Source: Elusimicrobiota bacterium
GTDB lineage: Bacteria; Elusimicrobiota; Elusimicrobia; UBA1565
Direction: 5' to 3'
Length of the DNA stretch: 64,000 nucleotides
NCBI GenBank assembly: GCA_003450735.1
Contig: DMEZ01000037.1
Coordinates: 2,263 to 66,262 of the forward strand
Shown here: piece by piece, positions 1 through 64,000 of the stretch
Layout of the letters: each line of letters opens with the position of its first letter
Numbering within the stretch: the stretch's first letter is position 1
The notes under the pieces: generated by a model
Told to the model about the DNA's origin: nothing
Databases searched by the model: none
Seen by the model: only the letters and a program-made list of their open reading frames with translations
Position numbers and translations under genes: made by a program

Positions 1-662
1 AAGACCTTGGCATCAGCGACCAAGCGCTCTGGCCCTGTCTGGGCCCCAACCAGATCTGCAATCCCGGACGCTGACCGAGGCTCGATTGAGAACTCGATTC
101 CCTGCTCGAAGAGATATTCGTACAAGTCATACGCGAGGTTCTTTTCTCCCTGTTGGGTGTCCGCGTTCCATAGTGCCGCAAGCCTGCTCCGCCGAAACCA
201 TTCGCAACGATGCTTGTAGCGCTTTAGCTGAGCGAGAATTGCTCGCTGATCGTCGAGTTGTTCGTCAATGTAATCGTATAAGGGCTCAAGGAATATTGAA
301 CGAAACGATTCTACACTTGCGTCGTCCTTTGAGTCCCGGTCGTACCGGTGGCCTACTGAACCCTCGATACCTTGGTCTGTATGGGCGACACACTTCTTGA
401 TCACGAAGTATGACGCGGCAACGATTTCCATCTCCGTGCTAAAGCCGGGTGTCTGACCTTGTAGGATTTTGTCAGCCTCCGCCGCCATCTCTGGCTTCTT
501 CTTTTCAAGCTCTTCCAGTACTGAGGACAGAAGAGAATCTCCCTGAAGGAATCCCCAGTACTGCTTGAGGCCGAGGTGGAACAGCTGAAGGCCTGTCGAG
601 TTCAGTCGGCGCGTGCGCTTTTGAAGCTTGTATCGGAGACTTCGAATCAGTTCGTTATTCAT
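1..662 (-). CDS. Hypothetical protein. Start at 662; C-terminus runs off the window edge, about 220 aa visible.
   Basis: Open frame on the minus strand from ATG 662-660 (MNNELIRSLRYKLQKRTRRL...) to position 1 with no stop. AGGTG RBS 8 nt upstream overlaps the stop of the preceding ORF. Absent from the ORF track because it is edge-truncated. Confidence 0.5.
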   Translation of the reverse strand, partial: MNNELIRSLRYKLQKRTRRLNSTGLQLFHLGLKQYWGFLQGDSLLSSVLEELEKKKPEMAAEADKILQGQTPGFSTEMEIVAASYFVIKKCVAHTDQGIEGSVGHRYDRDSKDDASVESFRSIFLEPLYDYIDEQLDDQRAILAQLKRYKHRCEWFRRSRLAALWNADTQQGEKNLAYDLYEYLFEQGIEFSIEPRSASGIADLVGAQTGPERLVADAKV

Positions 663-669
663 TGGGCAC

Positions 670-906
670 CTATGACCGAATGTTGATTGTCATTCCTTTG
701 AGCGTATTATTCAGTTCTTCTATCGCCCGCCTGAATCGATGAATAGTCTTGCGACATTCGTTCATCTGATCGTCCAGCTGGATATTGCGTTTGCATCCGC
801 CGCAGATTACGATGTCTCGCAACCTAGCCTGCTTCAAGAATATGGTGTTGTAGAAGCTGCAATTGGGGCAGGGAAACTCTATTGGATGCTTGTCGAGCCG
901 AATCAC
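670..906 (-). CDS. Small zinc-ribbon-like protein (CPNC...CGGC), GTG start
   Basis: 78-aa ORF with CxxC...CxxC spacing. A 7-nt gap separates it from the downstream ORF on the same strand, consistent with an operon. No clear RBS. Confidence 0.35.
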   Translation of the reverse strand: MIRLDKHPIEFPCPNCSFYNTIFLKQARLRDIVICGGCKRNIQLDDQMNECRKTIHRFRRAIEELNNTLKGMTINIRS

Positions 907-1114
907 ATTTGCATTTTACGATACCTGAAGCCAGCAGGGGCGTCGTAGGATGGCGTATCACGCTTCGGAGTTATTTATCCAAAGGTGTAGGGGCCACGCG
1001 CAGGCGTGAACCTCTTTTTATTCCTTACGGTTGTAAATCGGAACCCCCGGCACAGTCCCAGTTATCTAAAACTACCAGAGAAAGATATTTATACGAGCTG
1101 CTCTTGGATCCTGC

Positions 1115-1348
1115 ATGGAAAGCAGAACATTCACAGCAGTGCTCCATAGGGAAGAGGACATGTATGTTGCTGAATGTCCCGAAGTCGGTACCGTGAGCCA
1201 GGGCGTGAGCATTGAAGAGGCAGTCAACAATCTTAAGGAAGCGACCGGACTCTATCTGGAGGAATTCCCATTAGAGGGGCCAGAGAAGCCTCTAATGACG
1301 ATATTTGAGGTAAAAGATGTCAAGGCCAAGAAGAGTGTCCGGGCATGA
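1115..1348 (+). CDS. hicB: HicB-family antitoxin (UPF0150, short form without DNA-binding domain)
   Basis: TAVLHREEDMYVAECPEVGTVSQGVSIEEAVNNLKEATGLYLEE matches the HicB N-terminal fold consensus. Overlaps the downstream hicA. Confidence 0.8.
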   Translation: MESRTFTAVLHREEDMYVAECPEVGTVSQGVSIEEAVNNLKEATGLYLEEFPLEGPEKPLMTIFEVKDVKAKKSVRA

Positions 1349-1547
1349 GGTCGTAAAGATTCTCTGCAATCGATTTGGATTCTATGTGAGCGGGAGATCT
1401 GGAAGCCATGTCCGACTTGCCAAGGAGACCCCAACAGGAAAAATCGGTTGCGTCGTTCCTATGCATCCTGAATTGAAGACAGGCACTCTCAAAGGAATTC
1501 TCAGGCAAGCCAAGATATCAGAGGAGCAGTATTTGGCAGAGCTTTGA
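1317..1547 (+). CDS. hicA: HicA mRNA-interferase toxin (YcfA-like)
   Basis: VSGHEVVKILCNRFGFYVSGRSGSHVRL...VPMHPELKTGTLKGILRQAKIS matches the HicA consensus (GSHxxL, PxH, GTL). 32-nt overlap with hicB. Confidence 0.8.
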   Translation: MSRPRRVSGHEVVKILCNRFGFYVSGRSGSHVRLAKETPTGKIGCVVPMHPELKTGTLKGILRQAKISEEQYLAEL

Positions 1548-1574
1548 GCTGGCTCAGGGAGCTCTCTCGTAATT

Positions 1575-1973
1575 TCAGCGTCGTAGCCCACCAAAATAAA
1601 CTCCCGCGGACGTATCAAAGCAATGCTCAGGCGTTGCCGTGAAATGTCCCGAGGCGCACACGCTCTGCTCATAACGCTCATCAGAATACTTGAAGAAACT
1701 ATATTCCCATTCATCCTCGGATCCCAGATAGCCAAGCCGGCAAAGCTCCACAGGGGATGCTCCGAGAGGCGCGTAGCGCACCATTTGGATAGGACACACA
1801 TCTTTCGTTCCACGCTCCAGGGCTGCCAGATAAGCATAACGTCCATGGAAGCGTATGAGGATCATGGATATCTTCTGGCCCCATTTCCGTCTTGCATGCC
1901 GTAACAGGCGCGATTTCAAAGCCTCTCGAATAGGCTCAGGAATTGGGCATCGCGGATTTCTAACCCAAGTCAC
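1575..1973 (-). CDS. Hypothetical protein
   Basis: 132-aa ORF starting 7 nt after the stop of the upstream minus-strand gene. Protein-like composition. Competes with an alternative-frame ORF at 1382-1846. Confidence 0.35.
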   Translation of the reverse strand: MTWVRNPRCPIPEPIREALKSRLLRHARRKWGQKISMILIRFHGRYAYLAALERGTKDVCPIQMVRYAPLGASPVELCRLGYLGSEDEWEYSFFKYSDERYEQSVCASGHFTATPEHCFDTSAGVYFGGLRR

Positions 1974-1979
1974 TATTCC

Positions 1980-2732
1980 TCACAGAGGATACACATTCCC
2001 AGTTTCAAGCATCTTCCAGTAATCATTCATCTTCCCTATCGCCAAGCTCATGCCATCCCCTACTCGAGCCAACTTGGCCGCTTCAGCCGGCACTTGGACA
2101 GGCCCAATCTCCGCAGCCCCTTTCTTCGGCCTTGGTGAATCCTCATAGTCCTCATCGACGGGAACCAACCATAAGGCCGTCGGTCCGACTCGGGTCACGG
2201 TGAAATAGCCATCCAGTATTTCCGTCGGCTGCTTGTGATGGATTGCTTTTAAAACAGCTGCCTTCCGGGCGTAGGCTTTTGGATCTCGCCGCCATTCTTC
2301 GAATTTAGGCAAATCGCGTTGGGCAAACTCATATAGGAGCCTAGACAGCTTCTCGCATCGCTCCGGCTCACCCTTCAGCTCCTCAAACACCCTCGTCATT
2401 TCCCTGTGGACCTTTTCGCTGATGACAGCCTTTGCCCACAACCATTCGACGAATTCCATGAGCATTGGCGCATATTCCGCCTTGTTGTCACAGATGACCT
2501 TCTGGATAATGAACCAAGACAAGAAATGGCGGAAGTGCCAGGCCTCAAGCTTTGAGATTTTGGCAAGGACGATCAAAGGCGCTTGCTCCACATTCGATTC
2601 CAACTCTCCGTAGCCGGCAAGGTAGTCATTAAACAGTCTCATGACTCCCTTTCGACTGTCTTTGGCCTTTCTATTCCCCTTTGCTTCCTTGATGAAGTCG
2701 GAAATGATGTCGCTGATTGTTTTCTGTCCCAT
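1980..2732 (-). CDS. Hypothetical protein
   Basis: The ORF extends to 2747, but an AGGAG RBS 7 nt upstream of the internal ATG (MGQKTISDI...) supports a start at 2732. Confidence 0.5.
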   Translation of the reverse strand: MGQKTISDIISDFIKEAKGNRKAKDSRKGVMRLFNDYLAGYGELESNVEQAPLIVLAKISKLEAWHFRHFLSWFIIQKVICDNKAEYAPMLMEFVEWLWAKAVISEKVHREMTRVFEELKGEPERCEKLSRLLYEFAQRDLPKFEEWRRDPKAYARKAAVLKAIHHKQPTEILDGYFTVTRVGPTALWLVPVDEDYEDSPRPKKGAAEIGPVQVPAEAAKLARVGDGMSLAIGKMNDYWKMLETGNVYPL

Positions 2733-2925
2733 GCTATCTCCTACCAAGGTTCGAAGTGATATGAAATGTTGACCTTATGGTTCTGATGCGCCATGAGCTT
2801 TTGCAGAGTCGGGCTCGTTGTATTGTTCCATATCCTCTTCATCCCGAAGTAGAGAGACAGCTTGATCTTTTCTTTGCAGGCGAGGCATTCGATAACCATT
2901 TTCACACACCCTTGTCTTCCCATTC

Positions 2926-3930
2926 TTATGAAACCCGGCCGACGTGCCGACCACGCAGTCTCCGCTGTTCAACTACTGCCTCGCGAATAACTGCCCAGCC
3001 ATTACGGGCTCTGGTCGCGGCAAGAACAAGCTCGGCAATTTGCTCTCTCCCATCCTCAGGCTTGGGAAAGGAGGTGCCGTCTTTGACAAATCGCTCGGCG
3101 AAGGCTAGACGCACCTTGCGATCTGGCCTCTTGAGGACATTGGAGTAGGCCTCGCAGACGAAAGCGAACAGCTCACGAGAATCAAAGCGGACATCCAGAA
3201 ATCTCTCTTGACCCCGTCTGACAGTCAATCCGAAGTTCTCGGGCTTGAGATAGTGAAGAAGATGCGCGGCCTCATGGATCACGACATCGCAGTAAGGATC
3301 AGCTTTCTTCTGCGCGGAAGGCTTCACATGCGCAAAGGCCCCAGCAGACAATCCATCCATCCCGAGCTTGAGTCCTCTTGGAGCCAAGCCGTAGTCATGG
3401 AAGTAGAGCCAGAGCACCTGCCAGGCTTCGCCTATCCACGTCGTGGACATCTCCGCTTCCATCGCGGCCAAAGTCGTTTCATGGTTCAGGACGAAGACTC
3501 GGAGCCCGAGCTCGCGCAGGGCAACCTCTCTCCAGTCGGGCTGTATGAGACCATCGACCATTGGCCGGACCAAATTCTGAACACCGTCGGCCGTGACCGT
3601 GGGCACTCGCCTGGCCTCGGGAGGAAGATATCTGGCCAAGAGACAAAACAGATGCCTGAGAGCGGCGTATTTGCGCTTCTTTCGTTCTTGAGCGTTACGC
3701 ATCCATTCCAGAATGTTTCCTTCGGGAACAGAATCCTCTGAAGCCTTCTCCCCTGTGCGGAGGAAAGCTTTTATGGCCCTTGCTTCCCGCTGATTGCCGG
3801 GAGAGGCATGTCCTGCCGCCTCTGCGATGCAGGAATCAACGATCTGCCGAGGTGTTTTCCGGGAACTGGACATCGATGAAGAATACCAAAATGGGGACAT
3901 CTCGAGCCCTGGGGAGGAAACGCGTCGCAT
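2926..3930 (-). CDS. Putative zinc metallopeptidase (HExxH; HEAAHLLH, ImmA/IrrE-like spacing). Start uncertain.
   Basis: 334-aa ORF containing VVIHEAAHLLHYL. No clear RBS at any of the candidate starts (3930, 3900, 3873). Confidence 0.5.
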   Translation of the reverse strand: MRRVSSPGLEMSPFWYSSSMSSSRKTPRQIVDSCIAEAAGHASPGNQREARAIKAFLRTGEKASEDSVPEGNILEWMRNAQERKKRKYAALRHLFCLLARYLPPEARRVPTVTADGVQNLVRPMVDGLIQPDWREVALRELGLRVFVLNHETTLAAMEAEMSTTWIGEAWQVLWLYFHDYGLAPRGLKLGMDGLSAGAFAHVKPSAQKKADPYCDVVIHEAAHLLHYLKPENFGLTVRRGQERFLDVRFDSRELFAFVCEAYSNVLKRPDRKVRLAFAERFVKDGTSFPKPEDGREQIAELVLAATRARNGWAVIREAVVEQRRLRGRHVGRVS

Positions 3931-3986
3931 AACAGTGGTGGCAAGTATACGATCTAAACTGCGAGCTGCCTTGCAGATACAAGGTG

Positions 3987-4547
3987 TTACTTGTAGTCAA
4001 TATGCCAATAGCAGCTTTCGACACCTTTCCCTGTTCGAGTATAGACGTATGATTTGTCATTCTTGAACTCGACAGTCAGCAGCCCGTTATCCAGTTTCAT
4101 TTGCCCGCCATTGAGCGCTTCCGGCGAGATTGAGAATGATTCGGAAAGCCGAGTCTTGGCTAATTCAATGGCATCTTCCAGCTTCAATTCTCCCAATTCT
4201 TTAGCAGGCTCTGGACAATATCTGTCTACAAGGCGTCGTATCTGAATTACTAAAAGCACTCCGAGAAGATGCATGGTTGCGTTAATGGCGGGATCATGGA
4301 GAATAATGTTGATGAGGCCACTTTCTGCACTCGCCCCATGTTCAAAGCGACTCTTTGTGACTGAAGACTCCCAACCATCTCCTTTTTCCTTGCAGATTAT
4401 GTCTTCAACCTCACGAGCTAGATTATAGAAGTCTGACACATCTGGAATGTCGTATACAAAAATCTGATAGTTGCCCACACATTCCGGTTTTGTACCGGCA
4501 TAATTCCAGTTTTCTAGTTGTGTAATTGAAATCTTAATTCTATCCAT
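3987..4547 (-). CDS. Hypothetical protein
   Basis: 186-aa ORF with AGGAGA RBS 6 nt upstream of the ATG. Confidence 0.55.
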   Translation of the reverse strand: MDRIKISITQLENWNYAGTKPECVGNYQIFVYDIPDVSDFYNLAREVEDIICKEKGDGWESSVTKSRFEHGASAESGLINIILHDPAINATMHLLGVLLVIQIRRLVDRYCPEPAKELGELKLEDAIELAKTRLSESFSISPEALNGGQMKLDNGLLTVEFKNDKSYVYTRTGKGVESCYWHIDYK

Positions 4548-4623
4548 AGGATCTCCTGATTGATTAACTGAATGGCGTTCTAAGTGCTGACAGAAATAGG
4601 CTCGTAAATGCTGGACAAACGAT

Positions 4624-4836
4624 TTAGATAACTCCTGCTTTGAGCATGGCCCATAAAGCTATAACCCCGAGCAGCACTAGGAGCAGCCACATCCACAGTT
4701 TCCGCGGCGCTGGCGCCGAGTCAATCTTGCCAGCCTCGGGCGTGCCACGCCGACGCCTTTCGATCTCGAGAAAGGCTTGCCGCTTAAAGTCCGGCTCATC
4801 GCGTTGCATAGTCGCCGACAAATATATTCGATCCAA
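4624..4836 (-). CDS. Small protein with C-terminal transmembrane helix
   Basis: 70-aa ORF ending LWMWLLLVLLGVIALWAMLKAGVI. No RBS. Confidence 0.3.
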   Translation of the reverse strand: MDRIYLSATMQRDEPDFKRQAFLEIERRRRGTPEAGKIDSAPAPRKLWMWLLLVLLGVIALWAMLKAGVI

Positions 4837-5127
4837 GCGCTTCAGTGATTCTGATTTGAAGTAAGGCTCTGTCCAGGCGTCGGTGGCATCGAGAGGGGCC
4901 GGCGCTTTGCTTGTGCCGGTGCTGGCGCAGTAGCGAAACCGAGAAGGCCTGGGTGCCTATTATCGCCAATGTTCATCGCCAACAGAATGCCGGTCGATCC
5001 AGCATAGCCTTTCACACGCACGCCGTTGTTCTCTATGAGTTTTCTCATGAAATTGCTTGCTCCCTAAAGTAGGCCTATCGGAACTTCAAAGAGTCTCTGC
5101 TTAAGACTACATCATGTCCGTCTCATT

Positions 5128-5313
5128 CTATTTATTGCCATGCTGGCCGTCCCACTTCTCTTTAGCTACCTTCTCTGCTTCTTCAGCAGTGCGCCCCCTT
5201 CCCTCGACCTTGTGTTCACCATCAGAGATAGTCGCCTTGTAGTGGTGGTCGCCTAAGAGACGCTCCACAAGAAAGCTATCCTTCTCCGTCCTCGATTTCT
5301 TTTCAGTATCCAT
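5128..5313 (-). CDS. Small hydrophilic protein (61 aa)
   Basis: GGAGGG RBS upstream of the internal ATG (MDTEKKSRTEKDSFLVERLLGDHHYK...). The longer 135-aa ORF call overlaps the divergent gene. Confidence 0.4.
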   Translation of the reverse strand: MDTEKKSRTEKDSFLVERLLGDHHYKATISDGEHKVEGRGRTAEEAEKVAKEKWDGQHGNK

Positions 5314-5567
5314 GAGCATCCCTCCGTCTGACCTTAGGACATGAGTATAATACCACAACGGCGTCGGTTGTCGAGTTGTCAGCATCGGCCTGAAGGAGTC
5401 CTCGTCGCCGAAGTGCTCCCGGCCATGGTCCCGTGTGGTACAATCACCTAAGGCTTGATGGACAACGCCGACGTTCAGGATTTGTGTGCCGAGGGCATTC
5501 ACATCAGGTTGGCGTTGGAGGAGTTCGGGGAACATCTTATAGTTCCAGCGGAGTGGAGGAGGTTATA

Positions 5568-5990
5568 ATGGCAGACCCTAGATTCGAAGAAATTCAGACA
5601 ATCCAACAACTCACGAAAGCACTTTCAGTAGAAGACACTGTTTGGCTGCTAATTCTCGGAGATGGGCCCTGGCGGGAAGATGTATTGAATAAGGCGAAGG
5701 AGCAAGTCACCGACCAGCCACAATTCATGGCGCTCTGGCTGAAAGACATCAGCATATTGACCTCTGAGCAACTGAAGCATTTCATTGGCGATAATGTAGG
5801 AGCGGTTGCCTGTGGCATAGCAAAGAATGGCGGCATGGCAGAGGAACGGCTTGATGCAGCCACAGCCAAAAAGGGTGCTCGGCTCGGCCGGCTTCTTCAT
5901 CAAGCAGAATCCTACAAAGGACATGGATTCTGCCTTATCCATGGGGACTTTGATGGGAATAAATGCCAAAAGTGTATTCCCAATGCGTAA
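5568..5990 (+). CDS. Hypothetical protein, C-terminal Cys motif CLIHGDFDGNKCQKC
   Basis: GGAGG RBS before ATG 5568 (MADPRFEEIQ...). First gene of a six-gene same-strand run. Confidence 0.5.
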   Translation: MADPRFEEIQTIQQLTKALSVEDTVWLLILGDGPWREDVLNKAKEQVTDQPQFMALWLKDISILTSEQLKHFIGDNVGAVACGIAKNGGMAEERLDAATAKKGARLGRLLHQAESYKGHGFCLIHGDFDGNKCQKCIPNA

Positions 5991-8061
5991 CCCAACCCAA
6001 TATACAAACAGCACCCGGTTGCTTCCGTCAATTCTTGTGTTTTTGATTGCATCCCTCGCATCGCCTACTCATGGTGCTTCCCGGGTAGGCAATAACATCC
6101 CTCTGGGACAGGGCATTGCATTCACGGAATTCGACGACGGGAACAAGCCCCGTGATTTGGTCAATGCTGCTGATGTTTACGAAGCTGATGTGAATAGCAC
6201 TCTTCTTATCAAGCTTGATGCGCTTGCGATTGCCGCCTCGCTACCCCAGAGTGAAGCTGTAAGAGCTCCAACTCCGCCGACTCCTCCGGAGACGGTCCAG
6301 AAACGAGAGCAACTGTTTCGTTCACTCAGCACCCTCAACGATTATCTTTCAATTTGTCGCAGAATTGCCGTCTTGTTTGAAAACCGTTCGACAGGCACCG
6401 CAATCCCAGGGCTACCCGAGCTCATGTCTCAGCACGGGACAGCATATATCCGATTGCAGGATGATCTTCTGGCATATCTGACAGTTAGTCAACAAGACTC
6501 CAAACAGGGGAAGAGCGCTGTCGACGTGCGCGACGAGCTATTTGAGGGGCCGCTTAAGGTGTGGAGCAGCAAGGTCCAATCGTTTCTGCAAGAGGAGATT
6601 CAACGATTGGACCAGGAATCAGCACGGCGGTTGGCTGAGATAAAAGCCAACGCAAACCCCTTTTCACTTCAGCTTAGCGCAGAATTGGTTAGGAAAGGTG
6701 AGCGCATTAAACGGATTCATTTGCCTGGCTATGACAGCCACGAAGAGGGAGAGTACAAGCCAATCGACAAGATTTCCTTTTCTATGCCGGATGAAGAAAA
6801 GAAGAAGCTTCAGTCTGAGATGGACTTCAATCGCGAAATCGCATCGCGACTAAATGAAACACGGGATCTTAGAAAGAGCCTCCTTGAGGCGTTGTCTCGC
6901 ATTTCAGAGACGGCGATTTCCAGAGCGCGAACATTCTGTCAGGAGACGAGGAATACCTCGAATGAAATCCAAGCCCTCGTCACCTCAAGCATAATTGAGG
7001 AACGCGCTCAGGGATATGAGTTGCTTGAAGGCGAGGCAAAACCGGTCGTAGACGGCCAGCTGAAGGAATTTCAGCGAATTATTAGTTCGAATGTTGATGC
7101 GGTTCGGACATTTCAAACCACTATTGAACAGCGGCTGCCCACTGCGACAAAATTAGCTTCTCTTCAAGAGGCCAATGACCCTATAGATGTCCTGGATCAA
7201 TTTCTGAAGCTTACGACCGAAGTGCCTTCTACCCTGAACTCTGCCTATAATGAACTTCAGCAGCAGTCAGAAGTCATTCGCAGTTCCTTCACGAACTTTG
7301 GGCGGAGTCTGGAAAGCAGTATTAAATCCTTATCGGGCGCCGCTCGAACAGCAGTTGATATTGAAAAGGCGCGCCGTGAGAAGCTACTGCAAGATATTAG
7401 GAGCAAGCTTGAGGTCTATAAAGCCTCTCAAGTTGATCCCTTTGTGGATTTTCTAGAGGGACTCAAGAGAAATGCTGACAAGCTACGATCCAGCGCCGTT
7501 CCAACATTAGCGTTGAGCAAGGGTTTAGACCCTTCTCTGATCGACGAGAAGACAATAATAAGGGCATTTGGATCCATAATAGACACAAAGATCAGCATAC
7601 CGCGGAGCGGCAGAATAGAAGGCGACCAGATTGAGCTACATATTGTCGCTCGGCAGAGCGGCCCGGCATTCGAGCCTATCCAGAAAGCACCAATTCTTGG
7701 TGAGCGTGTCCCCACATTTACTTTAAAGAAGTTCGGAGCTTATAGCGAATTCTCCACAGGTGCGGCTGCTTTCTTCAATACAGTCAACTCAAACAAAACT
7801 GAGTTCGGTGCACTCACAACATGGGTACTTCATAAACGTTCACGAACCAGTTCAGCCTGGAATATTGTCAACACTGGCATAGGTATGCACGCGGCAGGCA
7901 TTTCCAGTGGACTCGGAATAGGAGCCTCACTGCATCTATTCCCGGGGAACTTCTTCCAGGCTGGTGGGGGCCGTACCATGCGGTCTACAGGCGATAATCA
8001 ATGGTATTGGTTCGTTGGCCTACGCCTAGCAAACTTCAAGATGCCAACAATGAGCAATTGA
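5983..8061 (+). CDS. Large secreted coiled-coil protein (692 aa) with N-terminal signal peptide
   Basis: ATG 5983 overlaps the stop of the previous gene. MRNPTQYTNSTRLLPSILVFLIASLASPTHGAS is signal-peptide-like. Long E/K/Q/L-rich helical regions. Gly-rich C-terminus. Confidence 0.6.
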   Translation: MRNPTQYTNSTRLLPSILVFLIASLASPTHGASRVGNNIPLGQGIAFTEFDDGNKPRDLVNAADVYEADVNSTLLIKLDALAIAASLPQSEAVRAPTPPTPPETVQKREQLFRSLSTLNDYLSICRRIAVLFENRSTGTAIPGLPELMSQHGTAYIRLQDDLLAYLTVSQQDSKQGKSAVDVRDELFEGPLKVWSSKVQSFLQEEIQRLDQESARRLAEIKANANPFSLQLSAELVRKGERIKRIHLPGYDSHEEGEYKPIDKISFSMPDEEKKKLQSEMDFNREIASRLNETRDLRKSLLEALSRISETAISRARTFCQETRNTSNEIQALVTSSIIEERAQGYELLEGEAKPVVDGQLKEFQRIISSNVDAVRTFQTTIEQRLPTATKLASLQEANDPIDVLDQFLKLTTEVPSTLNSAYNELQQQSEVIRSSFTNFGRSLESSIKSLSGAARTAVDIEKARREKLLQDIRSKLEVYKASQVDPFVDFLEGLKRNADKLRSSAVPTLALSKGLDPSLIDEKTIIRAFGSIIDTKISIPRSGRIEGDQIELHIVARQSGPAFEPIQKAPILGERVPTFTLKKFGAYSEFSTGAAAFFNTVNSNKTEFGALTTWVLHKRSRTSSAWNIVNTGIGMHAAGISSGLGIGASLHLFPGNFFQAGGGRTMRSTGDNQWYWFVGLRLANFKMPTMSN

Positions 8062-8068
8062 GGCTAAC

Positions 8069-8977
8069 ATGGGACAACTGATTGCGATGTGCTATCCGAC
8101 GAAATTGTTTCTGAATGCTGCCGACCACACCTATGTACGGTGTTGCACTACTGGCAAGAAAGCCTGGGGCTGCTGGGGAGGCAAGGCCCGAGGAACCCCA
8201 CTTCGCTCAGGTTTAGGCAGCACTGCCCGGGCGGATGCCATAGCCGGGTCTGATGAACGTGCAGGAATTTCGTGCTATTTGATTAACGGCGTCTGCCACC
8301 AGGCCGCAAACCGCATCATGTTGCCAGCAGGTATTACTGTTATGGGGGCGCGTGGCTATGGCGTCTCTGAAGCTCTGTTTGGCACATACGGAAGGCCGCG
8401 GGGCTTCTTAGGTCTCTGCAATGCGCCCTTCAATCAGTACTCAAATGTCACGGGAGATCTGGCAGAATGCGTTGCTGAGCCGGCAATTCCGAAGCCTAGG
8501 GGCCTGATGAGCTTCAAGACGGTACCCCAGGAAGAAGACAAAAAGCATCGGGCATATCTTGATGGTGTCCTTAAAATCTACGCGAAAACAGAGTTCATTT
8601 CCAATATTAAATCTCTAATCGCTGGTCGTGATTTGGAGGAATTTCATGTAGAGCTATTTGCCCATCAGACCAAATTCCGCCTTGGTGCACAGATGAAGGA
8701 AACTCTTGCCAGCAAATTGCAGGACATACGTCGTTCGACAGAACGTTCTCGCATGAAGATTGAGGACTACTATACCAGGAAACAATTGAAGCTGAATGAG
8801 TTTGTCGATGAATTCAACAGAGAGACTAAGGTGTTCCAACACGCCATAGCCGGCGTATTATCCCCCAAGCAATACAAGGCTCTTTTTGGTTTAGCGCCTG
8901 GAGAAACAATTGTTCTGGCTGATCCAGATATCGTGAAGAATGCATTCAGTCAGAAATTGAAGCGTCTTGAGTCGTAA
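8069..8977 (+). CDS. Hypothetical protein. N-terminal Cys/His-rich domain (DHTYVRCCTTGKKAWGCWGG...CHQAAN), C-terminal helical domain.
   Basis: 302-aa ORF starting 8 nt after the preceding gene. Conserved-looking Cys/His motifs of unknown family. Confidence 0.55.
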   Translation: MGQLIAMCYPTKLFLNAADHTYVRCCTTGKKAWGCWGGKARGTPLRSGLGSTARADAIAGSDERAGISCYLINGVCHQAANRIMLPAGITVMGARGYGVSEALFGTYGRPRGFLGLCNAPFNQYSNVTGDLAECVAEPAIPKPRGLMSFKTVPQEEDKKHRAYLDGVLKIYAKTEFISNIKSLIAGRDLEEFHVELFAHQTKFRLGAQMKETLASKLQDIRRSTERSRMKIEDYYTRKQLKLNEFVDEFNRETKVFQHAIAGVLSPKQYKALFGLAPGETIVLADPDIVKNAFSQKLKRLES

Positions 8978-9008
8978 ACAGACATAATACAGGAGCCTGT
9001 ATCGCGTC

Positions 9009-9422
9009 ATGCAGCCACAGTTTGACCATGGGCCTCGTCTAACAGACGAAGAGTACGAGAAAAGAATCATTGCTCTTCAAAAGGCTCTTCCGCCCATGCC
9101 TTCAAAAGAAATGGATAGGGCTTCTCGTCGTGCCGCCCTGAACCTAGCCATTGACCACCGCCTCGGCGTAGACTTTCCAATCAAGCGACGCGAGGCGCTC
9201 TGGGCCATACAAGAGAATGTTGAGAAACGGAGGCTCTGGCTCGTATTCCATCACATCCTAAAAGACCTCTTCAGACAAAGCCTTGCCTCTAAAGCTCAGG
9301 GATTGGCGCGCTTTCTCGTAGATGAATACGCAAAAGTTCTTACCCAAGCAGAGCTAGATAGTTTCTTCGGTTCTGATGAGGCCAAGAATCCGACATTGCC
9401 TATCGATGAGCGGAAGCTGTAA
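9009..9422 (+). CDS. Hypothetical protein
   Basis: 137-aa ORF on the same strand as its neighbours. Confidence 0.45.
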   Translation: MQPQFDHGPRLTDEEYEKRIIALQKALPPMPSKEMDRASRRAALNLAIDHRLGVDFPIKRREALWAIQENVEKRRLWLVFHHILKDLFRQSLASKAQGLARFLVDEYAKVLTQAELDSFFGSDEAKNPTLPIDERKL

Positions 9423-9511
9423 TGACGCTTCGTTAGGCCCAATGAAGGCATAGCAGCGGAATGTCCAGAGTGCGAGAAAACGGAAGCGAAACTGCTCTAG
9501 ATTGAGGTGTT

Positions 9512-9949
9512 ATGGCAGACATTCAGGTTTCTTCGATACCAAATCTTGATATCTGGAAGCAAAAGCCGCAAGTGGTTAAGGATGCCGAACTAGACGCGGC
9601 TTTTGAAATTGTTTGGCGGGATTGCTTGACTGAGTATCGTGAGGCGGAGTTGTCGAGGGTACATATCCTGTTGACTGAGATGAATCGGCGATCAGCTAGA
9701 CAGAACTACCGTTTATCTATCGGCATAGCCATACTTGCCCTGACTGTTGCGTTACTATCTTTTGGGGTTGGGATATCCATTAGAGGGGGGAATGCTAGAT
9801 TCAACAAGCAGGTTATTGAATCTTTGAATGAAGGGAATGAAGCCATTAGAGATTTGACATCTAAATTCCAACAACTCCTGGATGCTAATACCACGAGACC
9901 CCAACCGTCGATCGAGTTAAAGAAAGTCAACAAACACAACCGCGGATGA
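9512..9949 (+). CDS. Hypothetical membrane protein with one transmembrane helix
   Basis: 145-aa ORF with hydrophobic segment LSIGIAILALTVALLSFGVGI. Confidence 0.45.
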   Translation: MADIQVSSIPNLDIWKQKPQVVKDAELDAAFEIVWRDCLTEYREAELSRVHILLTEMNRRSARQNYRLSIGIAILALTVALLSFGVGISIRGGNARFNKQVIESLNEGNEAIRDLTSKFQQLLDANTTRPQPSIELKKVNKHNRG

Positions 9950-10124
9950 TTATCCCCATGTTCTTCAGGCACATTGGCATCGACTACTCCGGCGCCGAGG
10001 CATCGACAAGCCGGCTGAATGGGTTTCCGGATTTCCTTGTCTCACCGACCGAGGGACATTCAGCCATTGCCGCGGCGACCAGTCTCAATGAAGGGATACC
10101 CAGCAAGTTGCCGAAGACCCATAT

Positions 10125-11402
10125 ATGACCACTATAGAATTGAAGCTTGTTCATGATGTTGAGTCTACCTATCACGCTCCCTATCGCGGAGCAGTTATCG
10201 GTGAGCCCATTAGTCACCTCCTAGTTGAAGCAGTCGAAGCAGCTCGTAATAAGGACATATACAGAGCGAAAGCAGATTTTAAGGCAACGTTCAAACTGGT
10301 CAAAGACGCTCGCGATACGGAATGGGTTGTAAATCGGATATTTAATAGCGCCAAGCTTTTTATCTTAGACGGTAATCACCTTGCTGCGTTGGACATGTTC
10401 GAATTGGCCCAAAAGGCTTTAAGAAGAATGGCTGTAGGTTTGGGTGACGAGAGAGCCCGGATGGTGATGGGAATCCGTTGTTGCTGCGCTATTACTAGAG
10501 GAATTCATCAGTGGGTCATCGGCGACTATAAGTCGGCGGAAAAGGCTTTTTCGTCGGCACGCGAACTCGTGGGAGTGAAGAGGGAGAATCTCGAGGATTT
10601 GGCGTTCTTCTTCAATAAGCAATTCACCCTCTTCTGGGTTGACCGTGAAATCGCGCGCTTACCTACGCTAAGTGGGCTTGCCAGGGCTACCCGACTTCTT
10701 TGGGAGGTTTCGTCACCCATCGAGAGAGAAGCCGCTACTGAATTGAAGGCCAATAGGCTCACGCACAAAGATTGGATTATAGATTTGGCAAATCTGCGGA
10801 ATGGGCTCACTGCCCTGCGCTCTCTTGTGGAAGGCTATCCTTTTGAAAAGGATTGTCTGGCTGGGATCGAGCCGATCTTTGCTCGTAATGGGATTCGCCG
10901 TCGCATATCCATCTTTACATGCATTGCTGAGAAATTGTGTGTTTTGCGTGCCCTTCGGCGCATTTGCAAATCTCCTGAGGGCATCCCTATTGAGCGCCAG
11001 CGTGCATGGCTTAGAAGCCTTGGGATGCCACGGAAGAGAAATACGGCGCCACAAGGAGGACATGATGAGGATGTGACGTTTGCTGGGATGTTGACATCCA
11101 AGCAGAAGGCATCCGCCGCGGGGCCGGACCCAGTAGCAATTTTGCGGGGCAGGGGGCTGGGCCTAAAATCGATCGACGTTGCCAGAGAACTCCTGCGTCA
11201 TGTCGAGCAGAAGGCAATTCCAGGCAGGATTGAAATTTCGTGGGACAACTTCAAGTACCATCGCCAAAGGCTTTATGGTCACTTTGGAGTTCACTCGCGA
11301 GATGCTCTGCGGAGGATATTGTCGGGTCTGCCCAACATGTCAGTCGACACATTCCTTCGACAAGGCCCGCGCGCTTTCGCCAAGAAGTCTGCTGGCTCAT
11401 AG
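10125..11402 (+). CDS. Hypothetical protein (425 aa, helical)
   Basis: Long ORF in the low-GC island with protein-like composition. Confidence 0.5.
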   Translation: MTTIELKLVHDVESTYHAPYRGAVIGEPISHLLVEAVEAARNKDIYRAKADFKATFKLVKDARDTEWVVNRIFNSAKLFILDGNHLAALDMFELAQKALRRMAVGLGDERARMVMGIRCCCAITRGIHQWVIGDYKSAEKAFSSARELVGVKRENLEDLAFFFNKQFTLFWVDREIARLPTLSGLARATRLLWEVSSPIEREAATELKANRLTHKDWIIDLANLRNGLTALRSLVEGYPFEKDCLAGIEPIFARNGIRRRISIFTCIAEKLCVLRALRRICKSPEGIPIERQRAWLRSLGMPRKRNTAPQGGHDEDVTFAGMLTSKQKASAAGPDPVAILRGRGLGLKSIDVARELLRHVEQKAIPGRIEISWDNFKYHRQRLYGHFGVHSRDALRRILSGLPNMSVDTFLRQGPRAFAKKSAGS

Positions 11403-11797
11403 AAGCCTCTGAGCTCAAGTTCGGCCCCGACTTTGGCGCAGAGCGAATCCCCCAGCGGTCGTGGGTCTAAGCTGTCTGAAAGGACATAAAGCACTAGCTG
11501 CCCTTTGTCTTTCTGCGGGTCGAACATCAGCAGTCTAGTGCTAATCGTGTGACCTGCAAGATAGAACACAGTATCTCTTGATTCGCCGTATCTCTCCCGC
11601 GGAACGCTGTAGCATCCATCGTCAATCGAATATAGTTCGCGGCCACCGCGCTTGAGAATTGTCCTCCACAAATCCCCATAGGCGATAGAGGCCCCGCCGA
11701 TGCCATCGTTCGAATAAACTACACACATTGGGCGTAATTGCGGTAGATCTTCGATTCGGTGCCCCAGCCGCGGTCGTTGAGTTTTGTAAACCATCAT
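11291..11797 (-). CDS. Hypothetical protein
   Basis: 168-aa ORF. Its 3' end overlaps the convergent gene 10125-11402 by 112 nt, so one of the two calls may be wrong. Confidence 0.35.
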   Translation of the reverse strand: MMVYKTQRPRLGHRIEDLPQLRPMCVVYSNDGIGGASIAYGDLWRTILKRGGRELYSIDDGCYSVPRERYGESRDTVFYLAGHTISTRLLMFDPQKDKGQLVLYVLSDSLDPRPLGDSLCAKVGAELELRGFYEPADFLAKARGPCRRNVSTDMLGRPDNILRRASRE

Positions 11798-11947
11798 AGT
11801 TCAACGTAGAGCCTACTCTTAAGCATTGTGGCGATTTGACGCATAGTTAAGCATGGGTAGGACCAGGGTAGTCTGTCCTATCCACTAACTGCCTAGGCCC
11901 TCCTGGGCTTGCTGCTGTAGACTGTTTCCTAGTTGCGAATTGAGAGG

Positions 11948-12106
11948 ATGACAAAGAAACAACGCAAGCAGCAGGAGGAAATCATGACGCCGAAGAGCGC
12001 TAATGTGCTGCCACGATGGTTGGAAGTGAACATCTACGAGAAACCGATGCCCCAACCGTTGTCGCCGAAACCTTCGAGGGTGCCCGACCTGCGCCTTGGC
12101 CGCTGA
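11948..12106 (+). CDS. Small basic ORF (52 aa, MTKKQRKQQEE...)
   Basis: Not in the ORF track because it is under 60 aa. GAGAGG RBS before the ATG. Confidence 0.25.
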   Translation: MTKKQRKQQEEIMTPKSANVLPRWLEVNIYEKPMPQPLSPKPSRVPDLRLGR

Positions 12107-12169
12107 CTGCTAGCGCAAGTTATGGATAGTAGGCTCTGGTGGACTAAAGCGTACTAGGAGGCGGACAAC

Positions 12170-12328
12170 ATGGCCAAGATGATCACCCAGACTCAAGCCA
12201 TCGTGAAGTGCCTCAGGCTCGATCTGCTCACAGCGGCCAAGTTGCTCGGTGCTCTGTTGGAGCCGGAAAAGGCTGAGCTTGCTCGGTTCTGCGCCAGAAG
12301 GCTAGGCAAGAAGCTGATGCCTTACTAA
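12170..12328 (+). CDS. Small ORF (52 aa, MAKMITQTQAIVKCLRLDLL...)
   Basis: AGGAGG RBS 6 nt upstream of ATG 12170. Under 60 aa, so absent from the ORF track. Confidence 0.3.
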   Translation: MAKMITQTQAIVKCLRLDLLTAAKLLGALLEPEKAELARFCARRLGKKLMPY

Positions 12329-12383
12329 AGGGAAGGGGATGGAAGTAGTTTGGTTCAAACCACAAATGTGATGGGGCTAAATC

Positions 12384-12830
12384 ATGGAAGACAACAAGAC
12401 GCCGGAGACAAACAGCAAGAAGTCCCTGGAAGAACGCGCAGATGAAATTGCCGGTGTCACCGAACAGATAATCGACCGTGTGGAAGTGCGAGCCGGAATG
12501 CGGGAACTTCACAAGGCAATCATCGAAGCGCTCACAAGAGTCGCAGAGGAGCACGGGTTCACTTACCTCCCGAGTAGACTCCGGTTTGACGAAATCTCGG
12601 CTTCCGGACGCATGGCCTTCGTCGTCAAGGGAAGGGAATCCGAGTTGGCAGCCCGCACCACCGGCGCTAGCAGTTGCGGACTGAAGGTCGGTGACGTGGT
12701 CATTGGGAGGGGGCGGACCGCCGTTCGATACCGAGTGGCTGGGTTCGCCCGTGTCAATGTCAGGCTTGAACGCCTCAGCGACGGGGAGAAGTTCCTGGCG
12801 AAGCCCCGGGCACTTGAGAAAGTCGGATGA
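12384..12830 (+). CDS. Hypothetical protein
   Basis: 148-aa ORF with natural composition. The competing antisense 248-aa ORF is low-complexity junk. Confidence 0.5.
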   Translation: MEDNKTPETNSKKSLEERADEIAGVTEQIIDRVEVRAGMRELHKAIIEALTRVAEEHGFTYLPSRLRFDEISASGRMAFVVKGRESELAARTTGASSCGLKVGDVVIGRGRTAVRYRVAGFARVNVRLERLSDGEKFLAKPRALEKVG

Positions 12831-12893
12831 GAGTAGCGTGCCCGTTGCCGGAGACGATGATGCAAGAAACAAGTTGTCATAAAGGAGGAGACC

Positions 12894-13199
12894 ATGATGT
12901 ACATAACGCTGGCCCAGATCGTAAGCACCATTCCGCGCGTACGGCCGCACGGTGAGAGGCCGGATCACAACCACTGTGAACTATGCAATCAAGGCTGCGG
13001 TAGCAGAGGGCAGTGCCCCTACTGCGGCCGAGAGGCAGGAGAGCATTGCTGGAACAGACTGTGGGGGTGCTGTAAGGCGTGTGGCAATGTCATCGATTAC
13101 TACTTGAAGCCGTCGGTGTCGTTCGGTGCCAGCCCGAACTCTCAGATGCCTCCGCTATCCATGCCCGTTGATGATTGGACTTCCATTTTCAGGCGGTAG
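12894..13199 (+). CDS. Cys-rich zinc-ribbon-like protein (about 12 Cys in 101 aa; CELCNQGC...CPYCG...CCKACG)
   Basis: AAAGGAGGAG RBS. Its stop abuts the ATG of the ATPase gene at 13200. Confidence 0.5.
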   Translation: MMYITLAQIVSTIPRVRPHGERPDHNHCELCNQGCGSRGQCPYCGREAGEHCWNRLWGCCKACGNVIDYYLKPSVSFGASPNSQMPPLSMPVDDWTSIFRR

Positions 13200-14498
13200 A
13201 TGATTATGGAAATCAACCAGTCAGACAGATCCCCTACACCAATGGAGCTGCCTGCGACCACTCCTTTCGCCCCAGCAATCCCTCCAGGAATCCAGGGGCA
13301 ATCAATGCCACGGCCAATCATCTGCGATGAGCGGAGGTTTCAGGAAGCCCTCAAAACTCTGAAGCGAAACAATCTTTTGGTATATCCGGCCATCCAACAC
13401 CTGATAGCCGTCTTAGGCGAGAATCCGTTGGATCCGCAAGCCAATCAGTTCCTTGCATTGATTCTGGCTCGAATCAGAATGCAAGAGGAGCAGTTTGGCA
13501 TTAATCCGTTTGGTGACCCGCCACCGCCGGGCGCTCTCGCCGGCGAATTCTCTCTGGGCTGTTCTTCGCCCGATGCCCCATTGTGCAGGCACGGGCTTCT
13601 CCTGCCTGAGTTGGCACAGAACATCATCATTGCAGGCATCCAAGGAGCTGGGAAGTCGAACCTCCTTCACAACATCGTGCTGCATAATCTCGAAAACCCT
13701 CAAATCCGCTTCACGATAATGACAAAGAAGCCTGATGAGCGCGGTCTGATTAAAATGACGAGGCAGCCGATTATCGTCGTTACAAAAACAGATCCCATTA
13801 ACCATCTTGACGGCATGGGCCTTCCGCAAGACCGCCATGCCCTTACAACCGCAATGGATTTCACTTTCTCAAACAGGATTTGGCTCGGCCCTGAGGCAGT
13901 CCTATCTGAGGTTATTCAGCGTTTGAGTGAGAAGATCGGAGCCCCGCCAACATGGTCGGAAGTCAGGGGATACATCAAGGCAATGCGGAAGAGTGACCGG
14001 GCCATGATGGCGTATCTTGCTTCGCTTGAGATCAAGATCGGATTGCTCATTCGAGCGATGAGAGAATCCGTTAACTGCAGGAGAGGCCTAGACTTAAGGT
14101 CAACAATAGGTTTTCACCGCATCATAGAGCTACCGCTTGATTGGCCGGCTGAAGTCCGCAGGTTCCATGTCCAGCATATTCTGTCCTGGGAATTTCATTT
14201 CCGCCGGGCATGGTTTGCCACCCTGACAGAGGAAGAGATTCAAAAGGTCCCATTCGCTGTCTTCGTCATAGACGATGGACATGAGTATTTCTGCGAAGAG
14301 ATGCAGCAGACAAGGCGTGAGAGTCTGCCGCCGTTTTATGAGCTTTTTACCGGTGCTAGGGCCTACAAGATGGCCTTCATCATCGCTACGCACACCCCAG
14401 AGGGGTTATCAAAGGTTTTATGGGGATGCCACGGGACAACGCTTAGCCTGCGTCTAGTAAACCAGCTCGGACGAAATCGTGTTGCCGAGGTGCTTTGA
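13200..14498 (+). CDS. FtsK/HerA-superfamily P-loop ATPase
   Basis: Walker A IIIAGIQGAGKSNLLHNIV resembles the FtsK pattern hhAGxTGSGKS. Walker B-like AVFVIDDGHEY. ATHTPE resembles the FtsK/HerA ATQ motif. Confidence 0.7.
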   Translation: MIMEINQSDRSPTPMELPATTPFAPAIPPGIQGQSMPRPIICDERRFQEALKTLKRNNLLVYPAIQHLIAVLGENPLDPQANQFLALILARIRMQEEQFGINPFGDPPPPGALAGEFSLGCSSPDAPLCRHGLLLPELAQNIIIAGIQGAGKSNLLHNIVLHNLENPQIRFTIMTKKPDERGLIKMTRQPIIVVTKTDPINHLDGMGLPQDRHALTTAMDFTFSNRIWLGPEAVLSEVIQRLSEKIGAPPTWSEVRGYIKAMRKSDRAMMAYLASLEIKIGLLIRAMRESVNCRRGLDLRSTIGFHRIIELPLDWPAEVRRFHVQHILSWEFHFRRAWFATLTEEEIQKVPFAVFVIDDGHEYFCEEMQQTRRESLPPFYELFTGARAYKMAFIIATHTPEGLSKVLWGCHGTTLSLRLVNQLGRNRVAEVL

Positions 14499-15301
14499 TG
14501 AAGAACGAGCAGATCGATGATTTGTTGAAACGACTGCCTCCGGGGGCGGCCGTGCTTTCGCATCCCCGATGGCCAAGGCCCATCCCGGTTGTTAACTCTC
14601 TGATTGATATGCCGAAGGTGACCGATGATGAGTTGCAGACTTACATGAAGCCGTTTTGGGATCACTTTAAGCCCGAACTCGCTCTGCCTGTCGAGAAGCC
14701 TGCTGAAGATTCCATGTCGACGGAACTGAGGCAGTTGATGATGGAAATCGCAAATCATCCTGGCAGATCGTCAACGGAGTATTACAAATCACTTCAGTGG
14801 CCTGCTTCGAAAGGTAACAGGGCAAAGGGCCAATCGGAGTCCTTACAGCTAATCAAATGCCACCCAATCAAACTGGTGCGTCGCGGAGGATCAGTCGAAG
14901 CGATAGAGCTGTTGCCTCTAGCATATGAAAAGCTTGGCCTGACTCCGGCAAAGCACCAGGGGAAAGGCGGTTTCGTCCATCGCTGGTGGGTTGCCCGCCT
15001 GATGCAGCACCTTGCTTCCATGAAACCTGTCATCGAGTTCGAGCTGAACGGAAAGGCCGTTGATTTGGGTGTTGAAACAGCCGATGGCTGGCTAGCATTC
15101 GAGGTGCAGCTCGATTGCAAAGAAGCATTGGTTCGGGACCTTTTGACAAAGGATATCTACGCAGGTTTCTTTGGCGTCTTTCTTCTTGTTCAGACAAAAG
15201 ACGAAGTCGAGCAGGTTAAGAAGATCATAACGGACATGGGATTCGAAGGCGGAGCGGATGTGAAACTTCTGACCGGGATCTACAACAAAGAGGAGGAGTG
15301 A
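14495..15301 (+). CDS. Protein with C-terminal restriction-endonuclease-like (Mrr-cat-type PD-(D/E)xK) fold
   Basis: ATGA start overlaps the ATPase stop. VDLGVETADGWLAFEVQLD...FLLVQTKDE fits a D...E...QxK catalytic arrangement. Confidence 0.55.
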   Translation: MMKNEQIDDLLKRLPPGAAVLSHPRWPRPIPVVNSLIDMPKVTDDELQTYMKPFWDHFKPELALPVEKPAEDSMSTELRQLMMEIANHPGRSSTEYYKSLQWPASKGNRAKGQSESLQLIKCHPIKLVRRGGSVEAIELLPLAYEKLGLTPAKHQGKGGFVHRWWVARLMQHLASMKPVIEFELNGKAVDLGVETADGWLAFEVQLDCKEALVRDLLTKDIYAGFFGVFLLVQTKDEVEQVKKIITDMGFEGGADVKLLTGIYNKEEE

Positions 15302-15302
15302 G

Positions 15303-15488
15303 ATGATGATAACCAAAGAGAAACTGCAGGTGATCAAAGTTCACGTCGAGGGGGAGGAGTATTCTCAGACTCGCTACATCTACTCCAAGGACGGAGTCGA
15401 TGTCATGGGTGTCCTCGAGAAGGCCTTTCCGTCGACGGGCGGACAGAAAACGCGAGGCAGGAAGGCTCGGAAGTCTGTCGAGAAATAA
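15303..15488 (+). CDS. Small basic protein (61 aa)
   Basis: GGAGGAG RBS. Starts 1 nt after the preceding stop. C-terminal KTRGRKARK. Confidence 0.45.
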   Translation: MMITKEKLQVIKVHVEGEEYSQTRYIYSKDGVDVMGVLEKAFPSTGGQKTRGRKARKSVEK

Positions 15489-15555
15489 ACCCGGCCTCAT
15501 GCCGACGGTCCCATTCCTCCGGGAGTGGGACTAGGGGATGCGGTTGGAGGCAACT

Positions 15556-15768
15556 ATGACTAAGAAACTCATAACAGTAGATGAACTCTCGATTTACCTC
15601 AGCCTGCCGAAAGCCACCATCTACACCTGGGTCTGCCTCAAGAGAATCCCTGGCGTGGTGAAGCTCGGGAGAGCCGTTCGCTTCGACCTGGCAGCCATCG
15701 ACCGCTGGATAGCCGAGAATGGGGCCTCACAGGAAGACCCCTACGAACCGAAGAAATCCGCTCGCTAG
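15556..15768 (+). CDS. xis: AlpA-like excisionase / helix-turn-helix DNA-binding protein
   Basis: MTKKLITVDELSIYLSLPKATIYTWVCLKRIPGVVKLGRAVRFDLAAIDRWI. GGAGG RBS 5 nt upstream of ATG 15556. The ORF track starts at an upstream ATG 15538. Confidence 0.75.
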   Translation: MTKKLITVDELSIYLSLPKATIYTWVCLKRIPGVVKLGRAVRFDLAAIDRWIAENGASQEDPYEPKKSAR

Positions 15769-15813
15769 GCGGTAAGAGGGGGAATATCTCAGGCCCGACT
15801 GCGTATACGGGAT

Positions 15814-16854
15814 ATGGGAAACATCCGACTAAGAAACAAAATCTGGTGGATCGACTACCGCCACGACGGCCGTCGCATCCGTGAGAGCGTCGGCCCCTCC
15901 AAGTCCCTTGCCCAGAAAGTTCTAGCCAAGCGCGAGACCGAGATTGCAGAGGGCAGGTTCTTTCCCCAAAAGCGCTCTTCCCTGCCCATGACCTTCAGCC
16001 AGATGGCCGAGAAGTGGTGGCAGCTTCATGGCAAGCATTTGCAGTCCAGATCAACCAGGTATCTCGTTGACAAACTGCTGTCCGTGCTCGGCGACAAGCG
16101 CCTGCACGAAATCCAAGTCGATGATTTGCAGCGGTACTACAACCTGCGCTGCGAGGACAGCAGCCCTTCGACAGCCAATAAATACCTAGCCCTCATCTCC
16201 GAGATATACAGTGCCGGCGAACGATGGAACGATTTCAATGGCAGGAATCCCACAAGGGGGGTGAGAAAGCAGCGTTGCGAGAACCCTCCTGAGCGGTTCC
16301 TAACCGAGTCCGAAGTCCGGGCCCTCCTGTCTGCCTGCCACTCTCGGATATTCCCAATCGTCGCCTGCGCGCTCATGACAGGCATGCGGAGGGGCGAAAT
16401 CCTCGGAATGCGCTGGGAGCACATAGACCTCGAGCGCAACCTAATCTATATCCTCAGATCCAAATCCGGCAAGAGGCGGGAGATTCCCCTGGCCCCCAAA
16501 CTCAAGGATCTCCTGCTATCGCTTGGGCCCTGCCTTACAGGGCCGGTCTTTAGCGTGCCCGTGATCACCCTCAGGAGGTACTTTAAAAGGGCCCTGAAGG
16601 CCTCTGGGATCGCCGTATGCCGCTTCCATGACCTCAGGCATACCTTCGCTTCCCACTTCCTCATGCGTACGGGCAACTTCCCTACCCTCCAGCGCGTCCT
16701 GGGCCACGCCTCTCCCCGGATGACTCAGCGCTACGCGCACCTGGCTCAGGACTACATGCAGAACGAGATGCTTCGCTTTGACCAGGCCCTACAGATAGGG
16801 CTGGAGCTTGATGCCGATGGTCACAAAATGGTCACAAACCAGGTTTCGGCGTGA
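15814..16854 (+). CDS. int: Tyrosine site-specific integrase (phage-type)
   Basis: C-terminal catalytic region HDLRHTFASHFLMRTGNFPTLQRVLGHASPRMTQRYAHL carries the R...HxxR...Y signature. N-terminal SAM-like domain. Confidence 0.9.
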   Translation: MGNIRLRNKIWWIDYRHDGRRIRESVGPSKSLAQKVLAKRETEIAEGRFFPQKRSSLPMTFSQMAEKWWQLHGKHLQSRSTRYLVDKLLSVLGDKRLHEIQVDDLQRYYNLRCEDSSPSTANKYLALISEIYSAGERWNDFNGRNPTRGVRKQRCENPPERFLTESEVRALLSACHSRIFPIVACALMTGMRRGEILGMRWEHIDLERNLIYILRSKSGKRREIPLAPKLKDLLLSLGPCLTGPVFSVPVITLRRYFKRALKASGIAVCRFHDLRHTFASHFLMRTGNFPTLQRVLGHASPRMTQRYAHLAQDYMQNEMLRFDQALQIGLELDADGHKMVTNQVSA

Positions 16855-16893
16855 TTTGCCCTCATCAAATTGTAGTTGTAAAATAAGGTGAAA

Positions 16894-16966
<73 letters not shown>

Positions 16967-17037
16967 CCCTCTCGAAAGTCCCGCCCCGCAACGGCGGGAT
17001 TTTCATTTACGCCGGCATGGTACAATGTCTTCATCCG

Positions 17038-17277
17038 ATGAGCCCGACGGTATTCCGGTACCGGAAATACAGGTTCTATTTCTTCTCCCGAGAGGAAACG
17101 CGTGTGCATGTCCACGTAACCTGCCCCGACGGAGAGGCGAAATTCTGGATCGAGCCGGGTATCTCTTTGGCGCAGAACTACGGCTTATCCCAAAGGCAAG
17201 TCAAAACGCTGATGCGAGTGGTCGAGGAGCACAAGGATGAAATCACGAGCGCGTGGCGCGAACACTTCAGCCGCTGA
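17038..17277 (+). CDS. DUF4160 domain protein
   Basis: MSPTVFRYRKYRFYFFSREETRVHVHV...EAKFWIEP. The ORF track starts at an upstream GTG 16888 that overlaps the tRNA, so a start at ATG 17038 was chosen. Confidence 0.6.
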   Translation: MSPTVFRYRKYRFYFFSREETRVHVHVTCPDGEAKFWIEPGISLAQNYGLSQRQVKTLMRVVEEHKDEITSAWREHFSR

Positions 17278-17566
17278 AGTCCAGGGCATCACCGCCCAAG
17301 GCATCTGGATCTACGTCCAAGGCAGCGAGTATTTCCTGAATCATCAGGACTACCCTTGGTTCAAAGGCGTGAGCGTCGAATCGATATTCAACATGGTTTT
17401 GCTGCACGGCCATCACCTGCATTGGCCGGATCTGGACGTCGATCTGGAGTTGGAATCCTTGAGGAGCCCAGAGAAGTATCCCTTGAAGTCCGCGGTGCTC
17501 CACGCAGCCGTGGCAGAGAAGCCCCGGGCTTACCGAAAGGGCCGCAGCCGACCAGTCCGCGCCTGA
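17237..17566 (+). CDS. DUF2442 domain protein
   Basis: GIWIYVQGSEYFLNHQDYPWFKGVSVESIFNMVLL...HWPDLDVDL. Classic DUF4160/DUF2442 gene pair. Confidence 0.6.
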   Translation: MKSRARGANTSAAEVQGITAQGIWIYVQGSEYFLNHQDYPWFKGVSVESIFNMVLLHGHHLHWPDLDVDLELESLRSPEKYPLKSAVLHAAVAEKPRAYRKGRSRPVRA

Positions 17567-17609
17567 CCACCCATCAGCCAGCCCCGGCGCCTCCACCACT
17601 TTTACGCGC

Positions 17610-18209
17610 TCAGAGCCTCTTGCCGCGCCGGAGCAGGAAGAACGCGATGCCGGCGCAGAGGACGACGGCCCCAAGGGCGGCCCCGATCCTCAGGCGGCGC
17701 TTCGCGCGGACGTCCTCCTCCGCGGCCTTGAAGAAGGCGTTGTCCCGGACCAAGAAATTGCCGACCTCGTCCTTGAGAGCGCCCGTCTGCTCCTGGAGAT
17801 GCAGACTGCGGGAAAGCTCGATCGTGCGGGCGCTGACCTCCTGCAGGTCTTCTTTTTCGAACGCGCCGGATTTCTGTTTGGCGATGGAGGCCAGCCCCAG
17901 CGCATTGAACATCTGCTGACTGACCTGGGCGCTCTGGATATCCTTGCTGACGTCCTCCAGGCGATCGAAGCAGGACATCGCTTCCGAGATCATCGCCTCC
18001 CTGTCCCGTGCGAAGCGGCCTAAATCTCCGTCCTGGGTATAGCGCCGCTCGAGGCTCTCGAAACGCGCGAGCATGTCCCGCGCCTCCGCCATGGCTTCGA
18101 GAGCGGCCCGCTCCTCCAACCCCTGGCGCACCCTTCGTCCGACGGGGTCGTCCTTCAGGTCCGCGGCCGAAGCGGGAGCGAGCAGGAGCCACAAGACCAG
18201 CATCCTCAT
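17610..18209 (-). CDS. Exported helical protein with signal peptide and C-terminal transmembrane anchor
   Basis: MRMLVLWLLLAPASAADL signal peptide. C-terminal IGAALGAVVLCAGIAFFLL. The overlapping 214-aa R-rich ORF (17602-18246) is rejected. Confidence 0.5.
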   Translation of the reverse strand: MRMLVLWLLLAPASAADLKDDPVGRRVRQGLEERAALEAMAEARDMLARFESLERRYTQDGDLGRFARDREAMISEAMSCFDRLEDVSKDIQSAQVSQQMFNALGLASIAKQKSGAFEKEDLQEVSARTIELSRSLHLQEQTGALKDEVGNFLVRDNAFFKAAEEDVRAKRRLRIGAALGAVVLCAGIAFFLLRRGKRL

Positions 18210-18261
18210 GGCCCGATGTTAGCTCATTTCGGAAGGCCGCCGCCAAAACCCCGGGCCCGCA

Positions 18262-18600
18262 ATGGTATCATACCCGCCGAAGATGACCGCCGACCACCTG
18301 CTCTTCCTGCTGGCCCCGACCCTCGCGATCACCGCCGTGATCGCCGTGCCCGTGCTCCTGTTCTTTCTGCGCAAGCGGAAATGGCTCCTGCGCCTGGGAG
18401 GCGTCCTCCTGGCCATGGGGTTCCTGGCGCCGCTGCTGCTGCAGGCGTTCTTCGACCATCCGGGGGACCGGAGCGACATCGGCATGAAGGGCACGATCCT
18501 CATGCTCGTCTTCTTCCCCGCGGGGCTCCTGGTGCTGGGCCTCGGGCTCCTCTGCCCGCGGCCCCGCACGCCTCCACCCGCCCGCGGGGTTTTCTTGTAG
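18262..18600 (+). CDS. Small membrane protein (start 18262 or 18283)
   Basis: Three hydrophobic helices. Confidence 0.35.
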   Translation: MVSYPPKMTADHLLFLLAPTLAITAVIAVPVLLFFLRKRKWLLRLGGVLLAMGFLAPLLLQAFFDHPGDRSDIGMKGTILMLVFFPAGLLVLGLGLLCPRPRTPPPARGVFL

Positions 18601-18601
18601 A

Positions 18602-19231
18602 ATGACGTTGATGCCCGACAACGACTTCTACTGGTTCGTCTCGGTCCGCCGCCAGGAGTACGCCGGCGAGGCCCGGGCCAACCTCCTGCGCGTCCTGGCC
18701 ATCGCGGCCTTCTACTGCGTCCAGCTGGTCAACTACCGCGGCCTCGACCTGCCCTTCCTCCACCTGGCCCAGGTCGAGGGGGTGGACCGCCGCTTCCACC
18801 TGGCCATGACCGTCATCGCCGCCGCCTGGGCCTTGAGCGGCTGGGCCGTGCTCCTGTTCCTGCGCCGCGGCCTCTTCCCCGCCGGGCTCAAGTTCCTCTC
18901 GACGGGCCTGGACTTCCTCTACCTCACCGCCGCCCTCCTCATCGCCGACGGCCCCAAGAGCCCGCTCGTCGCCGCCTATTTCCCCGTGCTCGCCTTGAGC
19001 GCCCTGCGCTTCGACCTCCTCCTCATGCGCTTCGCGACGGCTTCCGCGATGGGGGGCTACCTGCTCCTCACGCTCCACAGCGCCTCCCTGCGGCCCCTGA
19101 CCAGCGTACCGCCCTACGCCGCGGCGAACTTCCTGCTGGCTCTGCTCTTCAGCGGGATCCTGCTGGGCCAGGTTCTGCGCCGCACCCGCACCCTCGCTGA
19201 CGACTACGCCGCCCGGGAGGGGAAGGCCTGA
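18602..19231 (+). CDS. Hypothetical polytopic membrane protein
   Basis: 209-aa ORF with about five hydrophobic segments. Confidence 0.5.
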   Translation: MTLMPDNDFYWFVSVRRQEYAGEARANLLRVLAIAAFYCVQLVNYRGLDLPFLHLAQVEGVDRRFHLAMTVIAAAWALSGWAVLLFLRRGLFPAGLKFLSTGLDFLYLTAALLIADGPKSPLVAAYFPVLALSALRFDLLLMRFATASAMGGYLLLTLHSASLRPLTSVPPYAAANFLLALLFSGILLGQVLRRTRTLADDYAAREGKA

Positions 19232-19677
19232 TGGAGCGCTCGCTCTGCCCCCACTGCAGTGCCGACATCCTCCGCGTGACCCCCGACTGCTGGCTCTGCC
19301 ACCGGCCCCTGCCCGCCGAGCTCGTGGAGAAGGCGCGGGTCGAGGCGGTCTTGAGCGCGCCGATGACCGTGGGGGGGAAGGACGACCTCGACTCCTCGAG
19401 CTTCGGCCTGCTCTTCCTCATCGCCTGCCTGATCGCGGGAGGCTTCACCCTCTCGCCCAAGCTCGGCGCGATGTTCGCCGCCCTCCTGCTGCCGGCGGTC
19501 CTCTGGCTGCTCATGGACCACGCGCCCGCGAGAAAAGCCGCCCCCCGGGACGACTCGGCCGCCGCGGCCTGGACGGTCGCGGCCCTCATCCTCCTGCCCA
19601 TCAGCCTGGCCCTCGCGCTCGTCTCGACCGGCGTCGTGGTCTTCGGCGGCTCGTCCGTGCTTTCCGCCGTACACTAG
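19231..19677 (+). CDS. Membrane protein with N-terminal zinc ribbon (CPHC...CWLC)
   Basis: ATGA overlap with the previous gene. CxxC...CxxC N-terminus followed by transmembrane helices. Confidence 0.5.
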   Translation: MERSLCPHCSADILRVTPDCWLCHRPLPAELVEKARVEAVLSAPMTVGGKDDLDSSSFGLLFLIACLIAGGFTLSPKLGAMFAALLLPAVLWLLMDHAPARKAAPRDDSAAAAWTVAALILLPISLALALVSTGVVVFGGSSVLSAVH

Positions 19678-19806
19678 AATCCCGTCTGATACCTGTCTTT
19701 CGGGTACGCGGTCGGCCTCTGCGTTCGGCCGCCGCTCGGCACTCGCGCCGCCAGGGGGCTGGCGGCGCTCCGTGACGCCCCTCAAGACAGGTATCAGACG
19801 GGATTC
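19677..19806. repeat. Perfect 22-bp inverted repeat (gaatcccgtctgatacctgtct / agacaggtatcagacgggattc) flanking an 86-nt GC-rich spacer
   Basis: Read directly from the sequence. Lies between convergent genes. Arm 2 overlaps the stop of the 19807-20040 ORF. Confidence 0.7.
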
Positions 19807-20040
19807 TTAGTCTTGCTTGCCGAGGCGCTTGGCCTCTTCGTAGGACTTCTGCCGGCGGCGGGCGGCTGAACCTTCCTGGAGCCCCTCGATCCTGCGCAGC
19901 AGCCAGGCGGCGCCGTAGAGCAGGAGGGCCCCGCCCAGCAGGATGAGGAAGGCCCACAGCAGCCACGAGGGCGCACCGCCCCCGCTTCCGCCGGCCTGGC
20001 CGCCGACGGCGGCCGCACCGGCCAGGTTCTTCCAGCCCAT
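19807..20040 (-). CDS. Small Gly-rich membrane protein
   Basis: 77-aa ORF, divergent from the response-regulator promoter. One transmembrane helix. Confidence 0.35.
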   Translation of the reverse strand: MGWKNLAGAAAVGGQAGGSGGGAPSWLLWAFLILLGGALLLYGAAWLLRRIEGLQEGSAARRRQKSYEEAKRLGKQD

Positions 20041-20065
20041 GGGTCCTATTCTACCTCATAGTCCC

Positions 20066-20094
20066 TTGACAGTGCTCTTGGGCGAATCTACTAT
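20066..20094 (+). promoter_or_regulatory. Sigma-70-type promoter: TTGACA, 17-nt spacer, TACTAT
   Basis: TTGACA at 20066-20071, 17-nt spacer, TACTAT at 20089-20094. ATG at 20106 follows about 11 nt after the -10 element, implying a leaderless or near-leaderless mRNA. Confidence 0.5.
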
Positions 20095-20105
20095 CTGCCT
20101 GAGAC

Positions 20106-20477
20106 ATGGCTAAGCACAAGATCCTCGTCATCGAGGACGAGCCCGGCTACCAGGACCTCATGAAGTACGTGTTCCTGGACTACGACCTCACCGTCTGCGG
20201 GAGCGTGGAGGAGGTCGAGAAGGACCACCTCGACGAGAAGTTCGACCTCATCATCTGCGACATCAACCTCTCCGGCGCCACGGGCTTCTACCTGCTGGAG
20301 AAGTTCAGCATCGAGGGCCGGACGGAGAAGGTGCCCTTCATCCTCTGGTCGAGCAGCGACACCCCGGAGATCCGCCAGCGGGCCTCGGAGCTCGGCGCGG
20401 CCGGGTTCATCACCAAGCCCTTCAAGACCGAGGCCGTCCAGCAGATGGTCCAGATCATCCTCAAGAGCGCCGAGTGA
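20106..20477 (+). CDS. Single-domain CheY-like response regulator (receiver only)
   Basis: KILVIEDEPGY...DLIICDINLSGATG...GFITKPF receiver motifs. Confidence 0.85.
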   Translation: MAKHKILVIEDEPGYQDLMKYVFLDYDLTVCGSVEEVEKDHLDEKFDLIICDINLSGATGFYLLEKFSIEGRTEKVPFILWSSSDTPEIRQRASELGAAGFITKPFKTEAVQQMVQIILKSAE

Positions 20478-20908
20478 GGCGCCGCCGGACCCCCGCCGCC
20501 TTCACCTGCCGCATCTACGGCGTGCTCCTGCGCGGGAAGAAGGTGCTGCTCACCCGCAGCCGCTTCCAGGACATCGAGTTCGTCAACTTCCCCGGAGGGG
20601 GGGTGGAGCTCGGCGAGGCCCCCCGGGCCGCGCTCTTGCGCGAGTTCAAGGACGAGACCGGGCTGAAGGTGCGCCCAGTGCGCCTGCTCCACGCGAGCGA
20701 GGCCCTGCACCTCTCCACGCGGAGGCCCCTGCAGATCGTCAGCATCTACTGGCTGGTGAAGGAAGTCTCGGGGCGGCTGAACCGGGGAGGCAACGGCGAG
20801 GACGTCGTGCGCCTGCTCTGGGCGGACCAGGACGCCATCCCCACCCAGGAGATGTTCCCCTCGGACCTCGAGTTCGTCTCGAAGCTGCCGTCCTTACTTC
20901 CGCTTTAG
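20474..20908 (+). CDS. NUDIX hydrolase
   Basis: Nudix box GGGVELGEAPRAALLREFKDETGL. ATGA overlap with the upstream gene. Confidence 0.8.
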   Translation: MRRRRTPAAFTCRIYGVLLRGKKVLLTRSRFQDIEFVNFPGGGVELGEAPRAALLREFKDETGLKVRPVRLLHASEALHLSTRRPLQIVSIYWLVKEVSGRLNRGGNGEDVVRLLWADQDAIPTQEMFPSDLEFVSKLPSLLPL

Positions 20909-22282
20909 CTTCGAGAGCTCCTCGTACATGTGGATCGAGGAGCGGATGGCTTTCTGCAGGTCGCCCAGGTCGAGGCTCTCGTTCTCCGAGTGGGCGTTGC
21001 TGAAGGGGTCTTCGACGCCGACGAGCAGGGCCGGGGCGCCGCCCAGGGCCTTCGAGAAGGGCCCCACGAAAGGGATGGAGCCGCCCGTCCCGATGTAGGC
21101 CGCCTTCTTCCCGTAGCCCTTCGTCAGAGCGCGGCCGGCCGCCTGGAACACCTCGTCGGAGGGATCGGTGCCCCACCAGGGGCCGGCGGTGACCTTCCGG
21201 ACCTCCACCTTCACGCCCCAGGGGGCGTGCTTCTTGAGGTGGGCGGCCAGCATCTTGAAGACCTTCTCCTCGCTCATGTTCGGCACGGTCCGCACGCCCA
21301 CGCGGCACCAGGCGCTGTCGTTGATGATGTTGGCGCAGTCCTTTTTCGAGGAGGCGACGATGGCGTTGACCGAGACGGAGGGCAGGCGCCACATCTTATG
21401 GCACGGGGAGGCCTTGCCGCCGATGATGGAGACGCCCGGCAGCATCCCGGCCTGCTTGCGGTAGACCGCGTCCGTGTAGCCCAGGGACGCGTAGCTCTCC
21501 TTCTCGACCTTGTTGAGGGGCTTCACGTCGCGGTAGATGCCCGGGATGGCGATGAAGCCCTTCTCGTCGCTCAGGGAGGCGAGCATCTTGGAGAGGGCCA
21601 GCACGGGATCCGGGACGGGGCCGCCCCACATGCCGGAGTGCAAAGACTGCCGGCAGGAGCTCACGGTCACGTCGGCGTTGACGAGGCCGCGCAGGGAGGT
21701 CGTCATGCTCGGCACGCCGGTCTTGTGGTTGCCCGAGTCGGCGATGACCAGCACGTCGGCCTTGAGGAGCTTGGCGTACTTCTTGAGGAATTCCGGCTGG
21801 GTCTCGGAGCCGACCTCCTCCTCGCCCTCGATGATGAGCTTCACGTTGAGCGGGAGCTTGCCCGCGGTCTTCAGGTAGGCCGCGATGGAGGCCGCGTGCA
21901 CCACGATGCCGGCCTTGTCGTCGGCCGACCCGCGCCCGTAGAGGCGGCCCTGGCGCGCGGTGGCCTTGAAGGGGGGGGACTTCCACTTCTTGAGGTCGCC
22001 CACGGGCTGGACGTCGTGGTGGGCGTAGAGCAGGACCGTCGGCTTGCCCGGGGCGTGCAGCCAGTCCGCGTACACGTAGGGGAAGGACTTGCCCACGCTC
22101 AGCAGCTGGACGTGCTCGAGTGCGACCTTCCTGAAGAGCTCCGCCACCGCCTTGGCGGAGCGCGTCAACTCGGCCGGGGGGAAGCCCGGGAAGGCGCAGC
22201 TCGGCACCGCGACGAGCTTGGAGAGCTCATCGACGAAATGCCGGCGGTTCTTGTCGGTGAAGCGGAGCGCGGCGTCGAGCAT
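20894..22282 (-). CDS. M20-family dipeptidase/peptidase
   Basis: HHDVQP...GRGSADDKAG...IIEGEEEVGS metal-binding motifs. 462 aa. Confidence 0.85.
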   Translation of the reverse strand: MLDAALRFTDKNRRHFVDELSKLVAVPSCAFPGFPPAELTRSAKAVAELFRKVALEHVQLLSVGKSFPYVYADWLHAPGKPTVLLYAHHDVQPVGDLKKWKSPPFKATARQGRLYGRGSADDKAGIVVHAASIAAYLKTAGKLPLNVKLIIEGEEEVGSETQPEFLKKYAKLLKADVLVIADSGNHKTGVPSMTTSLRGLVNADVTVSSCRQSLHSGMWGGPVPDPVLALSKMLASLSDEKGFIAIPGIYRDVKPLNKVEKESYASLGYTDAVYRKQAGMLPGVSIIGGKASPCHKMWRLPSVSVNAIVASSKKDCANIINDSAWCRVGVRTVPNMSEEKVFKMLAAHLKKHAPWGVKVEVRKVTAGPWWGTDPSDEVFQAAGRALTKGYGKKAAYIGTGGSIPFVGPFSKALGGAPALLVGVEDPFSNAHSENESLDLGDLQKAIRSSIHMYEELSKLKRK

Positions 22283-22302
22283 GGAAGCCTCCGTGCGGCG
22301 GT

Positions 22303-23511
22303 CTAGACTTCGAGGGACAGCCCGTCCCGCACGACGGAGCAGGGGATCTGGGCGCCCTTGCCCTCCATGACCTTCTTCGCGTCGGCCTCCATGGTCGGCA
22401 GGAAGCTGTCGGGGTAGGAGGGGTCGGCATGGATGAGGAGCAGGTTCCGGACCTCGTTGTCGGCGGCGAACTGGGCCGCGCTGGTGACGCTGGAGTGCCC
22501 CTCGTCCTTGTGCTGGGCGTAGTCGGCGTCCGTATAGCGCGCGTCATGGATGAGCAGGTCGGCCGAGCGGACGAGGCGCCCGATCTTCTCGTCGTAGTCC
22601 TGCAGGGCGGTGGCCGCCTCGCCGTAGAGCTCCGTGTCGGGGCAGTAGACGATGCGCCGCCCGCCGAGCTCGAGCACGTAGCCGAGCGTCGTGGTCGGGT
22701 GGTTCGCGTAGAAGGGAGCGACCCGGACGCCGGAGACCAGCTCGTAGCTCTCCTCGCGGACCTCGTGCACCTGGATCTTGGCCTTGATGGGCCGGGGGTC
22801 TGAGCCCATGGACTTCTGCATGGCCTCGCGCAAAAGCAGGGTGATCTTCTTGTCGGGCTCGCTGGGGCCGATGACGTGGAGGTGGAAGCTCTCCTCGCGC
22901 AGGAAGGGCAGCGCCCCCAGGCCGCTGACGTGGTCCTCGTGGAAGTGGCTGATGAGCAGCCAGGCTTCCTTGTAGGTCCCCTGCTTGAGGAACTCCGCCC
23001 CCAGGGCCTGGACGCCCTTGCCGGCGTCGAGGATGAACAGGCGGCCGAGGGCTTCAATGGACAGGCACGGGGTGGAGGTCTTCTCCCGTCCGCCCCAGGC
23101 GCGGACCTTCAGGACGTTCTTCTTGGCCTTGCCCTCGCCCGCGGGGGGGCCGCAGAGCACCCGGACCTGCTTGGGGAACTCCTTGAGGTCGTAGGGCTTC
23201 TTGATGAACATGTCCGCCCCGAAGCTCTTGGCCCTCTCCATCTCGGACTTGAAGCTCTTGGCGGAGACCACGGCGACCTTGGTGCGGGAGGTCACGGGGT
23301 CGGTCTTGATCATGTGGCAGAGCGTCAGGCCGTCCAAGCCGGGCATGAGGATATCGAGCAGGACGAGCCTCGGCTTGCGCTCCTTGATGACCGACATGGC
23401 CATCCGGCTGTCGGTGACCAGCTCGGCGGAGTAGCCCGCGTCGCTGAGCACCTCCATCGAAAGGGTGCCCACCATCGGGTCGTCGTCCACTATGATGATC
23501 TCGGTAGCCAC
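22303..23511 (-). CDS. Response-regulator receiver domain fused to an MBL-fold metallo-hydrolase
   Basis: N-terminal IIVDDDPMV...LLDILMPGLDG receiver. C-terminal LISHFHEDHVSG metallo-beta-lactamase motif. Confidence 0.8.
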   Translation of the reverse strand: MATEIIIVDDDPMVGTLSMEVLSDAGYSAELVTDSRMAMSVIKERKPRLVLLDILMPGLDGLTLCHMIKTDPVTSRTKVAVVSAKSFKSEMERAKSFGADMFIKKPYDLKEFPKQVRVLCGPPAGEGKAKKNVLKVRAWGGREKTSTPCLSIEALGRLFILDAGKGVQALGAEFLKQGTYKEAWLLISHFHEDHVSGLGALPFLREESFHLHVIGPSEPDKKITLLLREAMQKSMGSDPRPIKAKIQVHEVREESYELVSGVRVAPFYANHPTTTLGYVLELGGRRIVYCPDTELYGEAATALQDYDEKIGRLVRSADLLIHDARYTDADYAQHKDEGHSSVTSAAQFAADNEVRNLLLIHADPSYPDSFLPTMEADAKKVMEGKGAQIPCSVVRDGLSLEV

Positions 23512-23536
23512 GGTCGGTATATCTTATAATATCCCC

Positions 23537-24115
23537 GTGCTCAGAATCATAGCGGGAACGGCCCGGGGCCGCAAACTCCTCTCCCTGCCCAAGGACTCGG
23601 GGGTCAAGCCCATCTCCGGCCGCATCAAGCAGTCCCTCTTCGACATCCTCCGCCCCAAGGTCCCCTCCTCGCGCTTCCTCGACCTCTACGCCGGGACGGG
23701 CGCGGTGGGGATGGAGGCCCTCTCCCGCGGCGCGGAGAAGGTCGTCTTCGTCGAGCTCGACAAGCGCTGCGTGGAAGTCATCGAGAAGAACCTCGAGCGC
23801 TCCGGCTGGGCGGTCCGCGGCAAAGTGTTCCGCGCCAACGCCCTCTCGGCGCTCACCTGGGTGCCCTTCCGCTCCGGCGTCCAGAAGTTCGACCTGGTCT
23901 TCATGGGCCCGCCCTACCGCGACCGCGAGGAGCGCCCGCTCTTCTACTGCAAGCAGACCCTGCAGAACGTGGCCTCGGCGGGGATCCTCGAGGAGAGCGG
24001 CTGGATCGTGGCCCAGCACCACTTCCGGGAGGAAGCCCCGGCCCCCGAGGGCTTCGTCAAGTTCCGCGAGACGCGCTACGGCGACTCCTGGCTGAACTTC
24101 TTCAAGCGGGCATGA
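23537..24115 (+). CDS. rsmD: 16S rRNA (guanine966-N2)-methyltransferase RsmD
   Basis: RIIAGTARGRKL...ISGRIKQSLFDIL...LDLYAGTGAVGMEALSRGA...FMGPPY. GTG start chosen at 23537; the ORF track begins further upstream. Confidence 0.85.
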   Translation: MLRIIAGTARGRKLLSLPKDSGVKPISGRIKQSLFDILRPKVPSSRFLDLYAGTGAVGMEALSRGAEKVVFVELDKRCVEVIEKNLERSGWAVRGKVFRANALSALTWVPFRSGVQKFDLVFMGPPYRDREERPLFYCKQTLQNVASAGILEESGWIVAQHHFREEAPAPEGFVKFRETRYGDSWLNFFKRA

Positions 24116-24903
24116 CCTCCCCGCGGGAGTGGCTGGCCTCCCACCCGGCCCCCCAGCGCCAGGCGCGCCCGAAGAGCATGGAGATCAGCTACTCCCAGAT
24201 CAACTCCTTCATGCGCTGCCCGTGGCTCTACAAGACCGTCTACGTCGACCGCAAGCGCCCGCCCCTCCACCCGGCGTCCTCGCTGGGCATCTCGATCCAC
24301 CGGGCGCTCGAGGCCTACCACCGCGGCGGCGGGGGAGAGCTGGGCAAACTGCTCGACTGCTACGACGCGAACTGGTCGCACGCCGGCTTCGCCACCGCGC
24401 AGGAGCAGATGGCGTGGCACCAGAAGGGCCAGCGCATCCTCGAGCGCTATTTCGGGCAGGAGATCGAGCGCCGCTCCGAGATCGTCGCCGTCGAGAAGGA
24501 CTTCCTCTTCCCGCTCGACTGCCACGTCGTCCGGGGGACGATCGACCGCATCGACCGCCTGCCGGAGGGGGAGATCGAGGTCATCGACTACAAATCCCAC
24601 CTGGACATGGTGGGCGAGGAGGAGGCGGCGCAGAACCTCCAGCTCGGCATGTACGGCATGGGCGTCCGGGAGAGTCTGGGTTACGAAGCCGCCTTCCTGA
24701 CCCTGTATTACGTGGCCGCCGGCAAGAAGGTCACCGTGAAGTACGACCCCGCGCGGGACGAGGAGATCGGCGAGCTCATCGTGCGCGTGGCCGACCATAT
24801 CGTCTACGCGAAGGGCTTCAAGCCGGAGACGGGCTGCTGCCCGCAGTGCGACTTCCGGAAGACCTGCGCGCATTCGGCGGCGAAGGATGATGCGCTGAAA
24901 TAG
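24112..24903 (+). CDS. PD-(D/E)xK nuclease-family protein (Cas4/RecB-like) with C-terminal 4-Cys cluster
   Basis: VIDYK motif plus C-terminal CCPQCDFRKTC and an upstream Cys (CPWLYK). ATGA overlap with rsmD. Confidence 0.75.
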   Translation: MTSPREWLASHPAPQRQARPKSMEISYSQINSFMRCPWLYKTVYVDRKRPPLHPASSLGISIHRALEAYHRGGGGELGKLLDCYDANWSHAGFATAQEQMAWHQKGQRILERYFGQEIERRSEIVAVEKDFLFPLDCHVVRGTIDRIDRLPEGEIEVIDYKSHLDMVGEEEAAQNLQLGMYGMGVRESLGYEAAFLTLYYVAAGKKVTVKYDPARDEEIGELIVRVADHIVYAKGFKPETGCCPQCDFRKTCAHSAAKDDALK

Positions 24904-24906
24904 CAC

Positions 24907-24936
24907 TTGTGATTAATAATCACATAGATATATAAT
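24907..24936 (+). promoter_or_regulatory. Promoter-like TTGTGA, 18-nt spacer, TATAAT, with an overlapping 15-bp palindrome GTGATTAATAATCAC (24909-24923)
   Basis: AT-rich island inside about 70% GC DNA. The GTG start at 24943 lies 7 nt after the -10 element. Confidence 0.45.
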
Positions 24937-24942
24937 ATCTTT

Positions 24943-26226
24943 GTGAATAAGAATCTGCTCAAACAGGTCATCCTCGAGCAGAAGGAAGAGATCGATTCGA
25001 TCTTCAGCAGAGAACGGATCATCGCGAGGGAGATCGACCTCCTTCCCGCCCTGTCCCACCCCAACGTCGTCGTGGTCACCGGAGCGCGTCGGACCGGGAA
25101 ATCCCTCCTCGCACTGCTCTCGGCCTCAAAGACCTCCTATGCCCACCTGAACTTCGACGATGAGCGCCTAGCTCTAGGCCGAGAGGACCTCGGCGCGGTC
25201 TTAGACTGCTTCTACGAACTTCACCCAGGCTTCGAGGTCATCATCCTCGATGAGATCCAGAACGTCCCGGGCTGGGAACTCTTCGTCAACCGCCTGAGGA
25301 GGACGATGAAGGTCCTCGTCACGGGTTCCAACGCCAAGCTCCTCTCCCAGGACCTATCGACCCACCTGGCCGGACGACACATCGATTTCACGCTGCTGCC
25401 GTTCTCCTTCAGGGAACACCTCCTGATGCGCGGAGCGGCTCTGCCCTCCTGCGATGTCCTTACCGCCGCAGGGATGGCTGGATTGCGCCGCGAATTCGCC
25501 CAGTACCTACAGGACGGCGGCTTCCCCGAGGTCTACAAGTTCGGGCGTCCCATCCTCCAGAGCATCTACGAGGACGTGCTCTACAAAGACATCCTCCATA
25601 GGCAGAAGATCCGGAAAGCCGGCCTGTTCAGGGATATGGCAAGGCTGCTGTCCTCCCAGTACGCCCGCGAATTCACCTATACGCGGCTGAAGGACTCTGT
25701 CCGCCTCAAGGACGTCCATACCGCCCGGAAATTCGTCGATCACCTCACGTCGTCCCACCTCTTCTTCGTCATCGAGCGGTTCTCGTACAAGCTCCGTCAG
25801 CAGGCCATCGCTCCGAAGAAGATCTACAGCATCGACACAGGCCTGATCCACGCTACAGCGTTCAGATCCTCCGAGGACCGGGGCTGGATCCTCGAGAACT
25901 GCGTGGCCGTGGAGCTGCTCAGGAGGAAGCACTACCGCAAGGGGCCGGAAGTGTTCTACTGGAAAGGCGCGGCCGGCGAGGAGGTCGACTTCTGCCTCAA
26001 GGAAGGGACCCGCGTCCGCGAACTGATCCAGGTCTGCGCCGACCTCGGACGCGCAGAGACGAAGGAGCGGGAGCTGCGCTCGCTGGTCAAGGCGGGGGAA
26101 GACCTCCGATGCCGGTCGCTGTCCATCCTAACAGATGACGAAGAGGGCCTGGAGCACTACAAGGGGATGCGGATCCCGGTCAAGCCCGTCTGGAAGTGGC
26201 TGCTGGATCTTGTTTCGCCGTCCTGA
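24943..26226 (+). CDS. AAA-superfamily ATPase (DUF4143-type ATP-binding protein)
   Basis: VVVTGARRTGKS Walker A. IILDEIQ Walker B. C-terminal DUF4143-like region. Noticeably lower GC than its neighbours. Confidence 0.8.
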   Translation: MNKNLLKQVILEQKEEIDSIFSRERIIAREIDLLPALSHPNVVVVTGARRTGKSLLALLSASKTSYAHLNFDDERLALGREDLGAVLDCFYELHPGFEVIILDEIQNVPGWELFVNRLRRTMKVLVTGSNAKLLSQDLSTHLAGRHIDFTLLPFSFREHLLMRGAALPSCDVLTAAGMAGLRREFAQYLQDGGFPEVYKFGRPILQSIYEDVLYKDILHRQKIRKAGLFRDMARLLSSQYAREFTYTRLKDSVRLKDVHTARKFVDHLTSSHLFFVIERFSYKLRQQAIAPKKIYSIDTGLIHATAFRSSEDRGWILENCVAVELLRRKHYRKGPEVFYWKGAAGEEVDFCLKEGTRVRELIQVCADLGRAETKERELRSLVKAGEDLRCRSLSILTDDEEGLEHYKGMRIPVKPVWKWLLDLVSPS

Positions 26227-26301
26227 TCTGCAGGAAGCCCGCTCGGCTGAAAGATGCGGACGTTGACGCCTCCGAAGGGATAAAGTAGATTGAGCTTGAC
26301 A

Positions 26302-27081
26302 ATGACCGACGAGCAGGAGCTCCGCCGCACCGCGACGCCCTGCATCAAGGCCGGCGCCTTGACCGCGCTGACGACCCCCGCCCTCTGGGCGCTCGGCTTC
26401 TTCTACGGGCTCTCGGCCATCTTCATGCGGGCCGCCCTGGGGGCCTTCAACGACGCGCTCGAGGGGCGGCAGGCCATCGAGATGCTCTCCTCGCTCATCC
26501 TCTTCCTGCCCACCTGCGCCTCGTTCCTCCTCTCGGCCGCCGGCATCCTCGCCTTCGCGCGCCGCTCCGTCTTCGCCCGCGAAGAGCGGCCCGAGCCCGA
26601 GGGCATGAGCTTCCTGGGGCTCCTGCTGAGGGTGGTCGGGCTCCTGCCCTTCTACGTCCTCCTCATCGCCGTCGTCCTCCTCCCGACCGCCTGGCTGCTG
26701 CCCCGCTCGCAGGCGCTGGCGACCCTCTGGGCGGCCCTCGCCTGGTTCGCGGTCGGCTGCCTGATGTTCCTGGTCCCGGCCATCCTGGCGGCGGAGGCCT
26801 GCGGCCTCTTCGCCGCGGGCGCGAAGGCCGCCGCGTTCCTCTCCCGCGGGCGCGGGGCCCTGCGCACCCTGACCATCCTCTTCGCCTTCATGTTCCCGGC
26901 CCGGCTGGTCAACCTGGGGCTCGACAGGCTGGCCGGGCAGGGGCGCCCCGCCGCGGTGAACTGGACCTTGATGGGCTTGAGTTCGCTCGTCTCCGGGCTG
27001 GCCGCCTCCTGCATCGTCGCGGCGCTGATGGCGCTCTACCTGAGGACGACGGCCGAAGAGCTCAGCCGGCCTGACGCTTGA
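26302..27081 (+). CDS. Hypothetical polytopic membrane protein
   Basis: ATG 26302 preferred within ORF 26290-27081. Six or more hydrophobic helices. Confidence 0.5.
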   Translation: MTDEQELRRTATPCIKAGALTALTTPALWALGFFYGLSAIFMRAALGAFNDALEGRQAIEMLSSLILFLPTCASFLLSAAGILAFARRSVFAREERPEPEGMSFLGLLLRVVGLLPFYVLLIAVVLLPTAWLLPRSQALATLWAALAWFAVGCLMFLVPAILAAEACGLFAAGAKAAAFLSRGRGALRTLTILFAFMFPARLVNLGLDRLAGQGRPAAVNWTLMGLSSLVSGLAASCIVAALMALYLRTTAEELSRPDA

Positions 27082-28288
27082 GCGCGGGGAAGCGGAGCTC
27101 GAAGGTGGTGCCCCGGCCGGGCCGGCTCTCGACAGCGACCTCGCCGCCGGACTTCTTCAGGAAGCCGTAGAGCCCCGCCAGCCCCAGCCCCGTCCCCATC
27201 CCGTCCGCCTTGGTCGAGAAGAACGGCTCGAAGAGGTGCTCCATCGCCTCCGCCGGGATGCCGCGGCCGGTGTCCTCGACCTCGAGGACCGTCCCCCCCT
27301 CCCGCCGGCAAGTCCTCAAAGTCAGGGCGCCGCCCTCGCGCATCGCGTCGCGGGCGTTGGCGATGAGGCAGAGCAGGGCCTGCTGGAGCAGCTTCGGGTC
27401 GGCGCTCACCGGCTCCGCTTTGCCCAGGAGCAGGGTGAGGCGCACCCCCTCTCCGGCCTCCTGGCGCAGCAGGCTCAAGCGCTCCGTGAGGAAGCAGTCG
27501 AGGTCGACGAGTTCGGGCACCGCGATGTGCCGCTGGCTGTACTGCAGGAGCTGGAAGATGCGCTGGGCGATGAGCTCCGCGTTCCTCGCCATCGACTCGA
27601 GGGCCTCCCGGTCGGGGTCGCTCTTCGGCTTGTCCTCGAGCAGGAGGCGGCAGTGGCCGAGGATGACCGTCAGGAGGTTGTTGACCTCCTGGGCCATCCC
27701 CCCGGCCAGCCGCCCGACGAGGGCGAGCTTCTCGGAGTCGGCCAGCTTCTCCTCCGTCCAGCGCAGCTTCGCTTCCCGGTCCCGGACCTGCTGGGCGAAG
27801 AAGGCGCTGAAGAAGGCCATGATGAAGAAGAACGGGAAGCGCAAAGCCAGCTGGACGCTGAGGAGGGACTCCTCGGGGTGGGCGCGGCTCCAGAAGAAGC
27901 CGTAGAGCGCGGCGGCCGCCGCTCCGGTCAGGAAGGCGTGCGCCGGCCGGCTCTGCATGCCCGACATCAGGATGACGAGGAAATAGACCAGGTAGAGGTC
28001 GGTGCCCGAGGCCCCGCTCGCGTGGATCGACCAGGTGACGAGGCCCACGTCGGCCAGGAAGAGCCCCGCCTGCAGGCGCGCGTCGCGAAAGCGCTCCGCG
28101 GGCAGGCGGATCAGGGCGAGGATGCTGGCCAGCAGGAGCGCCGGGGGGAGGAAGGGGGCGAACGAGGCCCGGTCCTCGGCCTCCGGGCCGTACATCGCGT
28201 AGAAGGCGAGGAACAGGAATACGACGAAGCGCAACGATAGAAGGGCCCGCTTCTCGTCCAGACGGAGTCCCTTCAGGAAAGCGGGCAT
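27062..28288 (-). CDS. Membrane sensor histidine kinase
   Basis: N-terminal transmembrane helices, then EKLALVGRLAGGMAQEVNNLL (DHp region, no canonical H-box His), then EVEDTGRGIPAE...GTGLGLAGLYGFL (HATPase_c). Confidence 0.8.
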   Translation of the reverse strand: MPAFLKGLRLDEKRALLSLRFVVFLFLAFYAMYGPEAEDRASFAPFLPPALLLASILALIRLPAERFRDARLQAGLFLADVGLVTWSIHASGASGTDLYLVYFLVILMSGMQSRPAHAFLTGAAAAALYGFFWSRAHPEESLLSVQLALRFPFFFIMAFFSAFFAQQVRDREAKLRWTEEKLADSEKLALVGRLAGGMAQEVNNLLTVILGHCRLLLEDKPKSDPDREALESMARNAELIAQRIFQLLQYSQRHIAVPELVDLDCFLTERLSLLRQEAGEGVRLTLLLGKAEPVSADPKLLQQALLCLIANARDAMREGGALTLRTCRREGGTVLEVEDTGRGIPAEAMEHLFEPFFSTKADGMGTGLGLAGLYGFLKKSGGEVAVESRPGRGTTFELRFPALKRQAG

Positions 28289-28348
28289 AAGGCAGGGCAG
28301 GCGCCATAGTATGGACCCAGGGAGCGCGTCAGCGCAAGGGGACGGACG

Positions 28349-29089
28349 TCACAGCCCCGGTCCGGCGGCCGCCGGGGCGAGGCTGCGCTGGGCCTCCAGG
28401 AACGCGGGCATCGCTTCCTGAAGGGCCCCGGGGGACTGGGAGCGCAAGGACAGCCGGATGCAGGTGCCGCTGTTCACGAAAAGGACGAAGCCCTCTTCGC
28501 CGTCCTTCCCGCGGTAGCGCAGCGTCCGGAGGCCGTCCTGCGCGCCCTCCCTCGGTGGCTCGACCGGCTGATGGGGCCGGCAGAGGAACTCGGTGAAATA
28601 GGCGTGCAGGCGCAGGCGGACCTCGCCCTTGGGGTACGAGCGCACCCAGCCGTCATCCTTGCTCCAGCCCCTCTTGGGGGCGTCGGCGCCCCAGTCGGGC
28701 GCCGCGGGCTGGAAGCCCTCCGGGACGACGAGTTCCCATTCGACCCGGCCGAGGGAGAAGCGGTGCCGGGAGCCCTCCGCGGGAGGTTCCCGGTGAGCGT
28801 CCTCCTCCGCGGAGGGCGGCTCGGGAAGCCCGATGTCGAGCTTCTGGTCGGGCGAGGCCTTGGCGAGGATGCGGTCGGAGACCGGCTCCGGGGCGGGCGC
28901 CTCGACCGGGAGGGGGAGCCCGACCGGCGCGGAGATGGGCCGGGCGGCGGCGGTCTTCCGGGTGAGGAGGCTGCGCTCGAGCCCGGCGCCGGCGGCGACG
29001 GCCAAAACGCCCGCCGCCGCGAGCAGGAGGGGGGAGCGGCCCTTCGCGGGCTTGGGGCGCGGTTCGTCGTCGGAGGCCGGGTCGTACAT
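28349..29089 (-). CDS. Hypothetical membrane-anchored protein
   Basis: 246-aa ORF in the minus-strand operon between the GGDEF gene and the kinase gene. Confidence 0.45.
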   Translation of the reverse strand: MYDPASDDEPRPKPAKGRSPLLLAAAGVLAVAAGAGLERSLLTRKTAAARPISAPVGLPLPVEAPAPEPVSDRILAKASPDQKLDIGLPEPPSAEEDAHREPPAEGSRHRFSLGRVEWELVVPEGFQPAAPDWGADAPKRGWSKDDGWVRSYPKGEVRLRLHAYFTEFLCRPHQPVEPPREGAQDGLRTLRYRGKDGEEGFVLFVNSGTCIRLSLRSQSPGALQEAMPAFLEAQRSLAPAAAGPGL

Positions 29090-29090
29090 C

Positions 29091-30011
29091 TCAGGAGGGC
29101 GGGATGGAGGAGTCCGGCGCGTCGTCGTCAGCGGCGCCCGCGCCGCTGACGACGTGGGGGGCGGTGAGGGCCACTCGGTTCTTGCCCTCGCGCTTGGCCC
29201 GATAGAGGTTCTCGTCGGCGTTCCGGATGAGGGTGCGCGCGTCGTCGCCGTAGCCCGCGGTCGAGACCCCGATGCTCACCGTGAACTTGAGCGGCTTGGC
29301 CGAAGGGTTGAGCGAAAGCTCCTTCTCGTCGACGATCTGGCGGCGGGCCACCGCGCGGCGCACCCGCTCGGCCACCCGGGCCGCCGTCTGCTGGTCGGCG
29401 CCCGGCATGAGGACCAGGAACTCCTCGCCCCCGTAGCGGCCGACGATGTCGTGCTGGCGCACGCTGAGGCTCAGGGTCTCGACGAGCTCGACGAGGGCGC
29501 GGTCTCCGAAGAGGTGGCCGTGCGTGTCGTTGATGGGCTTGAAGTCGTCGATGTCGATGAGCAGAGTCGAGAGCGGCAGGCCCTGCAGGCGGCAGCGCTC
29601 GAGCTCGACCTGGAGCGTCTCGCGCAGATAGGCGTGGGAGTAGGCCCCGGTCAGCCCGTCCGTGATGGAGCGCAGGTGGAAGAGGTCCACCCTCTTCTTG
29701 AGCTCCCGGGTATGGGTGCGCAGGTTCTCGCTGCGCACCCCCAAGACGTAGCCGAAGCCCGCGAAGGCGGCGATGGTCGAGACCTCCATGTAGAGGTAGA
29801 ACACCGCGTTGTAGCTGAGCTCGCTCTGGACCCAGACCAGCTTGAAGACCGGGTCCGCCATCCAGTAGCGGATGAGGAAGGCGCCCAAGGGGCAGAGGGC
29901 GCCCAGGACGACGCCGATGAGCGGGAAAAGGAACTGGTGCGGGACGGTCTCCCAGAGACCCTCCGCCGCTTCCGCGCTTGGAAGACGCCGCTCCTTCGGA
30001 TGCGCCGGCAA
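29091..30011 (-). CDS. Diguanylate cyclase (GGDEF domain) with N-terminal transmembrane segments
   Basis: RYGGEEF motif and the surrounding GGDEF-domain consensus. Confidence 0.85.
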   Translation of the reverse strand: MPAHPKERRLPSAEAAEGLWETVPHQFLFPLIGVVLGALCPLGAFLIRYWMADPVFKLVWVQSELSYNAVFYLYMEVSTIAAFAGFGYVLGVRSENLRTHTRELKKRVDLFHLRSITDGLTGAYSHAYLRETLQVELERCRLQGLPLSTLLIDIDDFKPINDTHGHLFGDRALVELVETLSLSVRQHDIVGRYGGEEFLVLMPGADQQTAARVAERVRRAVARRQIVDEKELSLNPSAKPLKFTVSIGVSTAGYGDDARTLIRNADENLYRAKREGKNRVALTAPHVVSGAGAADDDAPDSSIPPS

Positions 30012-30012
30012 T

Positions 30013-31260
30013 CTATCTCGTCAGGGCCGCGGCCTTCGGCTTCTCGCCCTTCTTGACCAGGTTCGCCTTGATGACCTTGGCCAGCCTCTGGATGCCCTCG
30101 TCGATCTGCTCCGGGCTCGGATAGGAGAAGTTGAGGCGCATGGTGTTGTGCCCGCCGCCGTCGCAGTGGAAGGCCGAGCCGATCACGTAGGCCACGTTCT
30201 CCTTGACGGCTTCGTAGAAGAGCTCGTCGGCGTTCATCCCCTCCGGCAGGCGCACCCACAGGAAGAGCCCGCCTTCGGGCTTCGTCCAGGTGACGCCCTC
30301 GGGCATGTAGCGCCCCAGGGCCTCGAGCATCGCGTCCTTCTTGACCTTGTAGGTCTTGCAGAGGCTCGCGACGTGGCCCTTGTAGTGCCCGCGCGAGAGG
30401 AACTCGGCGGCGATCATCTGGTTCAGCGAGGAGGTGCAGAGGTCCATGGACTGCTTGAGGATGGACATGCGCCGGATGATGGCCTCGTGGGCCACGACGA
30501 ACCCCAGGCGCAGGCCGGGCGCGAGGGTCTTCGAGAAGGTGAACAGCGAGATGATGTTGCCGCTGCGCCCGAGCTTGTACATGATGTGCGGGGCCTTCCC
30601 CTCGAAGCGCACCGCCCGGTAGGGGGAGTCCTCGATGACGAGCACGTTGTACATCTCGGCGAGCTTCACGACCTTCCGGCGCCGCTCCTCGGAAAGGGTG
30701 ACGCCGCTCGGGTTCTGGAAGTCCGGCACGATGTAGACGAACTTGTAGTGCTCCTCCTCGTCGCGCAGGCGGGCGAGTTTCTGCTCCAGGTCGTCGACGA
30801 GGATGCCGTGGTCGTCGTCCTTGACGCCGATCATCTTGGCGCCGTAGGCATTGAACGCCTGCAGGCCGCCGATGTAGCTGGGGAGTTCCACGAGGATAGG
30901 GTCCATCGCGTCGATGAAGGTCTTGCCCACGAGATCGAGGGCCTGCTGGGAGGCGGTCGTGATGAGGATGTTCTCGGGCTTGATGATGAGGCCCTCGTCC
31001 TCCCGCAGCAGCCGGATGATCTGGTCCTTGAGCTCCGGCAGGCCGTCGGTCGGGCCGTACTGCAGGACGGTCATGCTGTTCTTCTTCAGGATGTCCGAGG
31101 CGATGTCCGCGAAGAGCTCCGCGGGGAAGCTCTCCGGCGCGGGCAGGCCGCCCGCGAAGGAGATGATCTCCGGCTTGTTCGTGAGCTTGAGCAGCTCGCG
31201 GATGACGGACGTCTTGGTGCGCCGGTTGACGGCGGCGAGGTTCTTGACCAGGTCGATCAT
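30013..31260 (-). CDS. PLP-dependent aminotransferase (class I/II, 2-aminoadipate/LysN-like)
   Basis: SVIRELLKL...PEIISFAGGLP N-terminal signature. FTFSKTLAPGLRLGF contains the PLP-binding Lys region. Confidence 0.85.
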   Translation of the reverse strand: MIDLVKNLAAVNRRTKTSVIRELLKLTNKPEIISFAGGLPAPESFPAELFADIASDILKKNSMTVLQYGPTDGLPELKDQIIRLLREDEGLIIKPENILITTASQQALDLVGKTFIDAMDPILVELPSYIGGLQAFNAYGAKMIGVKDDDHGILVDDLEQKLARLRDEEEHYKFVYIVPDFQNPSGVTLSEERRRKVVKLAEMYNVLVIEDSPYRAVRFEGKAPHIMYKLGRSGNIISLFTFSKTLAPGLRLGFVVAHEAIIRRMSILKQSMDLCTSSLNQMIAAEFLSRGHYKGHVASLCKTYKVKKDAMLEALGRYMPEGVTWTKPEGGLFLWVRLPEGMNADELFYEAVKENVAYVIGSAFHCDGGGHNTMRLNFSYPSPEQIDEGIQRLAKVIKANLVKKGEKPKAAALTR

Positions 31261-31445
31261 GAAGCCCTCCTCAGGCGGCGACTTTCTTGGACCCCTTGGA
31301 GGAGGCCTTCTCGATCCTCTCCAGGGCGGTGCGGATGTTCTCGACCGAGTCCGCTCTGCGCTTCGAGCTTGCGGGCCTTCGCCAGCACCTCGAACGCGGT
31401 CTCCGTCCCCAGCCTCTTCATCCGTCCGGCGGTTCTCATGGCCAT
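31257..31445 (-). pseudogene. Relic N-terminal fragment of a class-I aminotransferase gene
   Basis: The first about 30 residues (RMKRLGTETAFEVLAKARKLEAQ) match the conserved N-terminus of Asp/Ala aminotransferases. The rest is non-protein-like, and the -1 frame gives ADSVENIRTALERIEKASSKGSKKVAA before a stop. Confidence 0.3.
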
Positions 31446-31481
31446 TATCCCCTTAAACGGTATGTCCGTATTCTAACATAA

Positions 31482-31547
31482 GGTGCCTGTCATTACACCT
31501 CGCACACCCTACACTCCGCGACCGGCCAAAGTGTAATGACAGGCACC
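31482..31547. repeat. 17-bp perfect inverted repeat (ggtgcctgtcattacac / gtgtaatgacaggcacc) with a 32-nt loop
   Basis: Read from the sequence. Sits in a relatively AT-rich intergenic region downstream of the outer-membrane-protein gene. Followed on the minus strand by UUAUGUU, so it may act as a terminator. Confidence 0.6.
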
Positions 31548-31603
31548 CTTATGCGGATCAAGCATCCGAACCCAGGTGAAAGGTGAAATAGCAGGAAGGA
31601 AAC

Positions 31604-32827
31604 TCAGAAGAGGAACATGGCGCGGATGTTGCCGCCGTCCCAGAGGTGGCGGTCGGCGTCCCGGAGGTCGAGGTTGGCGTAGAGCCCGATGCGGCCGGCC
31701 CGGCCGAAAACGAAGTCGATCCCCGTCCCCAGCTTCGCACGGACGATCGTGTCATAGGTCGAAGCCCCGGGGGCGTAGGGATGGTCCCATCGGAGCTCCC
31801 CTGAGCTCAGGAAGGCGGCGAGCTCCGAGACCGCCCAGGGGGCGAGCGTCCGACGCCAGCGGGCGTAGGGCTGGGCCTCCCAGCGGAGGCCGCGGCGGGT
31901 CGAGCCGGGCGCGTCCCGGTAGGAATCCTCGACGGAGCGGCGCAGGAAGCGGCCGCCCGCCTCGATGCGGTCCTTCGGGCCCGCCAACAGCTGGCCCGCG
32001 AGGGTCGCCTGGTGGACGCGCCGCACGAAGCTCTCGTCCTTGTTCGCCGGATCCGGGGTGTAGGAGTCGGCCTTGCGCTTGAACTCGTAGGAGTACTCCG
32101 CCGCGAGGCCCAGGACGCCCTGCGCGGCGGGCCGGTCGAAGCGCAGGAGGGCCCGGGTGCGCCGGTAGCCGAAGACGCGGTCGTCATCGGGGATCGCGCG
32201 GGTGAGCGGCAGGTCGACCTCCACGGCGCCCTTGAGCAGGCCGCCGGCGGCGGGAAGGGTGAAGCCCTGCTCGGTGGTATAGGGCCTGCGGTCGTAGGTC
32301 TGGGTCGTCCGGTTGCGCTGGTTGAAGCTGAAGTCCACCGCGTTGATGGACGAATAGAGGGAGCCGCCCTTCCAGGGGCTCCAGCGCACGAGCGCGCCGA
32401 TGTCCGCGTCCTCCTTCTCGAACTGCGGCTCCCCGAACAGGCCGAAGGAGAAGCCGGCCCAGGGGCCGGCCTCGAAGCAGAGCCACTGGTGCAGGGAGAC
32501 CAGGTCCTTGTCGCCGTGGTGCTCGAGGTCGTATCGGAAGGAGAGCTTGTCGAGGAGGCGCTTCGAGAAGACGGCCTGCTGGTCGAGCAGCAGGTCGCTC
32601 TTGTCCAGGCTGGCCCCGTTGATGCGGTAGCCGGTCGAGGAGGCCTGCCAGTCCCACTCCCAGTCGAGCGGGTAGGAGAAGCCGAGCAGGTCGAGGAAGT
32701 ACTCCGCGTCGAAGAGCGGCTCGGGGTCGATCGTGTCCATCTCCCGGGCCGTGAACACCGCCAGGGCCGGAGGGGGGAGGAGGAACAGCGCGGCCAGGAG
32801 GAGCGGCGCGGCCCGGCGGAGCGTCAA
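31604..32827 (-). CDS. Outer-membrane beta-barrel protein (hypothetical), TTG start
   Basis: The 466-aa ORF has a junk N-terminus. TTG 32827 overlaps the sixA stop (TTGA). Signal peptide LTLRRAAPLLLAALFLLPPPALA. C-terminal ...IRAMFLF with a terminal Phe, typical of beta-barrel outer-membrane proteins. Confidence 0.65.
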   Translation of the reverse strand: MTLRRAAPLLLAALFLLPPPALAVFTAREMDTIDPEPLFDAEYFLDLLGFSYPLDWEWDWQASSTGYRINGASLDKSDLLLDQQAVFSKRLLDKLSFRYDLEHHGDKDLVSLHQWLCFEAGPWAGFSFGLFGEPQFEKEDADIGALVRWSPWKGGSLYSSINAVDFSFNQRNRTTQTYDRRPYTTEQGFTLPAAGGLLKGAVEVDLPLTRAIPDDDRVFGYRRTRALLRFDRPAAQGVLGLAAEYSYEFKRKADSYTPDPANKDESFVRRVHQATLAGQLLAGPKDRIEAGGRFLRRSVEDSYRDAPGSTRRGLRWEAQPYARWRRTLAPWAVSELAAFLSSGELRWDHPYAPGASTYDTIVRAKLGTGIDFVFGRAGRIGLYANLDLRDADRHLWDGGNIRAMFLF

Positions 32828-33300
32828 TCGACGACCTCGTCCGGGGCCGTCTTCCAGAGGAGGCGGCCCGACCCGTCCTTCGAGACCTCGAAGGACGCGA
32901 CTTCGGCCGTCGAGAAGCTGAAGGCCCGGTCCTCCGACAGGTGGGACGCCGCCTCGGCCACCTGCGGCATGTGGCCCACGAGGAGGACCTCGTCGCAGCC
33001 CCAATCGAACGCCGCCACCTCGCGCACGAGCGCCGAGCCCGGCAGGACGTTCGCGAGAGGATCGTAGGGCCTCACCGGGGGCCCGCCAAGCTGGGCAGCC
33101 GCTTCCTCGGCGGTCTGCTTCGCGCGCAGGAGGGGGCTGCAGAGGATGATCCCCGGCTTCGCGCCGGCCTTCGCGAGGTGCGCGGCGGAGCGCCGGACTT
33201 CCGCGCGCCCGCGCTCGGAGAGCGGCCGCTCGCGGTCCGAACCTACGCCGGCCTCCAGGACGGAGGGGGAGTGTCCGTGGCGCATCAGGTAGAGCTTCAC
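32824..33300 (-). CDS. sixA: Phosphohistidine phosphatase SixA
   Basis: MKLYLMRHGHS...RPLSERG...HMPQ histidine-phosphatase motifs. 158 aa. Confidence 0.8.
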   Translation of the reverse strand: MKLYLMRHGHSPSVLEAGVGSDRERPLSERGRAEVRRSAAHLAKAGAKPGIILCSPLLRAKQTAEEAAAQLGGPPVRPYDPLANVLPGSALVREVAAFDWGCDEVLLVGHMPQVAEAASHLSEDRAFSFSTAEVASFEVSKDGSGRLLWKTAPDEVVD

Positions 33301-33313
33301 GCTGGGGATTCTA

Positions 33314-34513
33314 TCAAAGCCAATAGCGAAGAAGGTAGAAGAGCCGCTCCAGGAACCGCTCCGAGTAGGGCCGCATCCTCCAGCGGGGCGGCACGATCTC
33401 CTGGGAGCGGTCCATGTCGCCGACGACGGAGAGTTCCAGACGGCTGCAGAACTCCTTGTCCACGACGTGGATGTTCGCCTCGAGGTTGTGGATCATGGAG
33501 CGCGAGTCGCCGTTGTAGGAGCCCACCACGCCCCAGGTGCCGTCCACGACCGCGATCTTGGCGTGCAGCATCGGCCCGGGCCAGGCGAAGAGCCGCACGC
33601 CCGCGTCGAGATGGAGCTCGAAGAGGCGGCGGCTCGCGTACGCGGCGGCGGGGACGTCCGAGATGGAGGGGACGAGCACCCGCACGTCCACGCCCCGGCG
33701 GACGGCGCGGTAGAGGGCCCGGCGGATGCCGCGGTCGGGGACGAAGTAGGCGTTGGCCAGGTAGATGCAGCGCTCGGCCTTGTTGAGGGCGTGCAGGTAG
33801 GCGCTCCGGATGCGGTGGCGGTGCAGGAACTCCTCGTTGGCGACCACCCGGACCAGGCTGTTCCCGGGGGAGGAGGGCGCCTCCGCCTCGAACGGATAGG
33901 CGCGTCCGGTCTCCCTCTGCCAGGTCGAGCGGAACAGGCGCTCGAGCTCCCGGGCGGCGGGCCCCTCGATGCGGACGTGCGTGTCCCGCCAGCCGCCGCC
34001 GCCCTCGGACAGGGGCGCGTTCTCATCGGAGATGTTGATGCCGCCGGTAAATCCGACGCGTCCATCCACGACCAGGATCTTCCGGTGGTCTCGGCGCACC
34101 CAGCCCCAGCGCCTCTGCCACGGCGCGACCGGGTGGTACTCCAGGGTCTGGATCCCGGCGTTGCGGAGGAACTGAAGGTAGGAGGAGGTCAGCTCGTGGG
34201 AGCCGACCGAGTCGTAGATCACGCGCACCGAGACGCCCGCGCGCGCCCTCTCGGCGAGGGCTTCGGCGAAGCGCCAGCCGGTGCGGTCGCTGTTGAGGAT
34301 GTAGCTCTCGAGATCCACGCGGGTCTTCGCCCCCGCGATGGTCTCGAGCATCGCGGGGTAGGCCTGCGCGCCGTCGATGAGCAGGTCGAGCCGGTTGCCG
34401 GCCGTGAACTCGGAGGGGGCCTCGCAGTAGCCCCGCCCCGTTTCGCCGATGAAGAATTCGCGCAGGCGGCGGGGGACGACCTCCTTGAGCTTCTTCGGCC
34501 AGCGCCGGGGCAT
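33314..34513 (-). CDS. cls: Cardiolipin synthase / phospholipase D-family protein
   Basis: Two HKD motifs, HRKILVVDG and HAKIAVVDG. ATG 34513 (MPRRWPKKL) chosen because the N-terminal 287 aa of the 686-aa ORF is low-complexity junk. Confidence 0.85.
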   Translation of the reverse strand: MPRRWPKKLKEVVPRRLREFFIGETGRGYCEAPSEFTAGNRLDLLIDGAQAYPAMLETIAGAKTRVDLESYILNSDRTGWRFAEALAERARAGVSVRVIYDSVGSHELTSSYLQFLRNAGIQTLEYHPVAPWQRRWGWVRRDHRKILVVDGRVGFTGGINISDENAPLSEGGGGWRDTHVRIEGPAARELERLFRSTWQRETGRAYPFEAEAPSSPGNSLVRVVANEEFLHRHRIRSAYLHALNKAERCIYLANAYFVPDRGIRRALYRAVRRGVDVRVLVPSISDVPAAAYASRRLFELHLDAGVRLFAWPGPMLHAKIAVVDGTWGVVGSYNGDSRSMIHNLEANIHVVDKEFCSRLELSVVGDMDRSQEIVPPRWRMRPYSERFLERLFYLLRYWL

Positions 34514-34558
34514 GATCGAGCAGTCTAACAAACGGGTCCAAACTGATACAATGGCGCC

Positions 34559-36493
34559 ATGCCGACGACGCCGCAGGCGAAGGAGCATTTCGAGCGCCTG
34601 CTCGAGCTGCTGGAAGTCGAGCGCGCGGCCGAGCGGGAGGAGGCGCGCCTGCAGGCCGAACGGGTCCCCGCCGCCGAGCGCGAGGCCCTGGGCAAGACCA
34701 TCACGCGCCTCGCCCTCGTCGCCGTCGAGACCGCCGAGGGGGGGTACCCCGTCCTGACCTTGACCCGGGCCGCGTCCAAGGGGCAGGAGCTCTCCCCGTT
34801 CCACTCGCTCGACCAGGGCGACAGCGTGCGCCTCACCTTCCCGCCCTTCCCGGGCGGAGGCTCCCAGGCCGCGGCCTTCGTCCACGGGACCGTCGAGCGC
34901 GTGGAGGAGGGCCGCTGCGAGGTCGCGGTGGACGGCGCGATGCCGCCCAAGATGCCTCCCGGCAAGCTGACCCTCGACATCCTCGGCTCGGACGCCACCC
35001 ACCGCCGGATGTGCCGCGCCCTCTCCGAGGTCTCGGGAGCCCAGGGCACGGGGGCCGCCCGCCTGCGCGACATCCTGCTGGGAGCGCTCCGGCCCGAAGC
35101 CGGCAAGCGGCACCCCGTCGAGCTCTTCGACGGCTCCCTCAACGAATGGCAGCGCCGGGCCGTCGAGAGCGCGCTCGCGGCCCAGGACCTCGCCCTCATC
35201 CACGGCCCGCCGGGCACCGGCAAGACGACGGCCCTGGTCGAGGTGATCCGCCAGGCCGTACGGCGCGGCCAGCGCGTGCTCGCCACGGCGCCCTCGAACG
35301 TCGCGGTGGACAACCTGCTCGAGCGTCTCCTCCCGCAGATGGACCGCGGCCTGCGCGTCGTGCGCCTGGGCCACCCCGCCCGCACCCTCGAGTCCTTGCG
35401 CCGGGGCAACCTGCGCATCCAGCTCGTCAACGACCCGCAGTACCGTCAGGTCGAAGAGCTCGACGCCGAGCGCGACCGCCTGCTGAGGACGCTCGGCCGG
35501 CGCGGGGCGAGCACCCCTTTGGAGCGCCGCCGCGTCGAGATCGAGGCCCGGCGGCTCTGGAAGGAGGCCCGCCTACTGGAACAGGCCCTCACGCGGCACC
35601 TCATCGCCTCCGCCCAGGTCGTCTTGAGCACCCACGGCGGCCTCTCGCGCCGCCAACTCCGGGGAGGATTCGACCTGGTCGCGCTCGACGAGGCGTCGCA
35701 GGCCACCGAGCCCCTCTCCTGGATCGCGCTCCTGCTGGGGAAGAAGGCCGTCTTCGCCGGGGACCCGATGCAGCTGCCGCCCACCCTGCATTCGCGGACC
35801 GCGGCCAAGGAGCTGGGCGTCACGCTCTTCGAGCGGTTCCAGGCGCTCCTGCCGGACTCCATGCAGACCCTCCTGCGGACCCAGTACCGCATGCACGAGA
35901 CCCTGATGGCGTTCTCGTCCGCCCAGTTCTACGAGGGGAAGCTCGAGGCCGACGCTTCGGTGAGAGCGCACCTCGCCTGCCAGCTGGAGGGGGTCCGGGA
36001 GACCCCGCTCACCTCCGTCCCGCTCGTCTTCGTGGACACCGCGGGCACCGGCTTCGAGGAGTGCGTGAACCTGCTGCTCCAGAGCCGGGAGAACGAGGGG
36101 GAGGCGCGGCTCGCGGCGAAGCTGCTCCAGGAGCTGCTCGACGCCGGCCTGCGCCCCAAGGACATCGCGGTGCTCTCGCCCTACGCGGCCCAGGTGCGCC
36201 TGCTCAAGACGCTCATCCGCTCGAGCGGGACGGAGGTCGGCACCGTGGACGGCTTCCAGGGCCGCGAGAAGGAGGCGGTCCTCGTCTCCCTGACCCGCTC
36301 CAACGACGCCAAACAGGTGGGCTTCCTGGCCGAGACGCGGCGCATGAACGTGACGCTCACCCGCGCGCGCCGTCTGCTCATCGTCATCGGCGACAGCGTG
36401 ACGATCTCGAACCATCCGTTCTACCGTCAGTTCCTGGACTTCATCGAGAAGCGGGGCCAGCACCGCAGCGCCTGGGAGTGGACGGACGCATGA
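34559..36493 (+). CDS. Superfamily-1 DNA/RNA helicase (Upf1/IGHMBP2-like AAA domain)
   Basis: GPPGTGKT Walker A. VALDEASQ. VGTVDGFQGREKEAV...NVTLTRAR SF1 motifs V-VI. Confidence 0.85.
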   Translation: MPTTPQAKEHFERLLELLEVERAAEREEARLQAERVPAAEREALGKTITRLALVAVETAEGGYPVLTLTRAASKGQELSPFHSLDQGDSVRLTFPPFPGGGSQAAAFVHGTVERVEEGRCEVAVDGAMPPKMPPGKLTLDILGSDATHRRMCRALSEVSGAQGTGAARLRDILLGALRPEAGKRHPVELFDGSLNEWQRRAVESALAAQDLALIHGPPGTGKTTALVEVIRQAVRRGQRVLATAPSNVAVDNLLERLLPQMDRGLRVVRLGHPARTLESLRRGNLRIQLVNDPQYRQVEELDAERDRLLRTLGRRGASTPLERRRVEIEARRLWKEARLLEQALTRHLIASAQVVLSTHGGLSRRQLRGGFDLVALDEASQATEPLSWIALLLGKKAVFAGDPMQLPPTLHSRTAAKELGVTLFERFQALLPDSMQTLLRTQYRMHETLMAFSSAQFYEGKLEADASVRAHLACQLEGVRETPLTSVPLVFVDTAGTGFEECVNLLLQSRENEGEARLAAKLLQELLDAGLRPKDIAVLSPYAAQVRLLKTLIRSSGTEVGTVDGFQGREKEAVLVSLTRSNDAKQVGFLAETRRMNVTLTRARRLLIVIGDSVTISNHPFYRQFLDFIEKRGQHRSAWEWTDA

Positions 36494-38703
36494 GCCTCGA
36501 TCTGCGGACGGTCTTCATCAACAACGCGCTGGTGAACCTGGTCTGCGCCCTGGTCATCGTGCCCCTGTGGCTGCGCCACCGGAAGCGCTACCCGGGCCTC
36601 GGCTGGTGGGCGCTGGACTTCATCGTGCAGGCCCCCGCCATGGCGCTCGTCGCCCTGCGCGGCCGCATCCCGGACTTCCTCTCCATGGTGGGAGGGAACG
36701 TCCTGGCCGTCGCCGGCGTCATGGCCCTGCTGCGCGGATTGGAGCTGTTCCTCGCGAAACCCGGGCCCTGGCGCCCCAACGCCCTCCTCCTCGCGGCCTT
36801 CGTCGGCATCCACTCCTATTTCACCGTGTTCGACCCCGACCTCCACGCGCGCAGCATGAACACCGTGGTCACCTTATGGGTCGTCTTCACCCAGATCCTG
36901 TGGCTGCTCTTCAAGCGGGTGGACCCCGCGATGCGCCCCATCAGCCGCGGGATCTCGTGGGTCTTCGTGGGATTGTGGGGGGTGAGCCTGGTGAGGGTCT
37001 TCAACGCGCTCAACTGCTCCCTCCCGGGCGACCACGACTACATGCAGTCCGGCTTCATGGAATCGATGTCGATCATGTCCTTCCAGTTCCTGACCGTCGC
37101 GCTCACCTTCACCCTGTTCCTGATGGTCAACCGCCGGCTGACCGATGAGCTCATGGCCTATCACCAGGCCGCCGAGGCCGCCAACAGGGCCAAGTCCGCC
37201 TTCGTGGCGAACATGACCCACGAGATCCGCACCCCCATGGCCGCCATCATGGGCTTCACCGACCTGCTCCTCGACTCCGGGCCGACCCCCCAGCAGAAGG
37301 AACCCCTCGGGATCATCAAGCGCTCCTCGGAGACCCTCCTCGTCCTGCTCAACGACGCCCTCGACCTCGCCCGCATCGAGGCCGGCAAGCTGCCCCTGGA
37401 GATCCACCCCTTCGGCCTGCGCCGCGCCATCGAGGACGTGACGCGCCTGCTGCAGCCCGGCGCCGAGGCGAAGGGCCTCGAGCTCGCCTGCTCCATCCAG
37501 GAGGACCTCCCCGCCGTGGCGAAGGGGGACTCCGCGCGGCTCAAGCAGGTGCTGACCAACCTCATCGCCAACGCGATCAAGTTCACCGAGCGGGGGCGCA
37601 TCGAGGTCCTCGTCCGCCTGGAGGCCCGCCGCGGCCCCGAGGACCCCCTGCATGTGGACTTCTGCATCAGGGACACCGGCGTGGGCATCCCGCGGGAGAA
37701 GCTCGACGCCGTCTTCGAGCCCTTCACCCAGGCCGACGACTCCATCGCGAAGCTCCACGGCGGGGCGGGCCTGGGCCTGAGCATCTCGCGCGAGCTCGTG
37801 CGGGCCATGGGCGGCCACCTGGCCGCCCGGAGCGCGGAAGGCGCGGGGAGCGAGTTCCGGTTCGTCCTGCCCTTCGGACGGGCCTCCGAGGAAGAGGTCT
37901 TCGGCCCTGCCGCCGGCCCCTCGGCGCGCCCCGCTACCCAACCCCTGCGCGTGCTCCTCGTCGAGGACACGGAGACCAACCGGAAGCTCGCCCTCCACAT
38001 CCTGCGCAAGCGCGGCCACGCCGTGAGCGCCGCCGTGGACGGGGAGCACGCCCTCGCCCTGCTCAAGAAGGAGGCCTTCGACGTCGTCCTGCTCGACATC
38101 GGCCTGCCGGGCATGGACGGCTTCGCCGTCGCCGCGGCCATGCGCGACCCCCGCTCGCCGCCGGCCATGCGCGGCGCGCCCATCATCGCCTTCACGGCGC
38201 ACGCCATGCCCGAGGAGCGGGAGCGCTGCCTCGCCTCCGGGATGGAGGGATGCCTGCTCAAGCCCTTCACGGCCGACCAGCTCGCCGAGGCGGTGGAGCG
38301 CTTCGCGCCGGGCTCGCCCGACCACCTCAAGCCCGTCCAGGAGACCGCCGCGCCCCCGGCGGACCCGGGCGAGCGCCCCGCGAGCTTCGACGGGGCCCGC
38401 GCCGAGCTGCTGCGGCGCCAGCCCGGCGAGGAGTGGATCGCCGAAGAGATCCTGACGGTGTTCGCCAAGGAGGTCCCGGGCATCCTCGCGAAGCTGCGCG
38501 CCGCCCTGGAGCGGGGCGACCTTTCGGGCGCGGCGGTGTTCGCCCACGCCTGCAAGGGCGCCTCGGCCACGGCCGGATTCACGGGAGCGCAGGCTTTGGC
38601 CGCCCGGATGGAGGCCTCCGCGAAGGCAGGGAGCGCCCGGGAAGCCCGGGACCTGCTCGAGCAGCTGCAGCGACATCTCAAGGGCGCCGGCATCGGCGCC
38701 TAG
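36490..38703 (+). CDS. Hybrid sensor histidine kinase/response regulator with Hpt domain and N-terminal membrane sensor domain
   Basis: ATGA overlap with the helicase gene. HEIRTPMAAI H-box. DTGVGIP...GGAGLGLSI HATPase. VLLVEDTETN...LLDIGLPGMDG receiver. C-terminal Hpt-like HACKGASATAG. Confidence 0.85.
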   Translation: MSLDLRTVFINNALVNLVCALVIVPLWLRHRKRYPGLGWWALDFIVQAPAMALVALRGRIPDFLSMVGGNVLAVAGVMALLRGLELFLAKPGPWRPNALLLAAFVGIHSYFTVFDPDLHARSMNTVVTLWVVFTQILWLLFKRVDPAMRPISRGISWVFVGLWGVSLVRVFNALNCSLPGDHDYMQSGFMESMSIMSFQFLTVALTFTLFLMVNRRLTDELMAYHQAAEAANRAKSAFVANMTHEIRTPMAAIMGFTDLLLDSGPTPQQKEPLGIIKRSSETLLVLLNDALDLARIEAGKLPLEIHPFGLRRAIEDVTRLLQPGAEAKGLELACSIQEDLPAVAKGDSARLKQVLTNLIANAIKFTERGRIEVLVRLEARRGPEDPLHVDFCIRDTGVGIPREKLDAVFEPFTQADDSIAKLHGGAGLGLSISRELVRAMGGHLAARSAEGAGSEFRFVLPFGRASEEEVFGPAAGPSARPATQPLRVLLVEDTETNRKLALHILRKRGHAVSAAVDGEHALALLKKEAFDVVLLDIGLPGMDGFAVAAAMRDPRSPPAMRGAPIIAFTAHAMPEERERCLASGMEGCLLKPFTADQLAEAVERFAPGSPDHLKPVQETAAPPADPGERPASFDGARAELLRRQPGEEWIAEEILTVFAKEVPGILAKLRAALERGDLSGAAVFAHACKGASATAGFTGAQALAARMEASAKAGSAREARDLLEQLQRHLKGAGIGA

Positions 38704-38712
38704 GAGGAACGC

Positions 38713-39330
38713 ATGACGACCGAACTGACGGAGATCGAGGCCCGCATCCTGGGCTCCCTCATCGAGAAGTCCTTCCTCACCCCCGAGACCTACCCGCTCT
38801 CCTTCCCGGCCCTGCTCAACGCCTGCAACCAGAAGACGAGCCGCGACCCGGTCATGACCCTCGAGCCCGACGGCTTGAAGCGCGGTCTCGCCTCCCTCTT
38901 CGAGAAAGGCCTGGCCGCCGAGCGCCTCGGCAGCCGCGTGCCGAAGTACGCCCACCACGCCGAGAACCTCAAGGCGGGGGAGACCCCGGAGCTGCTCGGC
39001 ACCCTCTGCCTTCTGCTCTTGCGCGGCCCGCAGACCGCCGCCGAGCTCCGCGCGCGCTCCGAGCGGCTCTGCCAGTTCCCGGGCAACGCCGAGGTCGAGG
39101 AGGCCCTTCAGAAGCTGGCCTCGCACCCCGAGGGCCCCTTCGTCTCCCGGCTCGCGCGCGGCCGCTGGCAGCACCTCTTCTTCGGCGCGACGCCGGGCGT
39201 TTCCGTCCCGCTCCCGCCGCCCACGGCCCGGGCGGCCGAGCCTTCTCCTCTTGAGAAAAGGCTCGAAGAGCTTGAAGCCCGCGTGGCGGCGCTCGAAGGA
39301 AAGCTGAACCAAGGTCCTTCATCCTCCTAG
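38713..39330 (+). CDS. yceH: YceH/DUF480 (UPF0502) family protein
   Basis: LTEIEARILGSLIEKSFLTPETYPLSFPALLNACNQKTSRDPVM aligns closely with E. coli YceH. Confidence 0.8.
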   Translation: MTTELTEIEARILGSLIEKSFLTPETYPLSFPALLNACNQKTSRDPVMTLEPDGLKRGLASLFEKGLAAERLGSRVPKYAHHAENLKAGETPELLGTLCLLLLRGPQTAAELRARSERLCQFPGNAEVEEALQKLASHPEGPFVSRLARGRWQHLFFGATPGVSVPLPPPTARAAEPSPLEKRLEELEARVAALEGKLNQGPSSS

Positions 39331-39392
39331 GCCCCCTGCCAGGGCGGCGCTGGGCCCATCGGAGATTCCAGGAGGCCTCGGCGAAGGCTAGA

Positions 39393-41180
39393 ATGCCTAC
39401 GATGCGCCCCCTCGCGGTCGTCCTTTCCCTCTCCCTGCTCCACCTGCAGGCCGCGCCGGTCTTCGCGCAGTTCCATCAGCAGGCCGCCGCGCCAGGCCGC
39501 GCCTATTCTCCCGTCGTGCCGGCCGTCCCCATCGCCCTGGGCGCCGGTCTCGGGTCCCTGACAAGCGCTCCGACGCTGTCCTTCCAGACCTTGCCGACGG
39601 TCACCGTCCCGAAGCTCCTGAAGCACGCTCCGCCCGCCGCGGCGGCATCCCTCCGAGCGCGGCCCATCCTCATCCAAGCCGTGGAAGCGCGGCGGCAGCC
39701 GCTCCCCGCGCGCATCGCCCAGCTCCAGGTCCAGGCCGCGAAGGACCTCGAGGCCCTGCCCTCGACTCAGGGGGAGGCCTCGCAGGAGGTCGCGCGGGAG
39801 AATTTCGACCGCCTCCTTGGAGCGAAGAGCATCCGCGCGCATGCCGACGCGGTCCTAGCGGAACCGGCGCTTCCCGTCGAGCCCGCCTTGAGCGCCCCGG
39901 CGCCGGCTCCGCAGGCCGCCAAAACCTCCGTTCCATCGCCGGACAAGGCCGCCACGCGCCGCTATCTCGCCGGCACCGCCGCCTTCAAGTTCGGCATGGA
40001 GGCCCTGAACCTCGCCATGCCCCTGCTGGCTTTGACCGTCTTCGGACAGGCGGCCTGGGCCGCCGCGCTCGCGGCCGCCTGGGGCCTCTCGCAGGCGCTC
40101 TTCGGCAGCCTGGCGGGGGGGTTCGTGGACCGGCACTCCCCGACCAAGGTGCTCTCCTGGGCGATGGGCCTGCAGAGCCTGGCCGGGGCGGGACTGCTCG
40201 GCCTCTTCGCGCTCGACCATTTCCTGCCCGCCCTCCTGCCTTTCGCGGCGTTCAACCCCGTCGCGGCGGTCGCGCTCTACGCCCTGGCGGGGGGCTTCCT
40301 GGGAGTCGCCGACGTGGCCCGGCAGGTGATCCCGCCCGCCCTCGTGGGCAGCGACGAGAAAGCGCTCAAGGAATTCGACGCGCGCACCCACATCGCCTAC
40401 GAGGTCGCGGGGGTGGCCGGAGCCTTCTTCGCCGGCTGGGTGATCAAGACCTTCGGCGTCGGGGCCGCCCTGCTCATCCACCCGCCGCTCTACCTGCTCG
40501 CGGCCATCGTCTTCTCCACCCTCGCGGCGAAGGCCTCCCCGGCGCCGGCCCCGCCCGATGAGGGCGGCGGGCCCCGCCAGGCCTTGAAGGACGTGCTCGA
40601 AGGCGCCCGGACCCTCTTCTCCAACCCCGTCTTCCGCGCGGCCTTCTTCGCCATCGTGCTGCCCTTCGTCATCCACCGGGTCTTCGAGTCCCTGCTCGTC
40701 CCGGTGTTCGCGAAGACCCTCCTGGCCGACCCCTCCAAAGCCGCCTGGATGCTGGGCTTCTCCAACGCGGGCGAGCTGCTCGGCGCGTTCCTGCTCTCGC
40801 GCTCCATCCGCGGAGGTCACGTTCGGAGGTCCTACCAGTGGGTGCGCTGGATGGCCCTCGGCACCCTGGCGCTCTGGGCGCTCTGCTTCACGCAGAGCCT
40901 CCCCGTGCTCTTGCCCCTCATCGCCTTCTCGAGCGTGTCCTGGGCGGCGAGCGACCTGAGTTTGCGCGGCAAGCTGCAGGCGGCGCTGGAGCCCGCCGTG
41001 CGCGGACGCTCCTTCTCCTTCATCTCGGCGGCCACCTTCCTGTCGGTTCTGGCCGTCTCCCTCGGGGTCGGCTTCCTCTTCGACGCCCTCCCCGCGGCCG
41101 CCGTCCTCATCGGCGTCAACGCCGCGTTCACCCTCGCCGCCGCCGCGATGCTCTGGGCCGCGGGCAAGCTCAAGCGTTGA
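39393..41180 (+). CDS. MFS transporter with about 190-aa Ala/Pro-rich N-terminal extension
   Basis: Twelve hydrophobic helices with an MFS-like D-R motif region (GGFVDRHSP). The N-terminal extension begins with a signal-peptide-like segment. Confidence 0.7.
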   Translation: MPTMRPLAVVLSLSLLHLQAAPVFAQFHQQAAAPGRAYSPVVPAVPIALGAGLGSLTSAPTLSFQTLPTVTVPKLLKHAPPAAAASLRARPILIQAVEARRQPLPARIAQLQVQAAKDLEALPSTQGEASQEVARENFDRLLGAKSIRAHADAVLAEPALPVEPALSAPAPAPQAAKTSVPSPDKAATRRYLAGTAAFKFGMEALNLAMPLLALTVFGQAAWAAALAAAWGLSQALFGSLAGGFVDRHSPTKVLSWAMGLQSLAGAGLLGLFALDHFLPALLPFAAFNPVAAVALYALAGGFLGVADVARQVIPPALVGSDEKALKEFDARTHIAYEVAGVAGAFFAGWVIKTFGVGAALLIHPPLYLLAAIVFSTLAAKASPAPAPPDEGGGPRQALKDVLEGARTLFSNPVFRAAFFAIVLPFVIHRVFESLLVPVFAKTLLADPSKAAWMLGFSNAGELLGAFLLSRSIRGGHVRRSYQWVRWMALGTLALWALCFTQSLPVLLPLIAFSSVSWAASDLSLRGKLQAALEPAVRGRSFSFISAATFLSVLAVSLGVGFLFDALPAAAVLIGVNAAFTLAAAAMLWAAGKLKR

Positions 41181-42706
41181 GCGCCCTCCTCCTCGCGTTT
41201 CTCCTGCTCTTGGCCCCTGCGGCGGGCCATAGCGCCGCAGGGGCGGCGCGAGAGGAGAACGGCTTTCGCGCCGACGAGGCGGCCCTCCGCGAGAGCCCGC
41301 CCCTGACCGCCTTCGACGACTCCTGCGCGAGGCTCTCGGCGGGGACCGGCCGCCACGGACTGAGCCTCCTTAAAAGCCTGGACCTCTGGAGCGGGGAGAG
41401 GCCCCTGCGGCTCTACGCCGTGGAGTCCCGCTGCGAGGCCTTCGAGCGCTCCTTCGCCGACCCGCCCTCGCTCTTCGCCCTCGGCCCCTGGGGGATCCAG
41501 CGCCTCGGCCCGCTCTGCGGCGCCGGGGTGTGCCGCGCCTCGGCCGGCGACCCGGTCGAGGTCTCGACCGGCCCTTTCAAAGCCTTCGTGCTCACGCGGT
41601 CCTACGGCGACTCGGCCGCCTCCTCCCGGGAAGTCTACCTGGTCCGTCCGGACACCTCCGCCTGGCGCTCCTGGAAGCTGCCCGCGGACCTGGCCCTCGG
41701 CCGGGGAGCGGCCGGCGCGGGGACGCTGGACTTCACATACTATTTCGGGCGGCTCGGCGGAGCGCAGGCCCTGGCCCTCTCGGCCCACGCCCATGATTCG
41801 AGCCGCCTGGGCACGCCCCTCGAGTTCGACCTGCGCTACCGTCAGACCGTGCCGCTCGAGGGCGGACTGCCGGTCTGGGGCCGTTCGCGCACCCGCTTCG
41901 CGGGGGGGACTTCGACCCTGCTCGCCGACGCCCGGGCCTACGCCGACCCCGGCGCGGCCGAGCCCGCGTTCACCCTCGCCAAGGGGAGGGCGGTGCGCCT
42001 GCTCCAGAGGAAGAGAGCCGGGCAGACCCTCTGGTGGAGCGTCTACGACGGCGAGCGGGGGGTCTGCTGGGTGCGGGCCACCTCCCTGTACTCCAATCCC
42101 AAGCTGGTCAGCGAGACCCTGCTCGAGGCCATGGAGTATCCCGAGCCCGAGTTCGAGTCGGACACCGTCTGGGTGTCCGAGGACGACAAAGTGTATTGCG
42201 CGGGCAGGAACGGCCGCAGCGAGCTCCTCCTGACCCCCGCCGCCGCTCAGACGTCCATCTCGGAGGACCGCCGGCGTCTGATGCTTTTGCGCGCGGAAGG
42301 CCAGCGGCTGCGCCTGGAGCTCTGGGATGCGCGGACGTGCAAGGAGGAGTGGCTCGTGCCCGACGTCGAGCGCGTGCTCGGCGAGGCCCGGGTCGGAGCC
42401 GACAAAGCCCTCTCAACCTTCCTGGCCCTCCATCCCTCCCCGGGCGGGCAGCGCCCCTTCAAGGCGGTCCTCTACGACGAGCTGGGCCGGCCGGCCTGGA
42501 ACCTGGGCGAGTACGACCTGGTCTTCGACCTGAGGGTGTCCCCCAACGGGCGCCACGCTCTGATCCACCATCAGCTCAAGATCGGGCCGGGCCTGCGGCA
42601 GTTCATCACGCGGGTGGACATCCAGGCGCGAGGCGTCGAGAGCCTCCCAGCCGACGCCCTTTCCCATCCGGACATCACGGACGAAGGCGAGGTCGTCGAG
42701 CGCTAG
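41177..42706 (+). CDS. Hypothetical secreted protein (TTG start)
   Basis: TTGA overlap with the transporter stop. Signal-like LSALLLAFLLLLAPAAGHSA. The ORF track starts at an upstream alternative frame start 40838. Confidence 0.5.
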   Translation: MSALLLAFLLLLAPAAGHSAAGAAREENGFRADEAALRESPPLTAFDDSCARLSAGTGRHGLSLLKSLDLWSGERPLRLYAVESRCEAFERSFADPPSLFALGPWGIQRLGPLCGAGVCRASAGDPVEVSTGPFKAFVLTRSYGDSAASSREVYLVRPDTSAWRSWKLPADLALGRGAAGAGTLDFTYYFGRLGGAQALALSAHAHDSSRLGTPLEFDLRYRQTVPLEGGLPVWGRSRTRFAGGTSTLLADARAYADPGAAEPAFTLAKGRAVRLLQRKRAGQTLWWSVYDGERGVCWVRATSLYSNPKLVSETLLEAMEYPEPEFESDTVWVSEDDKVYCAGRNGRSELLLTPAAAQTSISEDRRRLMLLRAEGQRLRLELWDARTCKEEWLVPDVERVLGEARVGADKALSTFLALHPSPGGQRPFKAVLYDELGRPAWNLGEYDLVFDLRVSPNGRHALIHHQLKIGPGLRQFITRVDIQARGVESLPADALSHPDITDEGEVVER

Positions 42707-42766
42707 TCGTATTGACAAATAGTGGAACTCTGATACACTCTTATATTGCTTAAGAGAGGCCGACCC

Positions 42767-44275
42767 ATGACCCGAAAAGCTTTGCTCTTCCCGCTCCTGC
42801 TCTGCGCCGTCCTGGCCGTGCGCGCCCAGAGCCCCGACAGCCCCACGGTCGAGGGGACGCTCCTCCAGAGCATCGATCCCGCCCGCCGAGCCGAACTCTC
42901 CGGCGCGGGCGTCGAGCGGATCGCCGAAGGCCTCGCCGAGCCCCAGCGCGCCGCGGCGCGTGAGGGCCTGCTGGCGCTGGAGCCGAAAGCCTCGGACGCG
43001 ACCCTCGACGAGATCGCCCGAGGCTACCTGGCCCTAGGCTTCCCGCAGGACGCCGCCCGCCTCGCGCGCCTCCTGCCCTCCGGCCCGAGGGCCGCCCTGC
43101 TCTCCAGAGCCGCCGTGGCCTTCAACGCCTCGGGCGACGCCGACGCGGCCGCGGCCGCGTCGAAAGAGGTCCTCGCGCTCGACCCCTCCGACAAGGCCGC
43201 CGAGGCCGTGCTCAAGCTCTCCGAGCGCAAGGTCGGGAAGAAGGAGATCGCCCTCCTGCGCTCGAAGCCGTCCTTCCAGGCCGTCGCGACGGCCGTCCAG
43301 CCGGCGGTCGCCGTCAAGCTCCAGCCGGCCCGCCCCCTTCAACGCCCCGCCTTCCTGCCGAAGATCGACGCCTACCACATGCCCGACACGAAGCCCCCGT
43401 CCACCTGGCAGACCCTCCGGGCCGGGGTCGGCTCGCTCTGGGACGTCTACTGGTACAAGCCCAGCGCGGAGCACCAGGCCGGCATGCGGAAGCTCAAGGA
43501 CACCCTCACCTCCACCGAGACCGGCGCCGCCCTCATCAAGGAGATGGGCGGCTGGGAGCGCGTCGACAAGGAAGTCCTCTTCATGTTCTCCAAGATGCCC
43601 GGCGACGGCACGGCGGCCTTCGTGCGGCCCATGGCCCCCTGGGAGACGGAGAAGACCGGCAAGAAGTACGTGATGGCCGTCAACCGCGACTTCATCAAGG
43701 ACAAGGCCGCGGTGGTCGTGCCGGTGTTCGGCCACGAGCTGCGCCACATCGCCGACAAGATGGAAGGCTACGGCGACATGAACCTCGCCGTGACCAGCGA
43801 GCACGGCGCGCACCTCGACCAGGTGTACCTCCTGCAGGAGCTCGAGAAGAAGCTGACCCCGCAGGAGAAGGCCGACCTCAACAAGAACCGCATGTGGCTC
43901 TACCAGAAATGGGTCGCCTCCATGTGGGAAGACCACCTCCTCAAGCTCTATCCCAAGAAGGAGGACTACCAGAAGGCCTTCGAGGGAAGCAAGAACCTGC
44001 AGTACCTGGCCGGCCTCGCCTACGAGGACATCGTCAAGAAGGCGGTCAAGGACGGCACCCCGCAAGTGCACTACCACGTCTCCGACCTCTACGCCAACGC
44101 GACCCATGAGCCCGAGGTCACCGAGGCGCAGCTCCTCAAGGCCATCGCCGCCGAGGCCGACCCGGCCAGGCGCCGCCAGCTCGAAAGCCTCCTCGTCGAC
44201 CTCAAGGCCATGCGCAAGCGGATCTTCGAAACGGACGACGCCTACCGCCGGCGCACGGGGCAGACCCTCTCGTGA
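42767..44275 (+). CDS. Secreted protein with HExxH motif (VFGHELRHIAD), putative metalloprotease
   Basis: AGAGAGG RBS 8 nt upstream of ATG 42767. Signal peptide MTRKALLFPLLLCAVLAVRAQS. Confidence 0.6.
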   Translation: MTRKALLFPLLLCAVLAVRAQSPDSPTVEGTLLQSIDPARRAELSGAGVERIAEGLAEPQRAAAREGLLALEPKASDATLDEIARGYLALGFPQDAARLARLLPSGPRAALLSRAAVAFNASGDADAAAAASKEVLALDPSDKAAEAVLKLSERKVGKKEIALLRSKPSFQAVATAVQPAVAVKLQPARPLQRPAFLPKIDAYHMPDTKPPSTWQTLRAGVGSLWDVYWYKPSAEHQAGMRKLKDTLTSTETGAALIKEMGGWERVDKEVLFMFSKMPGDGTAAFVRPMAPWETEKTGKKYVMAVNRDFIKDKAAVVVPVFGHELRHIADKMEGYGDMNLAVTSEHGAHLDQVYLLQELEKKLTPQEKADLNKNRMWLYQKWVASMWEDHLLKLYPKKEDYQKAFEGSKNLQYLAGLAYEDIVKKAVKDGTPQVHYHVSDLYANATHEPEVTEAQLLKAIAAEADPARRRQLESLLVDLKAMRKRIFETDDAYRRRTGQTLS

Positions 44276-44856
44276 ACCACCCCGCCCTCCAGGGCCCGCC
44301 GAAGGTCGGCGCCGGGCTCATCGTCATCGTCCTCCTCCTCGGCGGCGCCTTCTGGGGCCGCAGGACCTGGCAGGTCACCCATCCGGTCTTCCCGACCCAG
44401 GCGGTCGAGACCGGGACGTACCGGGCGTCCTACCCCGCCCACTGGGAGCCCATCGACCCGAGCGACCCGAGGCTCGGAGACAAGGAAGTCGCCTTCCTCA
44501 ACCACCGCTCCCAGGACGGGGCCTTCGAGCCCTACGACAGGCCCCGCATGCACATGGCCGTGAAGGAGGAGGGCACGGGCTTCGCGGACCTGGACGCGAT
44601 GGCGGCGAAGATGCGCAAGGACGGCGACTCGCCGGGACCCGTCGAGGTCTGGCGCCTGGAGAACGGCCTGGCCGCGAAGACCTGGGTGGAGCGCCCCCTC
44701 ACGACGGACATCCCTTCATCCATCCGCTGGCTGGCCTTCAAGGGCTCCAACGGCCGCTACTACAGCGCCGCCTTCCCCGTCCCCGCGGACTGGAAGACGC
44801 GCGCGCGCTACGAGCACCTCTTCAAGTCCATCCTCGCGTCGATGGAGTTCAAATAG
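44272..44856 (+). CDS. Hypothetical membrane-anchored protein
   Basis: GTGA overlap with the previous gene. N-terminal transmembrane segment GAGLIVIVLLLGGAFW. Confidence 0.5.
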   Translation: MNHPALQGPPKVGAGLIVIVLLLGGAFWGRRTWQVTHPVFPTQAVETGTYRASYPAHWEPIDPSDPRLGDKEVAFLNHRSQDGAFEPYDRPRMHMAVKEEGTGFADLDAMAAKMRKDGDSPGPVEVWRLENGLAAKTWVERPLTTDIPSSIRWLAFKGSNGRYYSAAFPVPADWKTRARYEHLFKSILASMEFK

Positions 44857-46915
44857 GCTTGCGGACGTACACCCGCGAGAACTCGTCCTCGTAGGCGACC
44901 TCGAAGCGCTCCTGGAGCATCGCCACCACCCGGCGCATCAGCTCGGGGTCCTGGTACTTGGCCGGCGCCGTGCGCCTGAACTCGCGCGGGTTGGGGATGA
45001 CGACCTTCACGCGCTCCTGGAGCACCCTCTGCCAGAGCTCCTCGGGGCTCTTCGCCTCCGACGCCCACAGGAAGAGGGGGGGCGCGTCGAAGGGGGCCGA
45101 GCCGAGCGCCTCGCCGGGCGCGTAGAACACCCTCGCGTCCCCCACGACCATCACGCGCTCCCCGGGCTCGAGTTCGAGTGAGCGCGCGAAGACGAACGCC
45201 CCGTAGGAGGGGCTCCCGTAGAGCTTGCGGTGGCTCGAGAGGTACTCTTCCCAGCCCACCTGGCCGAGCGGCACCCTCAAGGCCTGCATGCTGGTCAGGA
45301 CGAAGGGCTGGAGGAACCAGAGGAGGTTGAGCCCCAAAGCCGCAAGGGCGAGCCCGGAAAGGGCCCGGGAGTTTGCCGCACGCAGACCCCGCGCGAGCAG
45401 CATCGCCCAGGGGACGAAGTAGGGCGTGAGCAGGCGGTCGATGTAGGTCTGCGAGAGGCCGGCGGCCAGGACGAGGGCGCAGAAGGCCATGGCCGAGAGC
45501 GACCACGGGTCGCGGCAGAGGAGGAGGGCGAGGGGCAAAAGCCCCAGGAAGAGCGGACCGATGAAGACGAAGGAGAAGTCCAGGCAGCCTCCGACCGAGT
45601 CGTTCCAGAGCTTGAGGGCGTGCCTCCACGGGGCGAAGCCCGGAGAGCCGAAGCGCGTGTCGGCGTACCAGGCCTGGAGCAGTTCCAGGTCGGCGCCGCG
45701 GCCGCCGAGCCATTGGGCCAGATACGGGAAGAACGGGTTGCCGGTCTGAAGGTAGGCGCGCGCCCACCAGGGGAGGAGCGGCAGGAGGGCCGCCCCCCAG
45801 AATAGCAGGGCGCCGCCGGGCGCCCTCACGGCCAGCAAACCCAGCCCCATGGCCGCCGCGCCGTAAGCCGTCGAGTACTTGGACGCCATCGCGCAGCCGG
45901 CGAAGAGGCCGGCGAGGAGGAGGAGTTTTTTGCTTGGCTCGCGCCTCCCCTGCGCAGGGTCTGAGCTGCGCAGGGGCGGTGCGAGCGGAGAACAGCCGTC
46001 GCACCGCCATCGCCACAAGAGCATCATCGCCAGCAGGTGGTAGAGCGCCGCCGAGAGATCCGAGTTGCACATCCAGAAAAGGAACAGGATGACGGGCGTG
46101 CCCAGGAAGAGGGCGCAGGCCCAGGGCCCGGACTCCTCGTCGCCCAGCTCCCGCGACCACTCGAGCATCCCGGCCAGCAGGAGGACGCCCACGCCGAAGC
46201 TCATCAGCTTCGCCGTGTACATGCCGCCCGCCGCCAGCCCCCAGGAGAAGGTCATCGAGGAGAGCAGGGGCAGCCAGGCGTAGTGGTTGTAGGGGAAATC
46301 CACGAAGCGGCCAGCCTGCAGGCAGGCCTGCGGCACGGCGAGGTGGTAGACCAGGGCGTCGTAGAAAACCTCGGGCATCGTGGTGCCCAGGAAGGCGGCG
46401 GCGGCCCCCGAGCAGAGCAGGACGTTCAGCCCCGGGGAGGAACGGAGCAGGGCCGCCGGCAGGGCGGGCGGACGCCGGAACAGATCGACGGCTCCGGCGA
46501 GGGCGAGCGCCGCGAAGAGGACGCGGAAGACGCCCACGGAGCCGAGGCCCAGCGCGAAGAGCCCGAAGGCCGCCCAGGAGAGCAGGGCCAGCCCCGCCCC
46601 GGCCGCCAGGACGCCGGACGCCGCCGGCAGCAGGGGCTTGAGCGCGGCCCGGCCCAGGGCCCGCGCGCCCGCGAAGAAGCCCAGCACGGCCAGGATGCGC
46701 GCAAGATGCCCGCCCCAGAAGCCCAGGAGCTGCGGCCCCAGCCCGAGCTCCTTGCCCAAAGAGAACAGGAACTTCTCCGGTGGGACTCCCATGATCTGCC
46801 AGGTCTTCCAGGCGTAAGCCGCCGCGACCCAGAGAGCCCAGAGCGCCGCCAGGCGCAGGCCGAGCAGGCTCCAGGACGCCGGGGGCGGCGCCTTCGGAGG
46901 AGGGCGTCTTGCCAT
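44849..46915 (-). CDS. Large polytopic membrane protein (ArnT/PMT-like glycosyltransferase topology)
   Basis: 688-aa ORF with 12 or more hydrophobic helices in the N-terminal two-thirds and a soluble C-terminal domain. Confidence 0.6.
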   Translation of the reverse strand: MARRPPPKAPPPASWSLLGLRLAALWALWVAAAYAWKTWQIMGVPPEKFLFSLGKELGLGPQLLGFWGGHLARILAVLGFFAGARALGRAALKPLLPAASGVLAAGAGLALLSWAAFGLFALGLGSVGVFRVLFAALALAGAVDLFRRPPALPAALLRSSPGLNVLLCSGAAAAFLGTTMPEVFYDALVYHLAVPQACLQAGRFVDFPYNHYAWLPLLSSMTFSWGLAAGGMYTAKLMSFGVGVLLLAGMLEWSRELGDEESGPWACALFLGTPVILFLFWMCNSDLSAALYHLLAMMLLWRWRCDGCSPLAPPLRSSDPAQGRREPSKKLLLLAGLFAGCAMASKYSTAYGAAAMGLGLLAVRAPGGALLFWGAALLPLLPWWARAYLQTGNPFFPYLAQWLGGRGADLELLQAWYADTRFGSPGFAPWRHALKLWNDSVGGCLDFSFVFIGPLFLGLLPLALLLCRDPWSLSAMAFCALVLAAGLSQTYIDRLLTPYFVPWAMLLARGLRAANSRALSGLALAALGLNLLWFLQPFVLTSMQALRVPLGQVGWEEYLSSHRKLYGSPSYGAFVFARSLELEPGERVMVVGDARVFYAPGEALGSAPFDAPPLFLWASEAKSPEELWQRVLQERVKVVIPNPREFRRTAPAKYQDPELMRRVVAMLQERFEVAYEDEFSRVYVRKPI

Positions 46916-46924
46916 GCGCCGGAC

Positions 46925-49309
46925 ATGATATCATTGTCCGCGACCATGGCCGACATCAAGAGCCTCGACCTCGTCAAGAGCGTCTTCGAGCACCGCCTCA
47001 AGCAGTCCGACATGGACCGCATCCTCGCGGAGCTCTCCGAGACCGACCGCGACGAGCTCGTCGGCAAGATGGGCGACCTGCTCGACCGCGTCTCCGCCTT
47101 AGTCGAGGTGCACAACAAGGTCTCGGACACCCTGTCCCTGGACGTGATGCTGCCCCGCCTCATGGAGATCGTCACCGAGGCCCTGCACGCCGAGCGCAGC
47201 TCCCTCTTCCTCCACGACCCCGACACCCACGACCTCTACACCCGGGTGGCGCAGGGGGACTCCATCGGGGAGATCCGCTTCCCGAGCGAGCGCGGCATCG
47301 CGGGCGCCGTCTTCACGGCCGCCAAGTCCGAGATCATCCCCGACGCCTACGCGGACGAGCGCTTCAACCGCGAGGTGGACAAGAAGACCGGCTTCAAGAC
47401 CCGCGACATCCTCTGCGCGGTGATCCGCCGCCAGGGCCGCGCCATCGGGGTCACCCAGGTGCTCAACAAGAAGGAGGGCGCCTTCGACGAGGACGACCTG
47501 GCCGTGCTCGAGGCGCTCACCGCGCAGGCCGCCTCCGCCCTCGAGAACGCGCGCCTCTTCGAGAAGGTGCAGAAGGCCCGGGAGGAGGAGGCCCAGCTCC
47601 TCGAGATCACGAGCTCCATCGCCTCCGAGCTCAACCTGGACACGCTCCTGCGCAAGATCATCGCGGTGACCACCGACATGCTCGGCGCCGACCGCAGCAC
47701 CCTCTTCGTCTTCGACCCGAAGTCCGGCCAGCTCTGGTCGCGCGTGGCCGAGGGCCTGGGCACCAAGGAGATCCGCATCCCCTCCGGCGCCGGCATCGCG
47801 GGCGCCTGCTTCACCTCGGGCCAGCCCATCAATATCCCGGACGCCTACCAGGACCCCCGCTTCAACCCCGCCGTCGACAAGAAGACCGGCTACCTCACGC
47901 GCAGCATCCTCTGCATGCCCGTGGCCAACAAGGACGGGGAGAAGCGCGGCGTCCTCCAGGTGCTCAACAAGAAGGGCGGCCCCTTCGGGGAGAACGACGA
48001 GAAGCGGCTCAAGGCCTTCGCCGCGCAGGCCGCCATCGCGCTCGAGAACGCCCAGCTCTTCGAGTCCGTCGCCAAGGAGCGCAACTACAACGAGAGCATC
48101 CTCAAGAGCCTCAGCAACGGCGTGCTGACCCTGGACGCGGAGCGCAAGGTCACCAAGGTCAACGACGCCGCCGAGCGCATCCTCACCCTGCGCTCCGCCG
48201 AAGCCGTCGGCCGTCCCGTCGCCGAGCTCTTCGCGGGCCTCAAGAACGAGTGGCTGCTCGCGAGCCTGGAGAAGGTGGTGGCCAGCGGCCAGACGGACCT
48301 CTCGGTGGACGCCGAGCTCAAGCGCTCGGACGGCGCCGAGATCTCGGTCAACGCGGCGGCCGTCCCCCTGCGCGGCCTGAACGGCGAGGCCGTGGGCTTC
48401 ATGATCGTGCTCGAGGACATCACCTCCGAGAAGCGGGTCAAGAGCACGATGGCGCGCTACATGACCAAGGAGGTGGCCGACAAGCTGCTCGAGGGGGGCG
48501 ACGAGGCCTTGGGCGGCACGTCCCAGACCGCCACGGTGCTCTTCTCGGACATCCGCAAGTTCACCACGATCTCGGAGGCCCTGGGCGCGCGCGACACGGT
48601 GGTGATGCTCAACGCCTACTTCACCGAGATGATCGACGTGATCTTCCACCACAAGGGCATCCTCGACAAGTACATCGGCGACGCCATCATGGCGGTGTTC
48701 GGCGTCCCCTTCGCCGCCGAGAAGGACGCGGAGAACTCGGTCCTCGCGGCCAACGACATGATCCGGGCCCTGCGCAGGATCAACTCGGAGCGCGTACTTC
48801 TCGGCGTCCCCGAGATCCACATCGGCGTCGGGCTCAACACGGGCGACCTCATCTCCGGCAACATCGGCTCGCTCAAGCGCATGGACTACACGGTCATCGG
48901 CGACACCGTGAACCTGGCCTCGCGCCTCGAGGGGACGACCAAGTACTACGGCGCCGAGGTCGTCTTGAGCGAGTTCACCAAGGCCAGGCTCCCGGCCTCC
49001 TTCCGCCTGCGCGAGCTCGACCTCATCCGGGTGAAGGGCAAGAACAAGCCGGTCGCGGTCTACGAGGCCCTCGACCACAACGACGAGACGACCTTCCCGG
49101 AGATGGAGAAGGTCCTCGCCGCCTTCGAGAACGGCCTGCGCCTCTACCGGAGCCGCGACTGGCGCGGCGCCCTCGCCGCCTTCGAGGCCGCCCTCGCCGC
49201 GCGGCCGGAGGACGGCCCCTCCAAGCTCTACATCCAGCGCTGCTTCCTCTATCGGGACGCCCCGCCCCCCGAGGGCTGGGACGGCGTCCACGTCATGACG
49301 TCCAAGTAG
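46925..49309 (+). CDS. GAF-GAF-PAS-class III adenylate/guanylate cyclase
   Basis: Two GAF-like repeats (FPSERGIAGAVF... / IPSGAGIAGACF...). PAS-like region. C-terminal ATVLFSDIRKFT...IGDAIMAVFG...GDTVNLASRLE cyclase motifs. Start at 46925 or 46946. Confidence 0.85.
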   Translation: MISLSATMADIKSLDLVKSVFEHRLKQSDMDRILAELSETDRDELVGKMGDLLDRVSALVEVHNKVSDTLSLDVMLPRLMEIVTEALHAERSSLFLHDPDTHDLYTRVAQGDSIGEIRFPSERGIAGAVFTAAKSEIIPDAYADERFNREVDKKTGFKTRDILCAVIRRQGRAIGVTQVLNKKEGAFDEDDLAVLEALTAQAASALENARLFEKVQKAREEEAQLLEITSSIASELNLDTLLRKIIAVTTDMLGADRSTLFVFDPKSGQLWSRVAEGLGTKEIRIPSGAGIAGACFTSGQPINIPDAYQDPRFNPAVDKKTGYLTRSILCMPVANKDGEKRGVLQVLNKKGGPFGENDEKRLKAFAAQAAIALENAQLFESVAKERNYNESILKSLSNGVLTLDAERKVTKVNDAAERILTLRSAEAVGRPVAELFAGLKNEWLLASLEKVVASGQTDLSVDAELKRSDGAEISVNAAAVPLRGLNGEAVGFMIVLEDITSEKRVKSTMARYMTKEVADKLLEGGDEALGGTSQTATVLFSDIRKFTTISEALGARDTVVMLNAYFTEMIDVIFHHKGILDKYIGDAIMAVFGVPFAAEKDAENSVLAANDMIRALRRINSERVLLGVPEIHIGVGLNTGDLISGNIGSLKRMDYTVIGDTVNLASRLEGTTKYYGAEVVLSEFTKARLPASFRLRELDLIRVKGKNKPVAVYEALDHNDETTFPEMEKVLAAFENGLRLYRSRDWRGALAAFEAALAARPEDGPSKLYIQRCFLYRDAPPPEGWDGVHVMTSK

Positions 49310-49319
49310 GAGAACCCCC

Positions 49320-50831
49320 ATGGAAGACCGCTTCAAGCTCCTCGCGGAGCGCTTCGCCGAGATCGCCGACCTCAACGCCGCCTCCGCCGTCCTGCAGTGG
49401 GACCAGGAGACGTACATGCCCGTCCAGGGCTGCGCGGCCCGCTCCAACGCCCTGGCCACGATCCAGACGGAGGCGCACCGCCGCCTCGTCTCGGACGAGG
49501 TCGCGGGCCTGCTCGACGCGGTCGAGGGGTGGGCGCGGGCTCGCGGGGAGGACTCCTTCGAGGCCGCCTTCGTCCGGACGGCCCGCCGCGACCACGCCCG
49601 GGCCCGGAAGGTCCCGGGGGAGCTCGTCGCCGAGCTGGCCAGGACGACCTCCCTGGCGCTGGAGGCCTGGCAGGCCGCCCGCGCGCGCTCGGATTTCGCC
49701 GCGTTCGCCCCGCACCTCGAGAAGGTCGTCTCGCTCAACCGGCGCAAGGCCGAAGCGCTGGAAACCGGCGAGCGGCTCTACGACGCCCTGCTCGACGAGT
49801 ACGAGCCCGGCGCCAAAACCTCCGAGGTGGAGGCGGCCTTCCGCGTCCTGCGCGAGGGCCTCGTGCCCATCGTCCGGGAGGTGGTGGCGCGCGAGGGCGC
49901 GGTCTCGAGCGCCGTCCTGAACGCGGAGTGCGCGGAGGCCGAACAGTTCGAGCTCTGCAAGGAGGTCGTCGCGCGCCTGGGCTACGACTTCGAGCGGGGG
50001 CGGCTCGACCGCTCCGCCCACGCCTTCACCACCACCTTCTCGGTGGACGACGTGCGCATCACGACCCGGGTCAAGAAGGATTTCCTGCCCTCGGCCCTCT
50101 ACGCGGCCGTCCATGAGTGCGGCCACGCCCTCTACGCGCAGGGCATCGACAAGCGCTTCGAGCGCACCCCGCTCAACGACGGCGCCTCGCTGGGCGTGCA
50201 CGAGTCCCAGTCCCGCCTCTGGGAGAACCTGGTCGGCCGCGGGCGGCCCTTCTGCGCCTGGCTGCTCCCCCTGCTCCGGAAGCGCTTCCCGGACGCCTTC
50301 GGGCGCTGCTCGCAGGAGGAGTTCTACCGGGCGGTCAACAAGGCCGGCCCCTCGCTCATCCGCGTGGAGGCCGACGAGGTGACCTACAACCTCCACGTCC
50401 TCCTGCGCTTCGAGCTCGAGTCGGCCCTCGTGGAAGGGCGCCTCAAGGTCTCGGACGCCCCGGAGGCCTGGAACGCCAGGATGTCGGACACCGTCGGGAT
50501 CGCGCCCCCGGACGACGCGCGGGGCATCCTGCAGGACATCCACTGGGCGGCCGGCCTCATCGGCTACTTCCCGACCTACACCCTGGGCAACATCATGTCG
50601 GCGCAGTTCTACGCGAAGGCCCGCGAGGCTCTGCCGGAGCTCGAGGCCCAGCTGGCCCGGGGGGAGTTCGCCCCGCTCAAGGGCTGGCTGGGAGAGAAGC
50701 TCCACGTCCACGGCCGCAAAGTCTCGGCGGGCCGGCTGCTCCAGCGGGTCGTGAACGGGCCGCTGGACTCCAAGCCCTTCCTGGATTACCTCCAGCGGAA
50801 ATACGCGGAGCTCTACGGCTTTCAGCCGTAG
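49320..50831 (+). CDS. M32 carboxypeptidase (Taq-type)
   Basis: HECGHALY zinc motif, DIHWAAG and YFPTYTLGN signatures. Confidence 0.85.
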   Translation: MEDRFKLLAERFAEIADLNAASAVLQWDQETYMPVQGCAARSNALATIQTEAHRRLVSDEVAGLLDAVEGWARARGEDSFEAAFVRTARRDHARARKVPGELVAELARTTSLALEAWQAARARSDFAAFAPHLEKVVSLNRRKAEALETGERLYDALLDEYEPGAKTSEVEAAFRVLREGLVPIVREVVAREGAVSSAVLNAECAEAEQFELCKEVVARLGYDFERGRLDRSAHAFTTTFSVDDVRITTRVKKDFLPSALYAAVHECGHALYAQGIDKRFERTPLNDGASLGVHESQSRLWENLVGRGRPFCAWLLPLLRKRFPDAFGRCSQEEFYRAVNKAGPSLIRVEADEVTYNLHVLLRFELESALVEGRLKVSDAPEAWNARMSDTVGIAPPDDARGILQDIHWAAGLIGYFPTYTLGNIMSAQFYAKAREALPELEAQLARGEFAPLKGWLGEKLHVHGRKVSAGRLLQRVVNGPLDSKPFLDYLQRKYAELYGFQP

Positions 50832-50872
50832 AGCTCCGTTCCTCGGCCCTTCCGACGCCTCAGGGCTACGGG

Positions 50873-51358
50873 TTACTTGAAGTCGTCATCACAGTTCTTG
50901 CAGCCGGGGTAAGTGATCTTCCCATCGCAGCGCTCGAACAACACCGGATAGTTGGCATTATAGCGCGGAGCGATGCCGGCGTTCGCGGAAACGCGGGTCA
51001 GCTGGATGTTATAGCCCGGCTCGCCCGAGGGACAGCCGGAGCCCGAGCCCATCTGCACGCTGAAGAACTTCATCCCGAAGAAGCCCCCTGACGTGGTGCC
51101 TCCAGGGAAGGTGATATCCAGTTCTTGCAGAGCCGCGTTCGTCTTGGCGTAGTCGCCGTTGCGGGCCAGGTAGCGCTCCTGGGCCTGCTTGATCTGGGAG
51201 ATGAAGCTCTGGGCTTCCGCCACGCGGGCGCGCTCGACCACCTTGAAGTACTGCGGGATGGCGATGGACGCCAGGATGCCGATGATGAGCACGACCACGA
51301 GCAGCTCGATCAGGGTGAAGCCCCGCTCGCTGCGCACGACGGTCTTCTTCGCGTCCAT
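50873..51358 (-). CDS. Type IV pilin / pseudopilin with prepilin N-methylation motif
   Basis: MDAKKTVVRSERG|FTLIELLVVVLIIGILA. Confidence 0.8.
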   Translation of the reverse strand: MDAKKTVVRSERGFTLIELLVVVLIIGILASIAIPQYFKVVERARVAEAQSFISQIKQAQERYLARNGDYAKTNAALQELDITFPGGTTSGGFFGMKFFSVQMGSGSGCPSGEPGYNIQLTRVSANAGIAPRYNANYPVLFERCDGKITYPGCKNCDDDFK

Positions 51359-51465
51359 GGTTCTCCCTCCTTGGGATCTTCGAGGATAGTATAGGGGGTC
51401 CGCCTGAGTTCAGGCTGTCCGGAATCTGTGCATAATGTGAATTCATTACTATAATGCGCTCCGGC

Positions 51466-52144
<679 letters not shown>

Positions 52145-52152
<8 letters not shown>

Positions 52153-53401
52153 ACGGCGCGGCACCTATTTCGCGTTCCAGGGCCTCTTCATGGCCGTGCT
52201 GCTGCTCATCTTCCTCTACCACTACCGCGGCGACGAAGGCTGGATCCGGCGCTTCGCCCTCATCGTCGCCGTCCTGGTCTTCTCCCTCGGGCTCATCCGC
52301 TCTGTGTCGGCCGAGACCCTCTCCCGCGGCGTGTTCCAGACCGCCCTGTTCGTGGGCGACGCGGCGCTCGCCTCCCTCATCCTGCACTGGGCCCAGCCGC
52401 AGTCGGACCTCTACCTGCTCTATTTCATCGTCATCTTCGGCACGGCCCTGACCCGCAGCTGGGTCCAGAGCCTGGTCGTCGCCCTCCTCGCCTCCCTGCT
52501 CTACCTGGTCTCGGCCTGGTCGCCCTCGACCGGCTTCCCCTCGGAGACCGGCTTCTGGCTGCGCGTCCACCTCCTGTGGGTGTCCTCCGCGCTCATGGCC
52601 GTCCTGGCCCGCGACACGCGCGCGCTCCAGGGCGAGCAGGAGCGGCGCTACCTCGAGCACACCCTGCAGATGGAGCGCCTCGCCGCCCTGGGACAGGTGG
52701 CCGGCGAGGTGGCCCACCGCATCAAGGGCCCTCTGACCACCATCCTCGTCAACACCGAGGTGCTGACCCGGAAGGCCTCGCTCGCCTCCGACATGCAGCG
52801 GCAGGTGGACCGCATCCACGAAGAGGCCGGCCGCTGCAAGGAGATCCTCAAGGGCCTCCTCGACCTGGGCCGCATCGAGGAGATCTACTTCACCCTCATC
52901 GACCTGCGGGATGCGCTGCGCTCGGCCCTGAAGGCCGTCGAGCCCCGCCTGCAGAAGGCCGGCGTGCGCCTCCAGGCGCGCGGGCTCGAGCGCTCGGCCC
53001 GGGTGCTCGGCGACCAGTCCCTCCTGCACGAGGCGGTCGCGGCGCTCCTGCACAACGCCCTGGACGCCCTGCCCGAGGACGGGGGGAACGTGACCTTGAG
53101 CCTGCACGACAGCGAAACCGAGCCGTGGTGGCTGCGGCTCTGGAGCCGCCCGCACTACGACGTCGCGGTCGAAGACGACGGCAGGGGCATCGAATCCAAG
53201 GACATCGAGCGCATCTTCCAGCCCTTCTACACGACCAAGCGGGAGGGGAGCGGGATGGGTCTGCCCGCCGCCCTGCGCATCCTGCAGAAGCACGAGGGCG
53301 CCCTCTCAGCCCACAGCGACGGGCCGGGTCGGGGGGCCCGCTTCGTCCTCACCCTTCCGAAAGCGGGGAAGCCCGCCCGCTCACGCAAGCCTCAGGGCTG
53401 A
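52145..53401 (+). CDS. Membrane sensor histidine kinase (partner of the OmpR-type regulator)
   Basis: ATGA overlap with the regulator gene. VAHRIKGPL H-box. DDGRGIESKDIERIFQPFYTTK...GSGMGLP HATPase. Confidence 0.8.
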
Positions 53402-53425
53402 AGGCACATCAGCTATAATCTCCCT

Positions 53426-55147
53426 GTGGAGAAGGACGCGGGCGTCATCCTCGCCAAGACCGCCGGGTTCTGCCCCGGGGTCAAGAAGGCCATCGACCGC
53501 GTGCTCGAGCTCTCCCAGCAGGGCAAGCACCCCATCTTCACCCTCGGGCCCCTCATCCACAACGCCCAGGTCATCTCGATGCTCGAGGAGAAGGGCATCC
53601 ACGCCGTGAAGTCCCTCGCCGACATCCCCGCCAAGGAGGGCGTCATCGTCCTGCGCGCCCACGGCATCACCCCCGAGCTCGAGGCCGAGGTGCGCGCCTA
53701 CGGCATCGAGGTCATCGACGCCACCTGCCCGCTCGTCAAGAACGTCCACTCCGTCATCGAGAAGCACGTGGGGGAGGGCTTCACCACCGTCATCGTCGGC
53801 GACGCCGGCCACGCCGAGGTCGTGGGTCTGCAGGGCTACGCCGGCAAGGACGCCTTCGTCGTCTCCGGGCCCGAGGAGGCCGAGCAGCTGCCGCGCCTCG
53901 AGAAGGCCCTCGTGGTCGCCCAGACCACCCAGGAGGAGGACGTCTTCGAGGCGACGGCCGAAGTGGTGCGCCGCAAGGCCGGGACCGTCGTCGTCTCCAA
54001 CACCATCTGCAAGCCCACCCGCGACCGCCAGCGGGAGACCGTCGAGCTCGCCAAGAGCTCGGACCTCGTCGTCATCGTGGGAGGCAAGCACAGCGCGAAC
54101 ACGGCGCGCCTGGCCGCCCTCTGCCGGCGCCTGTGCCCCGACACCGTCCACATCGAGACGGAGGAGGAGCTGGACCTCGACGCCGTCCGCTCGGCGCGCA
54201 GCGTCGCCATCACGGCGGGCGCCTCGACGCCCAGCTGGATGACCGACCGGGTGCTCGGGCGCATCCGCGAGGCGCGCAAGACCGGCCTGCGGCCGGCCCT
54301 GCTCGACGCCGCGGGCCAGGCGCTCGAGCTCCTCATCAACTCCTGCCTCTACACCGCGTTCGGCGCGTTCTGCCTCACCTACGTCTGCATGCGCCTGCAG
54401 GGCTGCCGCCTGCAGTGGGAGCCCGCGGCCCTCTCCGGGCTCTTCGTGCTGAGCCTGCACCTCATCAACCGCATCGGGGAGCGCGGCGTCGGCACGCTCG
54501 AGAGCCGCAAGCTCGAGCTGCTCCAGAAGCACAAGCTCCCGCTCACCGCCTCGGCCCTCCTCTCGGGCCTGGCCGCGATGGGGCTCGCCTTCGCCCTCGA
54601 CCTGCGCACCTTCCTCGTCGTGGTCCTCTCCTGGGTGGTCGGCGCCCTCTACCCCTTCCGCTCCCTGTACAACCTCCAGGGCTTCCTGGACGTGCCCGGC
54701 TCCAAGGACTTCGCCACCGCGCTCGGCTGGGGCTTCGTGTGCGCGGTCGTCCCGGGCCTGCACCAGGGCATGGTCTTCTCCAAGGCGAACTACCTCGCCG
54801 TCCTCTTCGCGATCCTGCTCGTGTTCGTCCGCTCGGCGATGCTCGGCATCAGCGCGGTCCACAGCGACCTCATCGTCGGCAAGGAGAACTTCTACAAGGC
54901 TTTGGGCGAGCGGCGCACGCACGCCGTCCTGCTGGCCATCCAGGTGCTGCTCAGCCTCCTCCTCGTCGCCCTGCTCTCCATGCGCTGGAAGACCCCGCTC
55001 GTCGTCGCGCTCCTCCTCGCCAACCTCTACCCCATCGCCTGCCTGCTCTTCGGCTACTTCCGGCGCACCCTCAAGGGCTTCTGGGCCGAGACCCTCGTGG
55101 ACGGCCAGTTCCTCTTCTTCGCCCTGCTCGCCTGGCTCAGCCGCTGA
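53426..55147 (+). CDS. ispH: IspH/LytB fused to a C-terminal polytopic membrane domain
   Basis: N-terminal about 290 aa: AGFCPGVKKAIDRV, HNAQVI, ATCPLV, KHSANT (IspH Cys and His motifs). C-terminal about 280 aa with about eight hydrophobic helices. Single uninterrupted frame. Confidence 0.8.
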   Translation: MEKDAGVILAKTAGFCPGVKKAIDRVLELSQQGKHPIFTLGPLIHNAQVISMLEEKGIHAVKSLADIPAKEGVIVLRAHGITPELEAEVRAYGIEVIDATCPLVKNVHSVIEKHVGEGFTTVIVGDAGHAEVVGLQGYAGKDAFVVSGPEEAEQLPRLEKALVVAQTTQEEDVFEATAEVVRRKAGTVVVSNTICKPTRDRQRETVELAKSSDLVVIVGGKHSANTARLAALCRRLCPDTVHIETEEELDLDAVRSARSVAITAGASTPSWMTDRVLGRIREARKTGLRPALLDAAGQALELLINSCLYTAFGAFCLTYVCMRLQGCRLQWEPAALSGLFVLSLHLINRIGERGVGTLESRKLELLQKHKLPLTASALLSGLAAMGLAFALDLRTFLVVVLSWVVGALYPFRSLYNLQGFLDVPGSKDFATALGWGFVCAVVPGLHQGMVFSKANYLAVLFAILLVFVRSAMLGISAVHSDLIVGKENFYKALGERRTHAVLLAIQVLLSLLLVALLSMRWKTPLVVALLLANLYPIACLLFGYFRRTLKGFWAETLVDGQFLFFALLAWLSR

Positions 55148-55309
55148 AGGCTTTGCTATACTCTCCCTTACGGGAGCGTTGAAGGACCGTTTTGGGCGAC
55201 GCGCCCGGTGCAGGCGGGTCTCCGCACGGCGTGCTACGCGGTCCGCCCCAACCGGGATTCCGCTTCGATTCGGCTCCCCAATCCAAGCAAGAGAATCGAG
55301 GAGGGTCCA

Positions 55310-56674
55310 ATGCCGACCTCTACCCGCAAGAACGTCATCATCATGGGCGCCGCCGGACGCGACTTCCATGACTTCAACGTGTTCTGGAAGCGCCAGCCGG
55401 AGTACCGGGTGGTCGCCTTCACGGCCGCCCAGATCCCGGACATCGCCGGCCGGGTCTACCCGCGCGAGCTCGCCGGCCCGGCGTACCCCAAGGGCATCCC
55501 CATCGAGGCCGAGAGCGAGGTCTCGGAGCTCATCCGCCGGCACGACGTGAAGGAAGTCTCGCTCGCCTACTCCGACCTCAACCACATCGACGTCATGCAC
55601 AAGGCGTCCATCGTCAACGCCGCGGGCGCCGACTTCCGCCTGATGGGCTGGCGGCAGACCATGGTGGCCTCCCGGAAGCCCGTCATCGCGGTCTGCGCGG
55701 TCCGCACCGGCTGCGGCAAGAGCCAGACGACCCGCAAGGTCTGCGAGATCCTCAAGACCCTGGGCAAGACCATCGCCGTCATCCGCCACCCGATGCCCTA
55801 CGGCGACCTCAAGAAGCAGATCTGCCAGCGCTTCGCCACCCTCGACGACCTCGACCTCCACAAGTGCACCATCGAGGAGCGCGAGGAGTACGAGCCGCAC
55901 ATCATGGCGGGCAACGTGGTCTACGCCGGCGTGGATTACGAGCGCATCCTGCGCAGCGCCGAAGCCGAGGCCGACGTGATCGTCTGGGACGGCGGCAACA
56001 ACGACCTGCCCTTCTACAAGCCGGACCTGCACATCACCGTGACCGACCCGCACCGGGCCGGCCACGAGATGACCTACTACCCCGGCGAGACGAACCTGCG
56101 CATGGCGGACATGATCATCGTCAACAAGGTGGACACCGCCCTACGGGAAAGCGTCGAGCTGGTCGAAGCCAACGTCCGTCTGGCCAACCCGCGCGCCCTC
56201 ATCCTCCGCGCGGAGTCCCCGGTCACGGTGGACGAGCCCGAGGCCGTCAAGGGCAAGCGGGTGCTCGTCGTCGAGGACGGGCCGACCCTGACCCACGGCG
56301 AGATGGCCTACGGCGCCGGCCACGTGGCCGCGCGGCAGGCCGGGGCCCGCAAGATCGTGGACCCGCGCCCCTACGCGGTGGGCTCCATCAAGAGGACCTT
56401 CGAGCGCTACCGGCACATCAAGGAGATCCTCCCGGCCATGGGCTACGGCGACCGGCAGATGGCGGAGCTCCGGCAGACCATCAACGCCACGCCCTGCGAC
56501 ACGGTCATCATCGGCACGCCCATCGACCTCTCCCGCATGCTGAAGTTCAACAAGCACTCCGTGCGCGTGCGCTACGAGCTCAAGGAGAAGCAGCCCAGCC
56601 TCCTGCGCGGCCGCATCGTCGCGGCGGTGGGGGGGCGCTCCTGCTCCTCCCGCAAGGCCCTGGCGCGCTGCTAG
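55310..56674 (+). CDS. P-loop GTPase-like protein (G1 GCGKS, G3 DGGNN, G4 NKVD), possibly cyclic 2,3-diphosphoglycerate-synthetase-like
   Basis: GGAGG RBS before ATG 55310. GTPase-type motifs read directly. Family assignment is tentative. Confidence 0.55.
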   Translation: MPTSTRKNVIIMGAAGRDFHDFNVFWKRQPEYRVVAFTAAQIPDIAGRVYPRELAGPAYPKGIPIEAESEVSELIRRHDVKEVSLAYSDLNHIDVMHKASIVNAAGADFRLMGWRQTMVASRKPVIAVCAVRTGCGKSQTTRKVCEILKTLGKTIAVIRHPMPYGDLKKQICQRFATLDDLDLHKCTIEEREEYEPHIMAGNVVYAGVDYERILRSAEAEADVIVWDGGNNDLPFYKPDLHITVTDPHRAGHEMTYYPGETNLRMADMIIVNKVDTALRESVELVEANVRLANPRALILRAESPVTVDEPEAVKGKRVLVVEDGPTLTHGEMAYGAGHVAARQAGARKIVDPRPYAVGSIKRTFERYRHIKEILPAMGYGDRQMAELRQTINATPCDTVIIGTPIDLSRMLKFNKHSVRVRYELKEKQPSLLRGRIVAAVGGRSCSSRKALARC

Positions 56675-56770
56675 GAGCCTGGAGCCAAGGCCCTACCGCC
56701 GGTCGGATACGGCGGGGGGCCCTGATTTTGGTAAGATTCAAGCCACAGACCCGCGCAGGAGGAACCGTCC

Positions 56771-57997
56771 ATGACCACCACGGCCGCCGCCCCCCAGACC
56801 GAATCCCAGAAGCTCATCGAGCTCGGCGACAAGTTCGGAGCCCACAACTATCATCCCCTTCCCATCGTCATCTCCAAGGCGAAGGGCGTCTGGGTGTACG
56901 ACCCCGAGGGCAACAAGTACATGGACATGCTGAGCGCCTACAGCGCGCTCAACCACGGCCACCTGCACCCGAAGGTCCTCAAGGCCCTGGCCGAGCAGGC
57001 CAGGAAGGTCACCCTCACCTCCCGGGCCTTCCACAACGACCAGCTCGGCTTCCTCTACAAGGAGCTCAGCGAGCTCTCGGGCTACGAGGTGTCCTTGCCC
57101 ATGAACAGCGGCGCCGAGGCCGTCGAGACGGCCGTCAAGACCGCCCGCAAGTGGGCCTGCCTGAAGAAGGGCTTCGCTCAGGACCGCGCCGAGATCATCG
57201 TCTGCGCCAACAACTTCCACGGCCGCACCGTCACCATCGTCAGCTTCTCCACCGACGAGCAGTACCGCCGCGACTTCGGCCCCTTCACGCCCGGCTTCAA
57301 GGTCATCCCCTACGGCGACGCCGACGCCCTGAAGAAGGCCATCACCCCGAACACCTGCGCCTTCCTCGTCGAGCCCATCCAGTGCGAGGCGGGCATCCTC
57401 ATCCCGCCGCCGGGCTACCTCAAGGCCGTGCGCGAGATCTGCTCGAAGGCCGGCATCCTGCTGATGTTCGACGAGATCCAGACCGGCCTGGGCCGCACGG
57501 GCAAGATATTCTGCTGGCAGCACGAGGACGCCCGGCCCGACGTCCTCATCCTCGGCAAGGCCCTGGGCGGCGGGATCCTGCCCATCTCGGCCGTGCTGGC
57601 GAACAAGGAGGTCCTCGGCGTCTTCAAGCCCGGCGACCACGGCAGCACCTTCGGCGGCAACCCGCTCGCCTGCGCGGTGGCCCGCGCCGCCCTGAAGTCC
57701 ATGATCGAGGAGGGCCTCATCGAGCGCTCCCACGAGCTCGGCGAGTACCTGATCGGCCGCTTCTGCGACCTCAAGAGCCCCTACATCAAGGAAGTCCGCG
57801 GGCGCGGCCTGCTCATCGGCATCGAGCTCAAGCCCTCCGCGGGCGGCGCGCGCCGCTTCTGCGAGGCCCTCATGAAGGAAGGGATGCTCTGCAAGGAGAC
57901 CCACGAGCACGTCATCCGCCTGGCCCCGCCGCTCGTCATCACCAAGAAGGAGCTGGACTGGGCCTTCGAGCGTCTGCGCAAGGTCCTCTCCGAGTAA
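56771..57997 (+). CDS. rocD: Ornithine aminotransferase (class III PLP aminotransferase)
   Basis: Near full-length similarity to OAT: YHPLPIV...AYSALNHGH...[15 protein letters not shown]...LGKALGGG. Confidence 0.9.
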
Positions 57998-58055
57998 GGG
58001 CCCAGCCACGGACGAAGCCCGAGCGGCGGCCGACCGGGAAAAGCGCCAAGTCGCG

Positions 58056-59414
58056 TTGGCGTCCGTCTACGCGGCCGTCCTGCTCACCGCCGCCAAGCTC
58101 GGCGTCGGCCTCTGGACGAACAGCCTCGGCCTCCTCTCGGAGGCGGCGCACTCGGGCCTGGACCTCGTCGCGGCGGTCGTCACCTGGCTGACCGTCCGGG
58201 TCTCGAGCCGGCCCGCCGACCGCCAGCACACCTACGGCCACGGCAAGTTCGAGAACCTCTCGGCCCTCTTCGAGACCCTGCTCCTCGTCCTCACCTGCGT
58301 CTGGATCTCCTGGGAGGCCTTCGAGCGGCTCTTCTTCGTCTCGAAGCACGTGGACGTCAACGTCTGGTCGTTCGGCGTGGTGCTCCTCTCCATCGCCGTG
58401 GACTATACCCGCTCCCGGGCCCTCAAGCGGGTCGCCGACAAGTACCAGAGCCAGGCCCTGGAGGCGGACGCCCTCCATTTCTCCACCGACATCTGGTCGT
58501 CCTGCGTCGTCCTCGTCGGCCTCATCGGGGTGCTCATCGCCCACCGCTTCGAGAGCCTGGCCTTCCTCGCGAGGGCCGACGCGCTGGCGGCGCTCGGGGT
58601 CGCCGTGATCGTCCTCAAGGTGTGCTGGGGTCTCGGCCGCAAGTCGGTCGACGACCTGCTCGACGCCGTCCCGGAGGAGCTGCACGACAAGGTCTACCAG
58701 GCCGCCAAGGTGAGGGGGGTCCTCGACGTGCGCCAGGTGCGGGTCCGGCGCAGCGGGCCCGAGGTGTTCGCCGACGTGACCATCGCCGTGGGCCACGGGG
58801 TCGCCTTCGAGGCCGCCCACGCCGTGGCGGAGCGCGCGGAAGCCGCCATCCGCGCGGCGGTCCCCGGCGCGGATGTCGTCATCCACGCCGAGCCGGTGGA
58901 GGAGCGGCGGGAGGACCTCCTCACGCGCACCCGCATCCTCGCGGCCCGGCACGGCCTGGGCGCCCACGCCGTGCGCATCTACGACGAGGCGGGCCGGCGC
59001 TCGATCGAGCTCCACCTCGAGGTCGCCGACGACCTCAAGCTCGACGAGGCCCACCAGCTCGCCGACGATTTCGAGAAGGCCCTGCGCCAGGCCGTCCCGG
59101 ACCTCGCGGGCGTGGTCACCCACATCGAGCCGGCCGGGGAACGCGCGGCCACCCTCAAGGCCGAGCCGGCCGGGGAGGGGGAGATCCAGCGCGCCCTCCT
59201 CAAGTTCCTCAAGGCCCAGAAGATCAGCGCCCACCTGCACGACATCCAGGTGCGGCTCGCGGGGGGAGAGCTGCAGGTCTCCCTCCACTGCGCCCTCGCC
59301 GGCTCGACCGGCATCCAGGACGCGCACGGCATCACGGAGCGCATCGAGAAGCATTTGCGCTCCCAGGTCCCCTTCGTCGGCCGGGTGGTCATCCACGTCG
59401 AGCCGACAGACTGA
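58056..59414 (+). CDS. Cation-diffusion-facilitator transporter (FieF/YiiP-like) with three tandem cytoplasmic C-terminal domains, TTG start
   Basis: LSEAAHSGLDLVAAV...RPADRQHTYGHGKFENLSALFE matches the FieF transmembrane region. Three repeats of a roughly 85-aa cytoplasmic C-terminal-like unit ending ...HAEP/HIEP/HVEP. Confidence 0.8.
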   Translation: MASVYAAVLLTAAKLGVGLWTNSLGLLSEAAHSGLDLVAAVVTWLTVRVSSRPADRQHTYGHGKFENLSALFETLLLVLTCVWISWEAFERLFFVSKHVDVNVWSFGVVLLSIAVDYTRSRALKRVADKYQSQALEADALHFSTDIWSSCVVLVGLIGVLIAHRFESLAFLARADALAALGVAVIVLKVCWGLGRKSVDDLLDAVPEELHDKVYQAAKVRGVLDVRQVRVRRSGPEVFADVTIAVGHGVAFEAAHAVAERAEAAIRAAVPGADVVIHAEPVEERREDLLTRTRILAARHGLGAHAVRIYDEAGRRSIELHLEVADDLKLDEAHQLADDFEKALRQAVPDLAGVVTHIEPAGERAATLKAEPAGEGEIQRALLKFLKAQKISAHLHDIQVRLAGGELQVSLHCALAGSTGIQDAHGITERIEKHLRSQVPFVGRVVIHVEPTD

Positions 59415-59429
59415 CCCTCAGGAGGCTTC

Positions 59430-60293
59430 ATGGCACGAGACGACGACGAGCTGGACGCCGGAGAGATCGCAGCGAAGAACGCGGGCAAGGTGCTCAGCGC
59501 CCTGCTCGCCCTCGCCGTAGCGTTCCTGCTCTGGTCTTGCGTGGTGTTCATCCCCGCCGGCCACGAGGGGGTGCTCTTCAACAAGCTGACGGGCTCGGTG
59601 AGCGACAAGACCCTGACGCAGGGCTGGAAGCTGCGCGTGCCGATCCTCACGAAGGTCATCGTCTACGACTGCCGCCGCAAGGCCTACACCATGTCCATGA
59701 CCGCCGACGAGGGCACGCGGATGGGGCAGTCGGACACCAACTGGTCGCCGACCGCCGACGGCAACATGGTCGGGGTGGACGTGACGGTCTGGTACCGCAT
59801 CCCGGCGGACACGGCCGGCCGGGTGTACACCCACCTCGGCAACCAGGAGTGGTGCGAGGAGCAGGTGATCCGCCCCATCATCCGCAACGCCGTGCGTTTG
59901 ACCGTGGCCCGCTACACGGCGCCGGAGATCTACGGCAACAAGCGCACCGAGATCCAGGACAAGGTCAAGGAGCTCATCGCCAAGTCCTTCCTGGACGACA
60001 ACTACTTCTCGCTGGACGGCGACGGCGTATTCCTCCGCGACGTCCACCTGACGCCCTCCTACCAGCGCAGCATCGAGGAGAAGGTGGCGGCCCAGCAGGC
60101 CATCCAGCGCAAGCAGTTCGAGGTGGAGCAGGCCAAGCAGGAGGCGATGGCCATCAAGATCAAGAACGACGCCCTCGCCGCCGCGAAGAGCTACCTCCAG
60201 CTGAGGACCATCGAGATGCTGGAGAAGAAGGACTTCAAGGTGATGGTCGTCCCCCAGAGCCAGGGGCTCATCCTCAACCTGCAGGACAAGTAG
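59430..60293 (+). CDS. SPFH/Band-7 (prohibitin/HflC-like) protein
   Basis: N-terminal transmembrane helix, SPFH core (GHEGVLFNKLTG...), coiled-coil tail. Confidence 0.8.
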   Translation: MARDDDELDAGEIAAKNAGKVLSALLALAVAFLLWSCVVFIPAGHEGVLFNKLTGSVSDKTLTQGWKLRVPILTKVIVYDCRRKAYTMSMTADEGTRMGQSDTNWSPTADGNMVGVDVTVWYRIPADTAGRVYTHLGNQEWCEEQVIRPIIRNAVRLTVARYTAPEIYGNKRTEIQDKVKELIAKSFLDDNYFSLDGDGVFLRDVHLTPSYQRSIEEKVAAQQAIQRKQFEVEQAKQEAMAIKIKNDALAAAKSYLQLRTIEMLEKKDFKVMVVPQSQGLILNLQDK

Positions 60294-60301
60294 CCGGCAG
60301 G

Positions 60302-61312
60302 CTAGTCGGGCAGGGCGGGGGAGGGCGGCTCCTCGGGCTTCGGCGCCGCGGGCGCCGGGAGCTCGGGCTGAGGCTCGAGCACCAGGACGATGCGCCGGTT
60401 GGCCGCCCGGCCGGCCTCCGTGTCGTTGGGTCCGACGGGCCTGAACTCCCCGAAGCCGGAGGCGTAGACGCGCCGGGCGTCGAGGCCGCCCTTCTCGGTC
60501 AGCTGCCTCGCCACCGCGGCCGCGCGGGCCGTGGAGATGTCCCAGGGAGTCGAAACCCCGCCGAAACCGAAGAGCCCCTTGACCGGGGTGTCGTCGTGGT
60601 GGCCCTCGACGCGCAAGGCCCGGCCCGGGAAGACCGCGCTCATCGAGCGGCCGAGCTTGTCGAGTTCCTCGGCCCCGGCCTCGGTCAGCTTGGCGTCATG
60701 CGGCTTGAAGAGCTGGGAGTCGGGGACCGTGAGCTTGAAGACCTCGCCCGAGCGCACCAGGGAGACCTGGTTGCCCAGCCCCTCGGCCCGCACGGCGTCG
60801 GCGAGGCTCATGCCGTCCGCCTTGGCCTTCTCGAGCCTGCGGGAGGCCTCGCGGTCGGCCTTGTCCTTCTCGGCCTTCATCGCTTCTAGCTGGGCGTTGA
60901 GCTCGGCGGCCAGCTCGTTGGCCTGTCCCACCCGGTTGCGCAGAACGGCCTTGAGGCCCAGCTTCTCCTTGACCTGCTCGCTGAGCTTCCTTGCGATCGA
61001 GTCCTTCTCGGAGATGAGCTCGCGGACCTTGGTCATGAGCTGGCCCTTGTTGGACTCGAGGCTCTTGGAGAGGTCCTTGTTGGACTTCTCGAGGGACCCG
61101 ATGCGGTCCTGGGACGCGTTGAGCTGCGCCTCGAGGTCGCGCTTCTCGCTCTCGAGGGCCAGGATGCGGCTGGAGTGGAACTTGCTCTGGCCGGCCTGCT
61201 CCTGGATCTGCTTCTGGAGGCTGTCGATGAGCGTCTGCTGCTCCTTGAGCTGGGCGCCGGAGCAGCCGGCGGCCAGGAAGAGAGCCGCGAATACGAGGGG
61301 GGAGTGTCTCAT
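60302..61312 (-). CDS. Lipoprotein with coiled coil and C-terminal OmpA-like peptidoglycan-binding domain
   Basis: ATG 61312 gives MRHSPLVFAALFLAAGCSG (lipobox). C-terminal RVEGHHDDTP...NRRIVLV is an OmpA_C-like motif. The upstream 234 aa of the ORF call is junk. Confidence 0.75.
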   Translation of the reverse strand: MRHSPLVFAALFLAAGCSGAQLKEQQTLIDSLQKQIQEQAGQSKFHSSRILALESEKRDLEAQLNASQDRIGSLEKSNKDLSKSLESNKGQLMTKVRELISEKDSIARKLSEQVKEKLGLKAVLRNRVGQANELAAELNAQLEAMKAEKDKADREASRRLEKAKADGMSLADAVRAEGLGNQVSLVRSGEVFKLTVPDSQLFKPHDAKLTEAGAEELDKLGRSMSAVFPGRALRVEGHHDDTPVKGLFGFGGVSTPWDISTARAAAVARQLTEKGGLDARRVYASGFGEFRPVGPNDTEAGRAANRRIVLVLEPQPELPAPAAPKPEEPPSPALPD

Positions 61313-61393
61313 GCCCCTATTCTGCGAAAAGCGCGGCATCCCAGTCCAGCCTTCCGTTGACTCCATCGCTGTTTTTCGGTTATCCTTCCACGC

Positions 61394-62059
61394 ATGGCGT
61401 CCTGCCGATACTGCGGCTGTTCGGGCTGGTTCTTCCCTCTCAGCAAGGCCGGCCTCTGCCACGCCTGCGCCCACCTGGTCGCCATGGAAGTGGCCCAGCA
61501 TCGGGACGCCATCCGGGACTCGGCCCTGCGCGCCGAGCAGACGCTCGACCCCCGCTCGAAGCTCGCGGGGCTGGACGTGGTGGTCACGAACCTGGAGGCC
61601 CTGGCCAAGCTGGAGGGGCGCGGCATCCCCACGGGGGACGCGCCGGCCTCCGAGTCGATCAAGGCCCGGAAGGCCGAGCGGGACGCCCTCCTGTTCGAGA
61701 CCGCCCAGAAGGCCCTCGACGACGCCCTGGCCCAGGTCCAGGCCGCGCCCTCGCCCGAGGCCAAGAGCTCCCTCCTGAACACCCTCCTGCTCCAGCTCGC
61801 CGAGTTCAAGGCCAAGGCCGAAGACCCCGGGCCCCTCTCCGCCGTCGAGAGGAAGGTGAAGGACTCGGTCATCTTGATCCAGCTCAACCTCGACCTGGAG
61901 AAGGCGCAGGACGCCGAGCGCCGCAAGGACTTCAAGGCCGCCTTGCGGCTCTACGAGGAGGCGCTCACCTGCCTGAAGGCCTCCGACATGGACGCGGCCA
62001 GCCGCGCCAAGCACGCCCTCAAGATCAACGGGAAGGTGAAGGAGCTGAAGGCCCGCTGA
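61394..62059 (+). CDS. Hypothetical protein with N-terminal zinc ribbon (CRYCGC...CHAC) and helical domain
   Basis: 221-aa ORF with natural composition. Confidence 0.5.
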   Translation: MASCRYCGCSGWFFPLSKAGLCHACAHLVAMEVAQHRDAIRDSALRAEQTLDPRSKLAGLDVVVTNLEALAKLEGRGIPTGDAPASESIKARKAERDALLFETAQKALDDALAQVQAAPSPEAKSSLLNTLLLQLAEFKAKAEDPGPLSAVERKVKDSVILIQLNLDLEKAQDAERRKDFKAALRLYEEALTCLKASDMDAASRAKHALKINGKVKELKAR

Positions 62060-62966
62060 GGGCCCGGAGCAGGGCCCGATCCTTCTCGGTGGGCTCTCCC
62101 GGGAGCGCGCCGGGCCCCTCCCGGAAAGCCGTCTCCAGCGCGTCGGGCAGCCAGGCGGAGACTTTCCCTGAGAGCGTCCGGTCGGAGAAGCTGGCCGCCT
62201 GCTCCAGGATGAACAGCGCGGCCGACCTGGAGTCGCGCCCCTTCGGCGGCTCGCGGGTCGCGCGCCAGCGCGCCTCCTCGGCCAGCACGCCCTCCCAGTA
62301 GGCCCGGACGTCCTTCCTCGAAAAGTCGAGCTCGAGTCCGCCCCGCAAAGCCAGCGCCGCCATGGCCGAGGCGGGATAGTCCACCCAGGCCCACATGTCC
62401 TGGGAGTTGCTCCGGTTGGAGGCCCAGTCGGACTCCTCCACCGGCGCGCCGAGCTCGGCCCAGGGCCGGCACTGGACGAGGAAGGCGCCGAGCTCCCGGG
62501 CGCCGCGGGCGCCCTCGCCCGTGAGGCCCCGGCCGCGCTGGACGAGGTGCTCGAGCTCGTGGGCGACCAGGGGCGCCAGGGTCTCGGGCCGGCGGCCCTG
62601 CATGAAGTCGAGGCCGGCGGTGAACTCGTTGTCCGAGTCCACCACCCACATCCCGCTCTCGCGCACGACGATGCGGGCGCCCTTCTCGAGCAGGGGCTCG
62701 GCCAGGCGGGGCCCGTCGCTCGTGCGGCCCACGAGGTGCAGGGCCGCGAGGAGCTGGGCCTTGCCCTGCTCGAACCCGGGGCCCGCGCCCTCGACGACGA
62801 GCCAGGAAGGCTGCTGGGCGGACGACGGGCGCGCCCTGAAGGAAGGGAGGCGGAACCGGACGGCCTGGTAGGACAGGTCCGCGCCGGCGCGCAGGCTCTC
62901 CGGCCCTTCCGCGAAGGTGGGGGCGGCGAGCAGGAGCGCGCCGAGGACGATCGAGGAGTGCCGCAT
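62025..62966 (-). CDS. Secreted HExxH protein (HELEHL), putative metallopeptidase
   Basis: Signal peptide MRHSSIVLGALLLAAPTFA. VAHELEHLV motif. Confidence 0.55.
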   Translation of the reverse strand: MRHSSIVLGALLLAAPTFAEGPESLRAGADLSYQAVRFRLPSFRARPSSAQQPSWLVVEGAGPGFEQGKAQLLAALHLVGRTSDGPRLAEPLLEKGARIVVRESGMWVVDSDNEFTAGLDFMQGRRPETLAPLVAHELEHLVQRGRGLTGEGARGARELGAFLVQCRPWAELGAPVEESDWASNRSNSQDMWAWVDYPASAMAALALRGGLELDFSRKDVRAYWEGVLAEEARWRATREPPKGRDSRSAALFILEQAASFSDRTLSGKVSAWLPDALETAFREGPGALPGEPTEKDRALLRALSGPSAPSPSR

Positions 62967-63038
62967 CGCCCATAGTCTAGCGGGTACCGAGGCTCTTCGT
63001 GAGCCTCTAAAGGCCTAGGCGGGTCTGGGTCGGCCGTC

Positions 63039-64000
63039 CTACCAGGAGCTCTTGAGCGGGCCGATCTCTTTCTCGACCGCTTCGAGGACCTCGCAGCGCT
63101 CCACCGCCGCCATCATGTTGTTGTGGTCGGTGAAGAGCGGGCGGTCCTCGTCGAGGTGGTCCACCACCGCCCGGACGGCGGCCTGGGCCGCGCGCGTGCC
63201 CTTGCCGGGGGTGAAATCGCGGAAGTCGAGGCCCTGGGCCGCGGCGATCATCTCGATGGCGAGCACGCCCCAGGCGTTCTCCAGGATCTGCCGGGTCTTG
63301 AGCGCCGCGTTCATCCCCATGCTCACGAAGTCCTCCTGGTCGGCCGCGGCGGGGATGGACTGGACGCAGGAGGGCGCGCTGAGGATGCGCTGCTCGGCGA
63401 TCATCATGTCGGCCGTGTACTGGCTGAGCATGAGCCCGGAGTACATGCCCGCGCCCTTGGTCAGGAACGCCGGCAGGCCGACGCTCAGGGCCGGGTTGAG
63501 CAGGCGGTTCAAGCGCCGCTCGGAGAGCACGCTGACCATGCAGATGCCCGCGCCGACCATGTCGAGCGGCATGCTGATGGGCGTCCCCTGGAAGTTGGCC
63601 CCGGTGAGCACGGTATCCGAGTCCGGCAGGAAGATGGGGTTGTCGCACACGCCGTTGAGCTCGATCTCGAACTGCCTGCGGGCGTGGGCGAGGTGGTCGC
63701 GGAAGGCCCCGATGACCTGCGGCGTCGAGCGCATGGAGTAGGCATCCTGCACCTTCACCTTGAGCTTGCCCGTCACGAGGTCGCTTCCGGCGACGACCGC
63801 GCGGATGTTGTCGGAGACGGTCATGGCGCCCGGGAAGCCGCGCAGCTCGTGCAGGCGGCGGTCGTAGGGCTTCATGTTGGCGAGCAGGGCCTCGAGGGTC
63901 ATCGCGGCCGTGATCTCGGCCTGCTTGCACCAGCGCTCGGCGTCGAAGAGCTCGAGGCAGCCGATGCCGCAGATGAGGTTCGAGCCGTTGATGGCGGCCA
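63039..64000 (-). CDS. hutH: Histidine ammonia-lyase (C-terminal part; N-terminus beyond window end)
   Basis: NGVCDNPIF, GANFQGTPISMPLD, SGLMLSQYTA, QEDFVSMG match the HutH/PAL family. No stop before position 64000 in this frame. Confidence 0.8.
   Translation of the reverse strand, partial: AAINGSNLICGIGCLELFDAERWCKQAEITAAMTLEALLANMKPYDRRLHELRGFPGAMTVSDNIRAVVAGSDLVTGKLKVKVQDAYSMRSTPQVIGAFRDHLAHARRQFEIELNGVCDNPIFLPDSDTVLTGANFQGTPISMPLDMVGAGICMVSVLSERRLNRLLNPALSVGLPAFLTKGAGMYSGLMLSQYTADMMIAEQRILSAPSCVQSIPAAADQEDFVSMGMNAALKTRQILENAWGVLAIEMIAAAQGLDFRDFTPGKGTRAAQAAVRAVVDHLDEDRPLFTDHNNMMAAVERCEVLEAVEKEIGPLKSSW

What the first reader, a model, noticed from the sequence alone, without database searches (positions are those of the whole stretch)
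12894..15488. Four-gene translationally coupled operon in the island: Cys-rich zinc-ribbon protein, FtsK/HerA-type ATPase, Mrr-cat-like nuclease-fold protein, small basic protein
The four genes are packed with stop/start abutment or overlap (13199/13200, ATGA at 14495, 15301/15303), and each has a strong RBS. The 432-aa ATPase has an FtsK-like Walker A (IIIAGIQGAGKSNLLHNIV), Walker B (FVIDDGHE) and an ATQ-like ATHTPE motif. The next protein ends in a D...E...QxK restriction-endonuclease-like domain. Pairings of a HerA/FtsK-family ATPase with a PD-(D/E)xK nuclease are known from DNA-end resection (HerA-NurA) and from anti-phage systems (DUF4297-HerA), but this gene size, order and the zinc-ribbon and basic partners do not match any system I recognise. 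The module sits next to the excisionase and integrase on a horizontally acquired element, a typical location for defence cargo. A dsDNA-translocation or mobilisation function is also possible.
Basis: partly seen in the sequence, partly recalled or inferred. Interest (0 to 1): 0.75.

Follow-up and report, generated by a model that had tools for sequence, protein, structure and literature searches.

The report
Split HerA-type DNA pump on island
The four tightly packed genes are real: two of them are halves of one HerA-type DNA-pumping ATPase carrying a DNA-binding and a nuclease-like domain, it pairs with a zinc-finger protein, and this uncharacterised cassette sits next to the integrase in many mobile islands of bacteria and archaea, so it most likely moves or processes the island's own DNA.

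Summary
The operon at 12894-15488 is real and conserved. The main new result is that the "ATPase" (13200-14498) and the "nuclease-fold protein" (14498-15301) are two halves of one protein. About 80 of the 150 best distant homologues are single proteins of 640-750 aa. They have the order HerA-clade ATPase, MarR-like winged helix, Hjc-like PD-(D/E)xK-fold domain. The split falls inside the HerA homology region. A stop/start overlap with an internal Shine-Dalgarno is conserved in every split lineage.

A Cys-rich zinc-finger gene (Prok-RING_2 type) lies directly upstream of the ATPase in nearly every locus read in bacteria and archaea, often with a small membrane protein. The 61-aa basic protein recurs only in some lineages.

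The cassette lies within 10 kb of a tyrosine or serine recombinase in 12 loci, often at a tRNA gene. The other genes on these islands vary. It is not found as a whole on phage, viral-contig or plasmid records, and no PADLOC system fits.

I read it as a backbone DNA-handling module of integrative elements, most likely a pump for DNA transfer similar to TdtA of ICEth1. A defence role remains a serious rival. Structure prediction failed, so the nuclease fold rests on weak but consistent sequence evidence.

The parts
12894..13199 (+). Cys-rich zinc-finger protein (101 aa), Prok-RING_2-type binuclear finger with a Pro-rich tail. It is the conserved upstream partner of the ATPase.
   Evidence: Strong RBS. 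Pfam Prok-RING_2 gives E 0.026 here, and 25.3 bits against a cut-off of 22.4 for the L001 orthologue. Orthologues sit directly upstream of the ATPase in L001-L004, L008 and L028. Analogous Cys-rich proteins sit upstream of the fused gene in L010, L013, L017, L020, L022-L024 and L029-L034.
13200..14498 (+). N-terminal half of a split HerA-clade P-loop ATPase (432 aa, or 430 aa from ATG 13206). It has a helical N-terminal region, Walker A GAGKS (nt 13644-13658) and Walker B VIDD (nt 14271-14276, with Asp where relatives have the catalytic Glu). The ATHTPE motif has His where relatives have Gln.
   Evidence: hhalign of A1 against fused-family columns 17-392: probability 99.9, E 5e-34. Fused relatives pass Pfam DUF87. 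Fused-family profile against PDB HerA 4d2i: E 1.8e-27. Direct Pfam and PADLOC hits are weak only.
14498..15301 (+). C-terminal half of the split protein (267 aa). Residues 1-40 complete the HerA ATPase domain. Residues ~75-150 (nt ~14720-14947) form a MarR-like winged helix. Residues ~155-262 (nt ~14960-15283) form an Hjc-like PD-(D/E)xK-fold domain with invariant H161 (14978-14980), D189 (15062-15064) and E202 (15101-15103), and near-invariant E180. The canonical Lys is absent (Q204).
   Evidence: hhalign of A2 against fused-family columns 402-691: probability 99.9, E 5.8e-34. The HerA 4d2i alignment runs into the stretch equivalent to ORF3 residues ~10-35. MarR 5eri matches at E 4e-5. The Hjc 1gef alignment pairs D33 and E46 with D189 and E202. 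Conservation.
15303..15488 (+). Small basic protein (61 aa) with a beta-rich N-terminus and an R/K-rich tail. It is an accessory gene found in only some lineages, always on the recombinase side of the cassette.
   Evidence: Strong RBS. Homologues at L029 10606-10839 (E 7e-8) and L030 5632-5856 (E 1e-8). Absent from L001-L004 and L008. No family hit.
15538..15768 (+). Excisionase-type HTH protein on the same strand, 49 nt after ORF4.
   Evidence: Pfam HTH_17 at 1.9e-10 and Phage_AlpA at 1.8e-4. Orthologues follow the cassette in L001 and L028.
15814..16854 (+). Tyrosine integrase.
   Evidence: Pfam Phage_integrase at 6.7e-29 and Int_N at 3.7e-11. Orthologues in L001 and L028.
16894..16968 (+). 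tRNA-Ala(GGC) next to the integrase, near the right edge of the low-GC island.
   Evidence: ARAGORN. GC is ~0.50 at 1-16000 and ~0.69 in the host.
5827..8061 (+). 744-aa protein of unknown function with a hydrophobic N-terminus, a coiled coil and a beta-rich C-terminus. It is a second gene conserved among the related elements.
   Evidence: BLASTP families across the loci (fam13). The L028 partial ORF matches the C-terminus of the L002 homologue.

Best explanation
Shown:
- The four genes form a translationally coupled operon on a low-GC integrated island.
- Its core is one machine: a HerA-clade ring ATPase whose gene has been split in two.
- The first piece (13200-14498) holds the nucleotide-binding core.
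- The second piece (14498-15301) supplies the last strands of the ATPase domain, then a MarR-like winged helix and an Hjc-like PD-(D/E)xK-fold domain.
- The two pieces therefore have to assemble. The conserved stop/start overlap would keep them at a 1:1 ratio.
- A RING-like zinc-finger protein is an obligate-looking partner, and relatives also have a small membrane protein.
- In bacteria and archaea the cassette sits on integrase-bearing, often tRNA-inserted elements, next to the recombination genes.

Inferred:
- The cassette is a backbone function of the element, not cargo.
- After excision (the operon runs into xis-int with no terminator), the winged helix would recognise a site or structure on the element's DNA.
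- The nuclease-like domain would cut, nick or hold that DNA.
- The HerA ring would pump double-stranded DNA, probably at the membrane, to deliver the element to another cell without a type IV secretion system. TdtA of ICEth1 and TraB of actinomycete elements work this way.
- The zinc finger would act as an adaptor or regulator.
For: Split gene:
- A profile of the ATPase finds 202 representative proteins, mostly 640-750 aa.
- The ORF3 profile hits the C-termini of about 80 of the top 150, for example P0011 at 7.5e-69.
- hhalign places A1 on columns 17-392 and A2 on columns 402-691 of the fused family, both with probability 99.9.
- HerA 4d2i aligns across the split point.
- The overlap and the internal GAGGT are conserved in seven loci.

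HerA clade.

Winged helix and REase-like fold.

Zinc-finger and membrane partners.

Backbone position:
- A recombinase lies within 10 kb in 12 loci.
- It is directly adjacent in the window, L001, L002, L028, L018 and L034.
- The recombinase class switches between tyrosine and serine.
- tRNA genes lie at the element ends in L002, L010 and L017.
- The cargo varies.
- L034 has its own Orc/Cdc6, so replication there is covered by another gene.
- No terminator was found between ORF4 and xis.

Precedent:
- ICEth1 is a 14.9-kb low-GC element in a tRNA gene. It has an integrase and an operon of nucleases plus the HerA-family hexamer TdtA, which is needed to donate DNA (PMC5365140).
Against: - No experiment bears on this family, and no structure could be predicted (pLDDT ~48).
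- The window's own lineage shows no membrane partner next to the cassette.
- The split clade has Asp for the catalytic Glu after Walker B, and His for the sensor Gln. The nuclease-like domain lacks the canonical Lys. Either activity could therefore be reduced or lost.
- The best sequence matches of the ATPase include defence HerA proteins (Sir2-HerA, DptH/DndH, mad8).
- Fused relatives in Victivallales and Opitutales lie beside TerY-P triad genes, which are known defence modules.
- The full architecture is absent from 72,556 plasmid records, which is odd for a transfer function.
- I could not compare the ATPase with TdtA itself.
Confidence: 0.5

Rival explanations
1. The cassette is an anti-phage or anti-plasmid defence (or exclusion) system carried by the island. 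A HerA hexamer would scaffold and activate its own nuclease domain on invading DNA, and the zinc-finger protein would act as sensor or regulator. This resembles Sir2-HerA, DUF4297-HerA, DndH/DptH and the 'HerA/FtsK capture' systems.
For: - All 40 fused relatives hit the PADLOC models mad8 (best 3.4e-27), HerA and DndH.
- PDB matches include Sir2-HerA (8j4u) and DptH (7es4, 4.9e-20).
- Victivallales and Opitutales loci carry vWA, PP2C and STK-FHA genes (a TerY-P triad), an M48 peptidase and HSP70 next to the gene. TerY-P modules can act as defence (PMC11090510).
- ThiF/E1-like genes lie near the RING-like finger in L017, L020 and L033.
- HerA/FtsK + REase + wHTH neighbourhoods have been predicted to be defence systems (PMC10853773).
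- The family is rare and patchily distributed.
Against: - The window proteins reach no PADLOC system. The ATPase scores only 4.6e-6 (mad8) and 9.5e-6 (HerA), and the other three score nothing.
- No MADS, Sir2 or DUF4297 partner is present.
- The cassette is the conserved element next to the recombinase, while plausible defence genes (DUF87 + DinG-like helicase, PIN_4, EMARD_N) occupy the variable part.
- It is oriented to be co-transcribed with xis-int.
- Small membrane partners are not typical of cytosolic HerA defence complexes.
- The nuclease lacks the canonical Lys.
Confidence: 0.3
2. The cassette serves maintenance of the element rather than transfer. It would be a motor with a junction- or site-binding domain that assists integration and excision, resolves dimers, or segregates or replicates the excised circle. 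FtsK activating XerCD, and branch-migration motors working with Hjc, are the models.
For: - The cassette is immediately next to xis-int or a serine recombinase in most close relatives.
- Its Hjc-like domain has lost the catalytic Lys, so it could bind branched DNA without cutting.
- Motor plus winged helix is the FtsK architecture (established knowledge).
Against: - Both tyrosine and serine recombinases occur as neighbours. They use different intermediates, so a specific protein-protein or junction-based coupling is unlikely.
- HerA-family ATPases are not known as replicative helicases.
- L034 has its own Orc/Cdc6.
- Membrane partners in relatives point to the envelope.
Confidence: 0.12
3. The island is a cryptic provirus of a membrane-containing or pleomorphic virus. 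The ATPase would be its FtsK/HerA-type genome-packaging enzyme, with the winged helix and nuclease acting like a terminase.
For: - FtsK/HerA-type packaging ATPases are viral hallmarks. The profile gives a weak match to STIV B204 (1.4e-4).
- arCOG00280 was annotated as a possible viral DNA pumping ATPase.
- A large secreted coiled-coil protein is conserved in the elements.
Against: - No relative of either the split or the fused family was confirmed in 2.9 million IMG/VR contigs.
- Only two unannotated phage records matched, and only over the ATPase domain.
- No capsid or other PHROG hit was found for the genes tested.
- Viral packaging ATPases of this superfamily are ~210-250 aa, and they match far more weakly than cellular HerA.
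Confidence: 0.05

Closest known systems
TdtA operon of ICEth1, Thermus thermophilus ('transjugation'; PMC5365140)
   Same: A small low-GC element inserted at a tRNA gene in a ~68% GC genome. It has an integrase, and an operon that combines nucleases with a HerA/FtsK-family ATPase. TdtA is a membrane-located hexamer with a dsDNA-sized pore, and it is needed to push DNA out of the donor.
   Different: TdtA is a separate protein next to a NurA-like nuclease and a type IIG restriction enzyme. Here the nuclease-like domain has an Hjc-like REase fold and belongs to the same (split) polypeptide, together with a winged helix. A RING-like zinc-finger partner is present and no methylase. Sequence relatedness to TdtA could not be tested.
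Archaeal HerA (e.g. Sulfolobus 4d2i) with NurA; Pfam DUF87
   Same: This is the best structural-sequence match of the fused family (E 1.8e-27, aligned from after the HAS barrel to the C-terminal hairpin). Relatives pass Pfam DUF87. The logic of motor plus nuclease is shared.
   Different: No HAS-barrel region is aligned; the N-terminus is helical instead. There is no NurA, Mre11 or Rad50. Extra winged-helix and REase-like domains are present. The gene lies on mobile elements, not in a repair operon.
Defence HerA systems (Sir2-HerA, DUF4297-HerA), DndH/DptH, MADS mad8, and the 'HerA/FtsK capture' neighbourhoods (PMC10853773)
   Same: The ATPase is HerA-clade. The combination HerA/FtsK + REase + wHTH on mobile neighbourhoods with Xis-type HTH and recombinases has been described computationally.
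   Different: No Sir2, DUF4297, DndFG, Orc/Cdc6 or MADS methylase, kinase or specificity genes are present. The window proteins fall far below any system call. The domain order, the zinc-finger and membrane partners, and the gene split are not among the described versions.
TraB of actinomycete integrative elements and FtsK (motor plus winged helix)
   Same: A ring DNA translocase is joined to a winged helix that reads specific sites (established knowledge). TraB moves double-stranded element DNA between cells without a type IV secretion system (discussed).
   Different: Those proteins belong to the FtsK clade, which matches only at E ~2e-8. They carry their own membrane segments and have no nuclease-like domain.
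arCOG00280 'HerA-like helicase' of archaeal dark-matter islands (PMC4158269)
   Same: A HerA-like ATPase that is among the most frequent genes in integrase-bearing archaeal islands, annotated as a possible DNA-pumping ATPase. The archaeal fused relatives found here (L015, L016, L019, L021-L024) lie in similar settings. L033 and L034 have archaeal-type neighbours (Orc/Cdc6, Zn-ribbon integrases), but their host was not determined.
   Different: I could not test membership in that arCOG. The paper does not describe the winged-helix/REase extension, the zinc-finger partner or bacterial split versions.

Membership tests
FtsK/HerA superfamily, HerA clade (Pfam DUF87/PF01935) | Walker A and Walker B motifs of an ASCE P-loop ATPase | tested here: met
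   GAGKS at residues 149-153 and VIDD at 355-359 are invariant in 5 orthologues. The residue after the Walker B Asp is Asp, where relatives have Glu.
FtsK/HerA superfamily, HerA clade (Pfam DUF87/PF01935) | Significant profile match to the family model | tested here: inconclusive
   The direct match fails: the window ATPase gets FtsK_SpoIIIE 13.2 bits against a cut-off of 24 and no DUF87 hit, and the A1 profile against PDB gives E 0.086. The indirect link is met: A1 against the fused family has probability 99.9, fused members pass the DUF87 cut-off (45.8 and 51.2 bits against 23.2), and they match HerA 4d2i at 1.8e-27.
FtsK/HerA superfamily, HerA clade (Pfam DUF87/PF01935) | N-terminal HAS barrel and hexameric ring | not testable with these tools
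   The alignment to HerA starts after its HAS barrel. The structure model is unreliable.
PD-(D/E)xK (restriction-endonuclease-like) fold, Hjc/AHJR-like | alpha-beta-beta-beta-alpha-beta core with an acidic residue on strand 2 and (D/E)xK on strand 3 | tested here: inconclusive
   D189 and E202 are invariant and align with Hjc D33 and E46, but at E 0.15 only. The Lys position is Q/A/E. The predicted secondary-structure order fits, but the model has pLDDT 48. Weak hits go to MTES_1575, MmcB-like, CoiA_nuc, AHJR-like, Cas4 and AF1548. Foldseek on the poor model was uninformative.
   No Mrr_cat hit for ORF3 or for any of 30 family members at E <= 1. The QxK is not there.
Prok-RING_2 zinc finger (PF14445) | Pfam model above the gathering score | tested here: inconclusive
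   The window protein scores 15.1 bits against a cut-off of 22.4. The L001 orthologue scores 25.3 bits and passes; L003 scores 13.5 bits. The Cys pattern is conserved in 5 orthologues.
HerA-NurA end-resection pair | NurA nuclease gene beside herA, usually with mre11 and rad50 | tested here: not met
   No NurA, Mre11 or Rad50 family hit for any neighbouring gene. The nuclease-like part has a different fold and is fused.
Known defence systems with HerA (Sir2-HerA, DUF4297-HerA, DndFGH, MADS) | HerA model at system-level score plus the cognate effector or partner genes | tested here: not met
   PADLOC gives only weak ATPase hits (4.6e-6 mad8, 9.5e-6 HerA) and nothing for the other three proteins. 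No Sir2, DUF4297, DndF/G or methylase lies in the operon.
ICEth1-type transjugation module (TdtA) | Orthology to TdtA and a requirement for DNA donation | not testable with these tools
   The TdtA sequence is not in any collection I could still query. The resemblance is in context and architecture only.
Type IV coupling proteins / MOBC-type (REase-like) relaxase pair | TrwB/VirD4 family match with N-terminal membrane helices, and a relaxase of the CloDF13 MobC / pAD1 TraX family | tested here: inconclusive
   Some fused relatives just pass TrwB_AAD_bind (22-23.5 bits against 20.5), but they score higher on DUF87. The window ATPase has no membrane helix. The CloDF13 record held is frameshifted, so MobC could not be compared.

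The most novel reading that the evidence does not exclude
The cassette (RING-like zinc finger, small membrane protein, and HerA-winged helix-Hjc-like nuclease) is a self-contained DNA export machine. It would recognise a site on the DNA, cut it and pump it out. It is shared by integrative elements of archaea and bacteria and would move them between cells as double-stranded DNA, without a relaxase or a type IV secretion system. If so, it would explain how many 'non-mobilisable' genomic islands spread.
Probability: 0.3. Interest if true: 0.85.

Novelty: new variant of a known kind. Interest (0 to 1): 0.6.

Why it matters
Most genomic islands carry an integrase but no recognisable way of leaving the cell. 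Here, one conserved and uncharacterised cassette marks integrase-bearing islands in distant bacteria (Victivallales, Opitutales, Clostridia, Latescibacterota, groundwater lineages) and archaea (Archaeoglobus, Methanomassiliicoccales, Nitrososphaerota, DPANN).

If the cassette pumps the element's DNA, it would be a simple transfer route shared across domains, related to Thermus transjugation. If it is a defence system, it would be a new HerA-nuclease type with a RING-like sensor. Either outcome is testable with a handful of mutants.

The conserved split through the ATPase domain is also a clean natural case of a ring motor assembled from two translationally coupled polypeptides.

Tried and rejected
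1. AlphaFold2 on the ATPase and on ORF3 with the 5-sequence alignments gave pLDDT 48 for both. Foldseek of the ORF3 model against the PDB gave no hit at E <= 0.001 and only unrelated folds.
2. Word-indexed homology searches returned only the five close lineages, even when given a profile.
3. The search for related loci failed on the broad alignments.
   - It found no relative of the split clade in GTDB genomes or in viral contigs.
   - It found no relative of the fused family in viral contigs.
   - It found one short fragment in JGI metagenomes.
4. MOBC-type REase-like relaxase plus coupling protein (CloDF13 MobB/MobC). The idea is attractive, but the CloDF13 record held is frameshifted and poorly annotated, so I dropped it untested.
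5. MADS. The mad8 hit is a generic HerA-like ATPase similarity, and none of the other MADS genes is present.
6. tblastn against plasmids and phages matched only the ATPase domain, at ~25% identity to generic DUF87 proteins (including Sulfolobus conjugative plasmids at E ~1e-6). No record holds the full architecture.
7. I found no att repeat of the tRNA inside the window. There were no notable repeats or promoter or terminator signals around the operon beyond chance.
8. The 248-aa reverse-strand ORF at 12228-12974 overlaps conserved forward genes and has no support. I treat it as spurious.


Full report
**1. The observation.**

The window has a ~50% GC island (1 to about 16.9 kb) in a ~69% GC host. 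At the right end of the island lie four same-strand ORFs, followed by an excisionase-type HTH (15538-15768), a tyrosine integrase (15814-16854) and tRNA-Ala(GGC) (16894-16968). The four ORFs are:

| Gene | Coordinates | Length |
|---|---|---|
| Zinc-finger protein | 12894-13199 | 101 aa |
| ATPase | 13200-14498 (or from ATG 13206) | 432 aa (430 aa) |
| ORF3 | 14498-15301 | 267 aa |
| ORF4 | 15303-15488 | 61 aa |

The zinc-finger gene and the ATPase abut. The ATPase and ORF3 overlap by one base. ORF3 and ORF4 are separated by one base.
- Small corrections apply. The ATPase/ORF3 overlap is TGATG with the ATG at 14498, not ATGA at 14495. The ATPase has only a weak ribosome-binding site. The nuclease-like motif is D189...E202-V-Q204-x3-K208, not QxK.
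- Walker A (GAGKS), Walker B (VIDD) and ATHTPE are present and invariant among orthologues.

**2. The genes are real and travel together.**

- Searches of 5.8 billion proteins found only five lineages of the ATPase and five of ORF3, at 47-57% identity. The family is rare.
- In every contig the order is zinc finger, ATPase, ORF3.
- The stop/start overlap between ATPase and ORF3 is conserved in the window, L001-L004, L008 and the more distant L029. So is a GAGGT Shine-Dalgarno formed by the last ATPase codons.
- ORF4 is missing from the closest lineages. It has clear homologues in L029 and L030 (E 7e-8 and 1e-8). It is therefore a real gene, but an accessory one.

**3. The key finding: ATPase and ORF3 are one protein split in two.**

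- An exhaustive profile search with the ATPase alignment found 202 representative proteins at E <= 1e-3. Most are 640-750 aa, with the match in their first ~400 residues.
- An HMM of ORF3 hits the C-terminal ~270 residues of about 80 of the top 150. Examples are P0011 (7.5e-69) and P0032 (7.9e-32).
- Profile-profile alignment puts the ATPase on columns 17-392 and ORF3 on columns 402-691 of the fused family. Both have probability 99.9 and E ~5e-34.
- The crystal-structure sequence of Sulfolobus HerA aligns with the fused profile right through the split point. HerA's 'LSSLDVGEAIIIGKI-VKLPAVVKI' matches the stretch that in the window is ORF3's 'LLKRLPPGAAVLSHPRWPRPIPVV'.
- ORF3 therefore carries the last strands of the ATPase domain, and the two polypeptides must assemble. 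That fits the conserved translational coupling.
- The closest relative outside the five lineages is fused (P0011), while a more distant one (P0012/L029) is split. Splitting or re-fusion has therefore happened more than once.

**4. What the domains are.**

*ATPase.*
- Direct hits for the window protein are weak: FtsK_SpoIIIE at E 0.06, and PADLOC mad8 at 4.6e-6 and HerA at 9.5e-6.
- The fused relatives pass Pfam DUF87, the HerA central domain.
- Their profile matches HerA 4d2i at 1.8e-27, a DUF87 protein (8yho) at 9.4e-27, Sir2-HerA at 1.6e-22 and DptH at 4.9e-20. It matches VirB4 only at 1.7e-10 and FtsK at ~2e-8.
- The protein is therefore HerA clade, not FtsK proper.
- The alignment starts after HerA's HAS barrel, and the N-terminus here is predicted helical.
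- The split clade has Asp instead of the catalytic Glu after Walker B. It also has His instead of the sensor Gln.

*Middle of ORF3.*
- This is a MarR-like winged helix (PDB 5eri, E 4e-5).

*C-terminal ~110 residues.*
- H161, D189 and E202 are invariant, and E180 is nearly so, across 29-30 diverse sequences.
- A profile of this region gives only weak hits. Three of the eight are PD-(D/E)xK structures: Hjc 1gef (0.15), Cas4 (0.38) and AF1548 (0.83).
- The Hjc alignment puts D189 on catalytic D33 and E202 on E46.
- Per-member Pfam scans give weak hits, and the only recurring or significant nuclease families are REase-fold ones: MTES_1575, MmcB-like (8.7e-4), CoiA_nuc and AHJR-like.
- The canonical Lys is not conserved. 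A conserved K-D pair sits in the next helix.
- I conclude that this is probably an Hjc-like nuclease fold whose activity is uncertain. It is not Mrr-like.

*Zinc-finger protein.*
- It is of the Prok-RING_2 type. The L001 orthologue passes the Pfam cut-off.

*Structure prediction.*
- Prediction with the shallow alignments failed.

**5. The wider cassette.**

- I obtained 16 genomic loci of the fused family from GTDB genomes. They come from Victivallales, Opitutales, Clostridia, Latescibacterota, Methanomassiliicoccales, Nanohaloarchaea, Nitrososphaerota, Archaeoglobus and DPANN archaea. Seven further metagenomic contexts were also read.
- In nearly all loci with readable upstream sequence, the gene just before the ATPase encodes a Cys-rich protein with a CxxC...CxxC...C...C/H...CxxC pattern. 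Sometimes it has its own winged helix. Often a 65-140-aa membrane protein lies beside it.
- L029 and L030 add a ~105-aa membrane protein and a ~580-aa multi-pass protein with a vWA-like motif.
- The window's own lineage shows no membrane protein next to the cassette.

**6. Where the cassette sits.**

- A tyrosine or serine recombinase lies within 10 kb in the window, L001, L002, L028, L029, L010, L013, L015, L017, L018, L033 and L034.
- The recombinase is immediately adjacent, or one or two small genes away, in the window, L001, L002, L028, L018 and L034.
- tRNA genes mark the element ends in L002, L010 and L017.
- The recombinase class changes while the cassette stays. It is tyrosine in the window, L001 and L028, and serine in L002 and L029.
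- The rest of each element differs. One has DUF87 plus a DinG-like helicase, another has PIN_4 and EMARD_N, and another has Orc/Cdc6.
- In the window the operon runs into xis-int with gaps of 49 and 45 nt and no terminator-like site.
- No relative was confirmed in 2.9 million viral contigs.
- Plasmid and phage records match only the generic ATPase domain.

**7. Interpretation.**

- The pattern is that of a backbone gene set of integrative elements. I favour a DNA-handling role for the element itself, at about 0.5 confidence.
- In that role, the winged helix would choose the DNA. The nuclease-like domain would cut, nick or hold it. The HerA ring would pump double-stranded DNA, with the membrane partners placing the motor at the envelope.
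- The closest tested precedent is ICEth1 of Thermus thermophilus. It is a 14.9-kb low-GC element in a tRNA gene, with an integrase and an operon of nucleases plus the HerA-family hexamer TdtA. TdtA is required to donate DNA (PMC5365140).
- Archaeal 'dark matter' islands were already noted to be rich in a HerA-like helicase, annotated as a possible DNA-pumping ATPase (PMC4158269).
- The main rival is defence, at about 0.3.
  - The ATPase resembles defence HerA, DndH and mad8 proteins.
  - Relatives in the PVC group (Victivallales, Opitutales) sit beside TerY-P triads, M48 peptidases and HSP70.
  - ThiF/E1-like genes recur near the RING-like finger.
  - HerA/FtsK + REase + wHTH neighbourhoods have been proposed as 'capture' defence systems (PMC10853773).
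  - Against defence, no known system fits, and the plausible defence genes lie in the variable part of these elements.
- Two lesser rivals remain. One is help with recombination, segregation or replication (about 0.12). The other is virus-type packaging (about 0.05).

**8. Novelty and verdict.**

- In the literature I could search, I found no description of this architecture, its zinc-finger and membrane partners, or the split form.
- I class it as a new variant of a known kind: HerA-family motor plus nuclease modules on mobile elements. Its mechanism is untested. Interest 0.6.

Noticed in passing
window 5827-8061: A 744-aa protein with a hydrophobic N-terminus, a long coiled coil and a beta-rich C-terminus. 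It has homologues in the related elements L002 (425-2455), L003 (1-837) and L028 (2-301). It is a second conserved backbone gene with no family assignment and could be an envelope component.
   Followed up: partly
window 16894-17566: tRNA-Ala(GGC) faces the integrase with its 5' end, whereas in L002, L010 and L017 the tRNA 3' end faces the element. A DUF4160/DUF2442 gene pair follows, and GC stays at 0.57-0.60 up to ~17.6 kb, so the island's right border may lie beyond the tRNA. No att repeat is present inside the window, and the left end is off the window.
   Followed up: partly
window 9946-10128: A 60-aa ORF that matches only the N-terminus of a 264-aa protein in L003 (6644-7438). It is probably a truncated remnant.
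   Followed up: no
L029 8549-10587 and L030 3527-5604: Between ORF3 and the ORF4-like gene, these more distant split loci carry a ~105-aa membrane protein and a ~580-aa multi-pass membrane protein. The C-terminal part of the larger one has a vWA-like 'VVVCDRSSS' motif.
   Followed up: partly
L010 12100-18143, L011 12067-18995, L013 3281-6252 and 13011-15251: In Victivallales and Opitutales, the fused gene is linked to an M48-peptidase-like protein of 640-700 aa and a wHTH protein. L010 and L011 also carry a complete TerY-P triad (vWA, PP2C phosphatase, Ser/Thr kinase-FHA). L013 has the vWA gene and an HSP70-like gene. In L010 all of this lies inside an island that ends with an integrase and tRNA-Glu.
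   Followed up: partly
L017 7589-9124, L020 11099-11914, L033 4048-4995: ThiF/E1-like genes recur close to the RING-like zinc-finger gene of the cassette. This hints at a ubiquitin-like conjugation link.
   Followed up: no
L001 1431-5490 and L029 444-2543: Two related elements share a DinG-like helicase (DEAD/Helicase_C_2) at 61% identity. In L001 it is paired with a separate 677-aa DUF87 ATPase, which looks like a defence-type cargo pair.
   Followed up: no
window 14271-14276 and 14391-14393: The split clade has Asp (D359) where fused relatives have the catalytic Glu after Walker B. It also has His (H398) where they have the sensor Gln. Both changes are conserved, which suggests altered ATPase kinetics.
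   Followed up: partly
window 12228-12974, minus strand: A 248-aa reverse-strand ORF overlaps the 148-aa gene and the start of the zinc-finger gene. It has no homologue or family hit and is most likely spurious.
   Followed up: no
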